Notes under the pieces: model-generated | The model's input: only the letters and a program-made list of their open reading frames with translations | Database searches by the model: none | What the model was told of the DNA's origin: nothing | Position numbers and translations under genes: made by a program | Part shown: positions 1 through 64,000 of the stretch, piece after piece | Numbering within the stretch: the stretch's first letter is position 1 | Layout of the letters: the number at the start of each line of letters is the position of its first letter | NCBI GenBank assembly: GCA_040880725.1 | Contig: JBBDHV010000039.1 | Location: 6,481-70,480, forward strand | Direction: 5' to 3' | Length of the DNA stretch: 64,000 bases | Source: Acidimicrobiia bacterium | GTDB taxonomy: Bacteria > Actinomycetota > Acidimicrobiia > Spongiisociales > ZC4RG35

Positions 1-451
1 TCGGCGGGGCGGAGGTCGCGACGTCACGCAGTTCGCGTTCGTCGACGCCCGAGCCCATCGCCACAGGCTGTGCTCCGTGGTCCCTGATGTGCCGGGTGAG
101 CCGTCGCGTGTCGATGTCCGAGAGTGCCACGACTCCGTGATGGTTCAGGTAGGCGGCGAAGGAACCCTCCGCCCGCCAATTCGAATGCTTCCGGCTGAGC
201 GAACGCATCACGAAACCCGACGCCGCCGGACCGCTGGACTGCTCGTCGAAGTCGGTTTCGCCGTAGTTCCCGATGTGCGGAACGGTCATCACCACCACCT
301 GACCCGCATAGGACGGGTCCGTGATGATTTCCTGATATCCGGTCATCGAGGTGTTGAAGACCGCTTCGCCGGTGCTCACACCTTCCGCGCCCACGGACAC
401 CCCCCGGAACACCGCACCGTCCGCCGTCACGAGAAGACCAGGTGTGCTCAT
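1..451 (-). CDS. carA: Carbamoyl-phosphate synthase small subunit, N-terminal part. The gene runs off the window edge.
   Basis: Reverse-complement translation from the ATG at 449-451 gives MSTPGLLVTADGAVFRGVSVGAEGVSTGEAVFNTSMTGYQEIITDPSYAGQVVVMTVPHIGNYG, a typical CarA N-terminus. The start overlaps the pyrC stop (ATGA). The position matches pyrB-pyrC-carA synteny. Confidence 0.8.
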   Translation of the reverse strand, partial: MSTPGLLVTADGAVFRGVSVGAEGVSTGEAVFNTSMTGYQEIITDPSYAGQVVVMTVPHIGNYGETDFDEQSSGPAASGFVMRSLSRKHSNWRAEGSFAAYLNHHGVVALSDIDTRRLTRHIRDHGAQPVAMGSGVDERELRDVATSAPP

Positions 452-1682
452 TGGGCCACCTCCCCCGAGACGACCCGGCCCGCGGCCACGGTCAACTGCA
501 CCCTGCCGCGCATCTCTGCTCCGCGCCACGGTGAGTTCTCGGATCGAGAGCGGAAGGCCGATGCGGTCCAGCGGGCTGTCGGGTCGAAGACGACGATGTC
601 GGCCGGCGCTCCCGGTTCCATGCGGTGCGCGTCCCGCCCGAGGATTCGTCTGGGGGCGTCGGCCAGCCGGTCGAAGAACGCCGCCGGCTCGAGCCCCAGC
701 GCCTCGTTCACCACTGCGGCAGCCGTTTCGAGTCCGATCACGCCGCGGGGGGCGTCTTCGAACGGGACATCCTTTTCGTGGGCCGAATGCGGGGCGTGGT
801 CGGTGGCGACGCAGTCGATCACGCCGTCGATGACCGCCGCGCACAGCGCCTTGACGTCCTCGGATGTGCGCAAGGGCGGGTACATTTTGAACACCGGATC
901 CATCGATTGGACTGCACTGTCGTCAAAGACGAGATGATGGGGAGTCACCTCCGCAGTCACCGGAAGACCCGCCTGCTTTGCCTGCCGCACGAGTTCGACG
1001 GTACCGGCGGTCGACACATGCTGAACGTGGTACCGGCAGCCCGTGAGCTCCACCAATCGCAGGTCGCGAGCCACCACGACTTCTTCGGCCACCGCGGGGA
1101 GTCCTGTGATTCCGAGCCGTGACGACACCGCCCCCTCGTGCATGTGCCCGCCCCGGGAGAGTCCCGGATCCTCGGCGTGTTGGGCCACGACGCCGCCGAG
1201 TTGGGCGAGATACTCCATCGCTCGCCGCAGCAGGCCGGCATCGGCGACGGTGTCCCCGTCGTCGGTGAAGATGCGGACGCCGGCTGCCCAGAGGTCGTCC
1301 AGGTGCGCGAGCCGGATGCCCTCCCGGCCGAGTGTGAGGCACCCGGCGGGCACCACTTCGACTCCGTCGGTGCGGCGCACGTGCGCGGCGACGTGTCCGG
1401 AGTCGATCGCCGGAGTCGTGTTCGGCATCGCGACCACGGTGGTGAATCCTCCGGCCGCGGCGGCGTCGCGCCCGGACCGAAGATCTTCCTTCCACTCCTG
1501 GCCCGGCTCGCGGAGGTGGGTGTGGAGGTCGACGAGGCCTGGTCCGACCCAACATCCCGAAGCGTCGAAGCGCGTGTCGTCGCCTTCCAGAGAGGGGCCC
1601 ACCTCGACGATGAGTCCACCGTCGACTCGCACATCGGTGACGGTCATGCCGCCTGACGTGAGGACCGAACCGCCTGTGATGA

Positions 1683-1686
<4 letters not shown>
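448..1686 (-). CDS. pyrC: Dihydroorotase
   Basis: 412-aa ORF with a DLHTHLREPG metal-binding motif and amidohydrolase fold. It sits in the pyr operon between pyrB and carA. Confidence 0.9.
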
Positions 1687-3202
<1,516 letters not shown>

Positions 3203-3255
3203 CTAGCCGAGCACGGAGCACTGCAATTTCGGGCAGATCGGCTGAACCGTGTAAG

Positions 3256-3633
3256 TCAGTCGGTGGCGGGGGTGGGGCGTTCGGCGCGGGCGAGGGATGC
3301 GAGGACGCCGTTGACGAAGCGTCCGGAGTGTTCGGTCGAGAACGCCTTCACGATGCGGACCGCTTCGTTGAGGACGACGGCGGTGGGGACATCGGGGCAA
3401 TGACGCAGCTCGAAGAGCGCGAGACGGAGGACCGCACGATCGACGACAGGCATGCGGTCGACGCTCCAGCGATCGGCCACGCGGTTGATCGAGACGTCCA
3501 ACTCGTCCCGATGTGCCATCACCCCGGTGGTCAGACGGAGCGCCCGCCCGACGAGGTCCGCCGGCGGCTCCCACGCTTCGACCTGATCGGCTTCGTACAG
3601 CTCTTGAACGGCCCGTTCGCGTGGTTCGGTCAC
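3256..3633 (-). CDS. nusB: Transcription antitermination factor NusB
   Basis: 125 aa with a NusB-like helical protein (LRLALFEL....NEAVRIVKAF). Downstream of efp as in actinobacteria. Confidence 0.85.
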   Translation of the reverse strand: MTEPRERAVQELYEADQVEAWEPPADLVGRALRLTTGVMAHRDELDVSINRVADRWSVDRMPVVDRAVLRLALFELRHCPDVPTAVVLNEAVRIVKAFSTEHSGRFVNGVLASLARAERPTPATD

Positions 3634-4187
3634 ACGCGGGTCAGATACTCGCCGGACCGGGTGTCCACCTTGATGCGGTCGCCCTGCTCGACGAAAAGCG
3701 GAACCTGGACGTCGATGCCGGTCTGGACCTTCACGAGTTTCGTCGCCCCTGAGACGGTGTTGCCCTTGACTGCCGGCTCGGCGTACGTGACTTCGAGCTC
3801 GACTGCCGCAGGGAGCTCGACGCCGATCGGATTTCCCTTGTGCATGGCGAGAACCACGGTCATGCCGTCGAGCAGGAACCCGGCCGCATCGCCCACGTCG
3901 ATGGCGCTGAGGGCGAACTGCGAGTAGTCCTCGAGGTTCATGAAGTGGAAGCCGAGGTCGTCCGAATACAGGAACTGGTGTTCGCGGCGGTCGATGAACG
4001 CCTGCGGAACGTCTTCGTCGGCGCGGAAAGTGCGGTCGAGAACCTGGCCGGTTTCGACGTTCTTGATCTTCATGCGCACGAAGGCTTTGCCCTTCCCGGG
4101 CTTGACGTGCTCGTACTGCACGATCGAGAACAACCCGTCGGGGAGATCGAGGGCCATTCCGGGGCGAACGTCATTGGTCGAAATCAT
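3630..4187 (-). CDS. efp: Elongation factor P
   Basis: 185 aa, MISTNDVRPGMALDL...KPGKGKAFVRMKIKN, with the conserved KPGKG loop. Confidence 0.9.
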   Translation of the reverse strand: MISTNDVRPGMALDLPDGLFSIVQYEHVKPGKGKAFVRMKIKNVETGQVLDRTFRADEDVPQAFIDRREHQFLYSDDLGFHFMNLEDYSQFALSAIDVGDAAGFLLDGMTVVLAMHKGNPIGVELPAAVELEVTYAEPAVKGNTVSGATKLVKVQTGIDVQVPLFVEQGDRIKVDTRSGEYLTRV

Positions 4188-4294
4188 GTCTTTGGTCCGA
4201 TTGTCAGGGCGGCCATGCGGCCATGAGGGCTTGGAAGGTCACCCACGATGCGCATGGGCGGACGGGCACGCATGGTACTCGTCGGGTTGCCCGC

Positions 4295-5311
4295 TCAAGA
4301 AAGTCCGATGGCGCGCATTGCGCCTTCCAACTCGGGGAGTGTCACCGGCTCGACCACCGGATCGCCCACGTCTCGCAGCAGCACCATGCGAATCCCTTCG
4401 GCAGTCCGCTTCTTGTCGCGTTGGCACAGTTCCACCGCCGCAGCCAACGAAACCCCGGCCGCGGCCACGGGAAGTCCGAGGTCGAAGAGAAGCGCGGTCA
4501 GCCATCGGTGATCGAATCCGTAGCGGGAGTTGGAGATCACTGCAGCCGCGACCATGCCGACACTCACGGCGTGGCCGTGCGGGAGCGGCGCGAGGATCTC
4601 GACTGCGTGGCCGACGGTGTGCCCGAAGTTGAGAATCGCCCTGCGCCCGCGTTCTTGGAGGTCGTCGCGGACGACGTCGGCCTTGACGGCGATCGCCCGG
4701 GGGACAACCACCTCCAGGTTCGCTTTGAGTCCGGCGCGCGCGTACTCGTCGACGATCGCCGGATCGGCCAGCAGGCCGGCCTTGAGGATCTCCGATGTGC
4801 CTTCGCGGAGGATCTCCTCGGGGAGTTGGGAAAGCAGATTCAGGTCCACGACCACCCGCGACGGGTTCCAGAACGCCCCGACCAGGTTCTTGCCTCGTCG
4901 GTTGATGCCTGTCTTGCCGCCGATGGCGGCGTCGACCGCAGCCAAGGTGGTCGTGGGAACGAGCACCGACTCGACGCCCCGCAACCAGGTGGCGGCCACG
5001 AACCCCGCGACGTCGGTCGCCGCTCCCCCGCCCACACCGATGATCGTGTCGTGGCGGCCGAGGTTGAAGTCCGCGAGAACGTCGTACATCTCGCCGACCG
5101 CATCGAGTTCCTTCGACGCTTCGCGATCTGCGAGTTCTCCGACGACGGTCCTGACGCCCTCGAGTCCTGCGACGATCTCACGGGCGACCCGGGCGGGGAC
5201 TCCCGGCTGGGTGAACACGGCGACGGCTTCACGGCTCTGACGGGCCGGCAGCACGTCGGCGGCGTCGCCGAACACGACCTCCGAGGCGTCGGTGATGCGG
5301 ATTGGCTCCAC
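4295..5311 (-). CDS. aroB: 3-dehydroquinate synthase
   Basis: Glycine-rich NAD-binding motif GVGGGAATDVAGFVAATWLRGV and a GGKTGIN motif. The real start is probably the GTG at 5309-5311 immediately after the MITE's TA target-site duplication. The ORF-track ATG at 5392 lies inside the MITE. Confidence 0.85.
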   Translation of the reverse strand: MEPIRITDASEVVFGDAADVLPARQSREAVAVFTQPGVPARVAREIVAGLEGVRTVVGELADREASKELDAVGEMYDVLADFNLGRHDTIIGVGGGAATDVAGFVAATWLRGVESVLVPTTTLAAVDAAIGGKTGINRRGKNLVGAFWNPSRVVVDLNLLSQLPEEILREGTSEILKAGLLADPAIVDEYARAGLKANLEVVVPRAIAVKADVVRDDLQERGRRAILNFGHTVGHAVEILAPLPHGHAVSVGMVAAAVISNSRYGFDHRWLTALLFDLGLPVAAAGVSLAAAVELCQRDKKRTAEGIRMVLLRDVGDPVVEPVTLPELEGAMRAIGLS

Positions 5312-5477
5312 TAGTGGTGTGTCGCCGAAATAGGTGCGCGGTGTCTCCGAGCACATGGCGTCATCTGGCAAGGACTTCTGACGCAGTCGCACTTGGCCCG
5401 TTCGGCGAGGAGGAGGACGCCGCCAGGGGCGTCATGGGCCGGAGAGACCGCCTCATTATTTTGGCGACGTACCACTA
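5312..5477. mobile_element. MITE copy 1. The element is 162 bp (5314-5475) and is flanked by a TA target-site duplication.
   Basis: Terminal inverted repeats GTGGTGTGTCGCCGAAATA...TATTTTGGCGACGTACCAC. It is 99% identical, in inverse orientation, to the copy at 42320-42485. It has no coding capacity. It is inserted in the TA of the aroC TAG stop, at the TAGTG aroC/aroB overlap. Confidence 0.65.
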
Positions 5478-6629
5478 GAAGGTCTCGAGGCGCGCCCGGT
5501 AGGAGTCGACGTTGCGACGAAGGTCCGCGGCGGTGTCGCCGCCGAACTGTCGTTGGATCTCTTGGGCGACGACGATGGCGACCATCTGCTCGGCGACGAT
5601 TCCCGCTGCGGGCACGGCAACGACATCGGATCGCTCGTAGAAGGCCGTCTTGGCTTCCTTGGTGACGACGTCAACGGTCTGCAGGGACTTGGGCACGGTG
5701 GAGATCGGTTTCATCGCGGCCCTCACCCGCAGCACGTCGCCGTTGGTCATTCCCCCTTCGGTCCCGCCCGCCCGGTTGGTGTGGCGGGTGGGTCCGTCCG
5801 CGGTTGCGTACAGCTCGTCATGGGCCCCCGAGCCCCGCCTCGTGGCGGTGGTGAAGCCGTCTCCGATCTCCACGCCTTTGATCGCCTGGATCGACATGAG
5901 GGCCTCTGCCAGCCGGGCATCGATCTTTCGATCCCAGTGCACATGGCTCCCGAGTCCGACCGGTACCCCGTAGGCGAGGACCTCGACCACCCCTCCGAGG
6001 GTGTCACGATCGGCCCGGGCGGCTTCGATCTCGGCGATCATCGCCGCCTCGGCCGACTCGTCGAAGACACGGACTGCAGATGCGTCGATCTTTGCGAGGT
6101 CGCCGGGACCCGGGACGACCCCTTCCGGCGCGGTGACAGTCCCGATCGACACGACGTGGCTGAGGATCGAGACGTCGACCGCCGCCAGCAGGGTCTTGGC
6201 CAGATAGCCCACGACGGTGCGCGCGGCCGTTTCCCGAGCCGAGGCGCGCTCGAGGATGTTCCGCGCGTCGTGGGTGTCGTACTTCATCATCCCGACGAGA
6301 TCGGCGTGTCCGGGGCGTGGGGCGGTGAGCTTCTTCTTGGCCACGCCGGGATGCGGGCTCATCTCCTCGGACCACTTCGCCTCGTACTCGGTGTTGCGGA
6401 CCACCACTGCCACAGGAGAGCCCAGCGTGCGTCCGTGGCGCACACCGCCGAGGATCTCCAGTTCGTCCTGTTCGATCTTCATCCGCCCGCCCCGGCCGAA
6501 ACCCAAACGACGGCGGGCGAGTTCGGCACCGATCTCGTCGACCAGCACGGGGAGGCCCGCAGGGAGCCCCTCGACGATGGTGACGAGCGCCGGACCGTGG
6601 GATTCACCTGCGGTGAGGAATCTGAACAT
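5475..6629 (-). CDS. aroC: Chorismate synthase
   Basis: 384 aa, [27 protein letters not shown], the canonical chorismate synthase N-terminus. The stop TAG is formed by the TA target-site duplication plus the first G of the MITE. Confidence 0.9.
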
Positions 6630-6665
6630 GCGGGCGCAGCGTACCGGCCGCGGTCGGCCGGTCGG

Positions 6666-7397
6666 TCACCCGGTGATGAGCCTGCCGAATGCCTCGCCGA
6701 AGATCAGGGCGACCCATGCCCCGGCGAGCATCGGAGGCCCGTACGGCATCTCGTCCTGGCTGCGCGCCCGGCGGGACACGAGGAGAATGATCGCGGGGAT
6801 GCCGCCGATGACGCCCGTGAAGAACACCGCCAGCAGCACGGTGCGCTGGGACTGGAATGCGGTGGCGGCGCCGAGGAGGACAGCCAGCTTCACGTCGCCG
6901 AAGCCGAATCCCCCTCGGGCGACCAGGTAGACCACGAAGAGCGCACCGAAGTATCCGAGCGCCCCGAGCAGGGCCGGGAGGAGACGGTCGGTGCGTGACT
7001 CTGCGAGGGCGCCCCCGGCGAGTGCCAGTCCGAAGACCGCGGTCGACGGGTAGAGCACCCGATTCGGAATGAGCTTGTGGTCGATGTCGGTGACCAGCAG
7101 GACGATGGTCACCGCTGCCACGACGAGATACGCCGGCAGGAGCCAACCTTCCCCACTGGTGACCACACCGGCCGCGGCAAAGACCGTCCCGGTCGCCAGC
7201 CAAATCCAGGGCTGTCGCAACCGCACCCGGTGCCCCGTCGGGCAGCGCAGGGCGAGCGGAACCATCGCGTGTTCGCATTCTTCGCAGCGAGGAGCGATGC
7301 CATCGAACGGCCGGCGGACCCCGGCGCGGACGCCGAGGTGATACAGGGTCGGACCGATGACGAGTCCGAGCACGAACAGCGGGAGAATCGAACTCAT
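6666..7397 (-). CDS. Prepilin (type IV / Flp) leader peptidase, A24 family
   Basis: Polytopic membrane protein with an N-terminal Cys motif (CEECEH...CPTGH). The catalytic Asp motifs are VTDIDHKLIPN and GFGDVKLAVLLGA. Confidence 0.75.
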   Translation of the reverse strand: MSSILPLFVLGLVIGPTLYHLGVRAGVRRPFDGIAPRCEECEHAMVPLALRCPTGHRVRLRQPWIWLATGTVFAAAGVVTSGEGWLLPAYLVVAAVTIVLLVTDIDHKLIPNRVLYPSTAVFGLALAGGALAESRTDRLLPALLGALGYFGALFVVYLVARGGFGFGDVKLAVLLGAATAFQSQRTVLLAVFFTGVIGGIPAIILLVSRRARSQDEMPYGPPMLAGAWVALIFGEAFGRLITG

Positions 7398-7439
7398 GGA
7401 GGGGTCGACGCTAATGATCCGTCGCCGACGCGATCCCGA

Positions 7440-8636
7440 TCAGTCTGCGTCGGTGATGTCTTTGGCCATCGGTCCCAGGCGCCGGCGCCGCAGCAGTCCC
7501 ATCGAGAAACCGGACTCCTCCTCCGGCTCGGCCCCGCCGCCGTCGGTCTCCGAGAACACACTGTCGAGGAACTCGTCGGTGTCGACGTTGGACATCTCGT
7601 CGGCGGGTCCCATCGCTTCGGCCCACCATCCGCCGCGGTTCCCGGTTGGTTCGGCGGAAGACTCTTCGGAGGAGACGGCCGGTGCCTGCTCGGAGTCGCT
7701 GGGTCGGGACCACGGGTCTGTCAGCTCGGTGCTCGGCTGGGGATCTGGCTTGGGATCTGCCTGGGCCGTTGCCCAGGGGCTGGGGGTCGCGTCGGGCTCG
7801 GAGGTTGCGTCGACAGTCGGCTCGGGTTCGGGAGCCTCGACAGGAGCGCTGAACCAGCTCCCCGTCGAGCCGGGAGAGACCGAAGGGGTCGTCGGTGGGG
7901 ACTCCGGTACAGACGCGGGCGGGATTTCACCCACCGGCGCAGCCTGGGCGGACCCTGCGGCCGGTTCGATCAGCGATGACCGGATCAGCGAGGCGACTTC
8001 TCGAGCAGCGCGGAACTCGGTCGTACCGAGCAGGCGGGCGATGTCGGCCACGCTGGAGCCGCCTTCGAGAGATGCGAGCACACGCCAGGTCGGCGCGTTC
8101 ACCGAGACTTCGGACTCCTGCAACTCTCGCACCATTCGCACCGGGAGGTTCATGTCGGAGATGGTCTGTTCGATGTCGGACCAGTCGGCGGCACGCCGGT
8201 CGGCCTCGACGACGATCTGCTCGGCATCGAACGACTGGCCGGTGCGGAATCGTGACTCGGCATCGACGAGGAACTCAAACGTGCCGTTTCCGGGGCGCCT
8301 GATTCGATAGAGGGACTCCACGACGTGTTCACGGACGAGGTCCGTCAGGTCGTCGCTGCTGCGGCCATCCGCGATGGCATCGGGGAGATCGACCGTGTCC
8401 CGGCTTTCGATCCGTGAGCGGTCGACCACGCCGGAGGATGCGATCTGGTCGGCGAGATCCATGTCAGACGCGACGGTCACCAGGGACAGTGCGCCCTCGT
8501 GCAGATAGATGCGCCCGTCGACACCGGCAGCGTCGACACGAAGACACCCGTTCTTTCCCGATCGCGCGAGGAGACGCAGCACCTCCGGGAGTGGAAAAAC
8601 TTCTATGTTGCCGGTCAGTGCCATGCTCATCCTCAC
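7440..8636 (-). CDS. DUF4388-domain protein with a Pro/Ser/Glu-rich low-complexity C-terminus
   Basis: The N-terminus LTGNIEVFPLPEVLRLLARSGKNGCLRV matches the DUF4388 signature. The C-terminal 150 aa are acidic and low-complexity. Confidence 0.6.
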   Translation of the reverse strand: MRMSMALTGNIEVFPLPEVLRLLARSGKNGCLRVDAAGVDGRIYLHEGALSLVTVASDMDLADQIASSGVVDRSRIESRDTVDLPDAIADGRSSDDLTDLVREHVVESLYRIRRPGNGTFEFLVDAESRFRTGQSFDAEQIVVEADRRAADWSDIEQTISDMNLPVRMVRELQESEVSVNAPTWRVLASLEGGSSVADIARLLGTTEFRAAREVASLIRSSLIEPAAGSAQAAPVGEIPPASVPESPPTTPSVSPGSTGSWFSAPVEAPEPEPTVDATSEPDATPSPWATAQADPKPDPQPSTELTDPWSRPSDSEQAPAVSSEESSAEPTGNRGGWWAEAMGPADEMSNVDTDEFLDSVFSETDGGGAEPEEESGFSMGLLRRRRLGPMAKDITDAD

Positions 8637-8755
8637 TCGCCTTGGGATGGACTTCGGCGTCGCGCAGGGTCCGCTTGAGCCTTTTCCCCCGGACGAAAGT
8701 CCATGCGAGGGGCGGCTCCGGAAAACACCGCCGACCCGCTGTGCGATCTTGCGAA

Positions 8756-9871
8756 TCAGGGGATGACGCCGGCCTCTCGGGACGCCGCAACGTTGGCGTT
8801 GTGTTCGTCGAGGGTGACGGCGAAGACATGGGACCCGTCTTCGTCAGCGAGAACGTAGTACCGGAATTCGGTGTCCGCCGGCGCGGCGGCGGCTTCCAAC
8901 GCGGCCAGGCCGGGAGCAGAGATCGGACCGGGTGGGAGCCCTGCGACCAGCCGGGTGTTGTACGGGGAGTCGAACTCGACGTCGATTCCGGCAGGGTCGC
9001 GAATGTCCATGGCGTAGAGCACCGTCGCGTCGATGTCGAGGCGTGCACCGTCATTCAGCCGGTTGCGGATCACCGACGAGACGATGGGGCGTTCGTCCCC
9101 GACGCGTACTTCGCTCTCGATGAGTGAAGCCATGATGATTCCCTGATAGCGGGTGTAGCCGGCCGCTTCGAGGTTGCTCCAGTCGACGGCATCCATGCGT
9201 TGTTCCATGGTGTTGGCGAGCCGTCCGAGCATGTCAGCCGGTGTGGCATCCTCGCTGAACCGGTACGTGTCGGGGAACAGGAGTCCTTCCCAGTCACGCA
9301 GGGTGGCGTTGGCCGGAAGCTCGGTGACGTCGGATTCGACGAGTCCCGACTCGAGCGCCTGGACGAACGCCGCTCGATCGAGACCGGACGCCTCGGAGAG
9401 CACGTCGATGATCTCGGTCACCCGGAGGCCTTCGCGGATCGTGACGTCGAACACGACCACGCGGGGCCCGGCGCGGAGCTCGTCGATCAGCTCTTGGATG
9501 GAGGATCCGGTGATCAACTCGTAGGTACCCGATTGCAGGCTGGCGTCGACCCCGGCTGCCCGTGCCGCGGTTTCGAACTGGGACGCGGAACGAACGAGAC
9601 CGGCGTCACGCAGGATCTCGCCGATGCCTTCCGCCGTCGATCCCGGCGGGATCACGACTTCGACCTGGCGTCCGGGCTCGATCTCGGCGAATTCTTCGTC
9701 TTCGGTGGTCTCGATGCCCGCCCCGACACGGTCGCCGAGCGAGGAGGCCACACTGACCAATCCCCAGCCCGCGAACACGAGGACTACGACAACGAGCACG
9801 GGGCGCAGAACTCCCCAGGGCGAAGGGCGGGGAGGGTTGGGCTGGTGATGTTGTTGCTGCTGCTGGGTCAT
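8756..9871 (-). CDS. mltG: Endolytic murein transglycosylase MltG (YceG-like)
   Basis: N-terminal TM helix plus a YceG-like domain (TIREGLRVTEI...LLFPDTYRF...YNTR). Synteny mltG-ruvX-alaS as in mycobacteria Rv2553c-Rv2555c. Confidence 0.8.
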   Translation of the reverse strand: MTQQQQQHHQPNPPRPSPWGVLRPVLVVVVLVFAGWGLVSVASSLGDRVGAGIETTEDEEFAEIEPGRQVEVVIPPGSTAEGIGEILRDAGLVRSASQFETAARAAGVDASLQSGTYELITGSSIQELIDELRAGPRVVVFDVTIREGLRVTEIIDVLSEASGLDRAAFVQALESGLVESDVTELPANATLRDWEGLLFPDTYRFSEDATPADMLGRLANTMEQRMDAVDWSNLEAAGYTRYQGIIMASLIESEVRVGDERPIVSSVIRNRLNDGARLDIDATVLYAMDIRDPAGIDVEFDSPYNTRLVAGLPPGPISAPGLAALEAAAAPADTEFRYYVLADEDGSHVFAVTLDEHNANVAASREAGVIP

Positions 9872-9876
9872 CGTCC

Positions 9877-10308
9877 CTACGAGTGGTCGCGGCCGTGGGG
9901 CTGGGGTCGATCGAGGAAGTGCCGCAGAATCACGGCAGCCGCGACTTTATCGACGTTCCGCCGCCTATCTCGACGTTTCACGCCGCCCTCCAGCATGGCG
10001 GCCTCCGCGGTGACAGTCGTGAACCGCTCATCCACATACTCGACGTCGATGCCGGTCAATTCGGTCACCCGGGTTCCGAATGCCCGGGCTTGCACCGCCG
10101 CGGGGCCTTCCCGACCGGACAGGCCGACGGGCAGTCCGACGATGACGACCGTCGGGCCGTACTCGGCGACGAGCCGGCGGAGTTCGTCTTCGAAGACGCC
10201 CACATCCAGCACTGCCAGCGGGGTTGCCACGATGCGAAGCGGATCGCTGACCGCCACCCCGATCCGTGTCGATCCCGGGTCGAAGGCGAGTACCCGGCCC
10301 GATGTCAC
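9877..10308 (-). CDS. ruvX: Putative pre-16S rRNA nuclease / Holliday junction resolvase-like YqgF
   Basis: 143 aa, RVLAFDPGSTRIGVAVSD RNase H-like motif. 4-nt overlap with alaS. Confidence 0.85.
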   Translation of the reverse strand: MTSGRVLAFDPGSTRIGVAVSDPLRIVATPLAVLDVGVFEDELRRLVAEYGPTVVIVGLPVGLSGREGPAAVQARAFGTRVTELTGIDVEYVDERFTTVTAEAAMLEGGVKRRDRRRNVDKVAAAVILRHFLDRPQPHGRDHS

Positions 10309-12929
10309 GACAAGGCCCGACCAACCTCGTCGCGTGCCGCGTCGATGGCCGCCACGATCTGGTCGCCGTGCGGTCCGCCTGCCTGCGCCAACTCGGGATC
10401 TCGGGAGCCGCCTCCGCCGAGCACCCTCGCCGCAGGAGCCAGCAGGTCCGATGCCGAGATTCCGTTCGAGACGAGATCCGTGCTGACGATGCCGACCAGC
10501 GCCCCCTTGCCGCCCGACACCGAACCGAGGACGACGATCCCGGACTGCAGCCGATCGCGGACGCCCATCGCCAATTGGCGGAGCTGTTCGGGAGGCATCT
10601 CGCCGACGTCTGCCACAACGGTTCTCGCATCGCCGACAGTCTCCGCCTGGCCGGCGAGTTCGGAGGCGAGATCACTCCGCCGCTGGGCGCGAATGGCGTC
10701 GATCTCATCTTCGAGTGCTCCCACCCGGTCCATCAAACCCCGAATGCGTTCGGGAACGTCGGCGGCGGGTGCCCTGAGAAGGGATCCGGCGCGATCGAGA
10801 TGATCCCGGACTTCCACGAGGTGGTCGTAGGCGGCCTCTCCCGTGAGTGCTTCGACACGACGGATGTTGGAGCCGATCGAGGATTCCCCGAGGATGACGA
10901 GCGGTCCCACCTCGCCGGCGGCCGAAGTGTGCGTTCCGCCGCAGAACTCGACCGAGAACTCGCCGACCTTGACGACTCGAACGGTCTCCCCGTATTTGTC
11001 GCCGAAGAATGCGAGCGCTCCCATCTCCTTGGCGCGGTCTTGGGTGGTCACCTCGGTGTGAACCTGGTGGTTGGCGATCAGCCGGCGGTTGGCGTGGGCT
11101 TCGACCTGTTGGGTCTCTTCGTCGCTGAGCGCGGCGAAGTGGCTGAAGTCGAATCGAAGCCTTCCGGACTCGACGAGGGAGCCCGCCTGGGATGCGTGGT
11201 CGCCGAGCACGTCACGCAGCGCCCAATGCAGGACATGGGTCCCGGTGTGCGACTTGCGGATACGGTCCCGGCGGGGGCTGTCGATCACCAGGTCGGCGTC
11301 CTGGCCGACCCGCAGCGTGCCGGAGCGGATCTTGCCCCTGTGGCCGTGGAATCCCTGGACGGCGTGCTGGGTGTCGTACACGGCCACTGTCCCGGTGTCC
11401 GTCGTGATGGTCCCGGTGTCGCCGACCTGTCCCCCGGACTCGGCGTAGAAGGGGGTCCGGTCCAAGAAGATCTCCACCGCACGGCCCTCGTCGGCCGACT
11501 CCACCTGTTCGCCGTCGGCGACGATCGCGAGAACCTTGCCCGAGGTGGCGTCGACCTCGTATCCGAGAAAGCAGGTCGGCCCGGCGTCGTCGAGCACACT
11601 GCGATAGAACTCGCCGAGTGCGGCGGCGTCCCCGCCCTTCCAGTTCTTCTTCGCGCGCCGGCGCTGGGCCTCCATCTCGGCGGTGAAGCCTTCTTCGTCG
11701 ACGGTCGTCCCCCGCTCCGCGGCGATCTCCCGGGTCAACTCGATGGGGAACCCGAAGGTGTCGTGCAGCTTGAACGCGACCGAACCCGGCAGTTGCGCAC
11801 CCGTCTCGTCGAGTTCGGTGTCGAGGAGCTGATGACCGGATTCGAGTGTGCGACGGAAGCGCTCTTCCTCTCGGGACACGACGTCGACGATGAAATCGCG
11901 CCGATCCGCGAGTTCGGTGTACCAGTCACCGATGGCCCGCACTGTCGCGTCGACGAGTTTCGGGGTGACGAGCCCTTCGCCGCCCAACTGCCAGGCATGA
12001 CGGACTGCCCGACGGATGATGCGCCGCAGCACGTAGCCCCGGCCGTCGTTGGACGGCACCACGCCGTCGCCGATCAGAATGCTCATCGTGCGGCCGTGAT
12101 CCGAGAGGATCCGCAACGAGACGTCCACCAGTGGGTCGGTGCCATAGGTCACGCCGGTATGAGCCTCACCCGCTTCCCGAACCGGTCGCATCGTGTCGAT
12201 GTCGAAGCCGGACGGGACGTCCTGGAGGACCATGGCGAGGCGTTCGAGTCCCATTCCCGTGTCGATGCTCTTGGTTGGCAGCTCACCGATGACGTGATAC
12301 GGACGGTCCTGGATGTTCTGCATGAACACGAGGTTCCAGATCTCGATGAACCGTTCTTCTCCCCCTCCGATCGGGCCACCGTCCGGGCCGTGTTCGGGAC
12401 CGCGGTCGTAGAAGATCTCGGCGCATGGCCCGCACGGGCCGGGGACACCCATCTGCCAGAAGTTGTCCTTGCCGCCCCGCTGGATTCGGTCGGTGGGGAC
12501 GCCCACGTGGCGGTGCCACAGGTCGGCCGCTTCGTCATCGGTCTCGTACGCCGTGTACCAGAGACGCTCGGGATCGAGGCCGAACCCGTCAGTCAGGAGC
12601 TGATGTGCCCACTTCATGGCGTCCGGCTTGAAGTAGTCGCCGAACGAGAAGTTGCCGAGCATCTCGAAGAAGGACATGTGCCGAACGGTGGTTCCGATGA
12701 TGTCGATGTCGATCGTCCGGATCGACTTCTGGACGGAGGTGGCGCGGTCGAACGGCGCTTCCTCCTCGCCCAGGAAGTAGGGCTTGAAGGGCACCATTCC
12801 GGCGTTCACGAGCAGCAGCGTGGGATCGGTCGGGATCACCGAGGCCGACGGTCGGACCGTGTGCCCGCGCTCAGCGAAGAATTCGAGAAAAGTCCGTCGT
12901 ATCAAGGTCGCATCCATTGGATCGGCCAC
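10305..12929 (-). CDS. alaS: Alanine--tRNA ligase
   Basis: 874 aa with class II aaRS motifs, the HxxxH/CxxxH editing region, and a C-terminal DHHA1-like domain. Confidence 0.95.
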   Translation of the reverse strand: MADPMDATLIRRTFLEFFAERGHTVRPSASVIPTDPTLLLVNAGMVPFKPYFLGEEEAPFDRATSVQKSIRTIDIDIIGTTVRHMSFFEMLGNFSFGDYFKPDAMKWAHQLLTDGFGLDPERLWYTAYETDDEAADLWHRHVGVPTDRIQRGGKDNFWQMGVPGPCGPCAEIFYDRGPEHGPDGGPIGGGEERFIEIWNLVFMQNIQDRPYHVIGELPTKSIDTGMGLERLAMVLQDVPSGFDIDTMRPVREAGEAHTGVTYGTDPLVDVSLRILSDHGRTMSILIGDGVVPSNDGRGYVLRRIIRRAVRHAWQLGGEGLVTPKLVDATVRAIGDWYTELADRRDFIVDVVSREEERFRRTLESGHQLLDTELDETGAQLPGSVAFKLHDTFGFPIELTREIAAERGTTVDEEGFTAEMEAQRRRAKKNWKGGDAAALGEFYRSVLDDAGPTCFLGYEVDATSGKVLAIVADGEQVESADEGRAVEIFLDRTPFYAESGGQVGDTGTITTDTGTVAVYDTQHAVQGFHGHRGKIRSGTLRVGQDADLVIDSPRRDRIRKSHTGTHVLHWALRDVLGDHASQAGSLVESGRLRFDFSHFAALSDEETQQVEAHANRRLIANHQVHTEVTTQDRAKEMGALAFFGDKYGETVRVVKVGEFSVEFCGGTHTSAAGEVGPLVILGESSIGSNIRRVEALTGEAAYDHLVEVRDHLDRAGSLLRAPAADVPERIRGLMDRVGALEDEIDAIRAQRRSDLASELAGQAETVGDARTVVADVGEMPPEQLRQLAMGVRDRLQSGIVVLGSVSGGKGALVGIVSTDLVSNGISASDLLAPAARVLGGGGSRDPELAQAGGPHGDQIVAAIDAARDEVGRALS

Positions 12930-13001
12930 GGTACACGCCCCCGACTCGGTCTCCTGCGGGGTTTTGGGCTCACAGGGTCAGCGGATTGGCAGGCCGGCTT
13001 C

Positions 13002-13190
13002 TCAGCGCATTCGGATGAGGCGGCGTCTCGGCGGGCTGACGAGTCGTGCAACGAGGTCGAGTACGTCGGCGACCGTCAGCAGGGCCGCCGATTTCAGATC
13101 TCGCGCCTGGGGACGCCTGCGAAGGGCCCGAACGGTGACGACGCCACCGGTCACGAGGCCGGTCAGAAACCAGGAGAGGCGGTCCAGCAT
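13002..13190 (-). CDS. Small hypothetical protein (62 aa, possibly membrane-associated)
   Basis: Compact ORF that exactly fills the gap between the PQQ-dehydrogenase stop and the alaS start. No recognisable domain. Confidence 0.35.
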   Translation of the reverse strand: MLDRLSWFLTGLVTGGVVTVRALRRRPQARDLKSAALLTVADVLDLVARLVSPPRRRLIRMR

Positions 13191-13200
13191 CGACGCGATC

Positions 13201-14472
13201 TTACCCTTCGCGGACCCCGACGATACGTCCGATCTCGCCTTCCCAGGTGAGCACGTAGAGCTCTCCTTTCGAGTCCACCCCGAAGCTGTTGACCTGCCCC
13301 AGCCCTGTCAGCCATTCCGTGTGGTCGACGGCTGCGGAGCCGTCCCAGCGGAAGCTGCGCAACCAGCCGCCGCACCAATCGGAGTAGAGGTAGACGCCGT
13401 CCAACTCCGGTATCGCCGCACCCCGGTACACCCTGCCGCCCGTGATGGAGCACCCTTCGTCGTGGCTGTACTCATGGACGGGAAGCGTGAGATTCTCGGC
13501 GTCGGCATCACATCCCGATTGGAAGCATGTGGACGCTTCCATGCGGATCCACCCGAAATTCAGCCCCGGCTGGGACAGGGAAACGACGTTGATCTCTTCG
13601 AATCGTTCGTGGCCGACGTCGGCGATGTAGATGTCTGCTGTCGGCACATCGATCGCGAACCGCCACGGATTGCGCAGCCCGTACGCCCAGACTTCGGGAG
13701 CTCCCCCGCCTGCGACGAACGGGTTGTCCGCCGGGATCCCGTAAGGGTCGCCTGAGTCGACGTCGAGGCGCAGGATCGATGACAGGTGCGTCCCCGGATC
13801 CTGGGAGTGCACCGACGCCGCGCCTCCCTCACCGAGTGACAGGTACAGCATCGCGTCCGGCCCGAATTCGAGCATCCCCCCGTTGTGCCGCACGGTGGGT
13901 TTGTCGAAGGTCATCATCACCTGCTCGGTGTCCGGATCCACCGCGGCCCCGTCGGGGTCGGCGGTGAGTTCGACGAGCCGGGTGGTGTCCGCACCGTGGG
14001 AGTAGTAGGTGAAGATCCGTCCGTTCGTCTGGTATTCCGGGTGGAACGCCAGTCCGAGCAGCCCCTGTTCGATCCCTCCGGGATTCACTCGATCCCGGAG
14101 ATCGAGCCACGGTTCCTCACCGGGTGCGCCACTCGAGTCCAACTCCCACACGGCCCCGACGCGCTCGACCACGAACCGGCGATCGGATTCCGGCGGCGAC
14201 AGCAGGAGGACGGGTTGGCTCAACGCGTCGGTGACTGCCTCGATGGCGAGTCCGGTCAGCGGAGCCGGCGGCTCGGTCGTCGTCGTGGCGGCAGGCGTCG
14301 TCGTGGTCGTGGTCGGGGGTGCGGTCGTCGTGGGTGACGTGGTGGTCGGGGGCACCGTGGCGGTCGTGGGGGTTGCTTCGGTGGTCGTCACCGAGTCGCC
14401 GGCCGCGGTGCAGGCGGCCAGCGCGATGCAGAGCACCGAGAGGACTCGCGGGGGCGGCGTGCCGGCATTCAT
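13201..14472 (-). CDS. PQQ-dependent sugar (glucose/sorbosone) dehydrogenase-family lipoprotein
   Basis: Lipoprotein signal MNAGTPPPRVLSVLCIALAAC, then a Thr/Pro-rich linker and a beta-propeller with YGLRNPWRFAID and GLLGLAFHP motifs. The likely start is the internal ATG; the ORF-track start at 14709 is an Arg-rich extension. Confidence 0.7.
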   Translation of the reverse strand: MNAGTPPPRVLSVLCIALAACTAAGDSVTTTEATPTTATVPPTTTSPTTTAPPTTTTTTPAATTTTEPPAPLTGLAIEAVTDALSQPVLLLSPPESDRRFVVERVGAVWELDSSGAPGEEPWLDLRDRVNPGGIEQGLLGLAFHPEYQTNGRIFTYYSHGADTTRLVELTADPDGAAVDPDTEQVMMTFDKPTVRHNGGMLEFGPDAMLYLSLGEGGAASVHSQDPGTHLSSILRLDVDSGDPYGIPADNPFVAGGGAPEVWAYGLRNPWRFAIDVPTADIYIADVGHERFEEINVVSLSQPGLNFGWIRMEASTCFQSGCDADAENLTLPVHEYSHDEGCSITGGRVYRGAAIPELDGVYLYSDWCGGWLRSFRWDGSAAVDHTEWLTGLGQVNSFGVDSKGELYVLTWEGEIGRIVGVREG

Positions 14473-15593
14473 GTGTAGCGCGCCACTGTGACCGCGGTGG
14501 CGGCGCATGCCGCGTCGTCGAGTGCGATGCCCAGCCCGGGTGCACCACTCAGCTGGATGCGGCCGTCGCAGATGATGGGGCTCGTCAGCATGAAGTCGCG
14601 CCGTGTCTCCGTCCATTCGGGCGGGTCCAGCGGATACTCCAGGAAGGTCGTGCCGCCGGTGCCCGCAGTCAGGTGGGCGTTGGCCATCAGCGCCACTCCG
14701 CTCCCCCACGTGTGCGGGCTGAAGGTGAGTCCGCGGGCCCGTACCGCCTCGGCCACCCGGCGCAAGCCGCCGATGCCGCCGGTGACGACCGCGTCAGGCT
14801 GGTACACATCCAGCGCTTCGGCTTCCAGCATCAGGTCGAATTCATGCAGCTCCCGGGTCATTTCCCCTCCGGCGATGCGAATCCCGACCTCGGATCGGAG
14901 CTGAGCCATCCCGCGGTGGTCACCTCGATGAAGGGGCTCTTCGATCCAGTACACGTTGCGATCTGCGAGTTCCCGCGCGAACGGGAGCATCTCTTCGACG
15001 GTGGCGGGCGGGGAAGTGTCCCATGGCATGCGCCATCCCTGGTTGCAGTCGACCATCACCGCGATGTCATCACCGATTGCGTCGCGGACGGCATCCAGCA
15101 CGGCGAGGTCCCGGGTGGCGTCCCCACGTCCGAAGCGCAGTTTCAACGCCCGGAACCCACGCGCGACGACGTGTTGGGCGGCGATAACGGTCGCTCCGGG
15201 CTCGCGATGGGTGCCAAAGGAGGCGTAGAGCTGGAGGGTGTCGGTGTGGCCCCCCACCATCTGCCAGATCGGCTGGTCCGCCAGCTTGCCGGCGAGATCC
15301 CAGAGCGCCGTTTCGAATGGCCATGGTCTTCCGTCGAGGAACGCGACGTTGTCCAAGACCTTCGAGTGTCGTGCGAGGTCGGTGGCGTCGGCCCCGATGA
15401 ACAGGTGCTCGTAGTCGATCAGACCGCGCAGCGGGTCCCCGACACCGAATCCTTCGGCACCGGAGCTGTCGGTGACCCGGACGACGGCGACAGGAAAGGC
15501 GCGCCGTGGTTCGGGATCCCAGGCAGCCGGGAACGGCGGGTCGAGGCTGAGACGGTGATGGCTGACGACGATCGACTCGATCACGGCATCCAC
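14469..15593 (-). CDS. Mandelate racemase / muconate lactonizing enzyme family protein (enolase superfamily)
   Basis: KxK and Asp/Glu metal-ligand pattern (ALKLRFG...DCNQGW...EEP) of the enolase superfamily. The probable GTG start overlaps the upstream gene's stop. Confidence 0.7.
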   Translation of the reverse strand: MDAVIESIVVSHHRLSLDPPFPAAWDPEPRRAFPVAVVRVTDSSGAEGFGVGDPLRGLIDYEHLFIGADATDLARHSKVLDNVAFLDGRPWPFETALWDLAGKLADQPIWQMVGGHTDTLQLYASFGTHREPGATVIAAQHVVARGFRALKLRFGRGDATRDLAVLDAVRDAIGDDIAVMVDCNQGWRMPWDTSPPATVEEMLPFARELADRNVYWIEEPLHRGDHRGMAQLRSEVGIRIAGGEMTRELHEFDLMLEAEALDVYQPDAVVTGGIGGLRRVAEAVRARGLTFSPHTWGSGVALMANAHLTAGTGGTTFLEYPLDPPEWTETRRDFMLTSPIICDGRIQLSGAPGLGIALDDAACAATAVTVARYT

Positions 15594-16687
15594 GCCTCCA
15601 CGACGGACATCGCGACGGTTTCGATGTCCCCGGGGCCGATCGGTCGCGCATTGTTTCGGCACATCGGCTGATGGTCCTCGGCCCGCATCTCTTCGGCGAG
15701 GGCCTCGGCAGTCGGGCGCGACCAGCGGGCGAGTTCGTCCCGGAATCCGACGGCGGCGAGGAACTCGTCGAATGCGTCCGCCAGCCCCGCGACGCCCCCC
15801 GAGGTCCCGAGGGAAGCATCCAGACCCTCGTAGGTGTCCGACGCGTCCAATGTCCATTCGAGCCCGGCGCGGAGCCCGAGCATCACCGCGAGTCCGTGCG
15901 GGATCGTCACGATTGACGCCAGTGCATGTCCCACGGCGTGTCCGATGCCGGTTCCGCAGTGGTCGATGGCGACGCCGGCGGCACAGGCGGCACGCATCAT
16001 CTCTGTCCGCGCGGCGACATTCCGCGGAGTGTCGAGACTGGCAGCCAGTTGCAGGTGGATTGACGCCGCTGCTTCGAATCCGAGCGCTCTCATCTCGGTG
16101 GTGGCGCGCTGTCCGGTGGCTGCTTCGACGGAGTGGCAGAAGGCGTCGAGTCCGGCAGCCAGGGCAACGGGCCGCGGGGTGGTTGCAGTGAGCTCAGGAG
16201 CGAGGATCGCCAGGTCAGGTCGGAGCCGCTCGTCCCATGCCCATGTCTTGTGGCCTCGATGAGAGACGATCGCCGTCCTCGTGACTTCGGCACCGGAGCC
16301 TGCCGTGGTCGGCAGCGCGACCACCGCCGCACCCGGTGCGAACGGCTCGGCTGCTCGCAGTCGGGCCACCAGCCCGTCGGGATCGGTGATGAGGCGCGCT
16401 GCCAGCTTGGCCGTGTCGAGGACGCTTCCGCCCCCGACGGCGACCACGACATCCGAGTCGCGACCAGCGATGTCGCGGGCGAGGGCACCGACCGTCTCGA
16501 CGACGGGTTCACCGCCGGGGACGATGATGACATCGCATCCGAGCGCCTCGTGGACGATGGCGGTGCAGGCCGCCAACAGCACCGAGTCGGTGACGATGAC
16601 CGGCGACCGCCCGACGGGGCGGACCAGGCTCCCGATGTCGTCCGCCACCGAGTCGGTCGTCCGCACGAATGCCGGGAGCGGAATCAA
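15581..16687 (-). CDS. Iron-containing alcohol dehydrogenase family protein
   Basis: GGGSVLDTAK NAD-binding motif and the HxxxH metal site (HCGTGIGHAVGH) typical of Fe-ADH. Confidence 0.75.
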   Translation of the reverse strand: MIPLPAFVRTTDSVADDIGSLVRPVGRSPVIVTDSVLLAACTAIVHEALGCDVIIVPGGEPVVETVGALARDIAGRDSDVVVAVGGGSVLDTAKLAARLITDPDGLVARLRAAEPFAPGAAVVALPTTAGSGAEVTRTAIVSHRGHKTWAWDERLRPDLAILAPELTATTPRPVALAAGLDAFCHSVEAATGQRATTEMRALGFEAAASIHLQLAASLDTPRNVAARTEMMRAACAAGVAIDHCGTGIGHAVGHALASIVTIPHGLAVMLGLRAGLEWTLDASDTYEGLDASLGTSGGVAGLADAFDEFLAAVGFRDELARWSRPTAEALAEEMRAEDHQPMCRNNARPIGPGDIETVAMSVVEAWMP

Positions 16688-18012
16688 CGGGGAGGCTTTC
16701 CGAGCTGGGTGTCGATCCAGCGCAGGCGTTCGGCGAGTGCGGCCTCCCGTCCTTCTGCCCCGGGTCGGAACAGGGTCCCGTCGACGCCTTCGGGAAAGTA
16801 CTGCTGGGCGACGATGTGGTTCGGCCCGTCATGCGCGTAGGTGTATCCCGCCCCGTGGCCGAGTGTGCCTGCTCCCGCATAATGGGAGTCGCGGAGATGG
16901 GCGGGAACCACCGGGCTGGTGCCCTCCTCCAAGAGGGCCCGGGTTGCGGCCATTCCGGAAGTGAGTGAGTTCGATTTGGGGGCGATGGCACAGTAGACGG
17001 TGGCTTGGGTCAGGTGGAACGCTGCTTCCGGGAGTCCGACGTGCGCCAGAGCCTGCGCGGCCGCCACCGCCTGCAGGAGCGCGTTCGGGTCGGCGAGTCC
17101 GATGTCCTCGGAGGCCAGGATGAGGAGCCTGCGCATGATGAACTCGGGATCTTCCCCGCCCTCCAGCATTAGATGGAGCCAGTAGAGAGACGCGTCGACG
17201 TCCGAACCGCGCACGCTCTTGATGAACGCGGAAACGACGTCGTAATGGGCGTCGCCGTCCTTGTCGTAGCGGACGATGCGCCGCTGGAGCGCTTCGCCCA
17301 CGTCGTCGACTTCGATCGTGGTCCCGTCCCGTCCCAAGGTCAGTGACGCGGCGACGTCGAGCGCCGTGAGAGCATGGCGGGCGTCGCCGCCGGCGCGGGT
17401 GGCGAGGGCGGACAGTGCATCATCGGAGATCTCGAGGTGGTCGTTTCCGAGTCCGCGCTCGGTGTCGTGGAGGGCACGTCGGACGAGGTCGGCGATGGCG
17501 TCGTCGTCGAGGCGTTCGGTGCGAAACAGTGTCATCCTGCTCATGAGCGGCGAGTTCACCTCGAAGAAGGGGTTCTCGGTCGTGGCGCCCACGAGAATCA
17601 CCGTGCCGTCTTCGACTCCGGGCAGGAGGGCGTCCTGCTGGGACTTCGAGAAACGGTGGATTTCGTCGATGAAGAGCACGGTGCGGCGTTCGTCGGTTCC
17701 CAGGCGCTCTCGGGCAGCAGCCAACACCGCCCGGACGTCTTTCACGCCGGCGCTGGTCGCCGAAAGGGTCTCGAAGGCGGCGTCCACGTGATGGGCGATC
17801 AGTCGGGCCAGCGTGGTCTTGCCGGTTCCCGGCGGTCCCCAGAGCAGCATCGAAACGGGACGACCCGACGACACGATGCGCCGAAAGGCGGCGCCGGGTC
17901 CGAGGAGGCCGGGCTGGCCGACCACTTCGTCGATGGATCGCGGCCGCATCCGGGCGGCGAGCGGCGCGGCCGCCGCACGTCGTACCTCGGCTCCGGCGCT
18001 GAAGAGGTCCAC
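16684..18012 (-). CDS. rarA: Replication-associated recombination protein A (AAA+ ATPase RarA/MgsA)
   Basis: Walker A LWGPPGTGKTT, Walker B LFIDEIHRF, and the MgsA C-terminal domain. Confidence 0.9.
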   Translation of the reverse strand: MDLFSAGAEVRRAAAAPLAARMRPRSIDEVVGQPGLLGPGAAFRRIVSSGRPVSMLLWGPPGTGKTTLARLIAHHVDAAFETLSATSAGVKDVRAVLAAARERLGTDERRTVLFIDEIHRFSKSQQDALLPGVEDGTVILVGATTENPFFEVNSPLMSRMTLFRTERLDDDAIADLVRRALHDTERGLGNDHLEISDDALSALATRAGGDARHALTALDVAASLTLGRDGTTIEVDDVGEALQRRIVRYDKDGDAHYDVVSAFIKSVRGSDVDASLYWLHLMLEGGEDPEFIMRRLLILASEDIGLADPNALLQAVAAAQALAHVGLPEAAFHLTQATVYCAIAPKSNSLTSGMAATRALLEEGTSPVVPAHLRDSHYAGAGTLGHGAGYTYAHDGPNHIVAQQYFPEGVDGTLFRPGAEGREAALAERLRWIDTQLGKPPR

Positions 18013-18019
18013 GTCGGGC

Positions 18020-19777
18020 TCAGGTCTCCTCGTCGGCCATCGCCTCGGGACGCAGGCGGATTCCGAGTTCGGTCAACTGCGTCTCCTCCACCGGGCTCGG
18101 CGCGGAGGTCAGGGGATCGAGTCCCGTCTGGGTCTTCGGGAACGGGATCACGTCGCGAATCGACGTCTCGTTCTGCAGCACCATGACCAGGCGATCGATG
18201 CCGAATGCGAACCCCGCATGCGGTGGAGTGCCATACCGCAGGGCACGCAGGAACCACCCGAAGCGCCGTTCGGCGGCTTCGCGGCCGATACCGAGGATGT
18301 CGAAGACCTCCGACTGGATTTCGGGGTCGTGGATTCTCACCGAACCCGAGCCGAGTTCGATGCCGTTGACGACGACGTCGTACGCCTTCGAGGTCGCCTC
18401 CAGGGGGTTCTCGCGAGCGGTGGCGATGTCGCGGGGAGCCGTGAAGGGGTGGTGCGAGAACGTGATGCGCCCGTCCTCCTCGGCTTCGAACATGGGGAAG
18501 TCCACGACGCACAGAAACGACAGTTCGTCGTGGCCCGTCGGCCTCCCGAGCGCGTTGCGCAGGGTTCCGAGCACCGTGACGGCCGTCTTCCAGCCGTCCG
18601 CCACCAGGAGCAGCACGTCGCCGGGCGTCGCCGTGAGCGCCCCGACGAGATCCCGCTGTTCGTCCTCGGAGAGGAACTTGGCGACTGGCGACCGCAGCGA
18701 GCCGTCCGCCTCGACGACGAGCCATACGAGGCCTTTGGCTCCGGCGGCCTTGGCTTCGTCCGTGAGCGAGTCAGCCCGCGACCGCGGGAACTCGAGCTTT
18801 CCGGCGTTGATCCCGCGAATGGTGCCGCCGGACGAAAGCGCCGTGGAGAACACCCCGAACCCCGAATCGGAGAAGACCGAGCCGAGATCGACGATTTCCA
18901 TGCCGAACCGCAGGTCGGGCTTGTCCGAGCCGTACCGGTCCATCGCCTCCTGCCAGGTCAAAGTCGGGAAGGGCAGGTCCACGTCGACGTCCCGCACGGC
19001 TCGCACCGCGGCAGCGATCACTTCCTGTGCGACCGCGAGCACTTCGTCCTGACCCCAGAACGAGCCTTCGAGATCCAACTGGGTGAACTCGAGTTGGCGG
19101 TCGGATCGGAAGTCCTCGTCGCGGTAGCAGCGGGCGATCTGGTAGTACCGCTCGACGCCTGCGATCATCAACAGCTGCTTGAAGAGCTGGGGTGACTGCG
19201 GCAACGCGTAGAAGTTCCCCTTCCGCAGCCTGCTGGGCACGAGGACGTCACGCGCACCTTCCGGCGTCGACCGGATGAGGGTCGGCGTCTCGACTTCGAG
19301 GAAGCCTTTGGCGTCGAGCGTCTGGCGAATGGCAGAGGATGCCCGTGACCGGGCGCGTAGGTTGGCGGCCATCCCGGGGCGACGGAGGTCGAGGAACCGA
19401 TACTCCAGCCGCACCCGCTCGTCGGTGTCTGCTCGGTCATCGAGCATGAAGGGCAACGGGTCGGAAGGACTGAGGACGATGACCTCCGAGGCCCCGATCT
19501 CCACTTCCCCGGTGGGAAGGTCAGGATTGACGGTGCCTTCCGGTCGCGCCCGTACGACACCCGTCACCGACACGCAGTACTCCATCCGCAGTTCGTCGAC
19601 GACAGCGATGTCGGTCGGGTCGGCCACGACCTGGACCAGCCCTGAGGCGTCGCGGAGATCGAAGAACGTCACTCCACCGTGATCGCGGCGTCGCTGCACC
19701 CACCCGGCGACCATCACCGTGTCCCCGACACGGCTGGTGTCCATCGTTCCTGCGTGGGCGGTGCGGTATTCGTTCAT
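18020..19777 (-). CDS. aspS: Aspartate--tRNA ligase
   Basis: 585 aa, with an OB anticodon-binding N-terminus, a GAD insertion domain and class II motifs. Confidence 0.95.
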
Positions 19778-21129
19778 GATGCTCCTGATTCCAGTCGTCG
19801 ACGCAGCTCTCCTGCGGCGTCGACGACCGGGGTTTCGAACTGTTCTCCGCCGGCGAGGTCCTTCACGGTGACGGTCCCCTTCGTGCGCTCGTCCTCGCCG
19901 ACGATCAACGCGTACCGGGCTCCGATCCGGTCGGCGTGTTTGAGTTGTTTGCCGAGTTTGGACGGCTCGGGCGCGACATCGGTGTTCACGCCTGCTGCCC
20001 GGAGCTCGGTGGCGAGGCGGAGCGCCTGTGCCACGCCGGCGTCGTCCATGATCGTCACATACGCGTCGACCGACGTCGAGCCGGAATCGATGAGCCCCGC
20101 CTCACGGAGCTGCCAGAACAACCGCGTGAGACCGATCGAGATGCCCACACCGGGGAGACGGGTGTTCGTGTAGAGACCGGCGAGGTCTTCATACCGTCCG
20201 CCGGAACAGACCGATCCGATCGCGGGGTGGTCGTCGAGCGTGGTTTCGTACACCGTTCCCGTGTAGTACTCGAGGCCACGGGCGATCCCCAGGTCGAGCA
20301 TGTACCGGTCCTCAGGCAATCCCAGCTCGCCCAGCGTCTCGAACACGACACGCATGTCGTCGGCGCCGCGGCGGGCGCGCTCGTCGCTGCTGTCGAGACT
20401 GTCCAACAGCGCGATCGCTCCGGACGATCCCCGCGCCTGGGTGGCCACGAGTTCCAGCAGCCTCTGCGCAGTTCCGGAGCCGACGCCGAGTTCGACAATC
20501 GAAGCGGCCACGTCCTCGGCGGACCGCTTGGCCAGTTTGTCGATCTCCCGCAGCACGGCCGCCTGCCGGCCGGACTCGGCGATGCCCAACTGGGAGAGGA
20601 GCCCGGTCATCAACATCCGGTTGTTGAGTCGGATCGTGAAGGGTCCGACTCCGATCCGGTCGAACACGTCGTGGATCACGGCGGGAACCTCGGCGTCATG
20701 ACGCAGGCTGAGGGTCCCTCGGTCGATCACGTCGATGTCGCACTGGTAGAACTCGCGGAAGCGGCCCCGCTGCGGCCGCTCCCCCCGGTACACCCGCTGG
20801 ATCTGATAGCGCTTGAAAGGAAACGCGAGTTCGTTCTGGTGCTCTGCGACGTAGCGGGCGAGGGGCACCGTCAGATCGAAACGCAATGCGAGGTCGGGAA
20901 GGCCGTCGCGGTCGACGGTCCCGGTCGACTGCACGAAGTAGATCTGGCGTTCGGTTTCTCCCCCGGTCTTCGTCAGGAGCACCTCGGAACGCTCGAACAC
21001 GGGCGTCTCGATCTCGATGAAGCCGAACCGCTCATAGGTGGTTGCGATGACGTCGGCCATGCGCCGGAACGCCGCCTGTTCGGCAGGAAGAAGTTCGAGT
21101 ACCCCGGGCGGGGTGCGAGGGGTGATCAT
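19774..21129 (-). CDS. hisS: Histidine--tRNA ligase
   Basis: 451 aa class IIa aaRS. 4-nt overlap with aspS. Confidence 0.95.
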
Positions 21130-21189
21130 GAACGCGGTTGTCTCGTGTCGTCGGGTTGGACCGGGCGGAGGCTACTCGGGGGCCGGTGC

Positions 21190-21849
21190 TCAGCCACCGA
21201 GGTCCTGCAGGAAAGGATTGGTTCGTCGCTCCCGGCCGATCGTGGTCTCCGGCCCGTGTCCCGGAAGCACCCGGACGTCGTCGGGGAGGTCGAGGATCCG
21301 GTCGCGCATCGATCGCATCAACGCCTCGTACGAGCCCCCCGGCAGATCGGTGCGGCCGATGGACCCTGCGAAGAGTTGGTCTCCGGAGAACAACACGCCT
21401 TCGCCCTCCACTTCGACGCAGACGTGGCCCGGGGTATGGCCCGGGGTGTGGCGAACCAGCAACCGGAACCCTGCCATGTCGAGCATGTCACCGTCGCCGA
21501 GCGGATGGCGATCGAGGGGTGGCTCGTAGCTTCCGGGTGGCCGCACACCGAAGAGGGTGCGTAACTGCTCGTCGGGAGCAAGCGTGAGGAAGTCATCGTC
21601 GGGATGGACCCATGTCCCCACCCCGTGGGCTCGCTCGACGTCGCCCGCGCCCCCGGCGTGGTCGACGTGGCCGTGCGTGAGGACGAGGCCGGCCGCCGAC
21701 AGTCGGTGGCGGGACAGCAAGTCCGTGACACCGGCGAGATCAGGAGGAGCGTCGATGATCACCGCCGGTTCTCCTGGGCCGCGCGCCAGCACCCAACAGT
21801 TCGTCTGCGCCGCCCACAAAATGTCCCGATCGATCAACACGATTCCCAC
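21190..21849 (-). CDS. MBL-fold metallo-hydrolase (glyoxalase II-like)
   Basis: HxHxDH motif (THGHVDHAGG) plus downstream His/Asp ligands. Confidence 0.8.
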   Translation of the reverse strand: MGIVLIDRDILWAAQTNCWVLARGPGEPAVIIDAPPDLAGVTDLLSRHRLSAAGLVLTHGHVDHAGGAGDVERAHGVGTWVHPDDDFLTLAPDEQLRTLFGVRPPGSYEPPLDRHPLGDGDMLDMAGFRLLVRHTPGHTPGHVCVEVEGEGVLFSGDQLFAGSIGRTDLPGGSYEALMRSMRDRILDLPDDVRVLPGHGPETTIGRERRTNPFLQDLGG

Positions 21850-21939
21850 GATAGGCCCATGAGTCGGAGGGACTATTCCTCAGGTTTGCCTCCGGCGTGC
21901 CGATGCAAGACGCATATTGCCCCTCGTCCCAGACCACAA

Positions 21940-23028
21940 ATGACGGACCACGCACACCACTACAGCACAGTCACCGTTCCCGTCGGCTTCGGCGGAAAAT
22001 CCAGCCCCTACGTTCCCGACCCCGCCCCCACCCTCCTCGTGGAATTGGCCACGGTGGACCGGGCGAAGGAAGAAGCGAAGGTCGCCGCCCTCCTGGGAGA
22101 GGCGGAAGCGACCGCGGCATCCGTGACCGCCGAGGCGGAGGCCGCCGCGGAGGCGATTCGTGCGGAGGCTGCGGAGGCTGCCGGCACCGTCACAGCGAAC
22201 GCTCGGGCGGATGCAGACGCGGTCATCGCCGCCGCCGAGGACGAGGCCAAGGCGGTGATCGGTGCGGCCGACACCTCCGTCGCCGGCACCCTGGCCAAGA
22301 TCGAGACGAGCGGGTCGGAGCTCGCAGAACGCGCCGCCGGCCTCGAGGCCCTTCGCTCAGAGCTGGATTCACGGGACGCACTCCTCGCCGAGCGGCTGGC
22401 AGCAGTGGACGCCGAAGTCGCGGAGGCGGCAACCATCCTCTCCGCCGCCCACCGCGAGGCAGATTCCGTCCTGGCCGAGGCGCGTGCCTCCGCCGAAGAG
22501 ATTCTCGACTCCGCGCGTCAACAGGCGGAGGACGACGCCCGCGCCCTGGTCGCTGAGGCCCGCACCGCGGCGGAGCACGACCCTGCGGTCCAGGAACGGA
22601 TCGCCGAGATTGGGAGCGTTCACCGCATCGAGGTTCAGGTCCTCCATGACCGAGAAGTGGAACTGCTCGAGCGCATTGCAGATCTGGAAGCCCGCGTCGC
22701 CGCGCCCCCAGTGGTTGCGGGGACCGGCGACGAATCGGCCGGTCTCGAAACCGGGACACCCACCGAAACCCCGCAGGACGCCCCCACTGGGGACGAGGAG
22801 CGGACAGCCGACGATGACGAGTCGATGTCCATCGACCTCGACGACGAGCGGGCGGAAGTGACCGTGCGCCAGGATCGTCTGAACGGCCGCCACACCTCCG
22901 ACGGGCGCACAGCGGAGCGCTCCCCGAGTGCCGGCACGATCGTCACTCACGCACCGCTCATCGAACAACTCAGCACATCGGCGTTTCGCGCGATGCCCGA
23001 TGAACGGAGAGGCCGGAGGCGACGCTGA
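21940..23028 (+). CDS. Ala/Glu/Arg-rich coiled-coil protein (hypothetical)
   Basis: Long heptad-like AEAEAAAEAIRAEAAEAA tracts. The 5' part of the ORF track (21604-21939) overlaps the MBL gene on the other strand, so the start is assigned to the first in-frame ATG that leaves a divergent intergenic gap. Its stop overlaps the next gene's start (TGATG). Confidence 0.5.
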   Translation: MTDHAHHYSTVTVPVGFGGKSSPYVPDPAPTLLVELATVDRAKEEAKVAALLGEAEATAASVTAEAEAAAEAIRAEAAEAAGTVTANARADADAVIAAAEDEAKAVIGAADTSVAGTLAKIETSGSELAERAAGLEALRSELDSRDALLAERLAAVDAEVAEAATILSAAHREADSVLAEARASAEEILDSARQQAEDDARALVAEARTAAEHDPAVQERIAEIGSVHRIEVQVLHDREVELLERIADLEARVAAPPVVAGTGDESAGLETGTPTETPQDAPTGDEERTADDDESMSIDLDDERAEVTVRQDRLNGRHTSDGRTAERSPSAGTIVTHAPLIEQLSTSAFRAMPDERRGRRRR

Positions 23029-23912
23029 TGGATGTCGCCGCGGCCAAGGAGCAGGCTGAGGCACTCGTTCGGGTGGCAGAAACCCTCGTCGCGAAGGCTC
23101 GCGATGAGTCAGAGTCGATCGTTTCGGACGGCCAGAAGCGGGTCGCCGGAATTCTCGCCGATGCAGACGCCCTCCGCAGCGCAGCCGAAAGGGACGCAGC
23201 GTCGACGCGAGCCGAAGCCGAACAGCGTCTGGCGGATGCGCGCCGGGAGGCGGACGCCCTCCTGGCCGAAGCCCGAGATGCCCGAGAAGAAGCGGTGCAG
23301 GCGGCCCGAACCGGGTTGGACGCATCGCGAGCTGCAGGAGGCACCGTTCAGGGAGCTGCACCCGCGGCGTCGACCGATTTCGCAGTCCAAGAGGCGAGCG
23401 AGGTGGCCGATCGGATCCTACGCGTCGCCCGTTCCGAGGCGGAGGCACGCAGCAGGGCAGTGACCGAGGAGGCCCGTCGCCGCGCCGAGATCATCGAGCG
23501 CGACGCCCGGAGCAGGGCCGAAGTCGCGGCGAAGGAGTACCGGGACCTCGTTCGCTCCATGCAGCAGGCGGAACTGTCCGCAAAGTCCCGGATCCGGGAA
23601 CTCGACACCGAGATCGCCCGACTGGAGCGGCTGTTGAACCGTGTCACCGAGGAGGCAGCGCGACGGGGTCTCGACACTGATCCGTCGGCCGACCCGGTCG
23701 AACCTCGCGAGGTGAGTGCGTCCGGAATCGTCTTCCCGACGTCGGCGTCGAGCCGGCCGGCCCCATCTGCCGCGGACGACGACGCCGACCGCACTCCCGA
23801 GTCCGTCGACACCCCCCGCCCGATCGAACGCATCGCCACCGCCGAACAGCCGTCGCGCACTCACGATGTCGATGCGCTTCTGGCCCGCAGGGGAATTCGG
23901 CGCCGAGCCTGA
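23028..23912 (+). CDS. Ala/Glu/Arg-rich coiled-coil protein, tandem paralogue of the preceding gene
   Basis: Same compositional and coiled-coil character (ADALLAEARDAREEAVQAAR). Translationally coupled to the previous gene. Confidence 0.5.
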   Translation: MDVAAAKEQAEALVRVAETLVAKARDESESIVSDGQKRVAGILADADALRSAAERDAASTRAEAEQRLADARREADALLAEARDAREEAVQAARTGLDASRAAGGTVQGAAPAASTDFAVQEASEVADRILRVARSEAEARSRAVTEEARRRAEIIERDARSRAEVAAKEYRDLVRSMQQAELSAKSRIRELDTEIARLERLLNRVTEEAARRGLDTDPSADPVEPREVSASGIVFPTSASSRPAPSAADDDADRTPESVDTPRPIERIATAEQPSRTHDVDALLARRGIRRRA

Positions 23913-23930
23913 GGCTCGATTGCAAACCGT

Positions 23931-24494
23931 TCAGGCGGACGGGACTTCGGTGCGCGCCTGGACGAGGGCGTGGGTGACGAGACCGACGAGCGACCGTTGC
24001 ACGTCGTGACGTTCCCTCGCATCGCAATAGCCCACCGGTGTGGTCGCCGGAATCTGCAGTGCCGCCCGCACGTCCTCGAGCTGGTGAAAGCGTGCACCAT
24101 GGAAGGTGTTGACCGCCACCACGAAGGGAACCGCACGGCTCTCGAAGAAGTCGATGGCTGCGAAGCAGTCGTCGAGTCGGCGGGTGTCGGCGAGGATCAC
24201 CGCGCCGATCGCGCCCCGTGACAGTTCGTTCCACATGAAGTGAAAGCGACCCTGGCCGGGGGTGCCGAACAGATACAGCACCAGATCTTCTCCCAAGCCC
24301 ACGCGGCCGAAGTCCATGGCGACCGTCGTCGTGGTCTTGCGGGTGACATCGGTGAGATCGTCGACACCGGTGCTGGCGTCGGTCATGACGGCTTCGGACC
24401 GAAGCGGCTCGATCTCAGAGATGGCTCCGACGAACGTGGTCTTCCCGACGCCGAACCCGCCGGCAACCACGATCTTCACTGGTGTGCGTCGCAT
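23931..24494 (-). CDS. cvnD: Conservon GTPase CvnD (Ras-like ATP/GTP-binding protein)
   Basis: P-loop VVAGGFGVGKTT and the rest of the small-GTPase fold. The ATG overlaps the cvnC stop (TGATG). The ORF-track start at 24686 is an Arg-rich extension. Confidence 0.8.
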   Translation of the reverse strand: MRRTPVKIVVAGGFGVGKTTFVGAISEIEPLRSEAVMTDASTGVDDLTDVTRKTTTTVAMDFGRVGLGEDLVLYLFGTPGQGRFHFMWNELSRGAIGAVILADTRRLDDCFAAIDFFESRAVPFVVAVNTFHGARFHQLEDVRAALQIPATTPVGYCDARERHDVQRSLVGLVTHALVQARTEVPSA

Positions 24495-24880
24495 CACAGG
24501 CTCCTGATCCCCTCGAGGACCCTCTCGAGCAGTTCGGTGTAGGACGCCGAATTCAGGTCCTCGTCGGCCGGTCGATGGACTCCGACGGCACCGTCCTTCT
24601 CCAGGTCGGCGATCACGACTCGCACCACGCCCAGTGGAAGCGAAAGTGCGGCCGCGATCTCCATCAGAGCGACAGGATTGCGACACACGTCGATCACCTG
24701 GGCCGCCTCCCAGCGATAGCGCGATTGGGCGGCCACACCACGCGGCGTCGCCTCGATCTGGGTCGCGACATCGATGTCCAGGTCGACGTCGGTCCGTCCG
24801 CCGGTGATGGCGTACGGCCGGACGAATCGTCCTTCGGAGGGCTGGTCGGCCATGGCCTCAGTTTCCTCCGAGGAGTTCAC
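24494..24880 (-). CDS. cvnC: Conservon protein CvnC (DUF742)
   Basis: RPYAITGGRT motif characteristic of DUF742. An alternative start lies at M10 (24853). Confidence 0.7.
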   Translation of the reverse strand: MNSSEETEAMADQPSEGRFVRPYAITGGRTDVDLDIDVATQIEATPRGVAAQSRYRWEAAQVIDVCRNPVALMEIAAALSLPLGVVRVVIADLEKDGAVGVHRPADEDLNSASYTELLERVLEGIRSL

Positions 24881-25277
24881 TCTTCAGCTCGTCGCGAACC
24901 TCCGGCGTGAGCACGTCGCCGGCGCGGTCGGAGAACAGGGCCATTTCGTAGCCGATCATCCCGATGTCGGCTTCCTTGGCGGTCATCACGCACAGCAGCG
25001 ATCCGTCACGGATGCCGGTGACGAAGAGCCAGCCGCGTTCCATCTCGATGATCACGTTGTTCACGGTCCCCGCGCCGAAGCGGCCGGCCGATCCGTACGC
25101 GAGGCCGATCAAACCGGAGGCGACGGCTGAGAGTCGCTCCGCAGATTCGCGTTCCACGCCGTCGGACACCGCGAGGGGAAGACCGTCGCTGGAGACCACG
25201 ACTGCCTGGCGAACCGCCGGGATCTGTTCGACGAAGCGAACGATGAGCCAGTTCAGGCTGTCTGCTTCGGGGGTCAT
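24858..25277 (-). CDS. cvnB: Conservon protein CvnB (Roadblock/LC7 domain)
   Basis: 139 aa Roadblock/LC7 fold (VVSSDGLPLA...LSAVASGL). Confidence 0.8.
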   Translation of the reverse strand: MTPEADSLNWLIVRFVEQIPAVRQAVVVSSDGLPLAVSDGVERESAERLSAVASGLIGLAYGSAGRFGAGTVNNVIIEMERGWLFVTGIRDGSLLCVMTAKEADIGMIGYEMALFSDRAGDVLTPEVRDELKSELLGGN

Positions 25278-27457
25278 TCGGAATCTCCTTCCGAGACTTC
25301 CCGTCGTCCGGCGTCGAGGCCTGTCTGGAATGCACCGAAGCTCGACCGGACCACGTCCGGTGATCGATTGGGCTGTGCGACCGGCCGCTCGGATCCAGGG
25401 TCGGATTCGTAGGAGCTCCCCGGTCGTCGCACCGGGAGCGAGCCGATTCCTGGCACGGGCGCCGGCTCGACCGCGGATGGCGGGCCCCAGCGAGGCGGCG
25501 GAATCGGCCGCGGCGCCGGCTGCTTCGGGGTGGCCGGCTTGCCCTGGGGCGCCGGCTGCATTGGTTCGGGTGTCGGGTGTTCGGGGCGTGCCACTCGCGC
25601 GGCGTGATGACGTCCGGCGCCGTTCACGGGTGCCTCGATCGCCTCGGCAGGCTGGGAGACGGGCGCACCCTGCTCGTAGAGGCGGGGCGGCACGAGGAGC
25701 TTCGCCGAGACTCCCGGCGCGCCGGCGACCAGCCGCACGCCGATGCCGTGTCGCTTGGCGAGCATCGCGACGACGTACAGGCCGAGGGTGGGTTCGAGAG
25801 CGAGTCCGATGACAGGGGGATGCTCCAGCAGGCTGTTGAGTTCTGTCAGGCGTGATTGGGGAATGCCCACTCCCCTGTCGGACACTGTGAGGAGATAGCC
25901 CTCCTCGTGGAAGTGGCCGGAGACCCGAACCCGCGTCTGCGGCGGGGAGAACTGGGCGGCATTCTCGATCAGTTCGGACAGGAGATGGGACAGGTCGGCG
26001 ACGACTGCCCCCTTCAAACGCACCGTCTCGAGCGTGAGAACGTCGACTCTGCGGTAGTCCTCGATTTCGCCGATCGCCGCCCGCACGACATCGTCGATGC
26101 CAAGTGGAGTCCGCCAGGTTCTCGGCGGTTCGCTTCCGGCGAGCACGAGCAGGCTCTCGGCGTTGCGACGCATGCGCGTCGCCATGTGGTCGAGCCGGTA
26201 GAAGTCGGCCAGGGCCGCCGGATCCTCCTCGTCGGACTCGAGCTCGTCGATCAGGGCCAACTGACGGTCGATCAGGCTCCGGTTGCGCCTGGCGAGGGTG
26301 ACGAACATCTCGGCAACGCCCTTTCGCAACGTCTCCACCTGTTGGGCAGCCACATGTTCGAGGGTGGACTGCATCGCCGAGAACGACCGTGCGAGGTCAC
26401 CGATCTCATCGGCGCCACGATCCCTGATGGGTGGGATGGACGGGAGAACGGCGTCTTCGCTGGGGTCACGCAGAGCCTCGACGAGTGCGGGGAGTTGCTC
26501 CTGGGCGACATGGTGCGCGCGTTCGGTGATGCTCCGCACACGACGGACGATGGACCTCGAGATCAGTGCGGTCATGACCGCTGCGAGCACGAGCGCGCCA
26601 ACTGCGGCGACCACCACCAGCCACGCTTCGGTTGTCGCCCGCGCGGCAGCCGTCCGGGCGCTCTGCAGCACGGAGTCGGTGAGACGCTCCTCGAAGACGC
26701 CCAGCGCCGTCGCTCGCTCGTCGAGAAGTTGACGCCAGTCGGCTTCGGAAATCAGTGTGGCGTCGTCGGCGGTATCGAGCAGGCGGCTGACCTGGGTGGA
26801 CACACCGCCGATCGCCACCGGCGCACCCGACTGGGCGAACGTCGTTCGAGCTTCGGCGCTGGCCACCGTGTGGAAGAGGTCGGTCCAGCCGGTGAAGTCC
26901 AACTGCAGCGACTGAATACGGTCCTGGGTGGTGGCATCGGCCGAGGAGAGCGGGAACGCGTCGGTGATGACACGTTCCTGGACTCGCGCAACCTGTCGTG
27001 CCCGGCCGATCGCCGAGACGCCTTCCAACGCTCGCGCGGACTCCTGGTTCGCCACTTCGGCGGGAACGAGTGACGCCATCGAGAGCAGGTCACCGGCGAC
27101 CTGGTCATATGCGGCGGCTCCGCCGTCCGCCTGACGCGCCAGTTCGAGTCGCCGAACCGCCGCGTCGAGTTGCCGCCCGAGCGGCGGTACATCGACTGCA
27201 TCGACCGAAGCCCTGAGCGCGCCGAGTCGCGTGTCCGTCTCGGCGACGTCTACGCCGCCGGAACCGGCTTCGTCGGCGAGGGCGTCGACCGTCGCTCGGA
27301 GGTCGATGAGCACCGCAGCCAACTGGGCGGCCGTGCGCTCGTCGTCGGCTTCGGCAAAGGCCGACTGCACGAACAACGCCGAGACGCCACTCAGTGCCAA
27401 CACCAATGGGACTGCGGCAAGAACGAGCTTGCCGGGCAAACGCAGTCTCCGAAACAC
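25274..27457 (-). CDS. cvnA: Conservon sensor histidine-kinase-like protein CvnA
   Basis: N-terminal TM segment, then a long sensor/HAMP-like region and a C-terminal HATPase_c (LLSELIENAAQFS...VSDRGVGIP). ATGA overlap with cvnB. Confidence 0.8.
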   Translation of the reverse strand: MFRRLRLPGKLVLAAVPLVLALSGVSALFVQSAFAEADDERTAAQLAAVLIDLRATVDALADEAGSGGVDVAETDTRLGALRASVDAVDVPPLGRQLDAAVRRLELARQADGGAAAYDQVAGDLLSMASLVPAEVANQESARALEGVSAIGRARQVARVQERVITDAFPLSSADATTQDRIQSLQLDFTGWTDLFHTVASAEARTTFAQSGAPVAIGGVSTQVSRLLDTADDATLISEADWRQLLDERATALGVFEERLTDSVLQSARTAAARATTEAWLVVVAAVGALVLAAVMTALISRSIVRRVRSITERAHHVAQEQLPALVEALRDPSEDAVLPSIPPIRDRGADEIGDLARSFSAMQSTLEHVAAQQVETLRKGVAEMFVTLARRNRSLIDRQLALIDELESDEEDPAALADFYRLDHMATRMRRNAESLLVLAGSEPPRTWRTPLGIDDVVRAAIGEIEDYRRVDVLTLETVRLKGAVVADLSHLLSELIENAAQFSPPQTRVRVSGHFHEEGYLLTVSDRGVGIPQSRLTELNSLLEHPPVIGLALEPTLGLYVVAMLAKRHGIGVRLVAGAPGVSAKLLVPPRLYEQGAPVSQPAEAIEAPVNGAGRHHAARVARPEHPTPEPMQPAPQGKPATPKQPAPRPIPPPRWGPPSAVEPAPVPGIGSLPVRRPGSSYESDPGSERPVAQPNRSPDVVRSSFGAFQTGLDAGRREVSEGDSE

Positions 27458-27544
27458 CGCGGGGGACCCCCTGAATCGTCGTGTGGTCCCATCGGCCCAT
27501 TGCGCCGGAAGCTGAAGGACGAAACGCGGCGTATGCCGGCGAGT

Positions 27545-29743
27545 TCAGTCGGTCGGCTCACTCACCAGGCGGAACGCGGCGAACACGCCGTCGACGCCCC
27601 GCAGGTCGTTGATGAGCTTGTCGACTGATCCCGGGTCGGAGAGTTCGACCTCGTAGCGCAGGATCGCCACCCGGTCCCGGCCCGTGATCGACGACGAGGC
27701 GCTGATGTTGCCGCCCAGGTCGGAGATCACTTCGGTGACGTCACGGAGGAGTTTGGTGCGGTCCAGGGCTTCGACTTGGACCCAGACTGCGAAGCTCCCG
27801 ATGCGGTCGGCGCTCCAGGCGACGTCGACCATCCGCTCCCGACGTTCGTCCGCGAGGGCGTTGAGGTTCGTGCAGTCGTCACGATGGACCGACACACCAC
27901 GACCGACGGTGACGAATCCGACGATGCCGTCCCCGGGAACGGGCGCACAGCACCGGGCGATTCGCACCATCATGTCGTCGAGTCCTTCGACGATGATCCC
28001 GGGGCCCGCCGACGAGTATTTCCGGGGTCGGACAGGAGCGAGGAGGTCCTCGTCGTCGTCTTCGGGGCGGACCGAGCGCACGATCTTGTGCACGACCGAG
28101 TTGACGCCGACTTCGCCTTCGCCCACCGCGGCCATCAAGCCCGCGATGTCCTGTTTCGCGAATTCTGCGGCGACCTCGGCGAGCAGCGCGTCGCGTTCAG
28201 TGGCCCCCAGGCCGAGACCTTCCTTCCTGAGGGCGGTGAGCACCTGATCTCGGCCCTCGACAACAGCCAGTTCCCGTCGTTCCTTGAGGAACCACTGCTT
28301 GATCTTCGTACGCGCCCGGGAGGTGCGCACGAACTTCAGCCAATCTCGGGAAGGCCCGGCTTCGGAGGATTTCGACGTGAGGACCTCGATGATGTCCCCG
28401 GATTCCACCCGGGTCGACAGAGGCATCAGCCGGCCGTTGATCCTCGCGCCGACGCAACGGTGACCGACCTCGGTGTGGACCGCATACGCGAAGTCCACCG
28501 CCGTCGCACCCCGGGGCAGGGTCTTGACATCGCCGTTCGGGGTCATCACGAAGACTTCGTCCTGATAGAGATCGAGTTTCAACGAGTCGAGGAACTCCTG
28601 GGGATCGTCTTCGCCCTGCAGCGCCTGCAATCCGCCCGCCCACTCGAGGGTGGTCGCCTCCTTGCCCTCCTTGTATCGCCAATGCGCGGCGATTCCCGCC
28701 TCCGCCAAACGGTGCATCTCATGGGTCCTGATCTGGACTTCCAATGGCCGGCCGTCCGGCCCGATCACCGTGGTGTGCAGCGACTGGTAGAGGTTGAACT
28801 TGGGCATCGCGATGTAGTCCTTGAAGCGCCCGGAGACCGGCATCCAGCGGGCATGGACCAACCCGAGCACGCCGTAGCACTGCTGCACGGTCTCGACGAC
28901 GACGCGTACGCCGATCAGGTCGTGGATCTCCTCGAACGGCCGGCCGGACTCGACGAGCTTGCGGTAGATCGAATAGTGATGCTTCGGTCGGCCGGAGATG
29001 TCTGCGGAAATCTCCGCGTCGGCGACCATGGCCTGCAGCTCCCGGACGATCTTTTCGATGAAGACGTCCCGTTCGGGCGCTCGGTCGGCCAGGCGCTTTT
29101 CGATCTCGGCGAATCGTTCCGGATACAGGATCTCAAAGCACCGATCCTCGAGTTCGTGTTTGATCTCCTGGACTCCGAGCCGGTGTGCCAGTGGCGCGTA
29201 GATGTCGAGTGTCTCCCTCGCCACCCGTTCCTGTTTTTCGAGACGCAGTGCGGACACGGTTCGGATGTTGTGGAGGCGGTCGCACAGCTTGATGATGAGG
29301 ACACGCACGTCTTGGGCCATCGCGACGACCATCTTGCGGATCGTTGCCGCTTGGGCCTGCTGGGGGCTGTCGTATTCGAGCCGGTCGAGTTTCGTCACCC
29401 CGTCGATGAGGAATGCGACCTCCTGGCCGAACTCGGCAACGATGTCCTCCAGACCTATCTCGGTGTCCTCCACGGTGTCATGGAGGAAACCCGCCGCCAG
29501 CGTGGCCTCGTCGAGTCCGTATTCGGCGAGGATCGACGTGACGGCCACCGGGTGAGTGATGTACGGCTCCCCCGACTTGCGGCGCTGGCCCGCATGAGCC
29601 TGTTCGGCGACCCGAAATGCCTGTTCCAGCACGGATGTGTCCGCGCCGGGATGGTGGCGGACGTACTCCGCCAGGACGAATCGATGATCGAGCGGTTCAG
29701 TACTCGAGGAGAGCATGAAACGGGAGGTCCCCGAGCCGGTCAC
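27545..29743 (-). CDS. relA: Bifunctional (p)ppGpp synthetase/hydrolase
   Basis: HD domain (HDTVEDT), RelA/SpoT synthetase domain, and TGS and ACT C-terminal domains. Confidence 0.9.
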   Translation of the reverse strand: MTGSGTSRFMLSSSTEPLDHRFVLAEYVRHHPGADTSVLEQAFRVAEQAHAGQRRKSGEPYITHPVAVTSILAEYGLDEATLAAGFLHDTVEDTEIGLEDIVAEFGQEVAFLIDGVTKLDRLEYDSPQQAQAATIRKMVVAMAQDVRVLIIKLCDRLHNIRTVSALRLEKQERVARETLDIYAPLAHRLGVQEIKHELEDRCFEILYPERFAEIEKRLADRAPERDVFIEKIVRELQAMVADAEISADISGRPKHHYSIYRKLVESGRPFEEIHDLIGVRVVVETVQQCYGVLGLVHARWMPVSGRFKDYIAMPKFNLYQSLHTTVIGPDGRPLEVQIRTHEMHRLAEAGIAAHWRYKEGKEATTLEWAGGLQALQGEDDPQEFLDSLKLDLYQDEVFVMTPNGDVKTLPRGATAVDFAYAVHTEVGHRCVGARINGRLMPLSTRVESGDIIEVLTSKSSEAGPSRDWLKFVRTSRARTKIKQWFLKERRELAVVEGRDQVLTALRKEGLGLGATERDALLAEVAAEFAKQDIAGLMAAVGEGEVGVNSVVHKIVRSVRPEDDDEDLLAPVRPRKYSSAGPGIIVEGLDDMMVRIARCCAPVPGDGIVGFVTVGRGVSVHRDDCTNLNALADERRERMVDVAWSADRIGSFAVWVQVEALDRTKLLRDVTEVISDLGGNISASSSITGRDRVAILRYEVELSDPGSVDKLINDLRGVDGVFAAFRLVSEPTD

Positions 29744-30212
29744 GTCCTTTGAGGAACGTCAACTCGATGAACACGCTCAACCCCACTACGTGGCCGCCCA
29801 TCTCGTCGAAGAGTCCCACGGCTGCCGCGGCGGTGCCGCCGGTGGCGAGAAGATCGTCGACGATGAGGATGCGATCGCCTTCTGATGCGGCGTCGATGTG
29901 GACCTCGAGAGCATCGGAGCCGTACTCGAGGTCATACTTGCGTGCCTTGGTCTTGTGTGGGAGCTTGCCGGGTTTGCGGACCGGGATGAACCCGGCGCCG
30001 AGCATCCGAGCGATGGGCGCAGCCAGGGTGAACCCCCGTGCTTCGATACCCGCCACCTTGGTGATCCCTTGATCCTGATGCGGTTCGACCATGCGGTCGA
30101 GCAGTTCACGGAACGCCGGGCCGTCGCCAAGCACTGGGGTGATGTCATAGAACAGAATTCCGGGCTTTGGATAGTCCGGAATCTCGCGGATGAGCGCACG
30201 TATGGAATCCAC
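29697..30212 (-). CDS. apt: Adenine phosphoribosyltransferase
   Basis: 171 aa with the PRTase motif ILIVDDLLATGGT. Confidence 0.9.
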   Translation of the reverse strand: MDSIRALIREIPDYPKPGILFYDITPVLGDGPAFRELLDRMVEPHQDQGITKVAGIEARGFTLAAPIARMLGAGFIPVRKPGKLPHKTKARKYDLEYGSDALEVHIDAASEGDRILIVDDLLATGGTAAAAVGLFDEMGGHVVGLSVFIELTFLKGRDRLGDLPFHALLEY

Positions 30213-30244
30213 CGTCGAATCCTACCGCCCGGGCGGCGCTGCCT

Positions 30245-31336
30245 TCATCGCCGTCCCTTCTTCGGGGGTCGTGGTGCGGGTCCGCTGCCCGGGGGCCGAT
30301 CCGGGGAGGCCTCGGTGCGTTCGGGCTGTCTCTTCGGGGCCTGGGGTGGAGCCGCGGTGGCCGGCCCCACAGCCTTGGCTGCTCGGAGATCCCGGATGCG
30401 GTGTACCTCGTGCCGCTGGGCGGTCCACTCGTCCTCGCCCTCCCGCCACACGGCGAGCAGCGGACCGGCGATCATGATCGACGAGTAGGTGCCGGCGGCC
30501 ATTCCCACGAACAGCGCCAGTGCGAAGTCCTGCAGGCTGGAAGCGCCGAGCAGGATCGACCCGACGAACAGCAGCGACCCGACCGGGATGAGCGACGTGA
30601 GGGACGTCAGCAGCGAGCGGATGAGCACCTTGTTCATCGCCCGGTTGACGATCTCTGTGTAGGTGTGGTCGTCTCGCATCTCGTCGGTGTATTCCTCGAC
30701 CCGGTCGAAGACGACGACGGTGTCGTAGAGCGAATACCCGAGGATCGTGAGAAGGGCGACCACGGTGGCCGGCGTCACAGGGAACTGGAGCAGGGCGTAC
30801 ACGCCGATCGTGATGATCATGTCGTGGAAGAGGGCAACGATCCCGACGAGCCCCATTTTCCATTGCAGACGCCAGGCGATGAAGAGGACCGCCAGCGCCA
30901 GGAACACTCCGAGCGCGATGAGTGCTTGGCGCGCGACGAGGGTGCCGAAGGTGGGACCCACCGCATCGAGGGACGAGTCCACCCGTTCGACGCCGGTCAG
31001 CGAGGTGATGACGTCGATCAGTTCGTCTTCTGCGGCCTGGTCGAGCGGACCTGTCTGGACGAGAACCGCCTCCCCGTCGTCGATCAACTGGATGCGGGCG
31101 TCGCCCAGCCCGAGGGAGGTGATGGTCTCTCGGAGGTCCTCGACTCCGGCGCCGGCCGGGTTGGGGCTCTGGATCGCCACTCCACCTTCGAACTCGAGAC
31201 CGAAGTTGAGTTGGCGCAGACCGAGCGCAGCAAGTGACACGAGGATCAGGACTGCAGAGAACATGAACCACCGACGCCGGAGACCGACGAAGTCGATGGT
31301 GGTCTCGCCCCGGGAGATGTTCGTGAGCGCACTCAT
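30245..31336 (-). CDS. secF: Protein translocase subunit SecF
   Basis: Six-TM SecF with a Pro-rich C-terminal tail. Overlaps the secD stop. Confidence 0.9.
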   Translation of the reverse strand: MSALTNISRGETTIDFVGLRRRWFMFSAVLILVSLAALGLRQLNFGLEFEGGVAIQSPNPAGAGVEDLRETITSLGLGDARIQLIDDGEAVLVQTGPLDQAAEDELIDVITSLTGVERVDSSLDAVGPTFGTLVARQALIALGVFLALAVLFIAWRLQWKMGLVGIVALFHDMIITIGVYALLQFPVTPATVVALLTILGYSLYDTVVVFDRVEEYTDEMRDDHTYTEIVNRAMNKVLIRSLLTSLTSLIPVGSLLFVGSILLGASSLQDFALALFVGMAAGTYSSIMIAGPLLAVWREGEDEWTAQRHEVHRIRDLRAAKAVGPATAAPPQAPKRQPERTEASPDRPPGSGPAPRPPKKGRR

Positions 31337-32787
31337 GGCGTGGACCTCGCTCCCGCCGCCCCCACGATGGAGAACGGCCCACCGTCACCGAGCCGGGTGC
31401 GGCCCAACAGCCACACGGCCCGACGGGTGTACAGCCGAACCACGATGAGGTCGAGAACCGTCGCAATCCCCAAGGCGAGGGCGAACCCGCGCACCGCGCC
31501 GACGGCGAGGAGATACAGCAAGGTGGCTCCGAGCAGTGAGACCGTGTCGGCGGTGAGGATCGTTCGGAAGGCACCCTTGAAGGCGTCGGTCACCGCCGTT
31601 TCCACGTCCGCGCCGGCCCGGATCTCGTCTTTGACGCGTTCGAAGTAGACGATGTAGGAGTCAGCGGTGATTCCGACCGCGACGATGATGCCGGTCACCC
31701 CGGCAAGTGTCAGTGTCAATCCGAAGCTCTCGAGTGCACCGAGCGCCGAGAAGATGCCGATGAGGAGCGAACCGAACACCGTGAGCCCGACCAGGGCGAC
31801 GAGGCCGAGTGCCCGGTAGTAGGCCACGAGGAGGATCGCGACGAGGATCAGCCCGGCACCTCCCGCCCACAGGCCGAGTTCCAGCGAGTCGGTACCGAGG
31901 GATGCGGAGACCTTCGAGACCGAGGATCGTTCGAACGAGACCGGGAGTGACCCGTATCGCAGCACGACGCCGAGATCCTGGGCTTCCTGTTCGGCATCGG
32001 GTGACGCGCCGAGCGTGATCGAGGCTTGTCCGCCGGTGATGCCGGTGCCGGGGTCGACATCGAGATTGACTTCGGGTGCGGCGAGAATCTCTCCGTCGAG
32101 GACGATCGCGATCTGCCGGCGCGGGTCACCTGGCGGGTAGGTCGCTGCCTCGCCGGTGAGGTCGGCAAAGATGTCTCCCCCGTCGCCGGTCAGGCCCAGC
32201 GACACGCTCCACTGCGCTCCCGCGGTGTTGAAGCCGGGGATGGCGGACGAGACGTCGCTCCCGAGCAACTCTGCGGGACCGAGATGGAGGACCGTGAACG
32301 TGGCGCCGCCGGTGAGAGGGCTGGTGCGCTCATACCGCAGATACGACTCGGTCGTCAGGTCGTCGTCGATGGTGAGTCCTGTGACCGGATCGACCCCGTC
32401 AGGTGCCTCGTCGCCCGTCAGCGGCCCGGTCTCCCCCGGTGTTTCGCCGAGGACCGGACGGAAGCTCAGTTGGCCGGTCTGGCCGATGGCGTCGAGAGCG
32501 CGCCGCTCGTCTTCGACCCCTGGCAACTGGACGACGACCGTGTTGGCGCCGGAGATCGCGATCTCGGGCTCTTGTACGCCGCCGATGTCTTCGATGCGGT
32601 TTCGCATCACCTCGACGGCGACTTCCAGGACTTCCTCGTCGGTGTCCGGGGGTGCGGTGAGGACGACGGATGTGCCGCCCTGGAGGTCGAGCCCGAGACG
32701 GGGTGTGATGCCTGCGGCGGTCAGCGCACCGAGCCCGCCCCAAGCCAGGGCGAGCACGATGAAGAGACCGACGAGGCGACGGCCCAT
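31333..32787 (-). CDS. secD: Protein translocase subunit SecD
   Basis: 484 aa SecD with a large periplasmic domain and the conserved C-terminal TM bundle. Confidence 0.9.
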   Translation of the reverse strand: MGRRLVGLFIVLALAWGGLGALTAAGITPRLGLDLQGGTSVVLTAPPDTDEEVLEVAVEVMRNRIEDIGGVQEPEIAISGANTVVVQLPGVEDERRALDAIGQTGQLSFRPVLGETPGETGPLTGDEAPDGVDPVTGLTIDDDLTTESYLRYERTSPLTGGATFTVLHLGPAELLGSDVSSAIPGFNTAGAQWSVSLGLTGDGGDIFADLTGEAATYPPGDPRRQIAIVLDGEILAAPEVNLDVDPGTGITGGQASITLGASPDAEQEAQDLGVVLRYGSLPVSFERSSVSKVSASLGTDSLELGLWAGGAGLILVAILLVAYYRALGLVALVGLTVFGSLLIGIFSALGALESFGLTLTLAGVTGIIVAVGITADSYIVYFERVKDEIRAGADVETAVTDAFKGAFRTILTADTVSLLGATLLYLLAVGAVRGFALALGIATVLDLIVVRLYTRRAVWLLGRTRLGDGGPFSIVGAAGARSTP

Positions 32788-32789
32788 CC

Positions 32790-33089
32790 TCAGACTTCAG
32801 CGCCGCTGCGCGATGCGATCGCCCTGCGGGCGAAGCGGAGCCGGCCGGTCTCGACCTCGATCACGACCGAGTCGTCGTCGATTTCGACGACACGACCCAT
32901 GATTCCGCCGATGGTCTGGACCTCGTCGCCGACGGCGAGGGCACTTTGGATGGCTTCGGTCTGCTTCTTGCGCTTCCGCTGGGGAAGGATGAAAAGCACC
33001 ACGAAGGCACCGAGCATGAGAAGGAGGAACAACGACGATCCGCCTGCGGATGTCGTTCCTTCCTGAGCGAGCACGATCATTTCGGACAC
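32790..33089 (-). CDS. yajC: Preprotein translocase subunit YajC
   Basis: 99 aa, single TM, YajC motif FVVLFILPQRKRKK. Confidence 0.85.
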   Translation of the reverse strand: MSEMIVLAQEGTTSAGGSSLFLLLMLGAFVVLFILPQRKRKKQTEAIQSALAVGDEVQTIGGIMGRVVEIDDDSVVIEVETGRLRFARRAIASRSGAEV

Positions 33090-33134
33090 GATGAGACAAC
33101 TCCTGGTCCCGGGGGAACGGCGAGATTACCCGTC

Positions 33135-34247
33135 TCAGCCCGGGACACCATTCGCGCGCCGTTCGATGACGGTGTGATGATGATCTGTGAAAGTCCCCGC
33201 CGCTATCGCGGCACGGGTCTGGGCCATCAACCCCAGCGTGTAGGCGAGATTGTGGATCGACAGGAGCCGGAACACCGAGAGCTCTTTGGTGGACAGCAGA
33301 TGACGGAGATAGCTCCGGCTGACCTGGGAACACGCGAGGCAGGTGCACTCGTCGTGGAGGGGCCGCGGGTCGGCGCGGTACTCGGACCGCCGGAGGTTGA
33401 AGTCGCCGTCCGGGGTGAGCACCCGCCCGTGACGGGCGAGACGGGTCGGCCAGACGCAGTCGAACAGGTCACATCCCCGGGCGACCGCGGCGAGGACTCC
33501 CTCGGCATCGCCGAGGCCCATCACATACCGGACCCGGTCGGCGGGCAGCTCGGGCACCCCGGCCTCCAGCGCCAGATCCCGTTCCTCGGGGCTTTCGCCT
33601 ACCGACAACCCGCCGATGGCGTACCCGTCGAAGTCCAGCGCGGCGGTCTCTCGGGCGCTCCAGACGCGAAGATCAGGATCGGTTCCCCCCTGCACGATGC
33701 CGAAGAGCGCCTGATCAGGATTGGTGTGGACGTCCCGGCAGCGTTGCGCCCACCGCAGCGTCTGCTCGAGTGCCGCCTGCACGGCTTCCCGGGCAGCGGG
33801 CAGCCCGATGAGCACGTCGAGCACCATTGCCACGTCGGCACCGAGCAGCTGCTGGACCCGCATCGCCTCCTCCGGCGACAGGCGCACTTCGGACCCGTCG
33901 TAGGTCGATCGGAACACCGCCTCTTCTTCGGTGACCGTCGGATCCAACGAGAAGATCTGATAGCCGCCCGAGTCCGTGAGCGTCGGTCCGTTCCACCCCT
34001 GGAACGCGCCGAGACCCCCCATCGCCGCCACGGTCTCCGCACCCGGCCGCAGCATCAAGTGATACGTGTTGGACAGCACCATCTGGGCCCCCACCCCCGC
34101 CAGGTCCGTCGAGTCGAGCCCTTTCACCGCCCCCCGGGTCCCCACCGGCATGAACGCCGGCGTCTCCACCACCCCATGGGTGAGTTCCACGCTGCCTGCC
34201 CGCGCGTTCCCATCATTGGCGGTGACGACGAGTTCCGCGGTTCTCAC
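33135..34247 (-). CDS. tgt: Queuine tRNA-ribosyltransferase
   Basis: VETPAFMPVGTRGAVKG motif and the zinc site CxCxxC...H (CTCLACSQVSRSYLRHL). The start is assigned to the GTG just 3' of the repeat array. The ORF-track extension to 34532 reads through the tandem G-rich repeats and gives a repetitive PSGGCRGVAPPHNQ peptide. Confidence 0.85.
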   Translation of the reverse strand: MRTAELVVTANDGNARAGSVELTHGVVETPAFMPVGTRGAVKGLDSTDLAGVGAQMVLSNTYHLMLRPGAETVAAMGGLGAFQGWNGPTLTDSGGYQIFSLDPTVTEEEAVFRSTYDGSEVRLSPEEAMRVQQLLGADVAMVLDVLIGLPAAREAVQAALEQTLRWAQRCRDVHTNPDQALFGIVQGGTDPDLRVWSARETAALDFDGYAIGGLSVGESPEERDLALEAGVPELPADRVRYVMGLGDAEGVLAAVARGCDLFDCVWPTRLARHGRVLTPDGDFNLRRSEYRADPRPLHDECTCLACSQVSRSYLRHLLSTKELSVFRLLSIHNLAYTLGLMAQTRAAIAAGTFTDHHHTVIERRANGVPG

Positions 34248-34249
34248 TG

Positions 34250-34500
34250 TTTGATTGTGCGGGGGGGCGACCCCCCTGCACCCCCCGGACGGCGCGGCTG
34301 CCCTCGTCGGCTCACCGGGGGTCGCGCTCGATGACTCATGACGGTGGGTGGTCGCGGAGGTTTGGGTCGCTGCTTGATTGTGCGGGGGGGCGACCCCCCT
34401 GCACCCCCCGGACGGCTTGATTGTGCGGGGGGCGACCCCCCGGCACCCCCCGGACGGCGCGGCTGCCCTCGTCGGCTCACCGGGGGTCGCGCCCTGTGAC
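34250..34500. repeat. Tandem array of three copies of a palindromic G7-CGA-C6 hairpin repeat unit of about 105 bp. Copies one and three are full-length; the middle copy is truncated to about 42 bp.
   Basis: The core TTGATTGTGCGGGGGGGCGACCCCCCTGCACCCCCCGGACGG recurs at about 34250, 34376 and 34418. Copies 1 and 3 extend to ...CGCGGCTGCCCTCGTCGGCTCACCGGGGGTCGCG...GACTCAT(GA)C. Confidence 0.65.
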
Positions 34501-34583
34501 TCATCGTCTGGTCTGACGCGGGTGAGGACCACGGTGGGCGAAGCTGCGGGTTTGGCTGGCCACGCGACTCAGGAACTCTCCCG

Positions 34584-35586
34584 TCATGACTGGCGCTCGC
34601 AGAGCATGGCGTCTCCGAAGCTGAGGAAGCGGTAGCCGCGGGCGAGCGCCGTGTCGTAGGCGGTCTTCCATTCAGGTCCCATGAAGGCGGCGAGCATCAC
34701 GAGGAGCGACGATCCGGGGACGTGGAAGTTGGTGACGAGTACATCGACGACCCGGAAGGTACTCCCTGGCCGGAGGAACAGGTCGGTCTCGGTCTCGCCG
34801 GCGTCGACGGTTCCGTCGTCACGGGCGAAGGTTTCGAGGGTTCGGACCGTCGTCGTTCCCACAGCCACGACACGGCCGCCTCGCTGCCGGGTGTCGGCGA
34901 TGGCGTCCGCCGTCTCGTCGATGATCCTGCAGCGTTCGCGATGCATCACGTGGTCTTCGATGCGGTCGGCGGTGATCGGTCGAAACGTGCCGATCCCGAC
35001 TTCGAGTTCGACGGCGGCCCGCCGGATTCCCCGCTGCTGGAGACTGGCGAGCACCGCCGGGGTGAAGTGCAGTCCGGCGGTGGGTGCGGCGGCCGAACCG
35101 ACCCGGTCGGCATAGACCGTCTGATATCGCTCGGGGTCGTCGAGTTCTTCGGTGATGTACGGCGGGAGGGGCACCGTGCCGATCTCCTCGAGGTGGCGTT
35201 CGTCGTTGAACTCGACGGCCACCACGCCGTCGTCGGGGCCTTCGATGATGACCGCCTGGACCTCCCCGAAAGTGATGACGACTCCGGGACGCATCCTCCG
35301 GGCAGGCGACACCAGCGCCGTCCAGCCCCCCTGTGCTCGCCTCGAGAGCAACAGCAGCTCCACAGACCCGCCGGTGCCGTGTTTGGTTCCCCGCCAGCCG
35401 CGCTCGCCGCACGCGTGTCGTATTGACGACGACGAGGTCATCGGGGTCGAGCAGGGATGCCAGCGCCGAGAACTCGTGGTCAGCCAGATCCCGGGTGTCC
35501 AGCAGCCGGGCCGAGTCGCGCGGTTCGGCGGGATGTTGGGCGATGGACGCCGGCGCCAGATCGTACTGGAACTCCGACAGCTCCAT
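34584..35586 (-). pseudogene. queA: S-adenosylmethionine:tRNA ribosyltransferase-isomerase QueA with a single frameshift
   Basis: The N-terminal 66 aa ([29 protein letters not shown]...VVVNTTRVRRARLAG) are in one frame. The rest (GTKHGTGGSVELLLL...TNFHVPGSSLLVMLAAF...FLSFGDAML) is in the +1 frame. The switch is near 35385, around GGGGAACC. Both parts align colinearly with E. coli QueA. Confidence 0.7.
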
Positions 35587-36611
35587 CAGAGGTCGAAGGT
35601 GGGCTGTCCCGAGGCGGGGGGCTCCAGTCCGAGGTGGCGGTAGGCGCCGGCCGTCGCCACTCGCCCGCGGGCGGTGCGCTGGATCAGCCCCAGCTGCAGC
35701 AGAAAAGGCTCGTAGGCATCTTCGACGGTCTCGCGCTCTTCGCCCACGGCGATGGCCAGGGTGCTCAAGCCCACCGGGCCGCCGGAGAAGCGGTTCACGA
35801 CGGCATCCAGTATCGCCCGGTCGACCTTGTCGAGCCCGAGGTGGTCGATCTCATAGACCGCGAGTGCTTCGTCGGCGACCCCTTCGTGCACGATGCCGTT
35901 GCCGCGGGCCACGGCGTAGTCGTGCACGCGTGCGAGGAGCCGGTTGGCGATGCGTGCGGTCCCTCGGCTGCGGCGGGCGATGGCTTTGGCGCCGGCGTCG
36001 TCGACGTCCGCTCCCAGGATCGAGGCGGACCGACGCACGATCTTCTCGAGGTCGTCGGCGGTGTAGTAGTCGATGCGTTCGACCAACCCGAAGCGGTCGC
36101 GCAGCGGGGCGGACACGGTGCCGATCCGGGTGGTCGCTCCCACGAGGGTGAAGGGGGGAACGTCGAGCCGGATGGAACTCGCCGCCGGGCCTTTTCCGAG
36201 CACGATGTCGAGTTCGAAGTCTTCCATTGCCGGGTACAGCACTTCTTCGACCTGCCGTGGCACCCGATGAATTTCGTCGATGAAAAAGACGTCGCCGGGT
36301 CCGAGGTTCGACAGGATGGCGGCCAGGTCGCCGGGTCGTTCCAGGGCCGGCCCCGAGGTCTTGGAGATCGAGGCACCGAGTTCCTGGGCGATGATCCAGG
36401 CGAGCGACGTCTTTCCGAGTCCGGGCGGGCCGGAGAGGAGCACATGGTCGAGCGGCTTGGAGAGGGCGCGTGCGGCTTCCACCGAGATACGGATCCGCTC
36501 TTTGACCATCTCCTGGCCGATGAACTCGTCGAGGGTCCGAGGGCGGAGGGTGATCTCGAATGGGTCGTCGATCGGATCGACGGACACGCCGAGGAGGCCT
36601 TCTTCTCTCAT
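35586..36611 (-). CDS. ruvB: Holliday junction branch migration ATPase RuvB
   Basis: Walker [10 protein letters not shown] plus AAA+ and winged-helix domains. Confidence 0.95.
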
Positions 36612-36621
36612 GGGGCTGCCG

Positions 36622-37185
36622 TCACCTTCCGAGAAGCTTCAGTGCGGTGCGGATTTGTTCGGTCACGGGCGCCTCGGAATCGATTCCTGCCATCGCTTCT
36701 CTGATCTCCGCGACGGAGTATCCCAACTGCTCGAGCGCTTGCCGAACTTGGCTTCCGGTGGACTCGGTCATGTCGGCTTCCATGTCCACCAACCGCGGCT
36801 TGAGGTCGAGCACGATCCGCTGCGCGGTGCGCTTGCCGATCCCCGGGACCTGGGTGAGGGCGTCGACGTCCTCGGACGCGATCGCGCGGCGGAGGGCTTC
36901 GGGCGAGAACACGCCGAGGATCCCGAGTGCGACCCGCGGTCCGACGCCTTGGGCGCCGAGGAGCACCCGAAAGAGGTCCCGCTCCGGGCCGTTGGCGAAT
37001 CCGTAGAGCACGAGAGCGTCATCACGGACGTGGAGATGTGTCGCCACCGTTGCTTCGTCACCGACCTGGCCGACACCCGTGGCGGTCTTCGGCGTCACAT
37101 GCAACTCGTATCCGACCCCGCCCACGTCGAGGATCAGTCGGTCGGCATCGATCGCTGCCACGTGGCCTCGGAGTCGGCCGATCAT
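36622..37185 (-). CDS. ruvA: Holliday junction DNA-binding protein RuvA
   Basis: MIGRLRG...[10 protein letters not shown] fold plus HhH motifs. The start at the internal ATG overlaps the ruvC stop. Confidence 0.9.
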
Positions 37186-37670
37186 CAACGGGTCCCCGCG
37201 GGAAGGCGGATGCTCTGCAGGTGACACATTGCGATCGCGAGGGCATCAGCCACGTCTGCGGGGCCTTCCACCCCCGGGAGGGAAAGTCGTCGCGCCACCA
37301 TCGCGGCCACCGCGGTCTTGGCGGCGGCGCCGTCGCCGGTCACTGCGAGTTTCACCTGGTTGGGGCTGTATTCGGCCACGTCCAGGCCCGCCCTGGCGGC
37401 GGTGAGCAGCACGACACCGGATGCCCGTCCGACGGCGATGGCGGTCTGTCGGTTGCGGTTGGTGAAGACACGTTCGATGGCCGCAACGTCTGGTTCGTGT
37501 TCTGCGATGACCGCCGCGAGGTCCCGTTCGAGTTCGAGGAGCCGGGCCGCCATCGGTTGGGCGGGGTCGGTGCGGATGACTCCGGCGGCGACGGCTTCGA
37601 GGCCGCGTCCGCGTCGCACCAGCCCGTAGCCGGTGCGGGTCAATCCGGGGTCGATTCCGAGTACGAACAT
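37185..37670 (-). CDS. ruvC: Crossover junction endodeoxyribonuclease RuvC
   Basis: MFVLGIDPGLTRTGYG, RNase H-like fold with the catalytic Asp. Confidence 0.9.
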   Translation of the reverse strand: MFVLGIDPGLTRTGYGLVRRGRGLEAVAAGVIRTDPAQPMAARLLELERDLAAVIAEHEPDVAAIERVFTNRNRQTAIAVGRASGVVLLTAARAGLDVAEYSPNQVKLAVTGDGAAAKTAVAAMVARRLSLPGVEGPADVADALAIAMCHLQSIRLPAGTR

Positions 37671-37720
37671 GTGTACGACAGGCTAGATGCGATGTGCGAC
37701 AGTTCCGTGTCACCATCGCG

Positions 37721-38152
37721 TCAGCCGGCGATCATCGCCGCCAGGGCTGCCAGCCACAGCACGTTCTCGAGGTGGAACATCCGGGAGAAGCGCCGCCCGT
37801 ACGCAGCCGCGACGTCGGTTTCCCCGCGGCCGACGGCGGCGGTCAGTCCGTCCCAGGCCGGTCGGGCTGCCGTTGCGCCGAGCACGATCGCTCCGATCGC
37901 TGCGAGGATGCCGACTCCGAGAAGGGTGCTGGACGACCACCCGGCGTTCCACAGCAGTCCGATCCCGCTCAGGACCGTGAGGACGGCTGCTCCGATACCG
38001 AGCCGAGCGCTCGTCGTAAGGCGTTGCACCATCGCCGTCGCCGCTTCTCCCCCGACGCCGAGGCACACGCGAATGTCCCGCGGGATTGGCAGCTTGTGCC
38101 CGAACCACGCGGCGGCACTGGCGACGTGAACCACGAGCAGCACGGTCTTCAT
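37721..38152 (-). CDS. Hypothetical integral membrane protein (143 aa)
   Basis: Four predicted hydrophobic helices. Position conserved between ruvC and yebC. Confidence 0.5.
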   Translation of the reverse strand: MKTVLLVVHVASAAAWFGHKLPIPRDIRVCLGVGGEAATAMVQRLTTSARLGIGAAVLTVLSGIGLLWNAGWSSSTLLGVGILAAIGAIVLGATAARPAWDGLTAAVGRGETDVAAAYGRRFSRMFHLENVLWLAALAAMIAG

Positions 38153-38171
38153 CCGCGTGAATCAAGTCCCC

Positions 38172-38915
38172 TCAGCCGACGAGTGTCTCCATGATCTCGT
38201 CGGAGACGTCGAAGTTGGCAAAGACCTCTTGGACGTCGTCGAGGTCTTCGAGGGCGTCGATGAGCCGAAAGATCTTGGCCGCACCGTCGGCGTCGACGGC
38301 GATCGTGGTGGACGGCAATTGTGTGACATCGGCGGATTCCACGTCGACACCCGCCGCTTCCAGGCCGGCGCGAACGTCGGAGATGGCCGACGGGGACATC
38401 TCGATCTCGAAGCTGTCCCCCGACTCCCGCACATCGTCGGCACCGGAGTCCAACGCGACGAGCAGCACCGTTTCTTCGTCTCCCCGAGCCACGATCAGTC
38501 CTCGCTGGTTGAACAGATAGCCGACGGAGCCGGGCTCACCGAGGTTCCCGTTGTTGCGGGTCATGGTCGAACGCACATCCGAGGCCGCCCGGTTGCGATT
38601 GTCGGTCAGCACATGGATGTAGATCGCCACCCCGCCGGGGCCGTACCCCTCGTACCAGGTCTCTTCGTACGAGACCGCGTCACCGCCCTCGCCCGAGCCC
38701 CGCTTGACGGCCCGGTCGATGTTGTCGTTCGGCATCGACGCCGCTTTCGCCTTGGCGATGGCGTTGGCGAGGCTGATGTTCATCGTGGGGTCGCCGCCAC
38801 CTTCGCGGGCGGTCTGTTCGATCGCCCGGGCCAGTTTGGCGAACAGTTTGCCCCGCGCCGCGTCCTGGCGGCCCTTGCGGTGCTTGATGTTCGCCCATTT
38901 GGAATGTCCGGCCAT
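38172..38915 (-). CDS. yebC: YebC/PmpR family DNA-binding transcriptional regulator
   Basis: MAGHSKWANIKHRKGRQDAARGKLFAKL, the canonical YebC N-terminus. The upstream ORF-track extension (to 39257) is Arg-rich and overlaps pdxT. Confidence 0.9.
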   Translation of the reverse strand: MAGHSKWANIKHRKGRQDAARGKLFAKLARAIEQTAREGGGDPTMNISLANAIAKAKAASMPNDNIDRAVKRGSGEGGDAVSYEETWYEGYGPGGVAIYIHVLTDNRNRAASDVRSTMTRNNGNLGEPGSVGYLFNQRGLIVARGDEETVLLVALDSGADDVRESGDSFEIEMSPSAISDVRAGLEAAGVDVESADVTQLPSTTIAVDADGAAKIFRLIDALEDLDDVQEVFANFDVSDEIMETLVG

Positions 38916-38926
38916 GCAGTCCTCGT

Positions 38927-39490
38927 CTAGGTCAAGTCCAGCAGCATCTGGTGGATGCGGGTGTCTTCGGTCAGTTCGGGATGAAAGGAGGTACCGAGAA
39001 TGGTGCCCTGCTGCACCATCACCGGGTGCTCGTCGACGGTGGCAAGGACGTCGACCGAACTCCCCACCTTTGCCACCCAGGGGGCACGGATGAAGACGGC
39101 GTGGAAGGGAGCGTCGAGACCGTCGATGTCGATGTCGGCTTCGAACGAATCGTTCTGGCGTCCGAACGCGTTGCGCTGGACGACGACGTCGAGCACTCCC
39201 AGCAGGTGCTGATCGCCTTCGGTCACCGCAGAGGCTGCGAAGATCAGCCCCGCACAACTGCCATAGGTCGGAAGACCGTCGGCGATGATTCGCCGGAGCG
39301 GATCGAAGAGTCCCCAGCGCACGGCCAGTTTGCCGATGGTGGTGGATTCGCCTCCGGGCATGATGAGCGCGTCGATCCCGTCGAGATGTTCCGGAAGGCG
39401 CACCGCGCGGCCCTCGGCGCCGAGTTCCCGCACCACTGCCAGGTGTTCTCGAAAGTCTCCCTGGAGCGCGAGGACGCCGACGACCGGCAT
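38927..39490 (-). CDS. pdxT: Pyridoxal 5'-phosphate synthase glutaminase subunit PdxT
   Basis: Class I glutamine amidotransferase with a catalytic Cys (YGSCAGLI). Confidence 0.9.
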   Translation of the reverse strand: MPVVGVLALQGDFREHLAVVRELGAEGRAVRLPEHLDGIDALIMPGGESTTIGKLAVRWGLFDPLRRIIADGLPTYGSCAGLIFAASAVTEGDQHLLGVLDVVVQRNAFGRQNDSFEADIDIDGLDAPFHAVFIRAPWVAKVGSSVDVLATVDEHPVMVQQGTILGTSFHPELTEDTRIHQMLLDLT

Positions 39491-39494
39491 CGGC

Positions 39495-40376
39495 TCACCA
39501 GCCTCTGCGGGCGAGCTGTTCGGACTCGGCCAGCGTGCTCATCTCGATGCCCGGCATGGCCTTGCCCAAGCCGGCCGAGACCTTGGCAACGATGTCGGCG
39601 CTCTCCCAGTTGGTGGTCGCGTCGACGATCGCTCGTGCGAAGAGCTCGGGGTTGGAGCTCTTGAAGATCCCCGACCCGACGAAGACCCCGTCGACGCCGA
39701 GCGCCATCATGAGCGCGGCATCGGACGGCGTGGCGATTCCGCCCGCGGCGAAGTTGACCACAGGGAGCTTCCCCGTCTCGGCGACTTCCTTGACGAGGGT
39801 GTAGGGCGCGGCCAAGTCCCGTGCTGCAGACATGAGCTGTTCGTCCCGCAGGGTGGCGAGCGTCTGGATGCCTGCGGTGATCTTGCGCATGTGGCGGACG
39901 GCCTCCACCACATTGCCTGTGCCGGCTTCACCCTTGGTGCGGATCATCGCCGCGCCTTCGCCGATGCGCCGCAGCGCCTCGCCGAGATCCTTGGCGCCAC
40001 AGACGAAGGGGGTGGTGAACGCCCACTTGTCGATGTGGTGGTCTTCGTCGGCGGGGGTGAGCACTTCGGACTCGTCGATGTAGTCGACGTCGAGCGCTTC
40101 GAGGACCCGGGCTTCGAGGAAATGCCCGATGCGTGCCTTGGCCATCACCGGGATCGAAACCGCCGCCTGGATCCCCTGGATCATCTCCGGATCGGACATG
40201 CGGGCCACTCCACCGTCCCGGCGGATGTCGGCCGGAACGCGCTCCAGCGCCATCACGGCGACCGCGCCGGCTTCTTCGGCGATCTTGGCCTCGTCGGGGG
40301 TGACCACATCCATGATCACGCCGCCCTTGAGCATGTCGGCAAGCCCTCGCTTGACCAGTTCAGTGCCTCGTTCCAC
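39495..40376 (-). CDS. pdxS: Pyridoxal 5'-phosphate synthase lyase subunit PdxS
   Basis: Highly conserved (beta/alpha)8 PdxS sequence ([21 protein letters not shown]...). Confidence 0.95.
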
Positions 40377-40424
40377 AGGAGCTCCTTTGCGTGAACCCGA
40401 ATGGTACCGCTGGCGACGAGGTGT

Positions 40425-41444
40425 TCATCCGACCGCACGTCGGTAGGCCTCGACGTAGCGGCCGGTCACCACCGACCAGTCGTATTCCGCAGCTTTCGCC
40501 CTGCCGGCCGCCCCGTGTCGACGTGCTGCGGCTTCTTCGGTCAGTAGCTCGATGACGGCGCGCGAGATGGCCGGAACGTCACCTACCGGCACGTGGACGC
40601 CTGCTCCGTCCATCACTGCGGTGAACGCAGGGAGATCCGAGGCCACCACGGCGCATCCGGCGGCCATGGCTTCGGCCACGACGATGCCGAAGCTCTCGCC
40701 GCCGGTGTTCGGGGCGACATGGACTGCCGAGGACGCGAGCACGTGTCGCTTCTCGGATTCGGTCACCCGTCCGACGAAACGCACCCCCGCGATCGGCGTA
40801 TCCCGTGCCGCCCCCATCACGACCAGTTCGGCGTCGCCCACGGTCGCCCGGATTTCCGGCCAGGCCGCCAGCAGCAGGTCGAGGCCTTTGCGGGGGTCGT
40901 CGCGCCCGAGGAACGTGACCCGGCGAGGATGGCGGGTCTCTTCGCTGACGTACGCGGCGACGTTCAGTGCGTTGGGAATGATCTCGACGGGACCCCATCG
41001 GGAGGGGAGTGCCGCCGCAGCCACGGATGACACTGCGGTGACGACGTGTCGGCCGAGGGGCATCGGACGTGCCAGCGCCCGGTATGCGGCCGATGCCCAC
41101 CAGGGCGCATCGGCGTGGAAGGTGAGCACTTTCGGGACCGGGACTCCGAGGGCGGAGGTCGACACCCGCGGGATGAGAGGCTCGTGGATGTGGACCACGT
41201 CTGCGCCTGCCAGCGCGGCCCGGGTCCTTGTTCCGACGCCGCGGCCCAGCGCCACAGGAACGACGGAGCGGTTGGCCCTGATCCGTGTCGTCGGTCCGAC
41301 GCTGCGTGCGCGGTCGCGCTCGCCCGGACCGACGAGCCAGGCGTCGTGGCCCGCATTGCCCAAACGTTCGACGAGTTCGATGGTGAGCTGTTGGACCCCG
41401 CCGGCCATGCCGAGGTCGTAGGGGCACACCACGGCAACCCTCAA
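40425..41444 (-). CDS. pimA: GT4 glycosyltransferase, phosphatidylinositol mannosyltransferase PimA-like
   Basis: GT-B fold with the E-x7-E motif region (GGESFGIVVAEAMAAG). Synteny pimA-acyltransferase-pgsA1 as Rv2610c-Rv2612c. Confidence 0.8.
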   Translation of the reverse strand: MRVAVVCPYDLGMAGGVQQLTIELVERLGNAGHDAWLVGPGERDRARSVGPTTRIRANRSVVPVALGRGVGTRTRAALAGADVVHIHEPLIPRVSTSALGVPVPKVLTFHADAPWWASAAYRALARPMPLGRHVVTAVSSVAAAALPSRWGPVEIIPNALNVAAYVSEETRHPRRVTFLGRDDPRKGLDLLLAAWPEIRATVGDAELVVMGAARDTPIAGVRFVGRVTESEKRHVLASSAVHVAPNTGGESFGIVVAEAMAAGCAVVASDLPAFTAVMDGAGVHVPVGDVPAISRAVIELLTEEAAARRHGAAGRAKAAEYDWSVVTGRYVEAYRRAVG

Positions 41445-42316
41445 CGGATCGCCTCGAAGTCACTCGGCCAGTTGGGCTGGACGAGGTGCCACTGTTCGGG
41501 TGCCGCCCGGATGAGTGTCTCGAGTTCGTGGGCGATGGCCTGGGTGGTGGCCCGGACACGGGCAGGACGGTCGGGTCCTTCGGCGACCTGGAGCGGCGGG
41601 CGGACGACGACGTGGTGACCTCCGGCATCGAAGTAGGTGGCGACAGGCAGGATCGGTGCTCCTGTCCGAATCGCCAGGGAGGCCGGCCCCGCAGGCATCG
41701 TGGTCTTTTCGCCGAAGAACTCGACCTCCACCCCTTTGCCTCTGATGTCTCGGTCGCACAGCAGCGCGACCACGCCTTTTCGTGCGAGCACGGCCTCGAG
41801 ATCCCGGATCACCTGCCCGCCGCCGGTCGCGAGCACGATGCCGATGTCCATGGACGTGCGCAGATCCAGAAACCAGTCACGGATCCGATGATTCTTCAGG
41901 TTCTCGGCGACGGCGACCACCTCCAGTCCGAGTCGGGTCCCGACGGTCGAGGAGAACTCCCAGTTGCCCATGTGCGGGAGGGCAACGATGACTCCGCCGC
42001 TGGCATCGCGGGCCGCTTCCAGATGCTCGAGTCCTTCGACGGTGGTCCGCGCGTCGACGGTGGCTTTCCGGCGGGGACGCACCCAGAGCGCTTCGGCCCA
42101 GTACCGCCCGTACGCCCCGAAGACCGCCGACACATGAGACGACACGTCCGCTTCGGGAACTCCCATGCGGCGGGCGTGGCGCTCGACCATCGCCCGGCGG
42201 CCGGTGCCGAATCGTCCGAACGTACGGCCGGCGAGTTGGCCTGCGACGATGGCGAGACGAAAAGGGAGGAGGCCGACGAGTCCCGTTCCGACACGCATGG
42301 CCAGATAGGCCAGCAT
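41441..42316 (-). CDS. Lysophospholipid/PIM acyltransferase (LPLAT, PatA/HtrB-like)
   Basis: HX4D-type acyltransferase region (LPHMGNWE). Position equivalent to Rv2611c. Confidence 0.8.
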   Translation of the reverse strand: MLAYLAMRVGTGLVGLLPFRLAIVAGQLAGRTFGRFGTGRRAMVERHARRMGVPEADVSSHVSAVFGAYGRYWAEALWVRPRRKATVDARTTVEGLEHLEAARDASGGVIVALPHMGNWEFSSTVGTRLGLEVVAVAENLKNHRIRDWFLDLRTSMDIGIVLATGGGQVIRDLEAVLARKGVVALLCDRDIRGKGVEVEFFGEKTTMPAGPASLAIRTGAPILPVATYFDAGGHHVVVRPPLQVAEGPDRPARVRATTQAIAHELETLIRAAPEQWHLVQPNWPSDFEAIR

Positions 42317-42319
42317 GTC

Positions 42320-42485
42320 TAGTGGTCCGTCGCCGAAATAATGAGGCGGTCTCTCCGGCCCATGACGCCCCTGGCGGCGTCCTCCTCCTCGCCGAACGGG
42401 CCAAGTGCGACTGCGTCAGAAGTCCTTGCCAGATGACGCCATGTGCTCGGAGACACCGCGCACCTATTTCGGCGACACACCACTA
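42320..42485. mobile_element. MITE copy 2. The element is 162 bp (42322-42483), flanked by a TA target-site duplication, in inverse orientation to copy 1.
   Basis: Identical to copy 1 except for two substitutions in one TIR. It is inserted in the TA of the pgsA1 TAG stop, two nucleotides upstream of the acyltransferase ATG. Confidence 0.65.
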
Positions 42486-43055
42486 GGTCTTGATCTGTTC
42501 GTAGGTCGTCCAGAACCGCTGTCCGGCGGTGAACCATGCCGCGGCGACGAAGACCCACAGCATCGGCTCGATGTAGCCGGTGAGCATTCCCAGTGTGACG
42601 AGGATCACCCGCTCGGCGCGACCCATGAGGCCCCCGCGGCCGTCGATTCCGACCGCTTCGGCCTTCGCACGCATGTAGGGGATGAGGAGCGACCCTCCGA
42701 GCGCCAGCAACGACAGCAGCAGGATCCGCACTTCGCCGCGCTGGCTGACGGCGAGGCCGGTGAGGACCGCGATCTCGCCGAGCCGGTCGACGGTGGCGTC
42801 GAGGAAGCCGCCCCGTTCGGTCACCTTCCCGGAGGCCCGAGCGACAGAGCCGTCGAGTCCGTCGAGGGCCGAGCCGGCCAGGGCGACGAGTGCGCCGATG
42901 ATGATCTCGCCGACCCCGATCAGCACCGCGCCGAAGATTGCGATGAAGAGCCCGAACAGGGTCATGAAGGTCGGGGACACCCCGAGGCGGGCGAGGAACC
43001 GCCCGATCGGCTCGAGAATTCCCTGCACGCGGGGACGCACCCGCATGTCGATCAT
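42483..43055 (-). CDS. pgsA1: CDP-diacylglycerol--inositol 3-phosphatidyltransferase (PI synthase, CDP-alcohol phosphatidyltransferase family)
   Basis: D-G-x2-A-R...G-x3-D-x3-D motif (DGLDGSVARASGKVTERGGFLDATVD). Confidence 0.85.
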   Translation of the reverse strand: MIDMRVRPRVQGILEPIGRFLARLGVSPTFMTLFGLFIAIFGAVLIGVGEIIIGALVALAGSALDGLDGSVARASGKVTERGGFLDATVDRLGEIAVLTGLAVSQRGEVRILLLSLLALGGSLLIPYMRAKAEAVGIDGRGGLMGRAERVILVTLGMLTGYIEPMLWVFVAAAWFTAGQRFWTTYEQIKT

Positions 43056-43177
43056 CGCCGCAAACTACCACGCGGCCACGGCCGGTTCCGCCGGCGAACC
43101 GTGTTCGGTGGGCCACCGCTGGGCCGCGATGTCTAGGGTCGGTAATTCCGATCATCGATGCGTGAAGGAGGTCCTCA

Positions 43178-45226
43178 GTGATCCCGGAGAAGATCCGCAA
43201 TGTCGCTCTCGTCGGTCACGGCGGAAGCGGCAAGACCTCCCTCGCCGAAGCACTGCTCCACGTCAGTGGTGTGACGTCTCGACTCGGCTCGGTCGACGCC
43301 GGCACGTCGCTTCTCGACCACACCCCCGAGGAGCAGGAACGCAAGATCTCTCTCGAGCTGGCAACCGCCGTCGTCGAGTGGCATGACCACCGCATCAACC
43401 TGATCGACACGCCGGGATACGCCGATTTCGCAGGCGACGCCCGCGCCGCCCTCCGGGCCGCCGACCTCGCACTCTTCGTCGTGTCGGCCGTCGACGGGGT
43501 GGAGGTGGGGACCGAACTGATGTGGAGAGCCGCCGCGGAGGAAGGGATTCCCCGGGCGATCATGATCACGAAGCTCGATCGGGAGCGTGCGAGTTTCGAC
43601 CGCACCCTCGCCCAACTGCGTGAGGCCTTCGGGAAGAGAGTCGCTCCCATCCAGGTGCCGATCGGTTCCGAGTCGTCACTCACCGGCGTGGCGCGCGTCG
43701 TCTCGGGACGTTGCTACGACTACGCACGGGGCGCCAAGACGGGGACGTTGATCGACACACCCGACGAGGTCGCGGATCTGATCGCTGCCACTCACACGTC
43801 CCTCATCGAGTCGGTCGTCGAAACGGACGACGCCCTGATGGAGGCCTACTTCGAGGGCGTCGAGCCGGAACGTGACATCATCGTCAAGACCGTCCACCAG
43901 GGGATGCTGGACGCCGAGATCTTCCCGGTCCTGGTGTCGTCGTCGACGAACCTGGTCGGCATCGACCTGTTCGGCGAGTTCCTGGTGGACTTCGCACCGA
44001 ACCCGCTCGAACGTCTCATCCCGCCGCTCGAATCCGGTGAGCTCTCGCCCACCGTCGACGGCCCCACCGTCGCCTACGTCTTCAAGACGGTGTCGGATCC
44101 GTTCCTCGGGAAGATCTCCATGTTCCGGGTGTATCGGGGCTCGGTGAAACACGACCAGCATGTCGAGGTCGCGGGCGGGGAAGTGGTCCGAATGCACAAC
44201 CTGTTCCGCATGCAGGGCAAAGACCACACCGATGCCGACGAGATCCTCACAGGTGGAATCGGAGCGGTGGCAAAAGTCGACGAGATCACCACTGGCGACA
44301 CGTTGCGGGCCCCCGGTACCGATGTCCGGCTGGCCAAAGTGGCCTATCCGAGGCCGGTCATGGAGCTCGCCATCGAGCCGCATTCGAACCAGGACGACGA
44401 GAAGCTGTCGATCGCGCTGGCGAAGGCCCAGGAGGAGGATCCGACGATCTCGGTGGAGCGGCGGGCGGAGACCCACGAAACCATCCTGTCCGGACTCGGG
44501 GACATGCATCTCGACGTCACGCTCCATCGCATCTCCCGCAAGTACGGGGTGCAGGTGGACACTCACGTCCCCACGATTCCGTACCGCGAGACGATCACCA
44601 CGACCGCCTCCGCGGAGGGCAGGCACAAGAAGCAGTCCGGCGGACGGGGCCAGTACGCCGTTGCCTTCGTCAAGTTCTCACCGCTGCCCCGGGGCAGCGG
44701 CTACTCGTACGTCGACGCCGTCAAAGGCGGAAGCATCCCCCGCCAGTTCATCCCCGCGGTGGACAAAGGCATCCGGGAGGCGCTCGAGCGGGGGATCCTC
44801 GCCGGCTTCCCGGTGGTCGACATCAGCGCCGAGGTGTACGACGGCAAGTACCACGCAGTCGACTCCGACGAGATGTCCTTCCGCATGGCGGGAATCCAGG
44901 GGGTACGGGCCGCAGGACCCGATTTGAAGCCGGTTCTGCTGGAGCCGGTGGCCCACCTGACGGTGCGGGTTCCGGAGGATCACACCGGGGATATCATGGG
45001 CGACATCAACGCCAAGCGGGGTCGCGTGCTGGGTATGGACACCGACGGGTCGCTCCGGGTGATCACCGCAGAGGTTCCCTTGGCCGAGGTGCAGCGGTAT
45101 GCGATCGACCTTCGTTCGATGACGAGCGGTCGGGGCAGCTTCGAACTGGAAATCGACCATTACGAAGAGGTCCCGCACCAGGAGAGTCAGCGGATCATCG
45201 CTGCCGCCCAGGAGGCCGTCAGCTGA
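43178..45226 (+). CDS. Elongation factor G paralogue (EF-G2-like translational GTPase)
   Basis: G-domain motifs (GHGGSGKTS, DTPGYADF, TKLD) followed by EF-G domains II-V. 682 aa. Confidence 0.85.
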   Translation: MIPEKIRNVALVGHGGSGKTSLAEALLHVSGVTSRLGSVDAGTSLLDHTPEEQERKISLELATAVVEWHDHRINLIDTPGYADFAGDARAALRAADLALFVVSAVDGVEVGTELMWRAAAEEGIPRAIMITKLDRERASFDRTLAQLREAFGKRVAPIQVPIGSESSLTGVARVVSGRCYDYARGAKTGTLIDTPDEVADLIAATHTSLIESVVETDDALMEAYFEGVEPERDIIVKTVHQGMLDAEIFPVLVSSSTNLVGIDLFGEFLVDFAPNPLERLIPPLESGELSPTVDGPTVAYVFKTVSDPFLGKISMFRVYRGSVKHDQHVEVAGGEVVRMHNLFRMQGKDHTDADEILTGGIGAVAKVDEITTGDTLRAPGTDVRLAKVAYPRPVMELAIEPHSNQDDEKLSIALAKAQEEDPTISVERRAETHETILSGLGDMHLDVTLHRISRKYGVQVDTHVPTIPYRETITTTASAEGRHKKQSGGRGQYAVAFVKFSPLPRGSGYSYVDAVKGGSIPRQFIPAVDKGIREALERGILAGFPVVDISAEVYDGKYHAVDSDEMSFRMAGIQGVRAAGPDLKPVLLEPVAHLTVRVPEDHTGDIMGDINAKRGRVLGMDTDGSLRVITAEVPLAEVQRYAIDLRSMTSGRGSFELEIDHYEEVPHQESQRIIAAAQEAVS

Positions 45227-45240
45227 AGGAAGGGAACGAG

Positions 45241-46530
45241 ATGTCCGAGGTGACGATCCGTCACGGTGAAAAGGAGACGACCGTCCCGGTCGTCGAAGCA
45301 ACCGAGGGAAACAGCGGATTCGACATCTCGGCAGTCCGGGCCGACCTGGGTCTGGTGACCCTGGACCGCGGTTTCGGCAACACTGCCGAAAGCCCGAGCA
45401 CCGTGTCCTACATCGACGGCGAGGAAGGTGTGCTGCTGTACCGGGGTTACCCGATCGAGCAGTTGGCGGAGCACTCGAGCTTTCTCGAGGTGTCCTATCT
45501 CCTCAACTACGGCGAGTTGCCGACCGCCCATCAGCTCTCCGAGTTCGAGGAGTCGATCCGGCGCCACACCCTGCTGCGCGAGGACATGAAGTACCTGCTG
45601 GAGGCGTTCCCGCACGCAGCCCACCCGATGCAGATTCTCGCCTCGGGCGTTTCGGCGATGGCCACGTACTACCCCGACGCCCTCGATCCGAAGAACGAGG
45701 AGTCGGTCGACATTTCGGCTCGTCGCCTGATCGCCAAGGTTCCGACGATGATCGCGTTGGCGCACAAGTACAGCGTTCATCAGCCGGCGATGTATCCCCG
45801 CAACGACTTGGACTACACGGCCAACTTCCTGCACATGATGTTCGCCGTCCCCCCGGAGGACTACGAGATCGACCCCGTCGTGGTGAAGGCACTCGAAGTC
45901 TTGCTCATCCTCCACGCCGATCACGGCCAGAACTGTTCGTCCTCGGCGGTGCGACTGGTCGGCTCCGGGCAGGCCAACATCTTCTCGTCGATCTCGGCAG
46001 GGATCCACGCCCTGAGCGGCCCGCTGCACGGTGGCGCCAATCAGGCAGTGCTCGAGATGCTGCAGAAGATCACCGAGTCCGGCGACAGCGTGGACAGCTT
46101 CGTCAAGCGGGCCAAGGACAAGAACGACCCGTTCCGTCTCATGGGCTTCGGACACCGGGTGTACAAGAACTTCGACCCGAGGGCGAAGATCATCAAGCAG
46201 GCGGCCGCGGACGTCCTCGACCAACTGCACGTCACCGACCCGATGCTCGAAGTGGCGACGCAACTCGAGCAGGTCGCGTTGGAGGACGACTACTTCATCG
46301 AGCGCAAGCTCTACCCGAACGTGGACTTCTACTCCGGCATCATCTACCGGGCGATGGGTTTCCCGAACGAGATGTTCCCGGTCCTTTTCGCCTTGGGCCG
46401 CCTCCCCGGCTGGATCGCCCAGTGGCGGGAGATGAGCTCAGACCCGAAGGGCCGCATCTACCGCCCCCGCCAGGTCTACGTCGGTGCCCCCACCCGGGAT
46501 TACACCCCCATCACCGACCGAACTGCTTGA
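45241..46530 (+). CDS. gltA: Citrate synthase
   Basis: 429 aa type II citrate synthase with the conserved active-site region (HADHGQNCSS...GFGHRVY). Confidence 0.95.
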   Translation: MSEVTIRHGEKETTVPVVEATEGNSGFDISAVRADLGLVTLDRGFGNTAESPSTVSYIDGEEGVLLYRGYPIEQLAEHSSFLEVSYLLNYGELPTAHQLSEFEESIRRHTLLREDMKYLLEAFPHAAHPMQILASGVSAMATYYPDALDPKNEESVDISARRLIAKVPTMIALAHKYSVHQPAMYPRNDLDYTANFLHMMFAVPPEDYEIDPVVVKALEVLLILHADHGQNCSSSAVRLVGSGQANIFSSISAGIHALSGPLHGGANQAVLEMLQKITESGDSVDSFVKRAKDKNDPFRLMGFGHRVYKNFDPRAKIIKQAAADVLDQLHVTDPMLEVATQLEQVALEDDYFIERKLYPNVDFYSGIIYRAMGFPNEMFPVLFALGRLPGWIAQWREMSSDPKGRIYRPRQVYVGAPTRDYTPITDRTA

Positions 46531-46920
46531 TTGTGCGGGGGGGCGACCCCCCTGCACCCCCCGAACGGCGCGGCTGCCGGTGTCGGGGGTCACCTGCGGA
46601 CCCATTCCATGGCTCATGACGAGACATGATCGCGGAGGCCTGGAACGCGCGAGACGTCGCTGGCTATGAAGCGTCCTGGACCTCCGCCAGCAGATCTCGT
46701 CATGAGCCCTCGGGTGGACCCGCAGACAGACCAGGAATCGACGGCCGCGCCAAGCGGGGGGTGCCGGGGGGTTCGACCCCCTGCACAATTAAAGAGCGTC
46801 CCAGACCGCGTCGTGAAGGTTCGGTCATGAGTCATTGGGTGAATTCCCAGCCGAACGAGACCGTGCCAGCCGCGCCAAGCGGGGGGTGCCGGGGGGTTCG
46901 ACCCCCTGCACAATTAAGCA
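46526..46920. repeat. Cluster of three copies (one forward, two inverted) of the same G7-CGA-C6 hairpin repeat unit of about 105 bp, in the convergent gltA/ferritin intergenic region
   Basis: Forward copy CTGCTTGATTGTGCGGGGGGGCGACCCCCCTGCACCCCCCGAACGGCGCGGCTGCC...GGCTCATGACGAG at about 46526. Reverse-oriented copies end ...CGGGGGGTGCCGGGGGGTTCGACCCCCTGCACAATTAA at about 46800 and about 46917. Each is preceded by a (G)CTCATGAC-type motif. Confidence 0.65.
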
Positions 46921-47411
46921 GCTTGTCTTTGGCCGAGTTCCCGGTCGAGGAGGAGGAGTGCGCCGCCGTCGTCGCCGATCATCTTGAGTTGTTCGACGAT
47001 GTCCGAGACGATGGATTCCTCTTCGATCTGTTCTTCGAGAAACCATTGGAGAAGGGCGAAGCTGGCCGAGTCGCCGTCGGCGAGGGCGGCGGCGTAGAGA
47101 CCGGAGATGGCTTGGGAGACTCGCTGTTCCTGTGCGAAGGCGGTTTCGAACGCGTCGAGGACGGACTCGAAGTCGGTCTTGGGCGCCTCGCCGCCTCCGA
47201 GGCTGATCGTGTTGCCGCGATGGAGCACATGGTCGAAGAACTTCAGGGCGTGGGCACGTTCTTCTTCAGATTGGACCCGCATCCATTGCGCCATCCCCTG
47301 CAGGCTTCGGCTGTCGAAGTAGGCAGCCATCTGCAGGTAGGCGATCGATGATGCCAGTTCGAGGTCGATCTGGCGGTTGAACTTCTCAGCGAGTGAATCG
47401 GACATTCTCAT
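46914..47411 (-). CDS. Ferritin (non-haem, Ftn-like)
   Basis: Ferroxidase di-iron ligands in LELASSIAYLQMAAYF...EEERAHALKFFDH...LEEQIEEE. The start is assigned to the internal ATG (MRMSDSLAEKFN). The upstream extension is Pro/Ser-rich and runs into the repeats. Confidence 0.8.
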   Translation of the reverse strand: MRMSDSLAEKFNRQIDLELASSIAYLQMAAYFDSRSLQGMAQWMRVQSEEERAHALKFFDHVLHRGNTISLGGGEAPKTDFESVLDAFETAFAQEQRVSQAISGLYAAALADGDSASFALLQWFLEEQIEEESIVSDIVEQLKMIGDDGGALLLLDRELGQRQAA

Positions 47412-47421
47412 GCCCGAGAAC

Positions 47422-47913
47422 TTAGCTTTCTTCGCCGCCGCCAACTGGCGGAACGTCTTCGGCGTACACCTCTTCGGCGAGGTCGCCGGTGAGTGCGTCG
47501 AACTGGACGAGGGCTCGCCGGCTGGGGGGCTCGTCGGCGGAATACATGATGACCTGCCAGTGGGGCCGGGACCGCCATCCGACGAAGGTGACTGCCGCGG
47601 AGGCATGTCCGACGGGAAAGCCGACGTGGGTCGCGGCTTTGGAGAGGGCGGCTTCCTGGTCGATTTGGAGCGGCCAGGACGCGGCGATGTGCCAGCCGGC
47701 GAGTACGACGAGGAGTCCCACGCCGAGCCACATCAGCGGCTGATTGGCGGCGAGTCCGGCGAGCAGGACCCCAGCCCCCAGGTAGATCCATCCGGACACT
47801 CGACGCCGCCGCGGATCCGGAAACCGGTACGGGCCGACGATGGAACTGTCGAGTTCGTCGGGGACGCCTGCGGTTTCCGCAACGTCGGAGGGGATGTGAA
47901 TTCCGTCTGTCAT
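47422..47913 (-). CDS. Hypothetical membrane protein (about 163 aa, 2 TM)
   Basis: The ATG overlaps the thrS stop (ATGA). My own translation gives MTDGIHIPSDVAETAGVPDELDSSIVGPYRFPDP...GWIYLGAGVLLAGLAANQPLMWLGVGLLVVLAGW. It is hidden as the C-terminus of a long Arg-rich ORF in the track. Confidence 0.5.
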   Translation of the reverse strand: MTDGIHIPSDVAETAGVPDELDSSIVGPYRFPDPRRRRVSGWIYLGAGVLLAGLAANQPLMWLGVGLLVVLAGWHIAASWPLQIDQEAALSKAATHVGFPVGHASAAVTFVGWRSRPHWQVIMYSADEPPSRRALVQFDALTGDLAEEVYAEDVPPVGGGEES

Positions 47914-49856
47914 GGTCTGGTGGGTGGCTCGGCTTCGGCACTCAACTCGGCGATGATCTCGTCGACGGCGACTCCGCGCTTTTCGTCGTCGTCGCCGTAC
48001 CGACGGTACCCGGAGGTGCCGCTCTCGACGTCTTTGTCGCCGACGACGAGCACGGCGGGGGTCTTGTGGGTGATGGCCCTCCGCACTTTCTCGCCGACGG
48101 TCTCGTCGCTCTCGTCGACTTCGGCCCGCAGTCCTGCGGCTTTCATCTGGTCCCGGACGCTCCAGGCGTAGTCGTTGTGCCGGTCGGCGACGGGGACGAT
48201 CTGGGCCTGGACGGGTGCCAGCCACGTCGGGAACGCCCCGGCGTAATGCTCGGTGAGCACTCCGAAGAACCGCTCCAGCGAACCGGCTTTGGCACAGTGG
48301 ATCATGACGGGACGCTCGGCCGCGTTCTCCTTGCCGGCATAGGTGAGGTCGAAGCGTTCGGGATGGGAGAAGTCGGCCTGGATGGTCGACATCTGCCACC
48401 GACGGCCGATGGCGTCTTTGATGTGGACGTCGATCTTCGGACCGTAGAACGCACCTTCTCCTTCGGCGACGGTGTAGGGCTGTCCGACTTCGTCGAGGGC
48501 GGCGGCGAGCTGCTGTTCGGCGATCGCCCACAGGTCGAGGTCGCCCACGTACTTTTCGGGCCGGGTGGACAGATCGGCTTCGAATTCGGTGAAGCCGAAG
48601 GAGCCGAGCCATTCGAGCACGAAGTCGAGGTGTCGTTTCAGCTCGCCGGCGAGTTGGTCGCGGGTGCAGAAGGTGTGCGAGTCGTCCTGGGTGAATCCCC
48701 TGGCCCGCAGCAGCCCGTGCAGCACGCCGGAACGTTCGTAGCGGTAGACACTCCCCAATTCCGCGAACCGGAGGGGAAGTTCCCGATAGGACCGTGCGCT
48801 GCTCTTGTAGATGAGCACGTGGAACGGGCAGTTCATCGGTTTGACCCGGTAGCGCTCGTCTCCGTCCATTTCGATCGCCGGGTACATGTTCTCGGCGTAG
48901 AAGTCGGTGTGCCCGGAGGTGTCCCACAGCGCTTCTCGTGCCACGTGGGGCGAGTAGACGAAGTCGAACCCGTACTTTTCGTGGAGACGTCTGGAGTGGT
49001 CTTCGATCAGCTTGCGGATCATTCCGCCGTTGGGATGCCACACGCTGAGGCCGCCGCCGAGGTCGCGGGGGAACGAGAAGAGGTCGAGTTCGGGCCCCAG
49101 CTTGCGGTGGTCGCGGCGTTCAGCCTCCTCCAGCCGATGGAGGTGTTCTTCCAGTGCCTTCTTGGATTCCCATGCCGTCCCGTAGATGCGTTGCAGCTGC
49201 GGATTGGCTTCGTCTCCCCGCCAGTACGCACCCGCCGAACGCAGCAGCTTCACTGCCTTGAGCCGCCCGGTGCTGGGTACGTGCGGCCCGCGGCACAGGT
49301 CGACGAAGCCGTTGTTCCGGTACACCGTGACCGTTTCGCCGTCGGGTACTTCGGACGGTTCGACGCTTTCGATGATCTCGCGTTTGAACTTGTGATCGGC
49401 GAAGACTTCCAGGGCTCTGGCTTGGCTCATCGCTTCGCGCACGAAGGGCTGGTCGGCTTCGATGATCTCGGCCATTTTCGCTTCGATCGCTTCGAGATCT
49501 TCGGGGGTGAACGGCCGTCCGATGTCGAAGTCGTAGTAGAAGCCGTCGGTGATGGGCGGTCCGATCGCGAATGTCGCACCTTCGTGGAGTGTGAGCACTG
49601 CTTGTGCCATGACATGTGCTGCCGAGTGGCGCAGGATGCTCCGGCCGTCGTCGGTGTTCTCGGTGACGATTTCGATTGCGCCGCCGTGTGGCAGCGGTCG
49701 CATGAGGTCGAGGGCCTCTCCGTCGAGCTTCACTGCGACGGCGGCTTTGGCCAATCGTTCACCGATCCGGGCTGCGACATCGTGCCCGCTCGCACCGTCA
49801 GGATGCTCGACCCGGGAACCGTCGGGGAGCTGAATCTCTATCGCCAATTGGATCAC
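47910..49856 (-). CDS. thrS: Threonine--tRNA ligase
   Basis: 648 aa with a TGS domain, an editing domain (HxxxH...CxxxH) and a class II core. Confidence 0.95.
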   Translation of the reverse strand: MIQLAIEIQLPDGSRVEHPDGASGHDVAARIGERLAKAAVAVKLDGEALDLMRPLPHGGAIEIVTENTDDGRSILRHSAAHVMAQAVLTLHEGATFAIGPPITDGFYYDFDIGRPFTPEDLEAIEAKMAEIIEADQPFVREAMSQARALEVFADHKFKREIIESVEPSEVPDGETVTVYRNNGFVDLCRGPHVPSTGRLKAVKLLRSAGAYWRGDEANPQLQRIYGTAWESKKALEEHLHRLEEAERRDHRKLGPELDLFSFPRDLGGGLSVWHPNGGMIRKLIEDHSRRLHEKYGFDFVYSPHVAREALWDTSGHTDFYAENMYPAIEMDGDERYRVKPMNCPFHVLIYKSSARSYRELPLRFAELGSVYRYERSGVLHGLLRARGFTQDDSHTFCTRDQLAGELKRHLDFVLEWLGSFGFTEFEADLSTRPEKYVGDLDLWAIAEQQLAAALDEVGQPYTVAEGEGAFYGPKIDVHIKDAIGRRWQMSTIQADFSHPERFDLTYAGKENAAERPVMIHCAKAGSLERFFGVLTEHYAGAFPTWLAPVQAQIVPVADRHNDYAWSVRDQMKAAGLRAEVDESDETVGEKVRRAITHKTPAVLVVGDKDVESGTSGYRRYGDDDEKRGVAVDEIIAELSAEAEPPTRP

Positions 49857-49961
49857 TCGCTAGATTGCTGGGAGCGCCGCAGGGTACTGCCAGTGCCCAC
49901 GGGGTCGTTCGCGGTTTTTCGACCAAGACGATGCAGCGAAGCAGAACGGGGATTTGGTCTG

Positions 49962-50795
49962 ATGGGCGCATTCGAGATGGTGTCCGGTCTGGTGCCGACC
50001 GCGACAGTCAAAGAACTCACGAGCGGGACGAACAAGGTTTTCCGGCTCCTCGAGGAGTCGGGTGACACGACCGTCGTCAAGGTGTATGCCACGCCGGCAC
50101 GGGAACGCCGGGAACGTCACGCACTGGAGGCGATGCTCGGCATTCCGGGCGTCCCGCAGATCTTGGAACGGGGTGCGACCGACGGCATGGCCTGGATCCG
50201 GACGACCGACGGCGGCAGTTGGAGTCTGGCGAACCTGCCGCTCAACCTGGACCTCATCCGCAAGGCGGGCACCCTGCTGCGCGGCGTGCACGATTCGGGT
50301 GCCCCCATCACCAACTTGGACAGCGGTATCGACGGTGAGTACGTCCAGACTCATTTCCGGTCGACGCTGGACCGCCTGGAGCGGTATCGGCGGCGGTTGG
50401 GCCTCCCCGCCGATGTCCTGGAGGCGGCCCGGGCCAGCGAGAACCATCCCGTGGCGTCCCCGCCCCGCCCGGCGCACACTCGCACGGTCCCGAAGAATTT
50501 CCTGGTGAACGATCGTGGCGAGTTGATGCTGGTCGGTTGGGAGTGGGCGACGTTGGCTCCCCCGGAGTGGGACTTGTCCTTGGCGACCTGGCGTTTCAGC
50601 CGCACTCTCGGCGACGAGGCGGCCACCGCCCTGTGGCAGGGCTACGGCGCCGAGAACTCGATCGGCAACCGCTTGGAGCCGTGGGTGGCCTATCACGCCG
50701 CCATGCAGATGCTGGAAGCAGCCGAGAAGCGCGACGGACGTCTCGGCGACCTCAGCCACCTCGTGAACGATCTCGCCGCCGCGGTCCGCACCTGA
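49962..50795 (+). CDS. Phosphotransferase-family protein (aminoglycoside phosphotransferase / protein-kinase-like fold)
   Basis: 277 aa with Brenner-type motifs (VKVY...LHDS..., HGDLxxxN-like NFLVNDRGELMLVGWEWA). Only the last 278 codons of the 909-aa ORF in the track are credible; the rest is antisense to thrS. Confidence 0.7.
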   Translation: MGAFEMVSGLVPTATVKELTSGTNKVFRLLEESGDTTVVKVYATPARERRERHALEAMLGIPGVPQILERGATDGMAWIRTTDGGSWSLANLPLNLDLIRKAGTLLRGVHDSGAPITNLDSGIDGEYVQTHFRSTLDRLERYRRRLGLPADVLEAARASENHPVASPPRPAHTRTVPKNFLVNDRGELMLVGWEWATLAPPEWDLSLATWRFSRTLGDEAATALWQGYGAENSIGNRLEPWVAYHAAMQMLEAAEKRDGRLGDLSHLVNDLAAAVRT

Positions 50796-50796
50796 A

Positions 50797-50880
50797 CCGT
50801 GGGCCCCCCACCACCGTCACGGTGGTGGCGAACCCTGGGTTCAGGACCACCGTGACGGTGGTCCCAGGCCCACGGTTCGG
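50797..50880 (+). other. Nested-palindrome structured element (putative terminator or structured RNA), about 85 nt
   Basis: CCGTGGGCC-CC-[CCACCACCG-TCA-CGGTGGTGG]-CGAA-CCCTGGG-TTCA-[GGACCACCG-TGA-CGGTGGTCC]-CAGG-CCCACGG. A 9-bp outer stem encloses two near-identical GC-rich hairpins. It lies immediately 3' of the phosphotransferase gene. Confidence 0.4.
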
Positions 50881-50924
50881 CGAAATACCGCATCTGAAGG
50901 GCGCGAAAACCTAGCCTCCGGGTT

Positions 50925-51116
50925 GTGATGAATCCCATCGACTTCATCGGTACGGCCCGCAACGCAGGGACCTGGCGCCGCACAGAGGACCAGACCCGCA
51001 CCAGTGGTTTCGCGGTGATCGACGTCTTCGCCGGCGATCTCCCGTGCCCGTGGTGTGGCGGGGTCACCTCCGAGGCGGACGCCTCGTGTCGTGGCTGCGG
51101 CCGCAACTTCGGCTGA
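50925..51116 (+). CDS. Small zinc-ribbon protein (63 aa, hypothetical)
   Basis: CPWCG...CRGCG double CxxC. Occupies an otherwise empty interval on the same strand as the upstream gene. Confidence 0.35.
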   Translation: MMNPIDFIGTARNAGTWRRTEDQTRTSGFAVIDVFAGDLPCPWCGGVTSEADASCRGCGRNFG

Positions 51117-51125
51117 GTCAGTCCC

Positions 51126-52010
51126 TCACAGCGTTCGCACCAGCGACCGGTCCACATGGTGGAGCCGGAAGCCGAGCGACTCGTAGAGAGCGGCGGCCGC
51201 CGTGTTGTCGGCGTCCATGTAGAGCATTCCCACTTCGAATCCGTACCAGTCGTTGATCACTTCGAGCCCGCGGACGACGAGAACACGACCGAGCCCCCGC
51301 CCCTGACAAGCCGGGGCGACCGCGATCACGTAGATCTCTCCCATCTCGGCATGCGGTTTGGTCCAGCAGAACCCGGCCAGCTCGTCGCCGGACCACACCG
51401 TCACGAACCCTGCGGGATCGAACCACGGCTGTGAGAACCGGTCGGCCAGGATCTCCGGGGTCCACGATCCGTTCTCGGGATGGCCTCGGAACGCCGCATT
51501 GTTCACGGCGAGCCATGCGTCGTCGTCGGTTCCGGGGCGAAACGGCCGTTCAACGAGGCCGGCCGGAATCGTCGCTGCCTCTCGGACCGGAAGATCGATC
51601 CGGAGTTGTCGCAGTTCACGTTCGCCCCGGAATCCCGCCGCCCGCAATTCGTCGACCATGTTCGGTTGGAACACCCAGACCCGCACTGTGGCCGCCCCGG
51701 TGGCGGCTGCGGCTTCGACACCGGTTTTGATCAGGCGCTCGATGACGCCGTGGGAACGATGGAGCGGGTGGACGGCGATTTCGAGTGCCGCGGTGCCGTT
51801 GCGCCTCGGCGGCGTGACCGCCAGGTACGCCACCGGCGTCCCGTCGACGACGCCGACCTGGCCGGCCGCGTCCCCGTCGCCGCCCATCAGGTCGAGATAC
51901 TTGTGCTCGCCGATCGGAAAGTGTCCGTCACATTCGGCAGCCAACTCGAACATCGCGTCGAGTGACTCACGATCGGTGGCTTCAACCGGGCGCAGCTCCA
52001 TGGGGGGCAA
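51126..52010 (-). CDS. mshD: Mycothiol synthase (tandem GNAT acetyltransferase)
   Basis: Two GNAT domains. NNAAFRGHPENGSWT and GRGLGRVLV motifs align with M. tuberculosis MshD. Confidence 0.75.
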   Translation of the reverse strand: MPPMELRPVEATDRESLDAMFELAAECDGHFPIGEHKYLDLMGGDGDAAGQVGVVDGTPVAYLAVTPPRRNGTAALEIAVHPLHRSHGVIERLIKTGVEAAAATGAATVRVWVFQPNMVDELRAAGFRGERELRQLRIDLPVREAATIPAGLVERPFRPGTDDDAWLAVNNAAFRGHPENGSWTPEILADRFSQPWFDPAGFVTVWSGDELAGFCWTKPHAEMGEIYVIAVAPACQGRGLGRVLVVRGLEVINDWYGFEVGMLYMDADNTAAAALYESLGFRLHHVDRSLVRTL

Positions 52011-52049
52011 CGCTAGACACGATGGACGGGGTCCTATCCTCGCCCACGC

Positions 52050-53018
52050 ATGAGTTCAATCGGTGTTGTCCTGGGAGGGGGAGGTGTCACTGGCGCGTCC
52101 TATCAGATCGCGGCTCTGATGGCCTTGGAGCTCGCGACCGGGTGGGACCCGTCGGATGCCGACGTCATCGTCGGTACGTCGGGCGGGGCGTACGTGACGG
52201 CGCTGGTGCGCAGCGACCGCCTCGACCTCGATTCGATGGTGCTGGCCCACGAGGACCGCGAAGCCGTCGCCGAGCGCATCTCCGGACACCTCTTCACCCG
52301 TGACCGCGGGGTCAGCATCGGACGTTGGCTCCGGCACGGGCTGATCCCCGGCATTCGCAAACCCGGCTTGACGATGCTGCTGGGCGGTCCCGCCGCGTGG
52401 ACGACCGATGGCCTTGCCGACTGGGTTCGGGAGCAGTGCGGTACCGCGGCCGAGTCCTGGCCGGCCAAACCGACGATCATCACCGCATTCGACGTGGCCG
52501 CCAAGCGCCGGGTGGCGTTCGGCACCGAGAGCGCGCCAGACGTCACGCTCGCGGACGCAGTGGCCGCCTCGTCGGCGATTCCTGTCGCCTTTCAGCCTCG
52601 GCTGGTCGAGGGTCGTCTCTACGTTGACGGCGGGGTCGTGTCCGGCACCCACGCCGATCTCGTGCTGGGCAGTTCCAAGCCTCTCGACATGCTCATCGTG
52701 ATCGCCCCGATGGCCGCCGAGGAGGACAGGGAGGGGGCGTGGTTCTACGAGCGGGTTTTCGACCGGGTGGGCCGGACCGCCCTGGGCTCGGAACTCACCC
52801 GGATTCATGAGGAGTGGCCGGAGACCCACGTGGTGGTGTTGCGCCCGTCGCCTGCGGTTCTCGCAGTCATGCGCCCCAATCCCCTGGATCCCGGTGCGGC
52901 GGTCCCGACCTTCATCCGGGCATTGATGGCGATGCGGCGCAAGCTCGCAGACCCCGAGATCTGGTCGGTGCTGGAACGCCACCTGACCCCCCAGACGTCC
53001 AATGCAACCCAGGGTTAG
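52050..53018 (+). CDS. Patatin-like phospholipase family protein
   Basis: GGGVTG oxyanion motif, GTSGG nucleophile elbow, and catalytic DGG (YVDGGV). Confidence 0.8.
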   Translation: MSSIGVVLGGGGVTGASYQIAALMALELATGWDPSDADVIVGTSGGAYVTALVRSDRLDLDSMVLAHEDREAVAERISGHLFTRDRGVSIGRWLRHGLIPGIRKPGLTMLLGGPAAWTTDGLADWVREQCGTAAESWPAKPTIITAFDVAAKRRVAFGTESAPDVTLADAVAASSAIPVAFQPRLVEGRLYVDGGVVSGTHADLVLGSSKPLDMLIVIAPMAAEEDREGAWFYERVFDRVGRTALGSELTRIHEEWPETHVVVLRPSPAVLAVMRPNPLDPGAAVPTFIRALMAMRRKLADPEIWSVLERHLTPQTSNATQG

Positions 53019-53070
53019 AACGGACGCATACGTCCACTTTCGAGCGCGGAATGCGGCGAGGCACGAGCGC

Positions 53071-53559
53071 TCAGTCGTCCGACTCGTCGGTGGGCCACTT
53101 ATTGAACGTCACCAGCGGCAAGTAGAACCACGACCAGACGGCCAACAGGGCGGTGGCGGACAGCACGATCGCCGCGCCGGTTGAGCCGAGCCGCACCGAA
53201 GCCACCAGATAGGTCGATGCCACGATCGCAACCAGGAAGCTGACAGTGCCGGCGACGGTGAGTGCCACTGCCACCGTCACGTGCTCGGGGGAACGTCGCG
53301 GGATCCCCGTCATGAGCCCCCGGACTCGCTGATGGACGCTGGGGGAGATCAGCAGGATGGCGGCGACGGCGGTGGAGAGGAACGCGACCGCGTAGGTGAA
53401 GCGGTCGATGGTGGCAATCTCGGCGAAGTCGGACTGGAACGGCAGCGCAAGGAGAAAACCGAACAGCACCGTCACCCCGGGGATCGTGGTGCGCAGGCCT
53501 TCCATGAGCGCCCGGAACTGGTCATCGGCGCTGACATTTGTCGACTTCGTGTCGTTCAT
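53071..53559 (-). CDS. Hypothetical membrane protein (162 aa)
   Basis: Four hydrophobic helices. No recognised catalytic motif. Confidence 0.45.
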   Translation of the reverse strand: MNDTKSTNVSADDQFRALMEGLRTTIPGVTVLFGFLLALPFQSDFAEIATIDRFTYAVAFLSTAVAAILLISPSVHQRVRGLMTGIPRRSPEHVTVAVALTVAGTVSFLVAIVASTYLVASVRLGSTGAAIVLSATALLAVWSWFYLPLVTFNKWPTDESDD

Positions 53560-53641
53560 CGGCGGAGGCTACCCAGACAGGGCGCCAATACGACCCCGGC
53601 TCCTCCAGCCGGGCTGCCGGTCCCCGGCACAATGAACCCTG

Positions 53642-55177
53642 TCAGTCGGTGTAACCGGCCACGAGGGAACGCTTCAGTTCGTTGAGTTCGGTGGTCAGCG
53701 ACACGTGATAGCGGTGCGGGTTGACGAGCCTGCGCACACCCGGGTCGAGTCGTTCGAGATCGGCGAGACGTCGTTTCCGCGCCGCTTCCACTCCCCCCGC
53801 CTCGAACGTACGTGTTCCTTTGTCGTAGACCGTCGTCAGCAGCGGCTCGATTTCCGAGATCGTTTCCGGTGCCAGGGTGCGGGTGACACCAGGAATCGAA
53901 GGATGGTGAATCTGGATGGTCCCGGTGGCGTCGAGCTCTTCGTCTGCGAGGGCGAGCACGTCGGCGGTGGCGAAGCCCCGATCGTCGTACAGCCGCCACA
54001 CACGCTTGGCGGCGGGGTTCTGCACCTTGGCGGGCGTGTCGGAGATCTTGATGGCCGGAACCCACTCGCCGTCGGTGCCGCCGACCGCCACGGTCTTGTA
54101 GACACCTCCCAGCGACGAGTCGCCTTCGGAGGTGACGAGCTTGGACCCCACTCCGTGCACCAGCCGGGAGATGAGATGATCGGCATCGACCCCGTAGGTC
54201 GGCGCTTCCACCGCGATCTGGTTCTTGACCTGCCAGATCGTGAGTTCATCGAGCGAGCTGGAGAGCACGATCCTCGTGTTCTCGAAACCGGCGGCGTCGA
54301 GCATCTCGGCGGCGCGTACGGACAGGTGGGCGAGGTCGCCGGAGTCGAGCCGGATACCGATCGGCTCGTGGCCTGCGGCCCGCAGTTCCTCGAAGACGGT
54401 GATGGCGTTGGGGATTCCGGATTCGAGGGTGTCGATGGTGTCGACGAGGAGCAGTGTGTCGTCCGGATAGACCTCCGCATAGGCCCGGAACGATTCCAGC
54501 TCTCCCCCACCGACGGCCATGAACACCTGCACCATCGAGTGGGCATGGGTGCCGGACGAGTCGACGCCGAGCTGGTGGGACATGCCGACGTTCGAAGACG
54601 AGACGGCTCCGCCGATCAGCGACGAACGGGTGGCGGTGTTCCCCCCGAAACCGGGTGCGCGGCGCAGCCCGAACTCGATGACGGAGCCTCCGGCGGCTGC
54701 CTCCACCACCCGAGATGCCTTGGTGGCGATGAGCGTCGCGTAGTTCATGTGGTTGAGCAGCGGCGTTTCGAGGATCTGGGCGATGGCCAGCGGCGCTTCG
54801 ACGACGGCGACGGGCGCGTTTGCATGCACCACGCGGCCTTCGGGCACCGCCCGCATCGTGACGTCGCCGAATCCGCCGGTCTCCGATAGCCAGTCGAGGA
54901 AGTCGTCTGCGAAGACCCGCGCACCACGCGGCGAGCGGATCGAAGCGAGCACCTCTCGTTCGGCCCCACCGAAACGGACCGTCCCCATCCAGTCGAGGAG
55001 CGGTTCCAACCCCGCGGTGATGCAGTAGCCGGCCTGGTGGAGCCCGTAGTCCGGATAGGAGCGGAAGAAATGCTCGAACTGGGCGGGGCGGGTGTGGAGG
55101 TCGGACCGGAAGTACAGCTGCGCCATCGTCAACTGGTAGTGGTCCGTGAACAAAAAGCCGGTCGCGATGTCGGTCAC
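53642..55177 (-). CDS. pncB: Nicotinate phosphoribosyltransferase
   Basis: N-terminal DHYQLTMAQ motif and the NAPRTase family fold. 511 aa. Confidence 0.9.
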
Positions 55178-55236
55178 TCGGTGAAAACTAGTGCGCGGTT
55201 TCGGCTCCGCCGCCGTCTTCTCATAGTGTCAGCGCG

Positions 55237-55821
55237 ATGAGTGAGTACACATCCTCGACCGCCCTGGTGGTGGTCGACGTCCAGAACGACTTCGCCGACC
55301 CGAAGGGGAACCTGTTCGTCTCCGGCGGCGACGAGGTCGTGGCAGTCTGCAACGCCGAGATCGTCCGCGCCTTGGCCGCCGGCTCGTTCGTCGTCTACAC
55401 CCAGGATTGGCACCCGGAGTCCACACCGCATTTCCAAAAGGACGGTGGGGTGTGGCCCGTGCACTGTGTCGCAGACACCTGGGGTGCGGAGTTCCATCCC
55501 CGCCTGGTCCTCGCAGGACCGACCGTGCGGAAGGGTTCCAACGGTGAGGACGGCTACTCCGGGTTCACGATGCGCGATCCCGAGTCCGGGGAGACCACCC
55601 CGACCGCCCTCGAGTCGCTTCTGCGGGAACGTGACATCACCGACGTCGTGGTGGTCGGATTGGCTTTCGATGTCTGTGTGAAGGCCACCGCCCTCGACGC
55701 CAACCGTCTCGGTTTCCCGACGACCGTGATCCAGGCTGCCAGCGCCGCGGTGGAACTCGAAGCAGGCGACACCGAACGCTCCGAGGTCGAACTCACCGCG
55801 TCGGGTGTCACGCTGAACTGA
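55237..55821 (+). CDS. pncA: Nicotinamidase / pyrazinamidase (isochorismatase family)
   Basis: VVVDVQNDF, catalytic Cys (AFDVCV) and the metal-binding His/Asp pattern. Divergent from pncB (NAD salvage pair). Confidence 0.85.
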   Translation: MSEYTSSTALVVVDVQNDFADPKGNLFVSGGDEVVAVCNAEIVRALAAGSFVVYTQDWHPESTPHFQKDGGVWPVHCVADTWGAEFHPRLVLAGPTVRKGSNGEDGYSGFTMRDPESGETTPTALESLLRERDITDVVVVGLAFDVCVKATALDANRLGFPTTVIQAASAAVELEAGDTERSEVELTASGVTLN

Positions 55822-55962
55822 TCAGCTAGCCGCTCCTCTGAGGCGCGCGGGAGAGGCAGCGTTGTGAGGGGTCGATTGCCTCTCTGGACCATGACCACTG
55901 GTGCACGCCAGCCTAAATTTGCCTGATCATGGCGGAGAGAACGGCAGCGAGCTTCCGCCGAC

Positions 55963-55986
55963 GGAATACGCCACCTGTCGTATTCC
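55963..55986 (+). promoter_or_regulatory. Inverted repeat GGAATACG-N8-CGTATTCC (candidate operator) about 40 bp upstream of the TAT-protein gene
   Basis: Perfect 8-bp inverted repeat in a locally AT-richer stretch of the cassette's 5' region. Confidence 0.25.
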
Positions 55987-56026
55987 CGTGCGTTCGAGCC
56001 CCCGATAGATTCATGAAGACCTGAGA

Positions 56027-56956
56027 ATGGGAGTGGGCGTGTCTGGGAATCATGCTTCGAACCGTGGGCCTGTCGCTGGAATCTCCCGCCGGGACCTCCT
56101 GAAGCGGAGCGCCGCTTTGGGCGGGACCGCGCTCTGGGTCACACCTGCAGTGCAGGCAATCGGGATGAGCCGAGCCCTGGCGCAAGAAACGTCGCCCCTG
56201 CCCCCGACGGGCGCAGGCGTCGTCAGCGGTCAGGTCGTTGACGCGACCACGGGTCTTTCCATTGCCGGCGCCACAGTCGCCGTCATTGGTACCGGAATCT
56301 CTACTGTCAGTGACTCGGGCGGCAATTACACGCTCACCAACGTGCCGGCAGGAACGCAAACGCTCGAAGGTTCAGCGTCGGGCTATTTCACCGCTACGAC
56401 GTCGGTTGCAGTCATCGACGGTGCCACCGTCAACAAGGTCATCGCGCTTTCCCCGATAACGACTTCCGACATCACTGCGGTACTCAGCTGGGGTGCCGTC
56501 CCCGCTGATCTCGATCTCCACGCTTCCGGTCCCGACGGGTCGGGAGGCCGCTTCCACGCCGCCTATTTCGACAAGACGCCAGTTGGCCATGTGGAACTCG
56601 ATGTGGATGACACGTCTTCGTTCGGCCCTGAGACGATGTCATTCAAGATCCATCCCGTCGATGGCACCTTTGTGGCCGGTACCTATCGCGTCTGGGTTCA
56701 TGACTACACCAATCGCACGAGCGGTTCGATTCCCCAGTGGGACGACTCCGCCGCAAGCGTGTTGCTCAATGGACTGTCCGGTCAGATTGCCGAGTACCTC
56801 GTCGATGCAGCGGTGGCGGCGAAGGGTGGGGTCATCGTGGATGAGGACAAGTTGTGGCGGGTCGTGCAATTCGACCTCGATACAGCCGGGACCGTGTCGA
56901 ACATCGTGGTGTTCCAGAACTTTGTCAACGGAACGGAATCGACCACCGACGTATAG
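56027..56956 (+). CDS. TAT-secreted protein with a carboxypeptidase-regulatory-like (CarbopepD_reg) beta-sandwich domain; the C-terminal domain is unknown
   Basis: Twin-arginine leader SRRDLLKRSAALGGTALWVTPAVQAIGMSRALAQE. The GQVVDATTGLSIAGATVAV...SDSGGNYTLTNVPAGTQTLEGSASGYF pattern is typical of CarbopepD_reg. Confidence 0.6.
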   Translation: MGVGVSGNHASNRGPVAGISRRDLLKRSAALGGTALWVTPAVQAIGMSRALAQETSPLPPTGAGVVSGQVVDATTGLSIAGATVAVIGTGISTVSDSGGNYTLTNVPAGTQTLEGSASGYFTATTSVAVIDGATVNKVIALSPITTSDITAVLSWGAVPADLDLHASGPDGSGGRFHAAYFDKTPVGHVELDVDDTSSFGPETMSFKIHPVDGTFVAGTYRVWVHDYTNRTSGSIPQWDDSAASVLLNGLSGQIAEYLVDAAVAAKGGVIVDEDKLWRVVQFDLDTAGTVSNIVVFQNFVNGTESTTDV

Positions 56957-57108
56957 GTTGGGCGCCTCATCTTCGACGTCGCAGGTCGGCCTCCTGCCCT
57001 GGTGATCCCATCCCTTTTCGCTCCCCCGGCCCCCCCTGGGGCCGGAATGGGGAAGTAGCTGGGGACCCGCAGGGGACCCCGCCCACCGAAGCAGATCTGG
57101 GCGCGAAC

Positions 57109-57245
57109 CACCGCCCCTCGACGCCAACCGACTCGGTTTCCCGACCACCGTGATCCAGGCGGCCAGTGCCGCGGTGGAACTCGAAGCAGGCGACACCGAA
57201 CGCTCCGAGGTCGAACTCATCGCGTCGGGCGTCAATCTGCGCTGA
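57109..57245 (+). pseudogene. Displaced 3'-terminal fragment of pncA. It forms a 137-bp imperfect direct repeat of 55685-55821.
   Basis: About 92% nucleotide identity to the pncA 3' end. It stays in frame, encoding LDANRLGFPTTVIQAASAAVELEAGDTERSEVELIASGVNLR*. Five of eight codon differences are synonymous. It has no 5' part or start codon. Confidence 0.6.
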
Positions 57246-58788
57246 CCGTCTCCGGCGGGTCCGGTCGACGTCGGAGGTAGGCGTGTCCGCCGGCTGCGAG
57301 CCCGCCCAGGGCCGGCAGCCAGAACGAGATCAACCGGAACGTCAACACGGGTCCGGCTGCAGCGGCTGCCGGGATTCCGAAGAGGGTGAGAGCGCCCAGG
57401 AGACCGACTTCGGTCACACCGAGGCCTCCCGGTGCACCGGGGAGACCCCCCACGATCTGGGAGATCCCGAAGGAGCCCACCACCTGGGCGGGAGCCATCG
57501 AGATGCCGAATGCGACCAGGGTCAACCCGAGCGTGGCGGCTTCGAGCAGCGTGCGTGCCGTGAGCAGCCCCCACGATTTGCGGTCGAGTTCCCGGTCGAC
57601 GAGGGCTTCGCTCATCCGGGTTCGGAAACGTCGCGGCAGCATCCACACGAGTCGTCGCAGATGCCCGGCGAAGCCGACGAGTCCCGCCGCCACGGCCACA
57701 CACCCCACTCCGACCAGGGCCATCGTCTTCGAGGCGTTCCCCGGCTGGTGGAGTACCGACGCCCAGATCAGGCCGATCCCGGTGATCCCGAGCAGTCCTC
57801 CATACGACAGCACCGTCGCCCGCACCGCGGCTCCCACGGTGTTCTCGGTGCGGTCTTTGACGGACCAGGCCATGGCCAGTGGGGTGACCAACCCCCCGGC
57901 CGGGATGAGCCGTGCGATGCCTGTCCCGACCAGAGCAGCCCGGAATGCCGTCCCTGAGGAGATGTGGACTCCGGACGCACGTGCTCCTTGGCGGTAGAGC
58001 TCCCCGAAGGCGTATTCGGCTCCGAACTCGGTGGCTGCGGCGGCGAGGAGCAGAGCCACGGTGGCCGTCGACACTCGGAGATCGGTGGCTCGGGAACCGG
58101 CCAGCCAGACGTAGGTGGGGAATCCGACGAGGATCAGCGCCGGAACCCACCACATGCGGCTCCCCTCCACGGCGAGCGGACGCGAGGGGAGGCTGACCGT
58201 GCGGGAATCGTCGTCGAACAGCACCCGCCTGAGCAGGCCGTGACGGACGAGCCCTGCATTTCCCTGGGCTCTGCGGACGGCCATCATCGACCCGAGACCC
58301 GCCGCGAACAGGACCACCGGGACCGTGGGGTGTTGCCACACGGCGAAAAGGGGTAGCAGCGCCCAGCCGAAGAATCCGGCGATGCCGCCTCCGACAGCCC
58401 AGCCCGCCACCGACCACAGCCCAGGCCACACCGCCAGAGACGGCATGAACCCGACGACCGCGCCGGCCGACGTCGCCAGTCCACGTCCACCTCGGCGGCG
58501 TCCCAGAACCGGCCAGTCGTTTCCCGCAACTGCCGCCAATCCGACGGCGGCCACCGCGGCGTTCGAGAAGCCGACGTTGCGGGCGGCCAGCACCGGAACG
58601 AGGCCTTTCAGCCCGTCGAGCACTGCGAGCATGATCCCGGCGCCGAGGCCGATCGACCGAGTGGCGTTGCCGGCTCCGGCGTTTCCGCTCCCCACGCCGG
58701 TGAGGTCGGTTCGCCAGAGGATGCGCACGGCGTTGGAGGCCGGAATCGACCCGATCAGCCATGCACAGAAAACTGCCAGAACCACCAT
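57232..58788 (-). CDS. plsY: Fusion protein: glycerol-3-phosphate acyltransferase PlsY (N-terminal about 200 aa) plus a UPF0104 / lysyl-phosphatidylglycerol-synthase-like flippase TM domain (C-terminal about 300 aa)
   Basis: The N-terminus AWLIGSIPASNAV...GSGNAGAGNATR...DGLKG matches the PlsY signature. The C-terminal polytopic region ends in GGLGVTEVGLLGALTLFGIP...FRLISFWLPALGG, typical of the UPF0104/MprF flippase-type domain. Confidence 0.7.
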   Translation of the reverse strand: MVVLAVFCAWLIGSIPASNAVRILWRTDLTGVGSGNAGAGNATRSIGLGAGIMLAVLDGLKGLVPVLAARNVGFSNAAVAAVGLAAVAGNDWPVLGRRRGGRGLATSAGAVVGFMPSLAVWPGLWSVAGWAVGGGIAGFFGWALLPLFAVWQHPTVPVVLFAAGLGSMMAVRRAQGNAGLVRHGLLRRVLFDDDSRTVSLPSRPLAVEGSRMWWVPALILVGFPTYVWLAGSRATDLRVSTATVALLLAAAATEFGAEYAFGELYRQGARASGVHISSGTAFRAALVGTGIARLIPAGGLVTPLAMAWSVKDRTENTVGAAVRATVLSYGGLLGITGIGLIWASVLHQPGNASKTMALVGVGCVAVAAGLVGFAGHLRRLVWMLPRRFRTRMSEALVDRELDRKSWGLLTARTLLEAATLGLTLVAFGISMAPAQVVGSFGISQIVGGLPGAPGGLGVTEVGLLGALTLFGIPAAAAAGPVLTFRLISFWLPALGGLAAGGHAYLRRRPDPPETVSAD

Positions 58789-58927
58789 CGCGTCACCTTC
58801 TGAACCGCCCCACCCGGTGTCCGACAGCGTAGGCCATCACACCCTCGGGGGAAGCCATTCCGTTCCCGGGTTGGCCACCGCGTCGGCGTCACGACGGACC
58901 CGCCTGCGAGTGCAGTCTGGGCGCGAA

Positions 58928-58980
58928 ACAACCCACCCCGGGTCTCGAAGTCGAGATCCCGGGGTGGGTGGTGGTTTTCA
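58928..58980. terminator. Rho-independent terminator-like hairpin, probably bidirectional, between the plsY-fusion promoter region and the RRM gene's 3' end
   Basis: ACCCACCCCGGGTCTCGAAGTCGAGATCCCGGGGTGGGTGG (15-bp stem), followed by TGGTTTTC on the plus strand and preceded by GCGAAACAA (a U-tract on the minus strand). Confidence 0.55.
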
Positions 58981-59150
58981 GGCCGACCGGCGGGAACCCT
59001 TTCTGCCTTGCGGGACTTCAGGAAGTCCGTATGCAGGACAGGGGCAATGCGGCACCGAGCAACTCGCAGGCTGTCGGTGCTCTTTGCGAGGGTGGCCGCA
59101 CGAGGTGCAGCGCTGACGACCGCCGTCTACTGGGCGGACGTTGGCGTGTG

Positions 59151-59405
59151 TCAGCTGCGGCGCTCTTTGGCGACGTTCACGGTGAGCTGACGCCCATCCA
59201 CGTTGTGTCCGTTGAGCGAGTCGATGGCTGCCTTCGCCTCTGCAGGCGTTGACATTTCGACAAAACCGAAGCCGCGCGAGCGGCCGGACTCGCGGTCGGT
59301 GATGACCTGGGCGCTCTTGACGGCGCCGTGGTTGCCGAACAGCGTCTCGAGATCCGAGGACGTTGTGTCGAACGTGAGATTTCCCACGTAGAGATTGGTG
59401 GACAT
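59151..59405 (-). CDS. RNA-binding protein (single RRM domain)
   Basis: RNP-2 LYVGNL and RNP-1 RGFGFVEM motifs. 84 aa. Confidence 0.85.
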   Translation of the reverse strand: MSTNLYVGNLTFDTTSSDLETLFGNHGAVKSAQVITDRESGRSRGFGFVEMSTPAEAKAAIDSLNGHNVDGRQLTVNVAKERRS

Positions 59406-59595
59406 GTGTAGCTCCTTCTGAAGCTTCGAACCGTCGGGGCAGGCGCCCCGCTTGACCTACTCATTCAGAAGTCGGGCCAAAGCGTCGACGAGAACAGCGT
59501 TGTCGTGCGGTTGCCCCACCTGACGGATGTGAAATGGGGCGGCGATGTGCGCTTCAGGCGCACGCTGTGAATACAACGATAGCCGATTCCGTCGC

Positions 59596-60012
59596 CTACT
59601 TGTTCGTTCTCGCTCCCAGCACCACCTGGGTCTGTGTGACCTTGGCGACCAGGTGGTGATCATTGGTGATCTCGGTCTCGACGACGACGGTGCCCGATCC
59701 GACGTGGAGCGGTCGGGCGACCGCTTCGACGGTGCCGGATTTCACGGCCCGGAGAAAGTTGGTCTTCGACTCGATGGTGGAGGTGCCGTCTGCCCCGGCC
59801 GGGAGGTTCAGGAACGCACAGGCTGCCCCGGCCGAGTCGGCCAGCGCCATGAGCGCACCGCCGTGCAGCACGTCACCGCTCGTGCACAACTCGGGTGCCC
59901 AGTCGAGGGCGAGGACCACTTCGTCGGCGGTGAGGTTCACCGCCCGGATGCCGAGCGTGGCGCACAGTGGCATCGCCTGGCGGATGAAGGCGGTCGGGTC
60001 GTCGGGGGTCAC
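59596..60012 (-). CDS. PaaI-family thioesterase (hotdog fold)
   Basis: Hotdog signature with HGGALMALAD and the catalytic Asp. Confidence 0.75.
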   Translation of the reverse strand: MTPDDPTAFIRQAMPLCATLGIRAVNLTADEVVLALDWAPELCTSGDVLHGGALMALADSAGAACAFLNLPAGADGTSTIESKTNFLRAVKSGTVEAVARPLHVGSGTVVVETEITNDHHLVAKVTQTQVVLGARTNK

Positions 60013-60045
60013 GGCAGCACTCCTGTCAGCCGAGTATCGCCGAGT

Positions 60046-60453
60046 TCATTTCGAAGTGGCGACGAATTCGACCCGGGCGTTGCACCCGGGCACGGCAGCC
60101 AGGGCGGAGTCCCCGGTCACGAACGGGACCTCCAACACCTCAGCGAGGGCGAGGTAGAGACCGTCGTACATCGTCATGTTCCGGCGGAGCTGGAAGGCCC
60201 GATCGACCAGTCGAGTGTGCGGGTATCGGACAATCGGTAGCTCCATCGCGTCGGCCAGGGCTGCTGTCGCCTGCGGCTCGTCGATCTCTCCTCCGAGCTC
60301 GTACCGACGAACGACCTGGCCGATTTCTGCATCGATCAAGTGAGGTGCACACGCCACGGTTCCGGACAGCAGCGAAGCAGCCAGGAAGTCACCGGCCGGG
60401 CTTCCAGGCCCCAGCACCAGGTCGACGACGACCGACGCGTCGACGACGATCAA
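60046..60453 (-). CDS. vapC: PIN-domain ribonuclease toxin VapC
   Basis: N-terminal MIVVDASVVVDL with conserved acidic residues (D5, E42-like, D100-like). 4-nt overlap with the upstream antitoxin gene. Confidence 0.8.
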   Translation of the reverse strand: MIVVDASVVVDLVLGPGSPAGDFLAASLLSGTVACAPHLIDAEIGQVVRRYELGGEIDEPQATAALADAMELPIVRYPHTRLVDRAFQLRRNMTMYDGLYLALAEVLEVPFVTGDSALAAVPGCNARVEFVATSK

Positions 60454-60671
60454 CGGCTGTCGCGTTCAGAGCGCAGCGCTTCCGCGGGCGTTTCGGACAA
60501 TGCGGGGCGGTTCTTCGTCACGATCCGCTCGAGGATCTCATCAACCGGTGGCGTTGCCACGATCCGTTCCATCTCGTGAGCCAGGAAGTCGGAGAGGGAC
60601 ATCCCTGCCCGAGTGGCGCGTGCCTTGAGTTCCTGGTGGATGGCATCGGGAACATTCCGAACCTGGATCAT
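60450..60671 (-). CDS. vapB: VapB-type antitoxin (ribbon-helix-helix)
   Basis: MIQVRNVPDAIHQELKARATRAGMSLSDFL is a typical RHH antitoxin N-terminus. The start is assigned to the internal ATG. Confidence 0.65.
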   Translation of the reverse strand: MIQVRNVPDAIHQELKARATRAGMSLSDFLAHEMERIVATPPVDEILERIVTKNRPALSETPAEALRSERDSR

Positions 60672-60754
60672 CTTGGTCATGTGGTGCACAGTAATTGCAT
60701 GTGCAGCACATGCACTGCCCGAGCCTCCGCGGGGGACACCCCGAACGAGGTTGA

Positions 60755-61663
60755 ATGCATCCGGTGATCCTCGACACGCTGCAACTGATCCTGTCTTCGT
60801 CCGACTTCCTCGGTGCCCTCCCGCTGGCGGGAATCATCCTCGGGGTCGGTACGGGTCTCCTGGTCATCCGCCGACGGTTCCCCGCAGTTCCCGTGGCCGG
60901 GATCGCCTTCGCGGCAGCGGCGATGTACGGGTTGAGTGAAACGCCGGTGGCCTCCGACCCGTTGGTGACGGCGATCGCCGCCTTCGCCGTGGCCGGCCTC
61001 GTCCGCGATGTCATCGAGATTCCCCCGTACGCACAGGTGTTGCTGGCGCTGCCGGGAGCGTGGCTCATCGCAGGCGCCCTCCCCTTCGCCGGTCCCGGAT
61101 GGGTCCTTCCTGTGTGCTTCGTGTTCCTGGCGGTGGGTGCACCTCTCCTTGCCGGGTTCGACCGTTCCCAAACCAGGCCGCCGCTGGGTCCGCTGGTGCT
61201 CGCAATCAGTGTCGGCGCCGCCTACCTGACACTGCCGGACACCGAGGAGATACTGGTCCTCGTTCCGATCGCCGCCGCCATCGCCCTGTGCGCGTGGCCG
61301 CTGGGGACGATGCGTCTGGGCGCGGCCGGTTCGCATGCGGCCCTGGCCGTGGTCGCCGCGGTCGCATCCTGGGACGGCCGGGGACGTCCTGCGGCGATCA
61401 TCGGCGTGATGGCAACGTTCGCAGTGCCGTACGTCTGGGGCGCTCTCGTCGCGTGGGGCGAGCGCGTCCAGCCGGTGACGACGACCTCACGAGTCCTGAC
61501 GCTGGGGACCGTCCACCTGGTGGTGGCGATCATCGCGGCCCGGGTGGTCGGCATCGGGTCCTCGGTGACGACTGCGACCGTGCTCGGTTCGGTCACTCTG
61601 GTGGTGACGGTCGTAGGGCTGACGGCTCTCGGACTGGCCTGGTCGAAGCCCACTGAGTCCTAA
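60755..61663 (+). CDS. Hypothetical polytopic membrane protein (302 aa)
   Basis: About 8 hydrophobic helices rich in Ala/Leu/Val/Gly. No recognised motif. Confidence 0.5.
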   Translation: MHPVILDTLQLILSSSDFLGALPLAGIILGVGTGLLVIRRRFPAVPVAGIAFAAAAMYGLSETPVASDPLVTAIAAFAVAGLVRDVIEIPPYAQVLLALPGAWLIAGALPFAGPGWVLPVCFVFLAVGAPLLAGFDRSQTRPPLGPLVLAISVGAAYLTLPDTEEILVLVPIAAAIALCAWPLGTMRLGAAGSHAALAVVAAVASWDGRGRPAAIIGVMATFAVPYVWGALVAWGERVQPVTTTSRVLTLGTVHLVVAIIAARVVGIGSSVTTATVLGSVTLVVTVVGLTALGLAWSKPTES

Positions 61664-62787
61664 CGCGCGAACGCCGCCCGCACGCCGTCGATCACCCGCT
61701 GGCGTCCTGCTTCTTTCAGTGAGGATCCGCTGGGCAGGCACAAGCCCCGTTCGAAGAGCCCGGCGGAGACCGCTCCCCCGTACATCCGCGCTCCGGTGTA
61801 GAGGGGTTGGAGGTGCATCGGTTTCCACACCGGTCGAGCTTCGATGTCGAGGCTGTCCAGATGGAGACGCACGTCCTCTCGATCGACGCTTGCGATCGCC
61901 GGATCGATCGTGAGGCACGTCAGCCAGAACGTCGACCGCGAACCCGGAGCCTCCGGCATGAACTCGACCCCCGGCAGGTCGCCCAACGCCTCCCGGTACG
62001 CCCGGTTGTGTGCTCGGCGGGCGTCGACCCTGCGCTCGAGGTCTGCGAGTTGGGAGATGCCGAGTCCGGCCAGCAGGTTGGAGAGTCGGTAGTTGTATCC
62101 GAGTTGGGTGTGCTCGTAGTGGACGACCGGTTCCCGGGCTTGTGTTGCCAGGAACCGCGCCTGTCGGGCAGTCTCGGCGGAGTCGGTGACCAGTGCCCCT
62201 CCCCCGCTGGTGGTGATGATCTTGTTGCCGTTGAACGACAGCACCGCCAGGTCCCCGAAGCTGCCCGCAGGACGCTGCCCGTATCGGGCTCCGAGCGCTT
62301 CGGCGGCATCTTCGAAGATGGGAACATCGTGACTGTCACACATCTCGGTGAGCCTGTCGTAGTCCACACACTGGCCGTAGAGGTCCACCGGGATGCACGC
62401 CGCATATCGCTCCCCGGCCGCGGCAGCATCGTCGAGGGCTTGGGCGACCAGTTCGGGGTCCATGTTCCAGGTGTCAGCTTCGCTGTCCACGAAGACGGGT
62501 TCGGCCCCGACGTAGCGCACCGCATTGGCGGTTGCCGCGAACGTGAGCGACGAAACCAGGACCCGGTCCCCCGGTCCGATGCCTGCTGTGACGAGGGCGA
62601 GATGGAGAGCGGCGGTGCCGCTCGAGAGTCCTACCGCGTGACTGCGTCCCGTGGCGGCGGCGAGATCGGCCTCGAAGCGGTCGAGGTCGGGTCCGACGGG
62701 AGCGACCCACCCTCCGTCGAGTGCGGCGATGAGGGCGTCCCGATCCCGGGCGGTGACATCGGGTGGGGACAGGTGAATGCGACTCAT
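61660..62787 (-). CDS. DegT/DnrJ/EryC1/StrS-family PLP-dependent sugar aminotransferase
   Basis: GTAALHLAL, SFNGNKIITTSGGGAL (PLP lysine) and the fold-type I pattern. The start is assigned to the internal ATG (MSRIHLSPPD); the upstream extension is Lys/Arg-rich. Confidence 0.8.
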   Translation of the reverse strand: MSRIHLSPPDVTARDRDALIAALDGGWVAPVGPDLDRFEADLAAATGRSHAVGLSSGTAALHLALVTAGIGPGDRVLVSSLTFAATANAVRYVGAEPVFVDSEADTWNMDPELVAQALDDAAAAGERYAACIPVDLYGQCVDYDRLTEMCDSHDVPIFEDAAEALGARYGQRPAGSFGDLAVLSFNGNKIITTSGGGALVTDSAETARQARFLATQAREPVVHYEHTQLGYNYRLSNLLAGLGISQLADLERRVDARRAHNRAYREALGDLPGVEFMPEAPGSRSTFWLTCLTIDPAIASVDREDVRLHLDSLDIEARPVWKPMHLQPLYTGARMYGGAVSAGLFERGLCLPSGSSLKEAGRQRVIDGVRAAFAR

Positions 62788-63232
62788 CAAGAGATGCGCG
62801 AGGCTAGTTGCGGCGGGGCACACGATTCCGATCGTGGAGGATCTGAGGCCGCTCTTGGGCAACCACGCGAACTTTTTCTTCCGATTGCCACCACAACACG
62901 TGCACAACGCGCCACTCTTGGGAGTGCGTCCCGGTGGTGCCTCCCAGCCCCTCCGGGCCTTTCGGGGTCCGGAGCCCACTCAGCCCCACCGGGGCGCACT
63001 CCTTCGACAGCGCACCACGCCGTGACCTCGCGTCAAGGTGACGTTGTGCGGCTCGTCATGTGACTAGTCCTTCGCCGACCCAGACGGTTACTTGCCTTCT
63101 CGACGACTGGCGCCCCTCATCTTGCACCCGCCTGGCGACACGTCGAAGTTCTCGGTTCCAGGACAGCTCGCGAAATACGACGTCCGGCGTATGGACCCCA
63201 ACTTCCCGCATCCATAGGCTGGACACTTCACG

Positions 63233-63832
63233 ATGCCAACGCGCCCCGCGTCCGCAACTGACGGCCTCACCCGTCGCCAGGTTCTCAAGCGTGGAGCCGC
63301 GCTCGGGGCGGCATCCCTGTGGACGACGCCGGCGCTCCAACTCGTTCGGATGTCGAGTGCCCGCGCGGCCGAAACGAGCGGTTCGACGTGTGTCACCTAC
63401 TGCATCAAGTGGGACGTCAGCAACCAAGCCTGGGAGTCTCTGGGCAACGGTGCCCAGGCCTGCCTCACCTGTCCCCCGGGCGCCCTGAACGACACCCCGC
63501 CGGATACCCTGCTCAACCAGTTCACCGTCTCGGGTGACCCCGAGGTATCACTGACCGTCAGGTATCCGTCGTCCTGCTCGCTCCTCGTCCTTGACGCTTT
63601 GGACGAGATCACCAACAACGCCACCGCTGCGGGCAAGTGCGGCACGAACCGCGGCCCCTTCGCGGGCCTCAGTGCGTGCAGTTACGTCAGTCACGAGAAC
63701 CAGGAGATGGACGGCCTAAACGCCGGAACCGGTGAGTTCTTCCTCCTCGAGATTCCCGTATGCGAAAACGGCAGAGGAATCTCCCACATCGAAATGATCG
63801 TTCAGTGTTGCGACCATGAGACCAGCGCGTAG
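63233..63832 (+). CDS. Cys-rich TAT-secreted protein (199 aa), hypothetical
   Basis: Twin-arginine leader TRRQVLKRGAALGAASLWTTPALQLVRMSSARAAE, homologous to the leader of the 56027 gene. The mature part has 11 Cys (CVTYC, CLTCPPG, QCCDHE). Confidence 0.55.
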   Translation: MPTRPASATDGLTRRQVLKRGAALGAASLWTTPALQLVRMSSARAAETSGSTCVTYCIKWDVSNQAWESLGNGAQACLTCPPGALNDTPPDTLLNQFTVSGDPEVSLTVRYPSSCSLLVLDALDEITNNATAAGKCGTNRGPFAGLSACSYVSHENQEMDGLNAGTGEFFLLEIPVCENGRGISHIEMIVQCCDHETSA

Positions 63833-63848
63833 TGTCAGGAATCAGACC

Positions 63849-64000
63849 ATGAGTCCACAGACCACAGCACAGGCGGGACTGACCCGCAGGGACATCCTCA
63901 AGCGGGGTGCAGTCCTCGGTGGCGCGCTCGTGTGGGTCACTCCGGCCGTTCAGATCGTCGGTATGGGCCGAGCGAAAGCCCAGATACCCAGCCCGGGTTG
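63849..64000 (+). CDS. Third TAT-leader paralogue; N-terminus only, truncated by the window edge
   Basis: MSPQTTAQAGLTRRDILKRGAVLGGALVWVTPAVQIVGMGRAKAQIPSPG, with the same conserved leader architecture. Confidence 0.45.
   Translation, partial: MSPQTTAQAGLTRRDILKRGAVLGGALVWVTPAVQIVGMGRAKAQIPSPG

Follow-up and report, generated by a model that had tools for sequence, protein, structure and literature searches.

A MITE family of probable IS630 kinship at CTAG sites, many of them stop codons, in uncultured Acidimicrobiia

How does the same 162-bp sequence come to lie, in opposite orientations, exactly in the stop codon between two adjacent genes at two distant places in one genome, with neither gene broken? 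An earlier note on this DNA, made from the sequence alone, read the sequence as a recently moved MITE. In the window (the whole stretch of DNA analysed, 64 kb in length) the two copies and their surroundings are as follows.

5314-5475, plus strand: MITE copy 1, 162 bp (nhmmer E=3e-44), family 'forward' strand on plus
5312-5313, both strands: TA target-site duplication left of copy 1, within the CTAG at 5311-5314
5476-5477, both strands: TA target-site duplication right of copy 1, which with element base 5475 makes the aroC stop codon TAG on the minus strand
5314-5332, plus strand: left TIR of copy 1, GTGGTGTGTCGCCGAAATA (TIR pattern search)
5457-5475, minus strand: right TIR of copy 1, GTGGTACGTCGCCAAAATA (alignment and TIR pattern search)
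5475-6629, minus strand: aroC, chorismate synthase, 384 aa, its stop codon formed by TA and the terminal base of the element
4295-5311, minus strand: aroB, 3-dehydroquinate synthase, 338 aa, true GTG start at 5311-5309
42322-42483, minus strand: MITE copy 2, 162 bp, family 'forward' strand on minus
42320-42321, both strands: TA target-site duplication of copy 2, acyltransferase side
42484-42485, both strands: TA target-site duplication of copy 2, pgsA side, which with base 42483 makes a stop codon TAG on the minus strand
42483-43055, minus strand: CDP-alcohol phosphatidyltransferase, pgsA-like, 190 aa
41441-42316, minus strand: Lipid A-type acyltransferase, 291 aa, ATG at 42316-42314

Our reading, to which we give a probability of roughly 0.9, is that the element is a MITE, that is, a non-autonomous DNA transposon of the IS630/Tc1-mariner superfamily, mobilised at CTAG in the manner proposed below. 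Alignment of 5280-5510 (plus) with 42288-42518 (minus) showed that, from CTAG through CTAGA, the two copies differ at two bases, both of which lie in the right TIR of copy 1, and are otherwise identical (98.8% identity), exactly as the earlier note had counted. An inverted-repeat finder applied to the window returned the pair as arms of 169 nt at 5311-5479 and 42318-42486 that are 99% complementary. The two TIRs of a copy agree at 16-17 of 19 positions, and imperfect pairing runs on through the entire element. The degenerate TIR pattern GTGGTNNGTCGCRAAATA has four matches in the 64-kb window against a chance expectation of 0.17, and these are exactly the four element ends.

The geometry of the two junctions is precise. 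On the minus strand the aroC stop codon TAG occupies 5477-5475, its G being supplied by the last base of copy 1, and the aroB GTG (5311-5309) stands immediately 3' of the other TA of that copy. The stop codon TAG of the pgsA-like gene lies at 42485-42483 (minus strand), and the acyltransferase ATG was 2 nt past this codon before copy 2 inserted. Both pairs of flanking ORFs remain intact, and the claim that each insertion lies exactly in a TAG stop at a gene-gene junction without damage to the ORFs held good at both loci. The aroC-aroB message carries copy 1 antisense to the family 'forward' strand; copy 2 is transcribed in the sense of that strand together with its flanking genes. The G+C content, for which 70% had been given, was measured at 0.64-0.68 in the window.

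The same window holds a second intergenic repeat family, CTTGATTGTGCGGGGGGGCGACCCCCCTGCACCCCCCGGACGGCGCGGCTGCC, built on the G/C-tract palindrome GGGGGGCGACCCCCC. It has at least six copies in two clusters, partly tandem and in both orientations.

34246-34504 and 46505-46615, plus strand: second repeat family
46757-46800 and 46867-46920, inverted: second repeat family

Whether the 162 bp were inserted or had always separated these genes was decided by comparison with relatives. The aroC-aroB junction is uninterrupted (CTTCTAGTGGAC) in L149, L121/L122, L123 and L124, whose chorismate synthases are, respectively, 96%, 95%, 95% and 87% identical to that of the window. In these genomes the aroC TAG overlaps the aroB GTG by one base (junction CTTC-TAG-TG-GAC), and the junction is exactly what remains of the window sequence once the element and one TA are removed. 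The element is therefore a precise insertion rather than an ancestral spacer, and the empty TAGTG overlap that the earlier note had suggested looking for in orthologous junctions does exist. The pgsA-acyltransferase junction is empty in L140-L148, and relatives whose transferase is 93% and 87% identical have a TGA stop, 0-2 nt and then the next start codon, with no element. Both insertions are present in the near-identical MAG GCA_040904385.1 (99.6-99.9% DNA identity to the window). The insertions had been called young. This stands in so far as the copies share 98.8% identity and the nearest available relatives lack the insertions, but even these relatives reach just ~84% DNA identity (75-84% across those with empty sites); 'young' here means younger than the split from the empty-site relatives. 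In the MAG JBBDQP01 (GCA_040905965.1), which has an empty pgsA junction and shares with the window just 87% identity in the pgsA protein and 83% in that of aroC, two MITE fragments of 51-53 nt (L065 272-322 and L097 5693-5745) are 100% identical to the window copy; they could reflect recent interspecies exchange or mis-binned contigs.

Further members of the family were sought by a TIR-pattern scan of species-representative genomes, followed by blastn and an nhmmer profile; metagenome contigs were scanned second and added 10 loci. The genome TIR scan gives copy numbers as lower bounds and produced many chance matches in unrelated phyla. Whole-element homologues were found in many Acidimicrobiia MAGs, with at least 35 non-redundant full copies in MAGs and metagenomes together, at identities to the window copy from 94-96% (DATHWB01) down to ~70% (e.g. 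Candidatus Poriferisocius, WHUC01, CALAML01). At least 3-7 copies per MAG, adjoining unrelated genes, occur in WHUC01, CALAML01, DATHWB01 and LXNI01. Closed chromosomes of Acidimicrobiales (OZ242339.1, OZ246892.1 and OZ242341.1) have members of the family as well. Copies are 148-183 bp in length, mostly 162, and TIRs of 19-20 nt are kept in all subfamilies. The search patterns contained no flanking sequence, so they allow an unbiased test of target-site duplication: among the 35 full copies listed, 28 have TA on both sides and seven have no clean TA duplication. When the element and one TA are removed, CTAG remains in 22 of the 28 listed sites; the others read CTAA, TTAG or ATAA and still keep half of CTAG. 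The copies at L024 3795-3956, L048 7784-7946 and L027 244-405 have no TA duplication: CA/TG and CG/CG flank them, in each case with GTAG next, and a duplicated TIR fragment adjoins one of the three; nested insertions, mutated flanks or aberrant events are possible causes.

The census thus agrees with the duplication of TA that the earlier note had proposed to count genome-wide and, together with the alignment and the TIR pattern search, sustains its description of a two-copy MITE with TIRs and a TA duplication. Its suggestion of an IS630-like target choice was also borne out, in that the canonical IS630 site CTAG is what 22 of the 28 listed copies with a duplication occupy. Small size, non-coding sequence, TIRs, TA duplication, dispersed copies and precise empty sites, which are the features by which a MITE is recognised, were all observed. 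Neither blastn of the element against the PLSDB plasmids nor a two-TIR pattern search of viral contigs gave a match, and the literature searched does not mention MITEs in Acidimicrobiia. The family is real and previously undescribed, and it belongs to uncultured Acidimicrobiia, but it is of a well-known kind.

A candidate autonomous partner was found in related genomes. In a Microthrixaceae MAG (L057, 3007-4158), a TIR-like pair 1152 bp apart encloses a single ORF of 372 aa, and five further IS copies (L125-L129) have the same architecture and the same length of 1152 bp, with proteins of 370-372 aa across the six. The ORF of the L057 IS matches Pfam DDE_3 (E=2e-20) as well as HTH_29, HTH_23, HTH_32 and HTH_28. 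The IS begins, after C-TA, with GTGGTCCGTCGC[CT]GAAATAGCA and ends with CCAAATCCGCGACG[CG]ACCAC before TA-G. Between its left end, GTGGTCCGTCGC[CT]GAAATAG, and the MITE TIRs, 17-19 of 20 positions agree; it is this left end that each end of the MITE resembles, and the interiors are unrelated. Copies of the IS occur in Microthrixaceae and Acidimicrobiia contigs. Close homologues of the transposase number in the thousands, mostly on contigs of 1.2-2 kb, and the source annotation, where it gives a name, is IS630 family transposase. No transposase homologue or full-length IS was found in the 64-kb window by the TIR pattern or by a transposase homologue search, which upholds the earlier statement that no cognate transposase is present there; the search that had been proposed for an IS630/Tc1-family transposase with matching TIRs was successful in related genomes and failed in the window. 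We infer that a transposase family of the L057 type mobilises the MITE and that a source of it exists, or existed, in the genome to which the window belongs. The transposase ORF (L057 3007-4161, and L125-L129) has no stop codon inside the IS and reads through the right TIR as far as a TAG in which the duplicated TA is completed by the G of the target CTAG. That the MITE interior arose from the IS by deletion was considered and rejected: GGCAAGGAC is present in both, but the alignment is supported at the termini only.

These observations fit what has been described for the IS630 family, in which transposition is by cut-and-paste with duplication of TA (PMC2170065); IS630 strongly prefers the TA within 5'-CTAG-3', according to the account of Tenzen & Ohtsubo 1991 as cited in PMC2170065. 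The window element shares with that family the TA duplication, the preference for TA in CTAG and the short TIRs, and its partners L057 and L125-L129 have the HTH-HTH-DDE_3 arrangement. It differs in being 162 bp long and gene-less, with only ~20 nt per end in common with the IS, in its uncultured Acidimicrobiia host, and in a partner IS that borrows the stop TAG of its transposase from the target. A close parallel in form is RUP, the repeat unit of pneumococcus, which is mobilised by IS630-Spn1; it is a non-coding element of 107 bp with TIRs like those of IS630-family IS and insertion at TA, the high copy identity of which has been taken as recent mobility (PMC2229807). The present family resembles the RUP/IS630-Spn1 pair in its small non-coding element, IS630-like TIRs, TA target and high copy identity. 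RUP is, however, unrelated in sequence, resides in Firmicutes, and tends to land in IS elements with no reported stop-codon association.

In the mechanism that we propose, an IS630-family transposase with two HTH motifs and a DDE_3 domain, encoded elsewhere, would bind the ~20-bp TIRs, excise the element and insert it, by a cut with a 2-bp stagger, at the TA within CTAG, a rare palindrome; the TA would thereby be duplicated. The element starts with G and ends with C, so that each junction reads CTAG again and therefore contains TAG; a stop codon would in this way be restored whichever strand it is on. A good share of the CTAG sites where insertion does no harm would be C-TAG stop codons, in a genome of ~67% G+C in which CTAG is ~13-fold under-represented. 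Copies within genes would be lost, and the surviving copies would pile up on stop codons, including those at junctions where the next start codon follows 0-2 nt later. Several observations weigh against this explanation. There is no transposase gene or full-length IS within the window; what the MITE shares with the IS is the termini only, with both of its ends like the IS left end; seven of the 35 listed copies lack a clean TA duplication; and the interior shows both conservation with compensatory changes and a strand bias, neither of which simple dependence on a transposase would need.

The element is predicted to fold as one long hairpin, with -96.7 kcal/mol (z = -7.5) for the family 'forward' strand and -72.9 kcal/mol (z = -4.3) for its complement. 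When 22 copies from 8 subfamilies were aligned on the consensus structure, standard pairs filled 94.5% of its cells; sliding the partners lowered this to 31-48%. Changes on both sides were present in 16 of 45 pairs, and 0 of 500 shuffles reached the observed score, a statistic that is inflated by the relatedness of the sequences. The forward strand is the more stable in 22 of 22 copies, by 8.5-32.5 kcal/mol; cells with G.U number 113 and those with A.C 10, and in a strand-neutral self-alignment G.T exceeds A.C in 7 of the 8 subfamilies. Each ORF running across the element is either a false extension or in a wrong frame, and no small conserved ORF was found among the family copies. A scan for promoters and terminators in and around copy 1 gave no promoter-like or terminator-like signal, and Rfam 15 contains no corresponding family, the best match, to the MIR918 hairpin, scoring 26.7 bits where the gathering score is 268.

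Elements of other bacteria suggest what such a hairpin might do. The Correia/NEMIS elements of Neisseria are 100-155 bp long with TIRs and a TA target (PMC2229807), and they are co-transcribed with their neighbours as a long hairpin that RNase III cuts at the TIRs (PMC2229807; PMC10969869). They may offer the best functional analogy for a possible effect on the aroC-aroB and pgsA-acyltransferase messages. Their sequence is unrelated, the IHF site and outward promoters of Correia were not seen in the window element, and the Correia transposase is unknown, whereas the Acidimicrobiia MITE has a candidate partner IS. ERIC/IRU and YPAL of enterobacteria are palindromic MITE-like repeats at gene 3' ends whose effect on mRNA decay depends on orientation (PMC10969869); their sequences are again unrelated, and neither an IS630-type partner nor a CTAG target has been described for them. 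RUP has no reported signature of structure or function, in contrast to the covarying hairpin of the Acidimicrobiia family.

The aroB GTG has no Shine-Dalgarno-like sequence in front of it, whether the aroC-aroB junction contains the element or not. This, with the TAGTG overlap, suggests that the two genes were originally coupled by termination and reinitiation, as far as geometry is a guide. Stop and start are now 164 nt apart. In predicted folds of the transcripts, the upstream UAG pairs with a CUA 0-2 nt before the downstream start, which places stop and start at the foot of one stem; a ribosome terminating there would open this part of the hairpin and could thereby keep the genes linked. 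Cleavage of the hairpin by RNase III, as at Correia elements, is by analogy equally conceivable. The insertions may also affect the expression of aroB or of the acyltransferase gene.

The most serious alternative is that the element is a mobile MITE whose family has been kept also for a function of the single-stranded hairpin, either as an RNA processing or stability module or as a translational link between the flanking cistrons, in which case retention at stop codons would be partly adaptive. Such a function would accommodate the conservation of the hairpin across 8 subfamilies with its 16 of 45 covarying pairs and 0 of 500 shuffles, the one-sided stability in 22 of 22 copies with G.U at 113 against A.C at 10, the excess of G.T over A.C in 7 of 8 subfamilies on strand-neutral self-alignment, and the modelled pairing of the upstream UAG with the CUA before the downstream start. 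It would likewise suit the three independent insertions that split tight stop/start junctions, with gaps of -1, 0 and +2 nt, and the precedents of Correia, cut by RNase III at its TIRs, and ERIC, which affects mRNA decay (PMC10969869). Orientation, however, tells against it: relative to the gene whose stop codon is occupied, 6 copies are sense, 6 antisense and 2 convergent, so that, at 6 sense to 6 antisense, the weaker strand is the one in the host transcript in half of the cases. Read-through host transcripts, carrying either strand equally often, thus leave the strand bias unexplained. Tight junctions account for 3 of 14 occupied and 3 of 28 unoccupied CTAG stop codons, a difference that is not significant, and a preference of the element for tight stop/start junctions was discarded on this count. 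Promoter-like and terminator-like signals and an Rfam match are lacking, arm-to-arm conversion of a palindrome could mimic covariation, and kinship among the sequences inflates the shuffle statistics. Arm-to-arm conversion, an element-borne transcript or a single-stranded step are possible sources of the strand bias and the covariation. On balance we consider a selected hairpin function unlikely. In its boldest form the hairpin would be under strand-specific selection and the element 'translationally transparent': a ribosome finishing aroC or pgsA would melt the stem base and so uncover the following start codon, placed beside it by the fold, with coupling preserved across 164 nt. This draws on the modelled folds and is a good deal more doubtful still.

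Returning to a transposase-dependent MITE, one must ask why so many copies lie in stop codons. The earlier explanation was a scarcity of TA, which failed: the window contains 520 TA dinucleotides, and the scarce sequence is CTAG, which occurs 15 times where base composition predicts ~198. The two insertions themselves account for four of the 15, which leaves 13 native sites; 3 of these 13 are in stop codons, and 2 of the 3 are occupied, as against 0 of the 10 other sites. The sole CTAG stop codon in the window without a MITE (38927-38930) ends a minus-strand gene (...IHQMLLDLT*); at this position L004, the MAG locus that matches, has a Pfam SNO (glutamine amidotransferase) gene. In the family as a whole, 14 of the 28 reconstituted listed sites are the stop codon of a coding-like ORF, compared with 22 of 186 (12%) unoccupied CTAG at the same loci (Fisher p=1e-5). 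With CTAG inside coding sequence excluded, the comparison is 14 of 28 occupied against 22 of 110 unoccupied (p=0.003), an enrichment that is probably overstated, since the gene classifier is crude (~61% of bases labelled coding-like) and missed genes inflate the background of CTAG outside genes. Pfam domains reach the C-terminus in 8 of 10 affected ORFs, namely urocanase, PqqD, GreA, a DtxR-type repressor, acyl-CoA dehydrogenase, GDPD, a tRNA_SAD domain (the second additional domain of Thr/Ala-tRNA synthetases) and a glycosyltransferase. At L082 5989-6150 and L131 2252-2410, the MITE lies in a single CTAG that is the stop codon common to two convergent genes.

The simplest account is that the stop-codon insertions follow from CTAG specificity and loss of gene-disrupting copies: preference for CTAG, selection against copies that disrupt genes, and G...C termini that regenerate TAG would together produce the observed occupancy. 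One could instead suppose that the element actively targets stop codons or gene ends through some cue linked to transcription or translation, rather than simply CTAG, and the presence of half of the copies at stop codons against 12% of unoccupied CTAG, like the 2 of 3 stop-codon and 0 of 10 other CTAG sites occupied in the window, is what such targeting would give. Yet the remaining half of the copies occupy intergenic CTAG that are not stop codons, selection that removes insertions within genes yields an enrichment by itself, and the background class is inflated by missed genes. The full-length IS, moreover, uses the same CTAG sites irrespective of host stop codons, and a preference for CTAG is, in E. 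coli assays as the cited account relates them, a property of IS630 itself. Active targeting is in our judgement distinctly improbable.

Very improbable is a different machinery altogether, in which the element would be a palindromic repeat moved by REP/BIME-RAYT or IS200/IS605-type enzymes and its match to IS630 TIRs would be coincidental. REP/BIME units are palindromes of 20-40 nt that carry a conserved GT[AG]G head and leave the target unduplicated, and neither REP nor IS200/IS605 derivatives are known to duplicate their target or to have 20-bp TIRs. The whole-element hairpin and the strand bias do recall elements that are handled as single strands; against this stand the TA duplication in 28 of the 35 listed copies and termini that match an IS630-family IS at 17-19 of 20 positions and share its target. 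Membership in REP/BIME was rejected for an element of 162 bp with 20-nt TIRs and a TA duplication. Finally, the view that the 162 bp are an ancestral conserved intergenic regulatory element, to which a position between genes of conserved operons and a strong fold might have pointed, is refuted by the empty sites, both junctions being free of any spacer in relatives and the same sequence adjoining unrelated genes in many genomes, mostly with a TA duplication (28 of 35 listed copies).

The insertions also leave marks on the assemblies and annotations in which they are found. The ORF listing of the window falsely extends aroB to 5392, and the gene caller used for GCA_040904385.1 gives aroB as 365 aa (L001 8796-9893, equal to window 4295-5392), with a 27-codon false extension into the MITE; aroB is 338 aa in relatives without the element. 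Such extensions had been predicted as a product of the MITE's internal ATGs, and they are indeed false, but those at the two copies begin with GTG and TTG. The 100 nt by which L001 and the window differ are Ns of a scaffold gap. The short-read contigs L002, L005, L006, L065 and L097, which come from several assemblies, terminate within a MITE copy, which suggests that the repeat fragments assemblies, and another partial copy, near 3402 in L045, again begins at a C-TAG stop codon. In practice the MITE thus breaks short-read assemblies and causes gene callers to place N-termini too far upstream.

The analysis thereby documents a MITE family not described before, together with its IS630-family partner, in uncultured Acidimicrobiia, from MAGs of soil, saline-lake and sponge-associated origin. 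If the hairpin acts in the coupling of cistrons or in mRNA processing, the element would be a mobile regulator of operon expression, and translational transparency, if true, would explain the repeated tolerance of insertions in stop/start overlaps of essential operons. The family provides a natural example of how a 4-base target preference, in a genome of high G+C content, funnels a transposon into stop codons and operon junctions while the genes remain unbroken.

Follow-up and report, generated by a model that had tools for sequence, protein, structure and literature searches.

The interval between queA and tgt in this stretch of Acidimicrobiia DNA is filled with copies of a G/C hairpin, which raises the question of what kind of repeat this is and how it came to lie between two genes of one operon. 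The window, i.e. the whole 64-kb stretch that was analysed, was therefore considered together with loci of other genomes and metagenomes that carry the same hairpin.

Repeat units at the two loci of the window

The queA/tgt gap corresponds to a head-to-tail array of three units at 34248-34583 (123, 42 and ~98 nt, followed by a degenerate tail), in agreement with the preliminary description of three tandem units, the middle one truncated. The tandem recurrence therefore stands while the proposed unit length of ~105 bp does not, given that A1 measures 123 nt. All the strings quoted at that stage are found, namely CTG(C/T)TTGATTGTGC, TGCGGGGGGGCGACCCCCCTGCA then CCCCCCGG, and GACTCATGAC; the last one is present but is not the true end of the unit, which continues for ~30 nt to GGTCGCGGAGGTTTGGGTCGC. 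Unit A1 directly adjoins the tgt start codon (reverse complement of 34245-34247), the hairpin P1 of A3 is a G6 variant with G replacing T ahead of GCAC, and GTGGCCAGCCAA in the array tail is also present in the leader of the arrays at loci L042 and L044. Since the queA-tgt transcript runs antisense to the array, the hairpin strand described earlier is not the one that is transcribed. Relatives without this repeat family at queA|tgt have a queA ending in ...CER(N/S)L* compared with ...CERQS* in the window, and queA in this genome carries a 1-nt insertion (frameshift) near 35395.

Table 1. Coordinates of genes, repeat units, hairpin cores and bridging ORFs in the window
Feature	Position	Strand	Description
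tgt	33135-34247	-	370 aa, GTG start
Bridging ORFb	34244-34504	-	86 codons; crosses all three units on the operon strand
Unit A1	34248-34370	+	123 nt; left end TGTTTGATTGTGC, hairpin P1, C6 tract, body, CTCATGAC, tail GGTCGCGGAGGTTTGGGTCGC
Core of A1	34257-34286	+	P1 = GTGC-G7-CGA-C6-T-GCAC, then C6 tract
Unit A2	34371-34412	+	Truncated to 42 nt; left end, P1, C6 tract, nothing more
Core of A2	34380-34409	+	
Unit A3	34413-34510	+	Left end, P1, C6 tract, body as far as GTGACTCAT
Core of A3	34423-34451	+	
Bridging ORFa	34501-34587	-	28 codons; ATG overlaps queA stop (ATGA)
Degenerate array tail	34511-34583	+	Reaches queA stop codon; includes GTGGCCAGCCAA
queA	34584-35586	-	C-terminus ...CERQS*
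Unit B1	46522-46650	+	Forward; left end ACTGCTTGA
Core of B1	46533-46562	+	
Unit B2	46670-46794	-	Inverted; TCGAA-loop variant
Core of B2	46756-46785	-	
Unit B3	46795-46921	-	Inverted; left end GCTGCTTAA
Core of B3	46881-46910	-	

Three further copies had been reported at 46.5-46.9 kb and are indeed found there (46522-46921), B1 in the orientation of the queA/tgt array, B2 and B3 inverted. The tails of B1 and B2 form a 55-nt inverted repeat with 75% complementarity. This second locus is flanked by convergent genes, citrate synthase (45241-46530) and ferritin (46914-47411, minus strand), and the repeat reaches into both: ACTGCTTGA of B1 gives citrate synthase its last two codons (TA) and its stop codon, and GCTGCTTAA of B3 is the source of the ferritin stop codon. 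Citrate synthase has 427 aa and ends in ...R* in about 110 of 120 homologues; beside TGATTGTGC it has 429 aa ending in ...DRTA* (window and L047) or 428 aa ending in ...ERG* (L048).

Hairpin core and spread of the family

The conserved part of the repeat is a module of 32-36 nt composed of T-R-A, TTGTGC, G6, a (R)CGA loop, C6, one non-Watson-Crick position, GCAC and a second C6 tract, and its invariant core can be written TRA-TTGTGC-G6-(R)CGA-C6-K-GCAC-C6-G, with a hairpin of about -22 kcal/mol. In A1, P1 comprises 11 pairs including one G-U (-22.3 kcal/mol, z -5.5). GTGC-G6-RCGA-C6-K-GCAC is invariant among 68 cores, and one stem position is always non-Watson-Crick, as either of two linked combinations (G..T, A..G). 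Window copies have GCGA and UCGAA loops, while ~40% of the cores elsewhere display an ACGA loop on a G5-6/C5-6 stem, and indels among copies result in loops of 3, 4 or 5 nt. Immediately 5' of the hairpin, T(T)RAT is conserved in most copies, the hairpin foot being (T)TRAT-TGTGC. The hairpin is followed by C6 on one strand and AAUCAA on the other, with no T-run on either strand, and the terminator scan omits the cores, so that the earlier view of a hairpin without U-tract, distinct from a classical terminator, is confirmed. The functions suggested with it, stabilisation of mRNA 3' ends or gyrase/REP-type binding, are putative. The region shows no excess of canonical terminators (11 vs 8.5 +/- 3.0 expected).

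The search pattern of the preliminary description, when run on the window, gave 4 matches vs 0.06 expected (0 of 100 shuffles reached 4), and the core profile search of the 64 kb returned precisely six copies (A1-A3 and B1-B3). Rfam gave no match on the whole window at gathering thresholds and, in a permissive search of both loci, sub-threshold matches only (Clostridiales-2, a miRNA family and guanidine-II at 14.9 bits); neither tRNA nor tmRNA was found within the window. A second helix, P2, in which the C-tract and 2-6 variable nt would pair with a downstream G-run, is not claimed as established. Apparent compensatory changes are seen in window-type units (GG/CC, GA/TC, GC/GC; GACCGG/CCGGTC in L037) and the P2 score is 65 vs 40 +/- 7 in shuffles, 1 of 500 shuffles reaching the observed value, but the next core in tandem arrays contributes part of this signal, and RNAalifold on a MAFFT alignment recovered P1 alone with no covariation.

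Outside the window the exact core is present at 40 loci: 12 belong to MAGs of 7 GTDB species, every one assigned to Acidimicrobiia or Actinomycetota, and the other 28 are metagenome contigs. This bears out the proposal of a dispersed palindromic-hairpin repeat family. The bodies that flank the shared core are of at least three different types. Copy density is low, with 2 loci in the 64-kb window and no copy detected by the core profile on three related contigs of 6-21 kb (L042, L045, L046). No match was obtained in viral contigs with the exact core or in plasmid and phage collections by blastn with unit A1; likewise, literature searches gave no relevant match for the core strings and none for Acidimicrobiia together with REP. 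Such identity of the core across many species is unusual for selfish REP-type families and suits a host-selected function at least equally well. In several cases arrays are located at the extreme ends of contigs (e.g. L002, L014, L018), which suggests that short-read assemblies may be broken by them.

The queA|tgt junction itself varies among genomes whose Tgt proteins are 86-88% identical: it is empty in L045, where the two genes overlap by GTGA, and holds 3 units in the window and 5 units of 117 nt in L044. The VNTR behaviour that had been anticipated is thus found at this junction. In L042/L043 another hairpin repeat occupies the same site. A contig retrieved through an exact RuvB match is 2.5 kb long, ends within queA and adds no context. 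Close relatives thus display the site empty, with 3 units, with 5 units or with another hairpin repeat, which shows the tandem arrays growing and shrinking and indicates that the elements are, or recently were, mobile.

Position at gene ends and in coupled junctions

In forward copies the TRA directly before TTGTGC is the stop codon of at least seven unrelated genes, among them gltA, ferritin, HNH, amine oxidase, RpiB and an HTH-M78 regulator, and the hairpin (-22 kcal/mol) then begins 6 nt past the stop. In the case of glutamate dehydrogenase, as of two further genes, the stop precedes TRA by 3-6 nt, and the core is also found 8-15 nt after tRNA-Ile and tRNA-Leu genes. Many loci carry a single hairpin. 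The element is forward at convergent pairs and tRNA ends, and between co-directional genes 7 locus types are reversed and 2 forward. The reversed element, as arrays or single units, sits in the coupled junctions queA|tgt, rpsJ|rplC and pheS|pheT. No array was observed between divergent genes across the loci examined. The elements settle only within, or at the ends of, transcription units.

At queA|tgt the two bridging ORFs form an unbroken chain on the operon strand (queA, ATGA, 28 codons, ATGA, 86 codons, GTGA, tgt), in which the ATG of ORFb overlaps the ORFa stop (ATGA) and its TGA overlaps the GTG start of tgt (GTGA). No Shine-Dalgarno sequence was found upstream of tgt, whose start overlaps the ORFb stop. 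Complete NTGA ORF chains are present in the window and in L044, L042, L038, L005, L026 and L028; for the six tested cases the chance rates of such a chain are 0.088, 0.03, 0.13, 0.48, 0.09 and 0.30, with a product of ~4e-6. The chain is absent at asd-rhodanese, M24-HTH65, rhomboid and hpf-RR, and reversed copies outside the three coupled junctions display no ORF chain. Downstream of hpf in L019/L024 an SRP RNA had been suspected by eye, for which Rfam gave no confirmation. The MIRU-like small ORFs of the preliminary description do overlap the flanking stop and start codons; what it calls pseudo-ORFs, however, look selected rather than incidental, the NTGA chain being unbroken at every coupled junction examined. 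Owing to the queA frameshift, coupling from queA may not operate in this particular genome. Unit lengths at coupled junctions are multiples of 3 (123, 42, 117 and 102), but this is not a general rule since other reversed arrays have units of 83, 85, 134 and 161.

Open frames across the arrays also affect gene calling. The ORF caller extends tgt through the array to 465 aa vs 370 aa, an artefact as already supposed, since the identical NCBI protein is annotated with 370 aa and more than 100 Tgt homologues have about 370 aa (368-375). In L044 a 183-aa ORF spanning the array was annotated by the gene caller.

Origin and significance of the repeat

We consider, with a probability of roughly 60%, that the family consists of ~100-125 bp non-coding, structured, interspersed repeats of Acidimicrobiia, mobile or once mobile and MIRU/TRIT/REP-like, which provide a 3'-end hairpin at gene ends and are translated through in operons. 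In forward orientation the TRA of the element serves the upstream gene as its stop codon, with the hairpin following. The forward hairpin would most likely act as a U-less 3'-end structure, either a barrier to 3' exonucleases or an aid to pausing or termination, as proposed for REP and TRIT. Reversed elements would sit where the two genes of a translationally coupled pair share an NTGA stop/start overlap, and there small ORFs, NTGA-linked at each joint, would span the inserted DNA; ribosomes would translate through the repeat, open its hairpins and pass on to the downstream gene, whose own Shine-Dalgarno sequence would have been lost. Through such translation and hand-over the insertion would be tolerated, as for mycobacterial MIRUs.

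Other explanations account for parts of these observations. The hairpin could instead be a host-selected RNA 3'-end or termination motif, read together with its C-tract near the stop by a conserved factor (an RNA-binding protein, or RNA polymerase with NusG or Rho), a role proposed by Gardner et al. for mycobacterial TRIT (PMC3152330); we regard this as a less likely alternative. The 32-nt core unchanged between diverging flanks in 28 metagenome contigs and the genomes of at least 7 species, the stem position held non-Watson-Crick (G..T, A..G) as for a recognition feature, the very narrow placement relative to stop codons, the cores behind tRNA genes, the lack of copies in divergent regions, the avoidance of forward orientation within operons (7 reversed vs 2 forward), the absence of enrichment in canonical terminators (11 vs 8.5 +/- 3.0 expected) and the like features of TRIT, including a position of ~-8 from the stop (PMC3152330), all point in this direction. 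Nevertheless, a U-tract, which mycobacterial RNA polymerase requires in vitro (PMC3993855), is missing on both strands, few mapped 3' ends coincide with TRITs (bioRxiv 10.1101/2022.06.01.494293), a terminator needs neither tandem arrays of 3-5 units nor presence/absence at one site, and many copies are antisense to the sole plausible transcript (queA-tgt, rpsJ-rplC, pheS-pheT). A promoter function for the reversed element, with CACAAT (the reverse complement of ATTGTG) as a -10-like hexamer for the downstream gene, would explain the orientation bias between co-directional genes; this hexamer has A2 and T6 of the -10, lies 6-27 nt upstream of the downstream start in reversed copies and would yield a leaderless transcript at tgt. 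The promoter scan finds nothing at reversed cores, however, there is no -35 or extended -10 element, CACAAT is without T1 of the actinobacterial TANNNT consensus, and the NTGA ORF chains favour coupling over new transcription, which makes an outward promoter very improbable.

As regards the mode of movement, a REP/PATE-type element transferred as single-stranded DNA by an HUH/Y1 transposase (RAYT or IS200/IS605 TnpA) and inserting 3' of TTGAT or TRAT appears rather unlikely. Its imperfect hairpin with one conserved non-paired position, the T(T)RAT directly 5' of the hairpin in most copies, the lack of terminal inverted repeats and the head-to-tail arrays, which are expected if the element end recreates the target, all fit such a mechanism, and ISDra2 inserts 3' of TTGAT. 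On the other hand, the window and the fetched loci yielded no Y1 transposase, a phmmer search of limited sensitivity with IS200 and IS608 TnpA queries on 3003 ORFs of the window and 48 loci giving nothing at E<5; no transposase or recombinase was found in these, nor did inverted cores flank any transposase gene. Furthermore, the hairpin lies 1 nt past the putative target, nearer than in IS608-type ends, and known REPs carry a GTAG or CGTC tag that is missing here. No clean target-site duplication, right end or terminal inverted repeat could be defined, and the one clear flanking direct repeat (21 nt, at rpsJ|rplC) is unlike an IS200/IS605-derived element (PATE). Guanidine-II (mini-ykkC, RF01068) riboswitches, whose paired G/C stems, closed by ACGR loops, dimerise when guanidinium binds and control the adjacent gene, share with many copies outside the window the ACGA loop on a G/C stem (~40% of the cores elsewhere, on G5-6/C5-6), and the tandem hairpins of L018, with a 39-nt period, reach 32.2 against a gathering score of 32. 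The likeness is nonetheless one of the hairpin only: the GTGC/GCAC clamp and C6 tract are foreign to the riboswitch, window loops are GCGA and UCGAA with a best score of 14.9 bits vs 32, other ACGA arrays fail to score, many loci have a single hairpin, and copies lie at gene 3' ends or antisense to the transcript instead of in 5' leaders. No guanidine-related gene was found among 40 flanking proteins (Pfam) or the neighbours identified via ORFs and homologues, the flanking genes including tgt, ribosomal proteins (rplC), gltA, ferritin, rpiB and pheT, and a guanidine-sensing role is scarcely credible. The idea that the repeats code for protein, be it a functional repeat peptide or repetitive residues added to the Tgt N-terminus (PSGGCRGVAPPHNQ x3), draws on the 95 additional open codons of the tgt frame and on the 183-aa ORF called in L044, but is effectively refuted by the length of Tgt homologues and of the identical NCBI protein given above, by loop indels of 3, 4 or 5 nt that change the frame from copy to copy, by cores in both orientations and behind tRNA genes, and by the lack of Pfam matches in such ORFs; G/C-richness alone leaves all three frames open across the core.

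The mobile or once mobile repeat that we favour resembles several known systems. With the mycobacterial interspersed repetitive units (MIRU; Supply et al. 1997, via PMC3184786) it has in common tandem units (~40-100+ bp) that are intergenic inside polycistronic operons, G/C-rich internal inverted repeats, sites occupied in some relatives and vacant in others, a varying copy number, and small ORFs overlapping the stop and start codons of flanking genes, so that the resemblance first proposed proves right for the tandem operon arrays, the overlapping small ORFs and the copy-number variation. In contrast to MIRU, the host class is Acidimicrobiia and not Mycobacterium, units are longer (102-125 nt), one 32-nt hairpin module is constant over many species and joined to varied bodies, copies also lie directly behind terminal genes and tRNAs, at their 3' ends, and donate a stop codon, and the second locus of the window lies between convergent genes, which is atypical for MIRU. 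The repeat would thus work like MIRU without being filed as a member, the likeness being drawn from its organisation. The Tuberculosis Rho-independent terminator motif (TRIT; Gardner et al. 2011, PMC3152330) is likewise a palindromic hairpin of conserved sequence without U-tract that is usable in either direction in an actinobacterial lineage poor in canonical terminators, and it is tightly placed at stop codons, starting ~8 nt inside the CDS where here the stop belongs to the left end of the motif. TRIT differs in its reported restriction to Mycobacterium with 147 copies per genome, compared with 2 loci in 64 kb here and a spread over Acidimicrobiia/Actinomycetota MAGs, and neither tandem arrays nor a second C-tract have been described for it; its terminator function is itself doubtful (PMC3993855; bioRxiv 10.1101/2022.06.01.494293). 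The REP/BIME elements of enterobacteria and pseudomonads (RAYT) are also short imperfect palindromes in extragenic transcribed DNA, for which protection of the upstream mRNA has been proposed, and they form clusters of mixed orientation, as does B1 vs B2/B3 with its 55-nt inverted repeat. Unlike them, the present repeat has no GTAG/CGTC tag and no RAYT was found, each unit has 70-90 nt of extra body, arrays are head-to-tail where REP/BIME mostly alternate, and many species share its core, while a given REP is usually confined to one species.

In practical terms, annotation is corrupted by these repeats, as seen from the 95 codons added to tgt, the 183-aa 'gene' in L044 and the one array that passes the guanidine-II threshold, and strains of uncultured Acidimicrobiia can be typed with the arrays as VNTR-type markers. 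A single element would unite traits described separately in Mycobacterium, the stop-anchored hairpin of TRIT and the translated intercistronic arrays of MIRU, and the queA|tgt junctions provide natural before/after cases of repeat entry into a 4-nt stop/start overlap with translational coupling apparently unbroken. The invariance of the hairpin across species points to a specific partner. More speculatively, and on balance improbably, the repeat might be a miniature mobile element adapted to stop codons and NTGA stop/start junctions, with its own stop on one side and an open, overlap-ended frame on the other, able to colonise essential coupled operons (rpsJ|rplC, pheS|pheT, queA|tgt). If this were true, the class-wide invariance of the hairpin would imply a conserved protein partner, for which the candidates would be a transposase or recombinase of a novel type and a factor coupling translation termination to RNA 3'-end formation.

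Repeat units within the window

The window holds a repeat family which is real and clearly non-random. Its six copies, A1-A3 at the queA|tgt junction and B1-B3 between the citrate synthase and ferritin genes, are the sole matches within the window to the core profile, the core being the invariant G/C-rich hairpin module TRA-TTGTGC-G6-(R)CGA-C6-K-GCAC-C6-G. From left to right, a unit is made of a left end, (C)TG(C/T)TTGATTGTGC, the hairpin, GTGC-G6/7-CGA-C6-(T/G)-GCAC, a second C6 tract, a variable body, the motif (A/G)TGACTCATGAC and, in A1, the tail GGTCGCGGAGGTTTGGGTCGC. The preliminary description had reported an array of hairpin repeats between queA and tgt and this observation stands, its search pattern giving 4 matches vs 0.06 expected; the unit length, the orientation of B2 and B3 and the position of the unit's right boundary have been corrected.

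Features of the window and of comparison loci (L, loci of other genomes or metagenome contigs)
Feature	Position (nt)	Strand	Description
queA|tgt array	34248-34583	+	head-to-tail: A1, A2, A3, degenerate tail
A1		+	123 nt, full unit with tail
A2		+	42 nt, truncated copy
A3		+	~98 nt, then degenerate tail up to queA stop codon
queA insertion	~35394-35396	-	1 nt, GGCT-G-GCGGGG
queA, first ~65 codons	ORF 34819..35586	-	
queA, remainder	ORF 34584..35441	-	
Citrate synthase gene (gltA)	45241-46530	+	
B1	within 46522-46921	+	
B2 and B3	within 46522-46921	-	
Ferritin gene	46914-47411	-	
Tandem repeat	14275-14352		GTCGTGGTCGTGGCGGCAGGCGTC-like, period 24-30 nt, 2.3-2.5 copies
G5/C5-run cluster	53287-53345		contains CCCGTCATGAGCCCCCGGAC
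Direct repeat	55691-55821; 57115-57245		131 nt, 92% identical
L046 gltA junction	3784-3800		no ferritin gene
L048 shared hairpin	~4005-4040		TTTGTGCGGGGGGGTCGTACCCCCGCACAATCA
HNH endonuclease loci	L001 3557-4066; L010 1-402		
Second hairpin family	L042 9890-9990; L009 ~3430-3475; L010 ~500-565; L040 ~100-140		(T)GTCCCCCC-N16-18-GGGGGGAC, often with TGAT before
raiA-motif RNAs	L012 1436-1705; L019 5671-5940; L024 2195-2464		RF03072, 146-149 bits
L018 array	5-107	-	39-nt period, ACGA loops

The gene order around the first locus is ruvA, ruvB, queA, array, tgt, yajC and secD. All flanking genes lie on the minus strand, which places the array antisense to the transcript of the operon. The tgt gene starts with GTG at 34247; a 465-aa tgt ORF was rejected as an artefact, given that the identical protein in an NCBI Acidimicrobiia MAG is annotated with 370 aa and homologues have 368-375 aa. 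Compared with three close relatives queA carries a 1-nt insertion, also present in an identical Logan contig, and its frame is split between two ORFs, which is either a real pseudogene or else an assembly error.

Other repeats are present in the window. The two copies of the 131-nt direct repeat coincide with the 3' ends, stop codons included, of two genes that appear to be paralogues and are separated by 1.4 kb. The G5/C5-run cluster resembles the tail motif GTCATGAG of the repeat unit and could be a unit fragment or a coincidence, and a short tandem repeat was detected by Tandem Repeats Finder.

Conservation of the core and placement relative to genes

By exact-pattern scan the core was found in 12 stretches of 7 GTDB species genomes, all Acidimicrobiia or 'Actinomycetota' MAGs, and in 28 metagenome contigs, and no viral contig matched; BLAST of plasmid and phage collections gave no match to a repeat unit. 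Only the core is widespread and not the rest of the unit: its flanks are of at least three unrelated 'body' types, and array periods range from 39 to 161 nt. Among 68 cores, including those from relatives' later-fetched contigs, GTGC and GCAC are invariant bar two cores with a TTGC 5' arm, GCGA and ACGA loops predominate, and one stem position takes two linked forms, G..T (~42 cores) and A..G (~16), neither being Watson-Crick. Folding energies of the hairpin are -22.3 kcal/mol (z -5.5) for the forward strand and -20.0 for the reverse. RNAalifold recovered only the hairpin helix P1, which shows no covariation signal because it never varies; for window-type units, a second helix involving the C-tract is suggested, not established.

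Neighbouring genes were called by codon-position GC and then checked with Pfam. In forward copies, where TRA and then the hairpin are read along the upstream gene, the stop codon of that gene is the TRA immediately 5' of TTGTGC. This is seen for gltA and ferritin (three genomes each), an HNH endonuclease, an amine oxidase, RpiB and an HTH-M78 regulator; glutamate dehydrogenase and two more genes stop 3-6 nt ahead of this position. Furthermore, the core occurs 8-15 nt after tRNA-Ile and tRNA-Leu. Forward copies are mostly found between convergent genes. Reverse copies, antisense to the transcript, lie between co-directional genes. The seven reversed locus types are queA|tgt, rpsJ|rplC, pheS|pheT, hpf and a response-regulator gene, asd and a rhodanese gene, an M24 peptidase gene and a methyltransferase gene, and a rhomboid gene with its upstream neighbour, vs 2 locus types with a forward element. 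At the loci examined no array lies between divergent genes. In two different MAGs the HNH endonuclease gene ends in the TTGA of the element, followed by glutamine synthetase, and the gap is again spanned by small TTGA-/ATGA-linked ORFs. Three loci with the core between hpf and the response-regulator gene carry a raiA-motif RNA upstream of hpf/raiA, and ~300 nt of unassigned structured sequence in between with two more G6/C6 hairpins.

Stop-codon donation, junction states and bridging ORFs

At the second locus, flanked by convergent genes, the tails of B1 and B2 form a 55-nt imperfect inverted repeat. Citrate synthase has 427 aa and ends ...R* in about 110/120 homologues; it ends ...DRTA* in the window and L047, adjoining ACTGC(T/G)TGA|TTGTGC, and ...ERG* in L048, adjoining GGTTGA|TTGTGC. 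In the relative L046, which lacks the element, the gene ends AGG TAG, 13 nt from the convergent gene. Thus, both the final codons of the gene and its stop codon come from the element. The ferritin gene, present in the window (region compared, 46530-47411), L047 and L048 with repeat units at its 3' side, is missing from L046, where the convergent gene encodes 157 aa. In L048 a single hairpin is used head-to-head by the ends of both genes: it closes the forward array from gltA and its other strand gives ferritin its TGA|TTGTGC stop context.

Among genomes sharing 86-88% Tgt identity with the window, queA|tgt takes four states. The junction is empty in L045, where TGA of queA and GTG of tgt overlap as GTGA; it holds three units in the window, five units of this family in L044, each of 117 nt, nearly identical and likewise reversed, and 289 nt of another C6/G6 hairpin repeat in L042/L043. 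QueA ends ...CER(N/S)L* where the present family is absent (L045 and L042), ...CERQS* in the window and ...CERQR* in L044. These states are comparative evidence for insertion and array turnover. The second hairpin family, which replaces the core family in L042/L043, occurs together with it in three other loci.

Every translationally coupled junction examined is spanned by a chain of small ORFs, each opening with an NTG overlapping the previous TGA. In the window the chain runs queA, ATGA, 28 codons, ATGA, 86 codons, GTGA, tgt; chains of 47 + 145 codons (L044), 98 codons (L042, other repeat), 34, 34 + 34 + 23 and 34 + 22 codons (rpsJ|rplC in L038, L005 and L026) and 71 codons (pheS|pheT in L028) occur elsewhere. 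When the insert was shuffled with its length kept, complete chains arose in 8.8%, 3%, 13%, 48%, 9% and 30% of trials for six cases, a joint chance of ~4e-6. Reversed copies at uncoupled junctions show no ORF chains. Moreover, tgt of the window has no Shine-Dalgarno; at the empty site, AGGA stands six nt before the start codon. At rpsJ|rplC, a 21-nt stretch from the 3' end of the S10 gene is duplicated and flanks the insert, so that S10 keeps its C-terminus and L3 its Shine-Dalgarno and GTGA start. Judging from sequence, ribosomes would read across the repeat and initiate anew on the downstream gene, and this may be how insertion is tolerated inside operons. Translation through the repeat with re-initiation at the next gene is the defining feature of MIRU (PMC3184786).

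Possible origin and role of the element

The imperfect hairpin with a conserved T(T)RAT at its 5' side recalls elements handled by an HUH/Y1 transposase, such as REP with RAYT or IS200/IS605. A gene for an enzyme of this kind was, however, found neither in the window nor in the 48 fetched loci, the REP tag (GTAG or CGTC) is absent and the element ends are not cleanly defined. The main rival, a motif selected by the host, fits at least as well, the core being identical across species. Many cores outside the window are ACGA loops on G/C stems and invite a guanidine-II riboswitch reading; indeed, the pure array right after tRNA-Leu in L018 scores 32.2 vs the RF01068 gathering score of 32. This resemblance is best regarded as limited to the hairpin: in the window the loops are GCGA or UCGAA, the score is 14.9 bits and the context is not guanidine-related; the window has no Rfam family match. 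The L018 array is probably a false-positive class for RF01068, and the repeat hairpins are a likely source of false guanidine-II calls. Furthermore, the genes neighbouring the repeat share no functional theme, hence it is not a gene-specific riboswitch.

The forward hairpin lies 6 nt past the stop codon or just past a tRNA and is very stable, without a U-tract; canonical terminators show no excess in the region (11 vs 8.5 +/- 3.0 expected). Among precedents the mycobacterial TRIT comes closest, a palindromic motif of conserved sequence present in 147 copies at ~-8 relative to the stop codon, the conservation of which led its authors to propose a dedicated factor (PMC3152330). Given that the mycobacterial polymerase requires a U-tract (PMC3993855), that few mapped 3' ends coincide with TRITs (bioRxiv 10.1101/2022.06.01.494293) and that 3' structures lacking a U-tract have been suggested to stabilise RNAs instead, or to set the 3' ends left by processing (PMC3993855; bioRxiv 10.1101/2022.06.01.494293), a putative 3'-end barrier or pause structure is favoured over true termination for the forward copies.

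The MIRU/REP-like classification first put forward is supported, the nearest known analogues being MIRU, TRIT and REP, from which the family is set apart by host. It joins in one family a class-wide invariant hairpin module, a stop codon lent to the gene upstream, VNTR-like arrays of tandem units and presumably translated bridges over coupled junctions.

Follow-up and report, generated by a model that had tools for sequence, protein, structure and literature searches.

Integrating elements that rebuild the end of a target gene

Islands that target tRNA genes and elements of the pSAM2/SLP1 type enter the chromosome by Campbell-type integration, which regenerates the 3' end of the target gene and leaves direct repeats, tens of bp to about 100 bp long. 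Such a repeat is also known from a protein-coding gene, and the textbook case is the cryptic prophage e14 of E. coli K-12 at icd/icdC (PMC6379469, PMC13626634), whose excision has been documented experimentally (PMC13626634). In streptococci, decayed ICEs and IMEs known as CIMEs (cis-mobilizable elements) have kept attL and attR without the genes for integration and transfer; they are recognized by the att sites that they have in common with a related, functional ICE or IME of the species, which can mobilize them (PMC5704250).

Here we describe an insert at the 3' end of pncA in an Acidimicrobiia bacterium (assembly GCA_040880725.1, contig JBBDHV010000039.1, positions 6,481-70,480 of the forward strand). 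The whole stretch of 64,000 nt that was analysed is called the window, and coordinates refer to it. The locus consists of the following features.

55237-55821, + strand: pncA, nicotinamidase of the isochorismatase family (Pfam PF00857, E = 1.6e-26)
55685-55821, + strand: upstream repeat copy (attL-like), the functional pncA 3' end with about the 45 last pncA codons
57109-57245, + strand: downstream repeat copy (attR-like), the displaced native pncA 3' end, its right end syntenic with the empty sites of relatives
57232-58788, - strand: convergent fusion gene for PlsY (G3P acyltransferase) and LPG_synthase_TM (Pfam PF02660, PF03706)

The locus resembles icd with e14 (and phage 21) in that the insertion lies within ~50 codons of the end of a housekeeping protein gene, the copy on the element side completes that gene, and the displaced native tail, which is the icdC pseudogene in E. 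coli, is kept at the far end as an in-frame fragment. The repeats are also alike in their statistics: 131-137 nt, 92% identity and five synonymous plus three nonsynonymous codon differences at pncA, against 165 nt, 92.7% and nine plus two codons as measured here for the icd/icdC repeat of E. coli MG1655. As expected for an insertion of the e14/icd type, there is an empty site in relatives, and the repeats are made of the target 3' end, one copy completing the reading frame and the other contiguous with native DNA; a recombinase of its own, repeated use of the target and presence in other genomes were, however, not found (80 relatives and viral scans). The two also differ in size and content, since e14 is 15.2 kb long with intE, xisE and many phage genes, whereas the pncA insert is 1.29 kb between the repeats and holds a single cargo gene and no recombinase.

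With CIMEs the insert shares repeats from the target 3' end, which are only att-like here, the lack of integrase and transfer genes, and a content of cargo only; it differs in that no partner element or common att site was found, in its smaller size and in belonging to another phylum (Acidimicrobiia). Islands at tRNA genes and the pSAM2/SLP1 type are similar in the integration that regenerates the target 3' end and in the direct repeats, but pncA is a protein gene, the window contains no tRNA gene, and an int, xis or rep module is lacking.

The duplicated pncA end and its empty site

The preliminary description of this DNA, made from the sequence alone, had reported that the pncA end recurs as a 137-bp repeat of about 92% identity, and alignment bears this out. 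Without gaps, 55691-55821 matches 57115-57245 over 131 nt with 10 mismatches (55707, 55722, 55737, 55743, 55796, 55806, 55811, 55812, 55816, 55817; 92% identity), and BLAST extends the repeat to 55685-55821 and 57108-57245 (137/138 nt, E = 1e-51) with one 1-nt indel (CCACCGCCC versus CCACCGCCCC). Inside it is an identical run of 52 nt (55744-55795) with mismatches on both sides, the length of which is not significant (p = 0.055). Compared codon by codon, the copies show five synonymous differences among eight, exactly as had been claimed, and TGA is the stop in both. The repeat ends at the pncA stop codon, and the upstream copy restores an intact PncA of 194 aa, the length of the orthologues at empty sites. 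The downstream copy was said to keep its reading frame, and this holds from 57117 (LDANRLGFPTTVIQAASAAVELEAGDTERSEVELIASGVNLR, then the stop) but not further left, where the indel at the left edge breaks the frame. It is now non-coding except for the 14 nt (57232-57245) in common with the plsY-fusion gene, of which it contains the stop and the four final codons. In the 64-kb window there is no third copy of the tail, and the pncA duplication is the only one of a gene end.

All six related organisms that were found (11 contigs, 7 samples) have the empty site that had been looked for; they lack the cargo gene in an otherwise colinear neighbourhood, and their PlsY fusions are 76-83% identical to that of the window. 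In 11 of 11 contigs pncA converges on the plsY-fusion gene with a 14-nt overlap, and the downstream copy makes the same overlap here. The sequence before 55685 and everything to the right of the downstream copy are syntenic with the empty sites, and beyond 55821 the sequence is related to that of no relative. Native DNA continues directly from the downstream copy, which is therefore the original end of pncA, now displaced, in agreement with what had been read from its overlap with the plsY-fusion gene; the upstream copy is possibly the one supplied by an element. The insertion of 1,424 bp is real in the window and in a 99.9%-identical strain, because the empty site is found in 11 contigs of six relatives. 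The integrated arrangement is identical in two independent MAG contigs of 94 kb and 25 kb (0 differences over 55685-57245), and both cassette-side junctions are also present in Logan contigs of further runs.

The 90% protein clusters of PncA, the PlsY fusion and the cargo protein each contain this species only, and the PlsY-fusion relative that comes next is 81% identical. A scan of genome contigs with PncA gave matches that were all at most 72% identical, none of which had the plsY-fusion or cargo gene adjoining pncA. That the insert might be the end of a larger recombination tract was considered and rejected, as the plsY-fusion gene evolves faster in all relatives.

The cargo unit and its homologues

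Between the repeat copies, the insert is organized as follows.

55822-56038, + strand: leader with an 8-bp inverted repeat, a palindrome and a -10-like motif
56039-56956, + strand: cargo gene of 305 aa, with a GTG start after GGGAG (an alternative ATG at 56027 would give 309 aa)
56957-57108, + strand: trailer with a GC hairpin

The arms of the inverted repeat lie at 55851-55858 and 55877-55884, the operator-like palindrome at 55963-55986 has 11-nt arms (GGAATACGCCA/TGTCGTATTCC), and the -10-like GATAGATTC is at 56004-56012. The palindrome and a GATAG motif are conserved 5' of cargo homologues in unrelated contexts. The leader had been described as AT-richer, which is right in direction but mild in extent (GC 0.61 versus 0.665 for the window). 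Besides an RRDLLK twin-arginine (Tat-type) signal, the cargo protein has a CarboxypepD_reg domain, which is transthyretin-like, and a beta-sandwich that is TerD-like; the signal and the CarboxypepD_reg domain, like the inverted repeat and the hairpin, had been recognized before and are all present. In the trailer, the GC hairpin CCGGCCCC-CCCT-GGGGCCGG occupies 57026-57045, folding overall is no better than that of shuffled sequence (z = 0.24), and neither a T-tract terminator nor a protein-domain remnant in six-frame translations was found. Rfam gave no match in the insert, Pfam none in six-frame translations of the leader, and terminator and promoter scans of the insert none either. The word GGGGACCC, which occurs twice in the trailer, was tried as an arm-type site and rejected, its frequency in the window being not above chance. 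The insert is thus a self-contained unit of operator-like palindrome, secreted-protein gene and GC hairpin.

Such a unit invites comparison with an integron cassette, which the preliminary description had offered as one possibility. It has a single promoter-proximal gene, a short flank resembling a recombination site and a length of ~1.3 kb. However, there is no IntI, attI, Pc platform or array, the unit is flanked not by attC sites but by copies of its target gene among housekeeping neighbours, the insert boundaries have no GTTRRRY core, attC-like pairing is absent from the trailer (the same z = 0.24), and the insert has its own conserved promoter/operator, so that the integron-like option is unsupported. 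Features of transposons or insertion sequences were likewise not seen: there are no terminal inverted repeats at 55822/57108 and no transposase, and the duplication is 137 bp and not short.

Homologues of the cargo at 63-72% identity are found in at least four unrelated neighbourhoods, and above 72% the protein is confined to this species. The GC3 of the cargo gene is 0.71, against 0.80-0.87 for nearby genes, and on the grounds of this composition and the unrelated neighbourhoods of its homologues the gene looks foreign. For one homologue, a tyrosine integrase gene is 0.7 kb away, and HTH_17, primase-like and DDE transposase genes occur in the region as well; the contig of this homologue is from a metagenome that also yields empty-site relatives. 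Neither att-like repeats nor a pncA fragment were found beside the cargo homologues (L084 and L129-L133; five other contexts). The contigs L084 and L085 represent one locus. Metagenome contigs scanned with the cargo protein gave partial matches of at most 46%, which are uninformative.

Search for a recombinase and a parent element

Neither the insert and its untranslated flanks nor the ~55 genes of the window yielded an integrase, excisionase or transposase, whole or in fragments, and a tblastn search of the window with a tyrosine integrase gave no match. The absence of an integrase noted earlier therefore stands for the insert and for the rest of the 64-kb window, and the recombinase that had been supposed to act on the repeat was found in neither. 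Further cases, a search for which the preliminary description had suggested, did not appear: a duplication of the pncA tail within 10 kb was found in 0 of 80 species-level relatives, viral contigs searched with the cargo protein, PncA and a degenerate tail pattern were all negative, and a second copy of the cassette was missing from the window, the 80 pncA relatives, the five contexts of cargo homologues and the viral contigs. The collections searched contained neither a parent element with a pncA-like segment nor a partner element sharing the att sites. Two Logan contigs (L082 and L083) that span only from repeat core to repeat core were considered as a circular form and rejected; their ends lie exactly k-1 bases inside the 52-nt core common to both copies, and such ends are expected for any repeat.

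Divergence of the two copies

The repeat copies are 92% identical to each other and 66-79% identical to the tail of any relative. Being nearest to each other, they imply that a foreign tail would have come from the same narrow lineage, and a duplication in situ would also explain their closeness. When the 10 differences were polarized by the empty-site relatives, most sites could not be assigned because the tails of the relatives are only 66-79% identical to either copy. Among those that could, 55743, the nonsynonymous 55796 and perhaps 55811 are derived in the downstream copy, and the synonymous 55812 alone in the upstream one.

The preliminary description held that both copies evolved as coding sequence. 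The dN/dS of the repeat is 0.30, and neutral evolution of both copies is rejected at p ~0.02-0.03, but drift of the downstream copy alone after duplication in situ is rejected only at p ~0.03-0.2, depending on the test, so that the claim is statistically weak. All 10 differences are synonymous or fall at residues that vary in orthologues (p ~0.03-0.06 under drift of a dead copy), whereas the synonymous-fraction test does not reject the in situ model (p = 0.21). Between the two sequenced strains there is no difference over 1,561 nt, and the in situ model needs ~70 times their divergence.

Origin of the insert

The best explanation, to which we give about an even chance, is that the insert is a decayed, integrase-less, "CIME-like" remnant of an element that entered pncA at its 3' end and brought a substitute for that end. 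A circular element would have entered by a single (Campbell-type) recombination within the last ~45 codons of pncA and would have brought its own pncA-like 3' segment, so that one tail copy (55685-55821) now completes the body of pncA. The native tail (57109-57245), although displaced, would have stayed joined to the plsY-fusion gene, which needs its 14 nt. By duplication of the tail, DNA can thus be inserted between two overlapping convergent genes with neither of them truncated. A later deletion would have left one cargo unit with the operator/promoter, the gene for the Tat-signal transthyretin-like and TerD-like protein, and the hairpin. The empty sites, the location at the pncA end, the e14-like statistics, differences of kinds that a functional PncA tolerates, the foreign-looking cargo, the homologue near a tyrosine integrase and the known decay of elements to CIMEs weigh for this history. 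Against it weigh the negative searches for a recombinase, a parent element and further cases, as well as the closeness of the two copies to each other; in addition, a 1.3-kb remnant without any gene debris is unusually clean for a decayed island. That an element supplied a replacement 3' end had been proposed before, and the insertion, the polarity of the copies and the e14/icd parallel support it in part, but that there was once a larger element, joined to pncA by a site-specific integrase, we only infer.

Rather less probable is that foreign DNA was captured in one step with a long target duplication, the copies being identical at first and having diverged by 8% in place. A staggered break or a replication-template switch over the last 137 bp of pncA would be filled in on both sides, and a 1.29-kb foreign fragment then joined, for example by Ku/LigD end joining. 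This would account for the failure to find a recombinase or a parent element and for copies that are nearest to each other, and it fits with polarizable changes that are mostly derived in the downstream copy, where the 1-nt indel also sits, and with the synonymous-fraction test. On the other hand, all 8-10 differences are tolerated in a functional PncA, identical 137-bp repeats would be prone to delete the insert, and ~120 nt of useless DNA would have to be kept for long, as the ~70-fold divergence implies. Target duplications as long as 137 bp are, moreover, rare in bacteria.

Acquisition from a sister strain by RecA-dependent recombination we consider unlikely. Either a circular DNA that held a pncA 3' fragment by chance would have undergone Campbell-type integration, or homology-facilitated illegitimate recombination would have used pncA as the anchor with an illegitimate right join at 57108/57109. 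The second tail, only 8% diverged and of the same narrow lineage, would then be explained without an integrase, and the identical core of 52 nt is long enough for RecA exchange, even if it is not a significantly long run. The donor, however, must already have paired the cargo with a pncA tail, whereas six of six relatives have the overlap of pncA and the plsY-fusion gene, and this requirement moves the same question one step back.

It is very improbable that the insert is a live minimal cassette, that is, a 1,424-bp circle of one gene with its operator and a 137-bp att site that mimics pncA, moved in trans by a recombinase from another part of the genome or from a different element. The tidy and complete unit with intact att-like ends and no debris would suit it, as would the close cargo homologue adjoining a tyrosine integrase, but it occurs once and in one species only, neither a circular junction nor a second target or another context was seen, the cargo homologues elsewhere have no flanking repeats, and an attC-like fold is absent. 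Finally, it is scarcely credible that an assembler threaded into the chromosome a small circular replicon with a 52-nt stretch in common with pncA. The core-to-core contigs L082/L083, which cannot by themselves separate a circle from an insertion, would allow it, but the two independent MAG contigs agree throughout and the copy-specific variants flanking the core are 54 nt apart, presumably within reach of ordinary reads and k-mers.

The event looks like one of a known kind on an unusually small scale, in which an integrating mobile element would have left its footprint and lost the machinery of its own. The insert does not point to a new mechanism.

Meaning for gene gain in Acidimicrobiia

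The locus offers a clean and dated case of a single secreted-protein gene gained by one streamlined, uncultured lineage of actinobacteria, and this gene was placed between overlapping convergent genes with neither damaged. With it, gene-end replacement in the style of e14/icd is extended to pncA and to the Acidimicrobiia. If the repeats are working attachment sites, the insert would be among the smallest att-bounded units known, and if the live cassette were true, it would mean transfer of single genes, independent of integrons, into the ends of housekeeping genes without damage to them. As it stands, the insert mainly shows how island decay ends, and it is useful for marking a recent gene gain.

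A duplicated pncA end enclosing a single gene

The 3' end of pncA occurs twice in the window, and the two copies enclose one gene for a secreted protein. The arrangement is as follows.

55685–55821: upstream (attL-like) copy, the true 3' end of the 194-aa isochorismatase-family PncA
Leader: 217 nt, 5' part of the insert
56039–56956 (+): cargo gene, product of 305 aa, with a twin-arginine motif (RRDLLK) and CarboxypepD_reg domains
Trailer: 152 nt, including an 8-bp GC hairpin
57109–57245: downstream (attR-like) copy, preceded by no pncA sequence
57232–58788 (-): convergent gene fusing PlsY (glycerol-3-phosphate acyltransferase) to an LPG_synthase_TM / UPF0104 membrane domain, 518 aa

As the preliminary description had it, a pncA-end direct repeat flanks the insert: 131 nt align ungapped between 55691–55821 and 57115–57245 with 10 mismatches (92% identity), and the similarity extends to 55685 and 57108 if one 1-nt indel in a C-run is allowed (BLAST E = 1e-51). 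By codon the copies show five synonymous and three nonsynonymous differences, and TGA terminates both. The last 14 nt of the downstream copy are also the final codons and stop of the fusion gene. Neither the repeat nor the insert has a further copy in the 64-kb window, which shows no other gene-end duplication. A stretch of 52 nt (55744–55795), with mismatches on either side, is identical between the copies; since it is not significantly long (p = 0.055), it gives no ground for reading it as a crossover core. The PlsY fusion itself is conserved across about 50 proteins, with identities as low as 45%, on Acidimicrobiia-like metagenome contigs.

By prediction, the insert is a transcription unit complete in itself, with one gene, whose product is secreted. 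A palindrome, ATACG-N8-CGTAT, followed by a GATAGNTTC motif lies about 60–90 nt 5' of the cargo start, at 55963–56012 in the window and, in three loci carrying cargo homologues, at 2541–2561 (L084), ~1545–1588 (L129) and ~122–169 (L131). Because both are conserved across unrelated contexts, the leader appears to belong to the cargo gene as its promoter/operator, and the palindrome is probably an operator overlapping the promoter. The AlphaFold model of the protein (pLDDT 86) has two beta-sandwich domains after the signal, and the protein is possibly calcium-binding, again by prediction. The cargo gene is compositionally odd, with a GC3 of 0.71 vs 0.80–0.87 in six neighbour genes; GC is 0.62 in the insert vs 0.665 in the window. 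Proteins identical to it are found in this species only, and the next nearest (63–72% identical) are spread over at least four unrelated settings, where the homologue follows the gene of a PglD-like acyltransferase or of FtsX, precedes a DoxX gene or, on contig L084, has a tyrosine integrase 0.7 kb away. HTH_17, a primase-like gene, a DDE transposase and additional integrase genes lie in the same stretch of L084, a contig from a JGI metagenome in which relatives with an empty site also occur.

Empty sites in related genomes

The window comes from an uncultured Acidimicrobiia bacterium. A second MAG of the lineage (GCA_040904385.1), 99.6–99.9% identical across the window parts it covers and 99.9% around the insert, has the same arrangement, with zero differences over 55685–57245. 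The preliminary description had proposed looking for relatives in which pncA directly adjoins the plsY-fusion gene, and a search with the PlsY-fusion protein recovered six more distant ones (76–83% amino-acid identity; 11 contigs, 7 samples), colinear with the window through thrS, APH, GNAT, patatin, DUF6328, pncB, pncA, plsY-fusion, RRM and 4HBT. In 11 of 11 contigs pncA (184–194 aa; frameshifted in two) converges on the plsY-fusion gene with an overlap of exactly 14 nt, which favours insertion, and all 11 are devoid of the cargo gene. The relatives' single pncA tail aligns with both window copies, and their flank past the pncA stop aligns solely with the sequence following the downstream copy, which bears out the earlier view that this copy is the displaced native end. 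Together, the overlap without cargo and the flank alignment show that the window lineage gained an insertion of 1,424 bp (1,287 unique plus 137 duplicated).

The two frameshifted genes (L087 9544–10128 and L088 8794–9378, JGI sample 3300076001) are called only as an 83-aa C-terminal part at the empty site, and a third contig of this sample (L086) has pncA intact; they may be a population-level pseudogene or a sequencing error.

Recurrence was not seen. In 80 species-level PncA relatives no further pncA tail turned up within 10 kb and no cargo gene lay near pncA. No repeats or pncA fragments flank the cargo homologues elsewhere, and viral contigs contained no cargo gene and no attachment segment resembling pncA; one metagenome scan gave distant relatives only. 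The preliminary description had named two observations that together would speak against it: the lack of any empty site, which the 11 contigs above contradict, and the lack of any other instance of such duplication, which holds within these data.

Other elements of the window

A PIN + RHH (FitA-like) toxin-antitoxin pair at 60003–60747, with the 4HBT thioesterase gene on one side and a gene of 302 aa on the other, is missing in three relatives (L086, L089, L091), which have just 58–100 bp at that site. By this comparison it is another short insertion specific to the lineage, 3 kb away from the one at pncA, and no flanking duplication was seen there. An element of 169 nt occurs twice at gene ends (5311–5479 and 42318–42486), in opposite orientation and with 99% identity; with its terminal inverted repeats of ~39 nt (CTAGTGGTCCGTCGCCGAAATA...), it looks like a miniature inverted-repeat element (MITE). 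A GC-rich intergenic repeat family (GGGGGGCGACCCCCCTGCACCCCCCGGACGG...) forms tandem or inverted clusters at 34262–34504 and 46505–46919, and one copy lies between the DUF6328 gene and pncB in the relative's locus L092 (about 7825–7916), where the window lacks one. Three sizeable ORFs of 400, 474 and 294 aa at 36927–38129 (+) and 21604–23912 (+) gave no Pfam hit at E <= 1e-5; that of 400 aa resembles the cargo gene in its low GC3 (0.71) and may be another acquired gene.

Origin of the insert

The anatomy is that of Campbell-type integration into the 3'-terminal part of a protein gene, with the entering DNA bringing along its own form of the terminal sequence. Given the 14-nt overlap of pncA with the plsY-fusion gene, an insertion between the two truncates one unless the overlap is duplicated, which supplies a functional rationale for the arrangement. 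The Escherichia coli prophage e14, flanked by icd and an icdC fragment (PMC6379469, PMC13626634), is a close match: its repeat in MG1655, as we measured it, is 165 nt at 92.7%, with 9 synonymous and 2 nonsynonymous codons, vs 131–137 nt, 92% and 5/3 at pncA, and the pncA insert works like its gene-end replacement. Integrated elements are documented to decay into att-flanked units without integration genes (cis-mobilizable elements, CIMEs; PMC5704250), which the present state of the insert resembles. On this anatomy, the e14/icd match and this decay route, the favoured explanation, to which we give about an even chance, is that an integrative element joined the pncA 3' end and then decayed, keeping both ends and one useful cargo gene.

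As the preliminary description had noted of integrases, no integrase, excisionase, transposase or fragment of one was found in the insert or window, and Pfam scans and gene calls gave no recombinase among about 55 window genes. The leader and trailer matched no Pfam family in six-frame translation, the insert region matched no Rfam family, and tblastn with the L084 integrase had no match in the window, an ordinary housekeeping region (pyrBC, nusB, efp, aroBC, alaS, aspS, hisS, relA, secDF, tgt, queA, ruvB, pdxST, gltA, thrS) without a tRNA gene.

One-step capture of DNA with a long target duplication, by which the copies would have started out identical and the downstream one alone would have drifted, is unlikely. 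The synonymous fraction alone fails to reject it (p = 0.21), but the three amino-acid replacements are all confined to sites that vary in functional orthologues and spare the 21 invariant ones, so that 'all differences tolerated' has p about 0.03–0.06 under such drift. With dN/dS between the copies at 0.30 and 'both neutral' rejected (p about 0.02–0.03), the balance favours, not decisively, two tails that evolved as working pncA ends; the earlier statement that both evolved as coding sequence has weak statistical support. Whether the supplied tail is truly foreign is the weak point of the integrative reading: the copies are 92% identical to each other vs 66–79% to any relative's tail, a distance at which most diagnostic sites are not polarisable. 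RecA-dependent acquisition from a sister strain is still less likely, and a still-active ~1.4-kb cassette mobilised in trans is highly improbable. The integron-like cassette once suggested finds no support: the insert shows none of the defining features of integron cassettes, nor those of transposons, nor those features of e14-type elements and CIMEs that call for a recombinase or partner element. Terminal inverted repeats are absent from it, and its ends are not enriched in any motif. An assembly artefact is very unlikely, because two independent assemblies give the same arrangement and copy-specific variants lie just 54 nt apart.

The pncA insert indicates no new mechanism. It is best classed as a minimal insertion of one gene in Acidimicrobiia, integrase-less and att-like-bounded, a known kind of event, and thanks to the empty sites it is a well-documented gene gain.

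Follow-up and report, generated by a model that had tools for sequence, protein, structure and literature searches.

Three genes on the forward strand of the stretch of DNA analysed here (64 kb, referred to below as the window) begin with a conserved leader, and the features of this leader support its assignment as a Tat-type signal peptide. We lean towards the view that it is a cleavable Tat signal carrying a superimposed chaperone-recognition code, which would allow cytoplasmic modification of the cargo before export. In sequence, the code would run W-x-x-P-x-V-Q-x-x-[G/S/A]-M, A-x-A and a conserved Ser/Thr-Pro, and the leader would mark a large set of small proteins and peptides, secreted or wall-anchored, that is specific to Actinomycetota. 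A more specific and more tentative proposal is that the leader is read twice, by a PqqD-type RRE recruiting an HPr-kinase-like enzyme, possibly together with nucleotidyl- or glycosyl-transferases, for phosphorylation or phosphoglycosylation of the Ser that follows the cleavage site, and then by the Tat translocase, in what would be a previously undescribed Actinomycetota route.

The three genes and their leaders

The near-identical leaders described in the initial annotation were confirmed on all three plus-strand ORFs: P1 (56027..56956), P2 (63233..63832) and P3 (63849..64000; partial, first 50 codons, with the mature part beyond the window end). Their N-termini, P1 GISRRDLLKRSAALGGTALWVTPAVQAIGMSRALAQETSP, P2 GLTRRQVLKRGAALGAASLWTTPALQLVRMSSARAAETSG and P3 GLTRRDILKRGAVLGGALVWVTPAVQIVGMGRAKAQIPSP, aligned without gaps, with 23–26 of 41 residues identical pairwise and a consensus of G[LI][ST]RRxxLK[RK]GAxxGGxxxWxxPxVQxxGMxxAxA followed by QxxS[P]. 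The P1 leader (56027..56182, 52 codons) comprises the twin-arginine motif SRRDLLK (56084..56104) and the W-x-x-P-x-V-Q core WVTPAVQ (56135..56155), the latter our proposed PqqD/RRE recognition element on the basis of its conservation and its lasso YxxPxL-like spacing. It ends in MSRALA, with a signal peptidase I cut predicted from alignment and logo before QETSP; Ser56 (56192..56194), which corresponds to family position 36 and lies at +4 after AxA, is a candidate modification site. In P2 the leader (63233..63367, 45 codons) carries TRRQVLK (63269-63289), WTTPALQ (63320-63340), ARA (63359-63367) and the conserved Ser49 (63377-63379), while the P3 leader (63849-63980) carries TRRDILK (63882-63902), WVTPAVQ (63933-63953), AKA (63972-63980) and Ser48 (63990-63992).

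A degenerate DNA pattern of the leader matched exactly three sites in the window, those of P1, P2 and P3, where none were expected (100 shuffles), and a six-frame regex search found no fourth copy in the 64 kb. At degenerate positions where the amino acid is conserved, identical codons were used at 6/21, 8/24 and 6/21 positions for the three leader pairs, whereas codon usage alone would give 8.3, 10.0 and 8.3; codon identity is thus no higher than expected from codon usage, which points to selection at the protein level as the source of the similarity and rules out recent duplication or gene conversion among the three leaders.

Behind its leader, P1 has a CarboxypepD_reg (transthyretin-like) domain (PF13715, 6e-15; PF13620, 2e-13) and a conserved C-terminal beta domain for which Pfam has no model; Foldseek matched only the first, transthyretin-like domain. 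The AF2 model of P1 has a pLDDT of 86.5, with the leader below 50. The alternative GTG start at 56039, which is the NCBI start, gives a protein of 305 aa, and P1 is 100% identical to a protein (P0003) from an Acidimicrobiia MAG. P2 (NCBI locus tag WD156_09290) joins its leader to a beta-rich domain (C.TYC.KWD ... ISHIEMIVQCC) with neither a Pfam model nor a PDB fold match, and its Cys count is 10, correcting the 11 given in the initial annotation. The final two window bases, TG, open a Cys or Trp codon in P3, and two orthologues of P3 (P0083 and the gene at 1384-2355 of locus L083) continue as SPGC[IL]RYC.KWE ... ISH[IL]ELIIDCC and so fall within the P2 family; P2 and P3 are therefore paralogous in their mature parts too. 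The suggestion that the mature domains are unrelated accordingly holds for P1 against P2 and P3, and fails for P2 against P3. The C-termini of P1 and P2 have no sortase- or PEP-CTERM-type tail (motif, transmembrane helix and basic tail).

The leader family and its Tat character

Searched against a word index of proteins, the leader profile gave 2 matches among 19 candidates, and an exhaustive search of 1.84 billion cluster representatives was then used, yielding 1,205 protein clusters at E<=1e-3 and 245 at E<=1e-10. The best 150 matches were all N-terminal, and among them at least 12 unrelated mature families carry the leader, almost none of which has a Pfam or NCBIfam model. Sortase substrates rich in Pro/Thr and devoid of Cys are among the cargo, as are the folds CarboxypepD_reg, choice-of-anchor C/P, DUF642 and DUF7467. 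Small, Cys-rich proteins are numerous in the family, Cys counts being mostly even, and peptide-sized members of 65–90 aa adjoin PqqD; the members P0001 and P0002 are 70–75 aa long. True matches to the DNA pattern were nearly all from Actinomycetota, spanning two classes. P1 homologues outside the phylum carry Sec or lipoprotein signals, which indicates that the leader is a swappable module. Tandem arrays are found at P2/P3 and at loci L016 and L071 (three copies each) and L033 and L021 (two each), bearing out the idea of an expandable family.

Conservation extends well beyond the minimal Tat motif, as had been proposed, and in the larger alignment of 152 leaders the similarity did not reduce to the generic RRxFLK consensus. 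RR and W stand 16 residues apart in all of the 155 sequences checked except 3, and W17, P20, Q23, A30, A32 and S36 are 96–100% conserved among the 152 leaders, in whose logo the information collapses past position 37. In the HMM set, W, P and Q of WxxPxVQ are conserved at 99–100% and A30 and A32 at 97–98%. A32 stays at 95% and 99% (101/102) in two sets unselected at that position; for the Ser at position 36 the figures are 96% in the HMM set and 67% and 64% in two sets unselected there.

The leader has the layout of a Tat signal, with an S/T-R-R-x-[LIV]-L-K motif (SRRDLLK, TRRQVLK and TRRDILK in P1, P2 and P3), n- and h-regions, a c-region with a basic residue and an A-x-A signal peptidase I site, the cleavage site being predicted from the -3/-1 rule only. 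TIGR01409 (cut-off 16.7 bits) scores P1 at 17.6 and P3 at 18.7, with P2 below threshold at 14.8, and matches 51 of 148 family members at E<=0.01; all three window proteins fall under the gathering threshold of the Pfam model TAT_signal (PF10518). Pfam and NCBIfam see the leader as a generic Tat signal only, and a weak one, so that it merits a curated model of its own even on a conservative reading. Several members, a subset of the family, end in LPxTG, LPFTG or LAFTG followed by a transmembrane segment and a basic tail; as they carry no signal elsewhere, the leader must be their export signal. When about 500 neighbour ORFs were searched for Tat signals of the ordinary kind, without the motif, the yield was limited to variants of the motif and a single lipoprotein-like N-terminus, too little to judge specificity by. 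A TatA regex found no tat gene in the window.

PqqD and kinase-like genes near the leader genes

The initial annotation proposed a clade-specific sorting or processing signal served, for example, by a dedicated peptidase. The sorting-signal part is supported; the peptidase part is not, since neither a signal peptidase nor any other peptidase recurs among the neighbours of leader genes, and the recurrent partners are instead PqqD chaperones and HprK-related kinase-like proteins. A gene for a PqqD-family protein and/or an HprK-related kinase A-like protein was present at 45 of the 61 true genome loci but at none of the 15 false-positive ones, and in an independent replicate collection of metagenomes at 68 of 96 loci and on 28 of the 35 contigs of at least 4 kb. 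The median gap from leader gene to PqqD or kinase is about 200 bp. Loci with neither gene on the stretch examined make up 26–29% (16/61 of the genome loci).

A typical locus has one or two PqqD-family chaperones and one or two HprK-related-kinase-A-like proteins, often with NTP_transf_5/GT4 enzymes, LuxR regulators and surface-glycan genes near by. Families among 102 neighbour ORFs included 32 PqqD (PF05402), 17 NTP_transf_5 (PF14907) and 17 GT4, and the same ORFs gave 39 matches to HprK_rel_A (TIGR04352, best 3.4e-38), 18 to the HPr-rel-A-system PqqD (TIGR04353) and 25 to lasso_PqqD. At locus L003 a 75-aa leader peptide adjoins PqqD and a kinase. Motilibacter deserti E257, a cultured strain, carries loci L021 and L060, and at L021 PqqD and kinase are fused in one gene (5567-6682). 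The kinase-like proteins keep the His, the GxGKS P-loop and an SDE motif, some paralogues lacking the P-loop, and their best PDB matches are HPr kinases, at weak scores. Ser/Thr at position 36 was no commoner where a kinase lay nearby (30/46) than where none did (18/21).

The best-matching curated pair for these neighbours is Haft's HPr-rel-A system (TIGR04352 kinase and TIGR04353 PqqD), and a co-occurring PqqD chaperone and nucleotidyltransferase, by which that system is recognised, are found here also. Two of the kinase-like proteins reach 52 and 78.6 bits against TIGR04352, whose equivalog cut-off is 200, so they are not members by threshold and would represent a distant actinobacterial branch of the system. 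HPr-rel-A systems associate with exopolysaccharide loci. Neither family is known to have a described substrate, and neither was mentioned in the literature searched.

A proposed dual reading of the leader and its alternatives

The arrangement resembles that of phosphorylating lasso peptide systems. Lasso leaders have YxxPxL at positions -17 to -12. In BsfA, core Ser3 is phosphorylated by BsfK, a homologue of HPr kinase; the RRE BsfB1 speeds this reaction, and Ala at the Y, P and L of the motif did not abolish it (PMC10368454). Pseudomycoidin is phosphoglycosylated by a kinase and a nucleotidyltransferase (PMC8498205). Compared with these systems (BsfA-B1-K-N, paeninodin, pseudomycoidin), the leader has the same aromatic-x-x-P-x-aliphatic spacing in its invariant W17-x-x-P20-x-V22, a likeness of spacing only, and W17 lies 19 residues from S36, the same distance as from Y(-17) to Ser3 of BsfA. 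The two also share a gene set of a PqqD-family partner, an HPr-kinase-like protein with His, GxGKS and acidic motifs, and NTP_transf_5. The leader genes are not themselves lasso precursors: neither a lasso cyclase nor a B2 transglutaminase-like peptidase is among the recurrent neighbours, position -2 is Ala (position 32) where lasso leaders have Thr, most substrates are proteins 100–300 aa long, and the leader adds RR and a signal peptidase site.

With Tat signals the leader shares the S/T-RR-x-[FLIV]-L-K n-region, the mild hydrophobic h-region, the basic c-region residue and AxA, but its h- and c-regions are almost invariant over unrelated cargo, and that cargo is small and Cys-rich or Pro/Thr-rich rather than cofactor enzymes. 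A precedent for a cytoplasmic partner exists in the Tat leader-binding chaperones of the TorD, DmsD and NapD type, in which a protein on the signal peptide holds the cargo until it has matured; here, unlike the TorD family, the putative binder would be a PqqD/RRE domain. Short clade-restricted tags that serve unrelated secreted proteins and have dedicated machinery, namely YSIRK-G/S, KxYKxGKxW, PEP-CTERM/exosortase and LPXTG/sortase, offer a further parallel, and PEP-CTERM tags are co-located with polysaccharide loci. The likeness lies in the conserved tag, the clade restriction and the co-location of machinery and polysaccharide loci; the leader differs in being N-terminal and Tat-type, and in having a cytoplasmic chaperone and kinase as its machinery rather than a membrane transpeptidase.

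By analogy with lasso B1 on YxxPxL, a cytoplasmic PqqD-like protein would bind the WxxPxV of the leader and hand the precursor over to the kinase, with nucleotidyl- or glycosyl-transferases perhaps acting as well. The residue modified would lie beside the leader and would most probably be the conserved Ser at +4. The folded, modified cargo would then leave via Tat, which tolerates such cargo, and signal peptidase I would cleave after AxA, so that the secreted product is expected to start at Q/A33.

The co-location could also reflect a shared envelope function instead of an enzyme–substrate relation, as the loci are also glycan-biosynthesis loci. This enters an alternative that we regard as unlikely, in which the leader is simply the lineage's preferred Tat signal, its consensus having arisen by co-evolution with the local TatBC and signal peptidase, and lies near PqqD and kinase genes through shared envelope or glycan loci. 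The canonical n/h/c layout with its basic c-region residue and AxA would fit, as would the abundance of polysaccharide genes and the orphan members (P1 and the 16/61 loci). A general consensus would, however, scatter over redox-enzyme and other loci, while, across two independent collections, PqqD or the kinase is no more than a few hundred bp away from 71–80% of the genes selected by pattern. In addition, 1,205 clusters seem few if a phylum's Tat substrates all carried the leader, PqqD proteins act as peptide chaperones, and the leader motif is spaced as for RRE recognition.

Two further alternatives appear less probable still. Descent from one secreted Cys-rich ancestor, with tandem expansion and a mature part changing rapidly under diversifying selection behind a retained signal, as in conotoxins, would account for the tandem arrays, the P2/P3 paralogy and the many small Cys-rich members, but it is hard to reconcile with clearly unrelated cargo folds (CarboxypepD_reg, DUF642, DUF7467 and Cys-free sortase substrates among them), with a span of two Actinomycetota classes and saturated synonymous sites, and with the Sec and lipoprotein signals on P1 homologues outside the phylum; we give it little credence. 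Marginally less credible is a RiPP-type leader outside the Tat pathway, its RR and hydrophobic stretch serving enzyme recognition, with processing by another protease or route or retention as an uncleaved membrane anchor. The 65–90 aa members next to PqqD and the sub-threshold Pfam TAT_signal scores are in its favour, whereas neither a protease nor an ABC exporter is a recurrent neighbour of leader genes (only 3/61 loci have an ABC ATPase family), AxA is nearly invariant even where the position was unselected, sortase substrates require a genuine N-terminal signal, and many members exceed the TIGR01409 cut-off.

If the leader is indeed read by both a PqqD-type protein and Tat, Tat export and RiPP recognition elements, two unconnected fields that no paper found by full-text search relates to one another, would become linked, RiPP leader-guided chemistry would extend from peptides to whole folded proteins, and the use of Tat by these cargoes would be explained. 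The uncharacterised HprK-related-kinase-A/PqqD cassettes, for which the leader proteins are offered as candidate substrates, would gain their first substrates. The leader would also be an easily searchable sorting tag, turning more than 1,200 mostly unannotated clusters from Acidimicrobiia, Frankiales-like lineages and other poorly studied Actinomycetota into predicted surface or secreted proteins, and the 40-residue tag might serve as a tool directing site-specific modification and export.

Neither PqqD nor kinase genes lie inside the window, and P1 is adjacent to neither; PADLOC gave no defence-system match. Upstream of P2, and divergent from it, is a DegT/DnrJ/EryC1 sugar aminotransferase (61660..62787, minus strand; likely start MSRIHLSPP, giving 375 aa), preceded by a 302-aa membrane protein (60755..61663, plus strand) with no Pfam or NCBIfam match, which also occurs in loci L034 and L042. 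Both are conserved in a syntenic block. In five related contigs (L083, L084, L088, L089 and L090) DegT (-) is followed by P2 and P3 (+) and a 283-aa kinase-like gene (-), and then by PqqD (-) in all except L084, which ends inside the kinase gene; the PqqD of L083 and L088 has 92 aa. This synteny would place the kinase and PqqD of the P2/P3 locus just past base 64000, after P3, with P1 an outlying member about 6 kb upstream of P2/P3. The earlier view of P1 as cargo of a pncA cassette was not upheld, since the contexts of its orthologues differ: one lies among integrases (L085), and another, together with two other leader proteins, beside a PqqD-kinase-PqqD-kinase' cluster (L087). The pncA link is incidental. 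The DegT neighbour, which had been taken as a hint of mobility, does not bear on that point; its synteny is genuine, as part of a surface-glycan locus.

Conservation and spread of the leader

Three + strand genes in the last 8 kb of the window, P1 (56027-56956; 309 aa, NCBI start at GTG 56039), P2 (63233-63832; 199 aa) and P3 (from 63849; 50 codons, then the window end), have near-identical N-termini that align without gaps, confirming what had been noticed in the initial annotation; 100% identical genes occur in the Acidimicrobiia MAG GCA_040904385.1. No further leader copies were found in the 64 kb, and a degenerate DNA pattern recovered exactly these three sites, with none expected from shuffled sequences. 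Codons at amino-acid-conserved positions were identical between leader pairs in 6/21, 8/24 and 6/21 cases, against 8.3, 10.0 and 8.3 expected from codon usage; the similarity is therefore old and kept at the protein level, and gene conversion among the three leaders is ruled out.

A leader profile built from five sequences and scored on 1.84 billion representative proteins gave 1,205 matches at E<=1e-3 (245 at E<=1e-10), and among the best 150 nearly all lay within the first ~60 residues of proteins of 65-315 aa. The leader logo, G[LI][ST]RR[DEQ]xLK[RK]GAxxGGAxxWx[T]PxVQxxGMxxAxA-QxxS[P], drops sharply in information content beyond position 37 (RR being positions 1 and 2), and the 16-residue spacing from RR to W is in fixed register (152 aligned leaders; 3 of the 155 checked deviate). 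In two independent DNA-pattern sets obtained without selection at the respective positions, A32 was conserved in 95% and 101/102, and S36 in 67% and 64%. Since P1 orthologues picked independently through their mature domain kept RR...W..P.VQ down to ~40% identity, the similarity does not shrink to the generic RRxFLK Tat consensus but extends beyond it, as first proposed, with W, P, VQ and AxA retained in the larger alignment. P1 homologues whose source is probably another phylum (few have taxon labels) possess Sec or lipoprotein signals instead.

The n-region fits the S/T-RR-x-[FLIV]-L-K consensus and is followed by a mildly hydrophobic stretch, commonly a basic residue in the c-region, and an almost invariant A-x-A; the Tat model TIGR01409 scored P1 and P3 over its cut-off and matched 51/148 family members. 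Because members ending in a sortase signal lack any further N-terminal signal, their export must be driven by the leader, and the mostly even cysteine counts of the cargo fit extracytoplasmic disulfides. Judged from these sequence features, export of the family would be Tat-dependent. A TatA regular-expression search over the 64-kb window found no tat gene.

The leader is nearly restricted to one phylum. A DNA-pattern scan of 185,579 species genomes returned 76 stretches, 61 of them true, from Acidimicrobiia, Jatrophihabitans, Frankiaceae, the cultured Motilibacter deserti, Jiangellaceae, Kineosporiaceae, one Pseudonocardiaceae MAG and many unclassified Actinomycetota, often as tandem arrays. 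Matches labelled outside Actinomycetota were out-of-frame chance matches except for two oddly labelled records. Locus L071 (NZ_JAXHCD010000001.1, 'Jannaschia sp. R86511') has three leader genes in tandem and an Mfd gene, whose sequences and arrangement are nearly identical to those of the Actinomycetales MAG locus L033, and its alphaproteobacterial genus label looks wrong. Locus L068, from a MAG labelled Acidobacteriota, has a gene almost identical to one in the Acidimicrobiia MAG locus L061, which suggests mis-binning or mislabelling. A leader variant, RR[DE]FLRKAAxTGAAAAWAAPVIQTVAATPAFAQT, occurs in nine loci (L011, L020, L022, L028, L057, L059, L067, L073, L076) on a 12-14-Cys mini-protein (C.HS.GG..GCM.AC), and its genes typically adjoin two HprK-like genes.

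Diversity of the cargo

At least 12 unrelated groups can be distinguished among the mature parts, including ISYI..KWE proteins, the P2 family (C.YC.KWE ... ISHIE..CC), YAVKIE ... ISHVE.FCC proteins, PSDTC proteins, CCL-type proteins, CDC mini-proteins of ~110 aa, Pro/Thr-rich sortase substrates (LPxTG, LPFTG or LAFTG), 65-90-aa peptides whose tails are poly-Asp or basic and Gly-rich, choice-of-anchor C/P, DUF642 and DUF7467 proteins, and the P1 type. Pfam and NCBIfam models match almost none of these groups, and they identify the leader only as a generic Tat signal. The high-confidence model of P1 comprises a transthyretin-like CarboxypepD_reg domain, for which PDB matches were found, and a second beta domain, for which there were none. 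This C-terminal domain (window 56470-56956, residues ~150-309; pLDDT above 90) has no Pfam model and contains the conserved motifs W.G..P.DLDLH, GRFH and LDVDD.SSFGPET; its relatives are annotated in JGI as 'YfaP/DUF2135 family'. P2 is a 10-Cys beta-rich domain that found no fold match in the PDB. The claim that the mature domains are unrelated holds for P1 against P2 and P3 but fails for P2 against P3: P3 orthologues (protein P0083 and the gene at 1384-2355 of locus L083) are P2 family members and the last bases of the window start a Cys or Trp codon exactly at their SPGC, so P2 and P3 are tandem paralogues throughout.

Leader-only mini-proteins of 65-90 aa have, past the AxA, just a ~20-40-residue tail, acidic poly-Asp/Gly or basic Gly/Lys/Arg-rich (proteins P0001, P0068, P0180, P0194; P0002, P0104, P0117, P0164, P0170, P0207), and are peptide-sized candidate substrates; the P0002 gene adjoins PqqD and kinase-like genes in locus L003.

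PqqD-family and HprK-like neighbours

Clustering of the ORFs around true leader loci gave two dominant neighbour families. In Pfam and NCBIfam searches of 102 neighbour ORFs, PqqD models matched repeatedly (PF05402 in 32, the lasso PqqD chaperone model in 25 and TIGR04353, 'HPr-rel-A system PqqD family peptide chaperone', in 18), HprK-related kinase A (TIGR04352) matched 39 (best E 3.4e-38), and NTP_transf_5, frequently fused to a GT4 glycosyltransferase, and GT4 matched 17 each. The kinase-like proteins retain the His, the GxGKS P-loop and the S-D-E motif, and their best PDB matches, although weak, are HPr kinases. With local HMMs and fetched stretches of at most 8 kb, PqqD and/or kinase genes were found in 45/61 true loci against 0/15 false-positive loci, at a median distance of ~200 bp from the leader; JGI metagenome contigs, scanned independently, gave 68/96 loci (28/35 on contigs >=4 kb). 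The dedicated signal peptidase suggested in the initial annotation was not borne out, as these two families recur and no peptidase, lasso cyclase or B2 does among the neighbours, an ABC ATPase family being present in only 3 loci. LuxR/GerE regulators, UDP-glucose dehydrogenase, RmlD, WecG, WecA-like transferases, Wzz-type kinases and DegT also recur and make up a surface-glycan locus.

PqqD domains are RiPP recognition elements (RREs) that bind leader peptides. PqqD's own substrate, PqqA, has WxxPx[FYV] at its start. The W17-x-x-P20-x-V22 spacing of the leader family equals that of YxxPxL, the motif recognised in lasso precursors at positions -17 to -12 (PMC10368454). BsfK, the HPr-kinase homologue of the Bradymonas lasso system, phosphorylates core Ser3, a reaction greatly accelerated by the RRE BsfB1 (PMC10368454), and the 19-residue distance between Tyr(-17) of BsfA and Ser3 is exactly that between W17 and the conserved S36; pseudomycoidin, another lasso peptide, is phosphoglycosylated by kinase and nucleotidyltransferase pairs (PMC8498205). 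With its PqqD, kinase and NTP_transf_5 genes, the gene set thus corresponds to the tailoring trio of lasso systems (B1, K, N), lacks their core enzymes and stands beside proteins with a matching leader motif.

On balance, we lean towards the leader being a Tat signal that doubles as an RRE-recognised leader. The PqqD-like chaperone would bind the leader; the kinase, possibly together with NTP_transf_5/GT4 enzymes, would modify a residue adjoining it, Ser36 being the candidate; the finished cargo would be exported by Tat, and signal peptidase would cleave after the AxA. Against this dual role, orphan leader genes exist, Ser36 does not correlate with kinase presence, the two kinase-like proteins scored fell below the TIGR04352 threshold, some kinase paralogues are degenerate, and in BsfA the YxxPxL residues are dispensable for phosphorylation (PMC10368454). 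The co-location might also reflect mere shared envelope function. Neither the leader nor most of the cargo belongs to a curated family, and our literature searches found no paper connecting Tat signals to proteins of the PqqD or RRE type, nor any that mentions the HprK-related kinase A families. The combination of a Tat signal with an RRE-guided leader has a realistic chance of being a genuinely new maturation-and-export logic.

Many clusters contain second HprK-like paralogues without the GxGKS P-loop (L012:6138-6956, L055:2941-3804, L020:1096-2004, L087:6952-7809), each often downstream of its own PqqD gene; these paralogues resemble pseudokinases that accompany an intact copy. A 411-aa ORF (L019:3-1235, - strand) joins MauE/DoxX and a thioredoxin/AhpC-like domain (CGPC) to a PqqD domain at its C-terminus, and hints at a chaperone linked to disulfide handling of Cys-rich cargo.

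Synteny of the window's own locus

Neither PqqD nor kinase genes lie within the 64-kb window. Five contigs with P2 orthologues (59-85% identity) share its gene order within each contig's reach: RRM, thioesterase, a 302-aa membrane protein, DegT (-), P2 (+) and P3 (+). Past P3 there follow a 283-aa HprK-like gene (-) and PqqD (-), then a GT4-GNAT fusion, a WecA-like transferase and more glycan genes; contig L084 ends inside the kinase gene. Since the window stops 50 codons into P3, its own kinase and PqqD genes should, by this synteny, lie immediately past base 64000.

P1 is an outlying member ~6 kb upstream. It had been regarded as cargo of a pncA cassette; one orthologue (P0031) is encoded within a complete GerE-GerE-PqqD-kinase-PqqD-kinase' cluster that has two further leader proteins, and a second lies among integrase genes, so the pncA adjacency is incidental.

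On the - strand, VapC (PIN, 60046-60453) and a VapB-like antitoxin (60450-60689) interrupt a block otherwise syntenic with related contigs, and because in locus L090 the thioesterase is directly followed by the 302-aa membrane protein, the pair looks like a recent insertion. A 518-aa protein (57232-58788, - strand) combines PlsY-type G3P acyltransferase and LPG_synthase_TM domains (Pfam), an unusual lipid-metabolism fusion. The 445-bp gap (62788-63232) between P2 and the divergent DegT gene, if the latter starts at MSRIHLSPP, probably holds the locus promoters. Very long antisense or overlapping ORFs (56639-58762 (-), 53705-54889 (+) and others), one of them 707 aa and Arg/Gly/Pro-rich, were rejected as high-GC artefacts.
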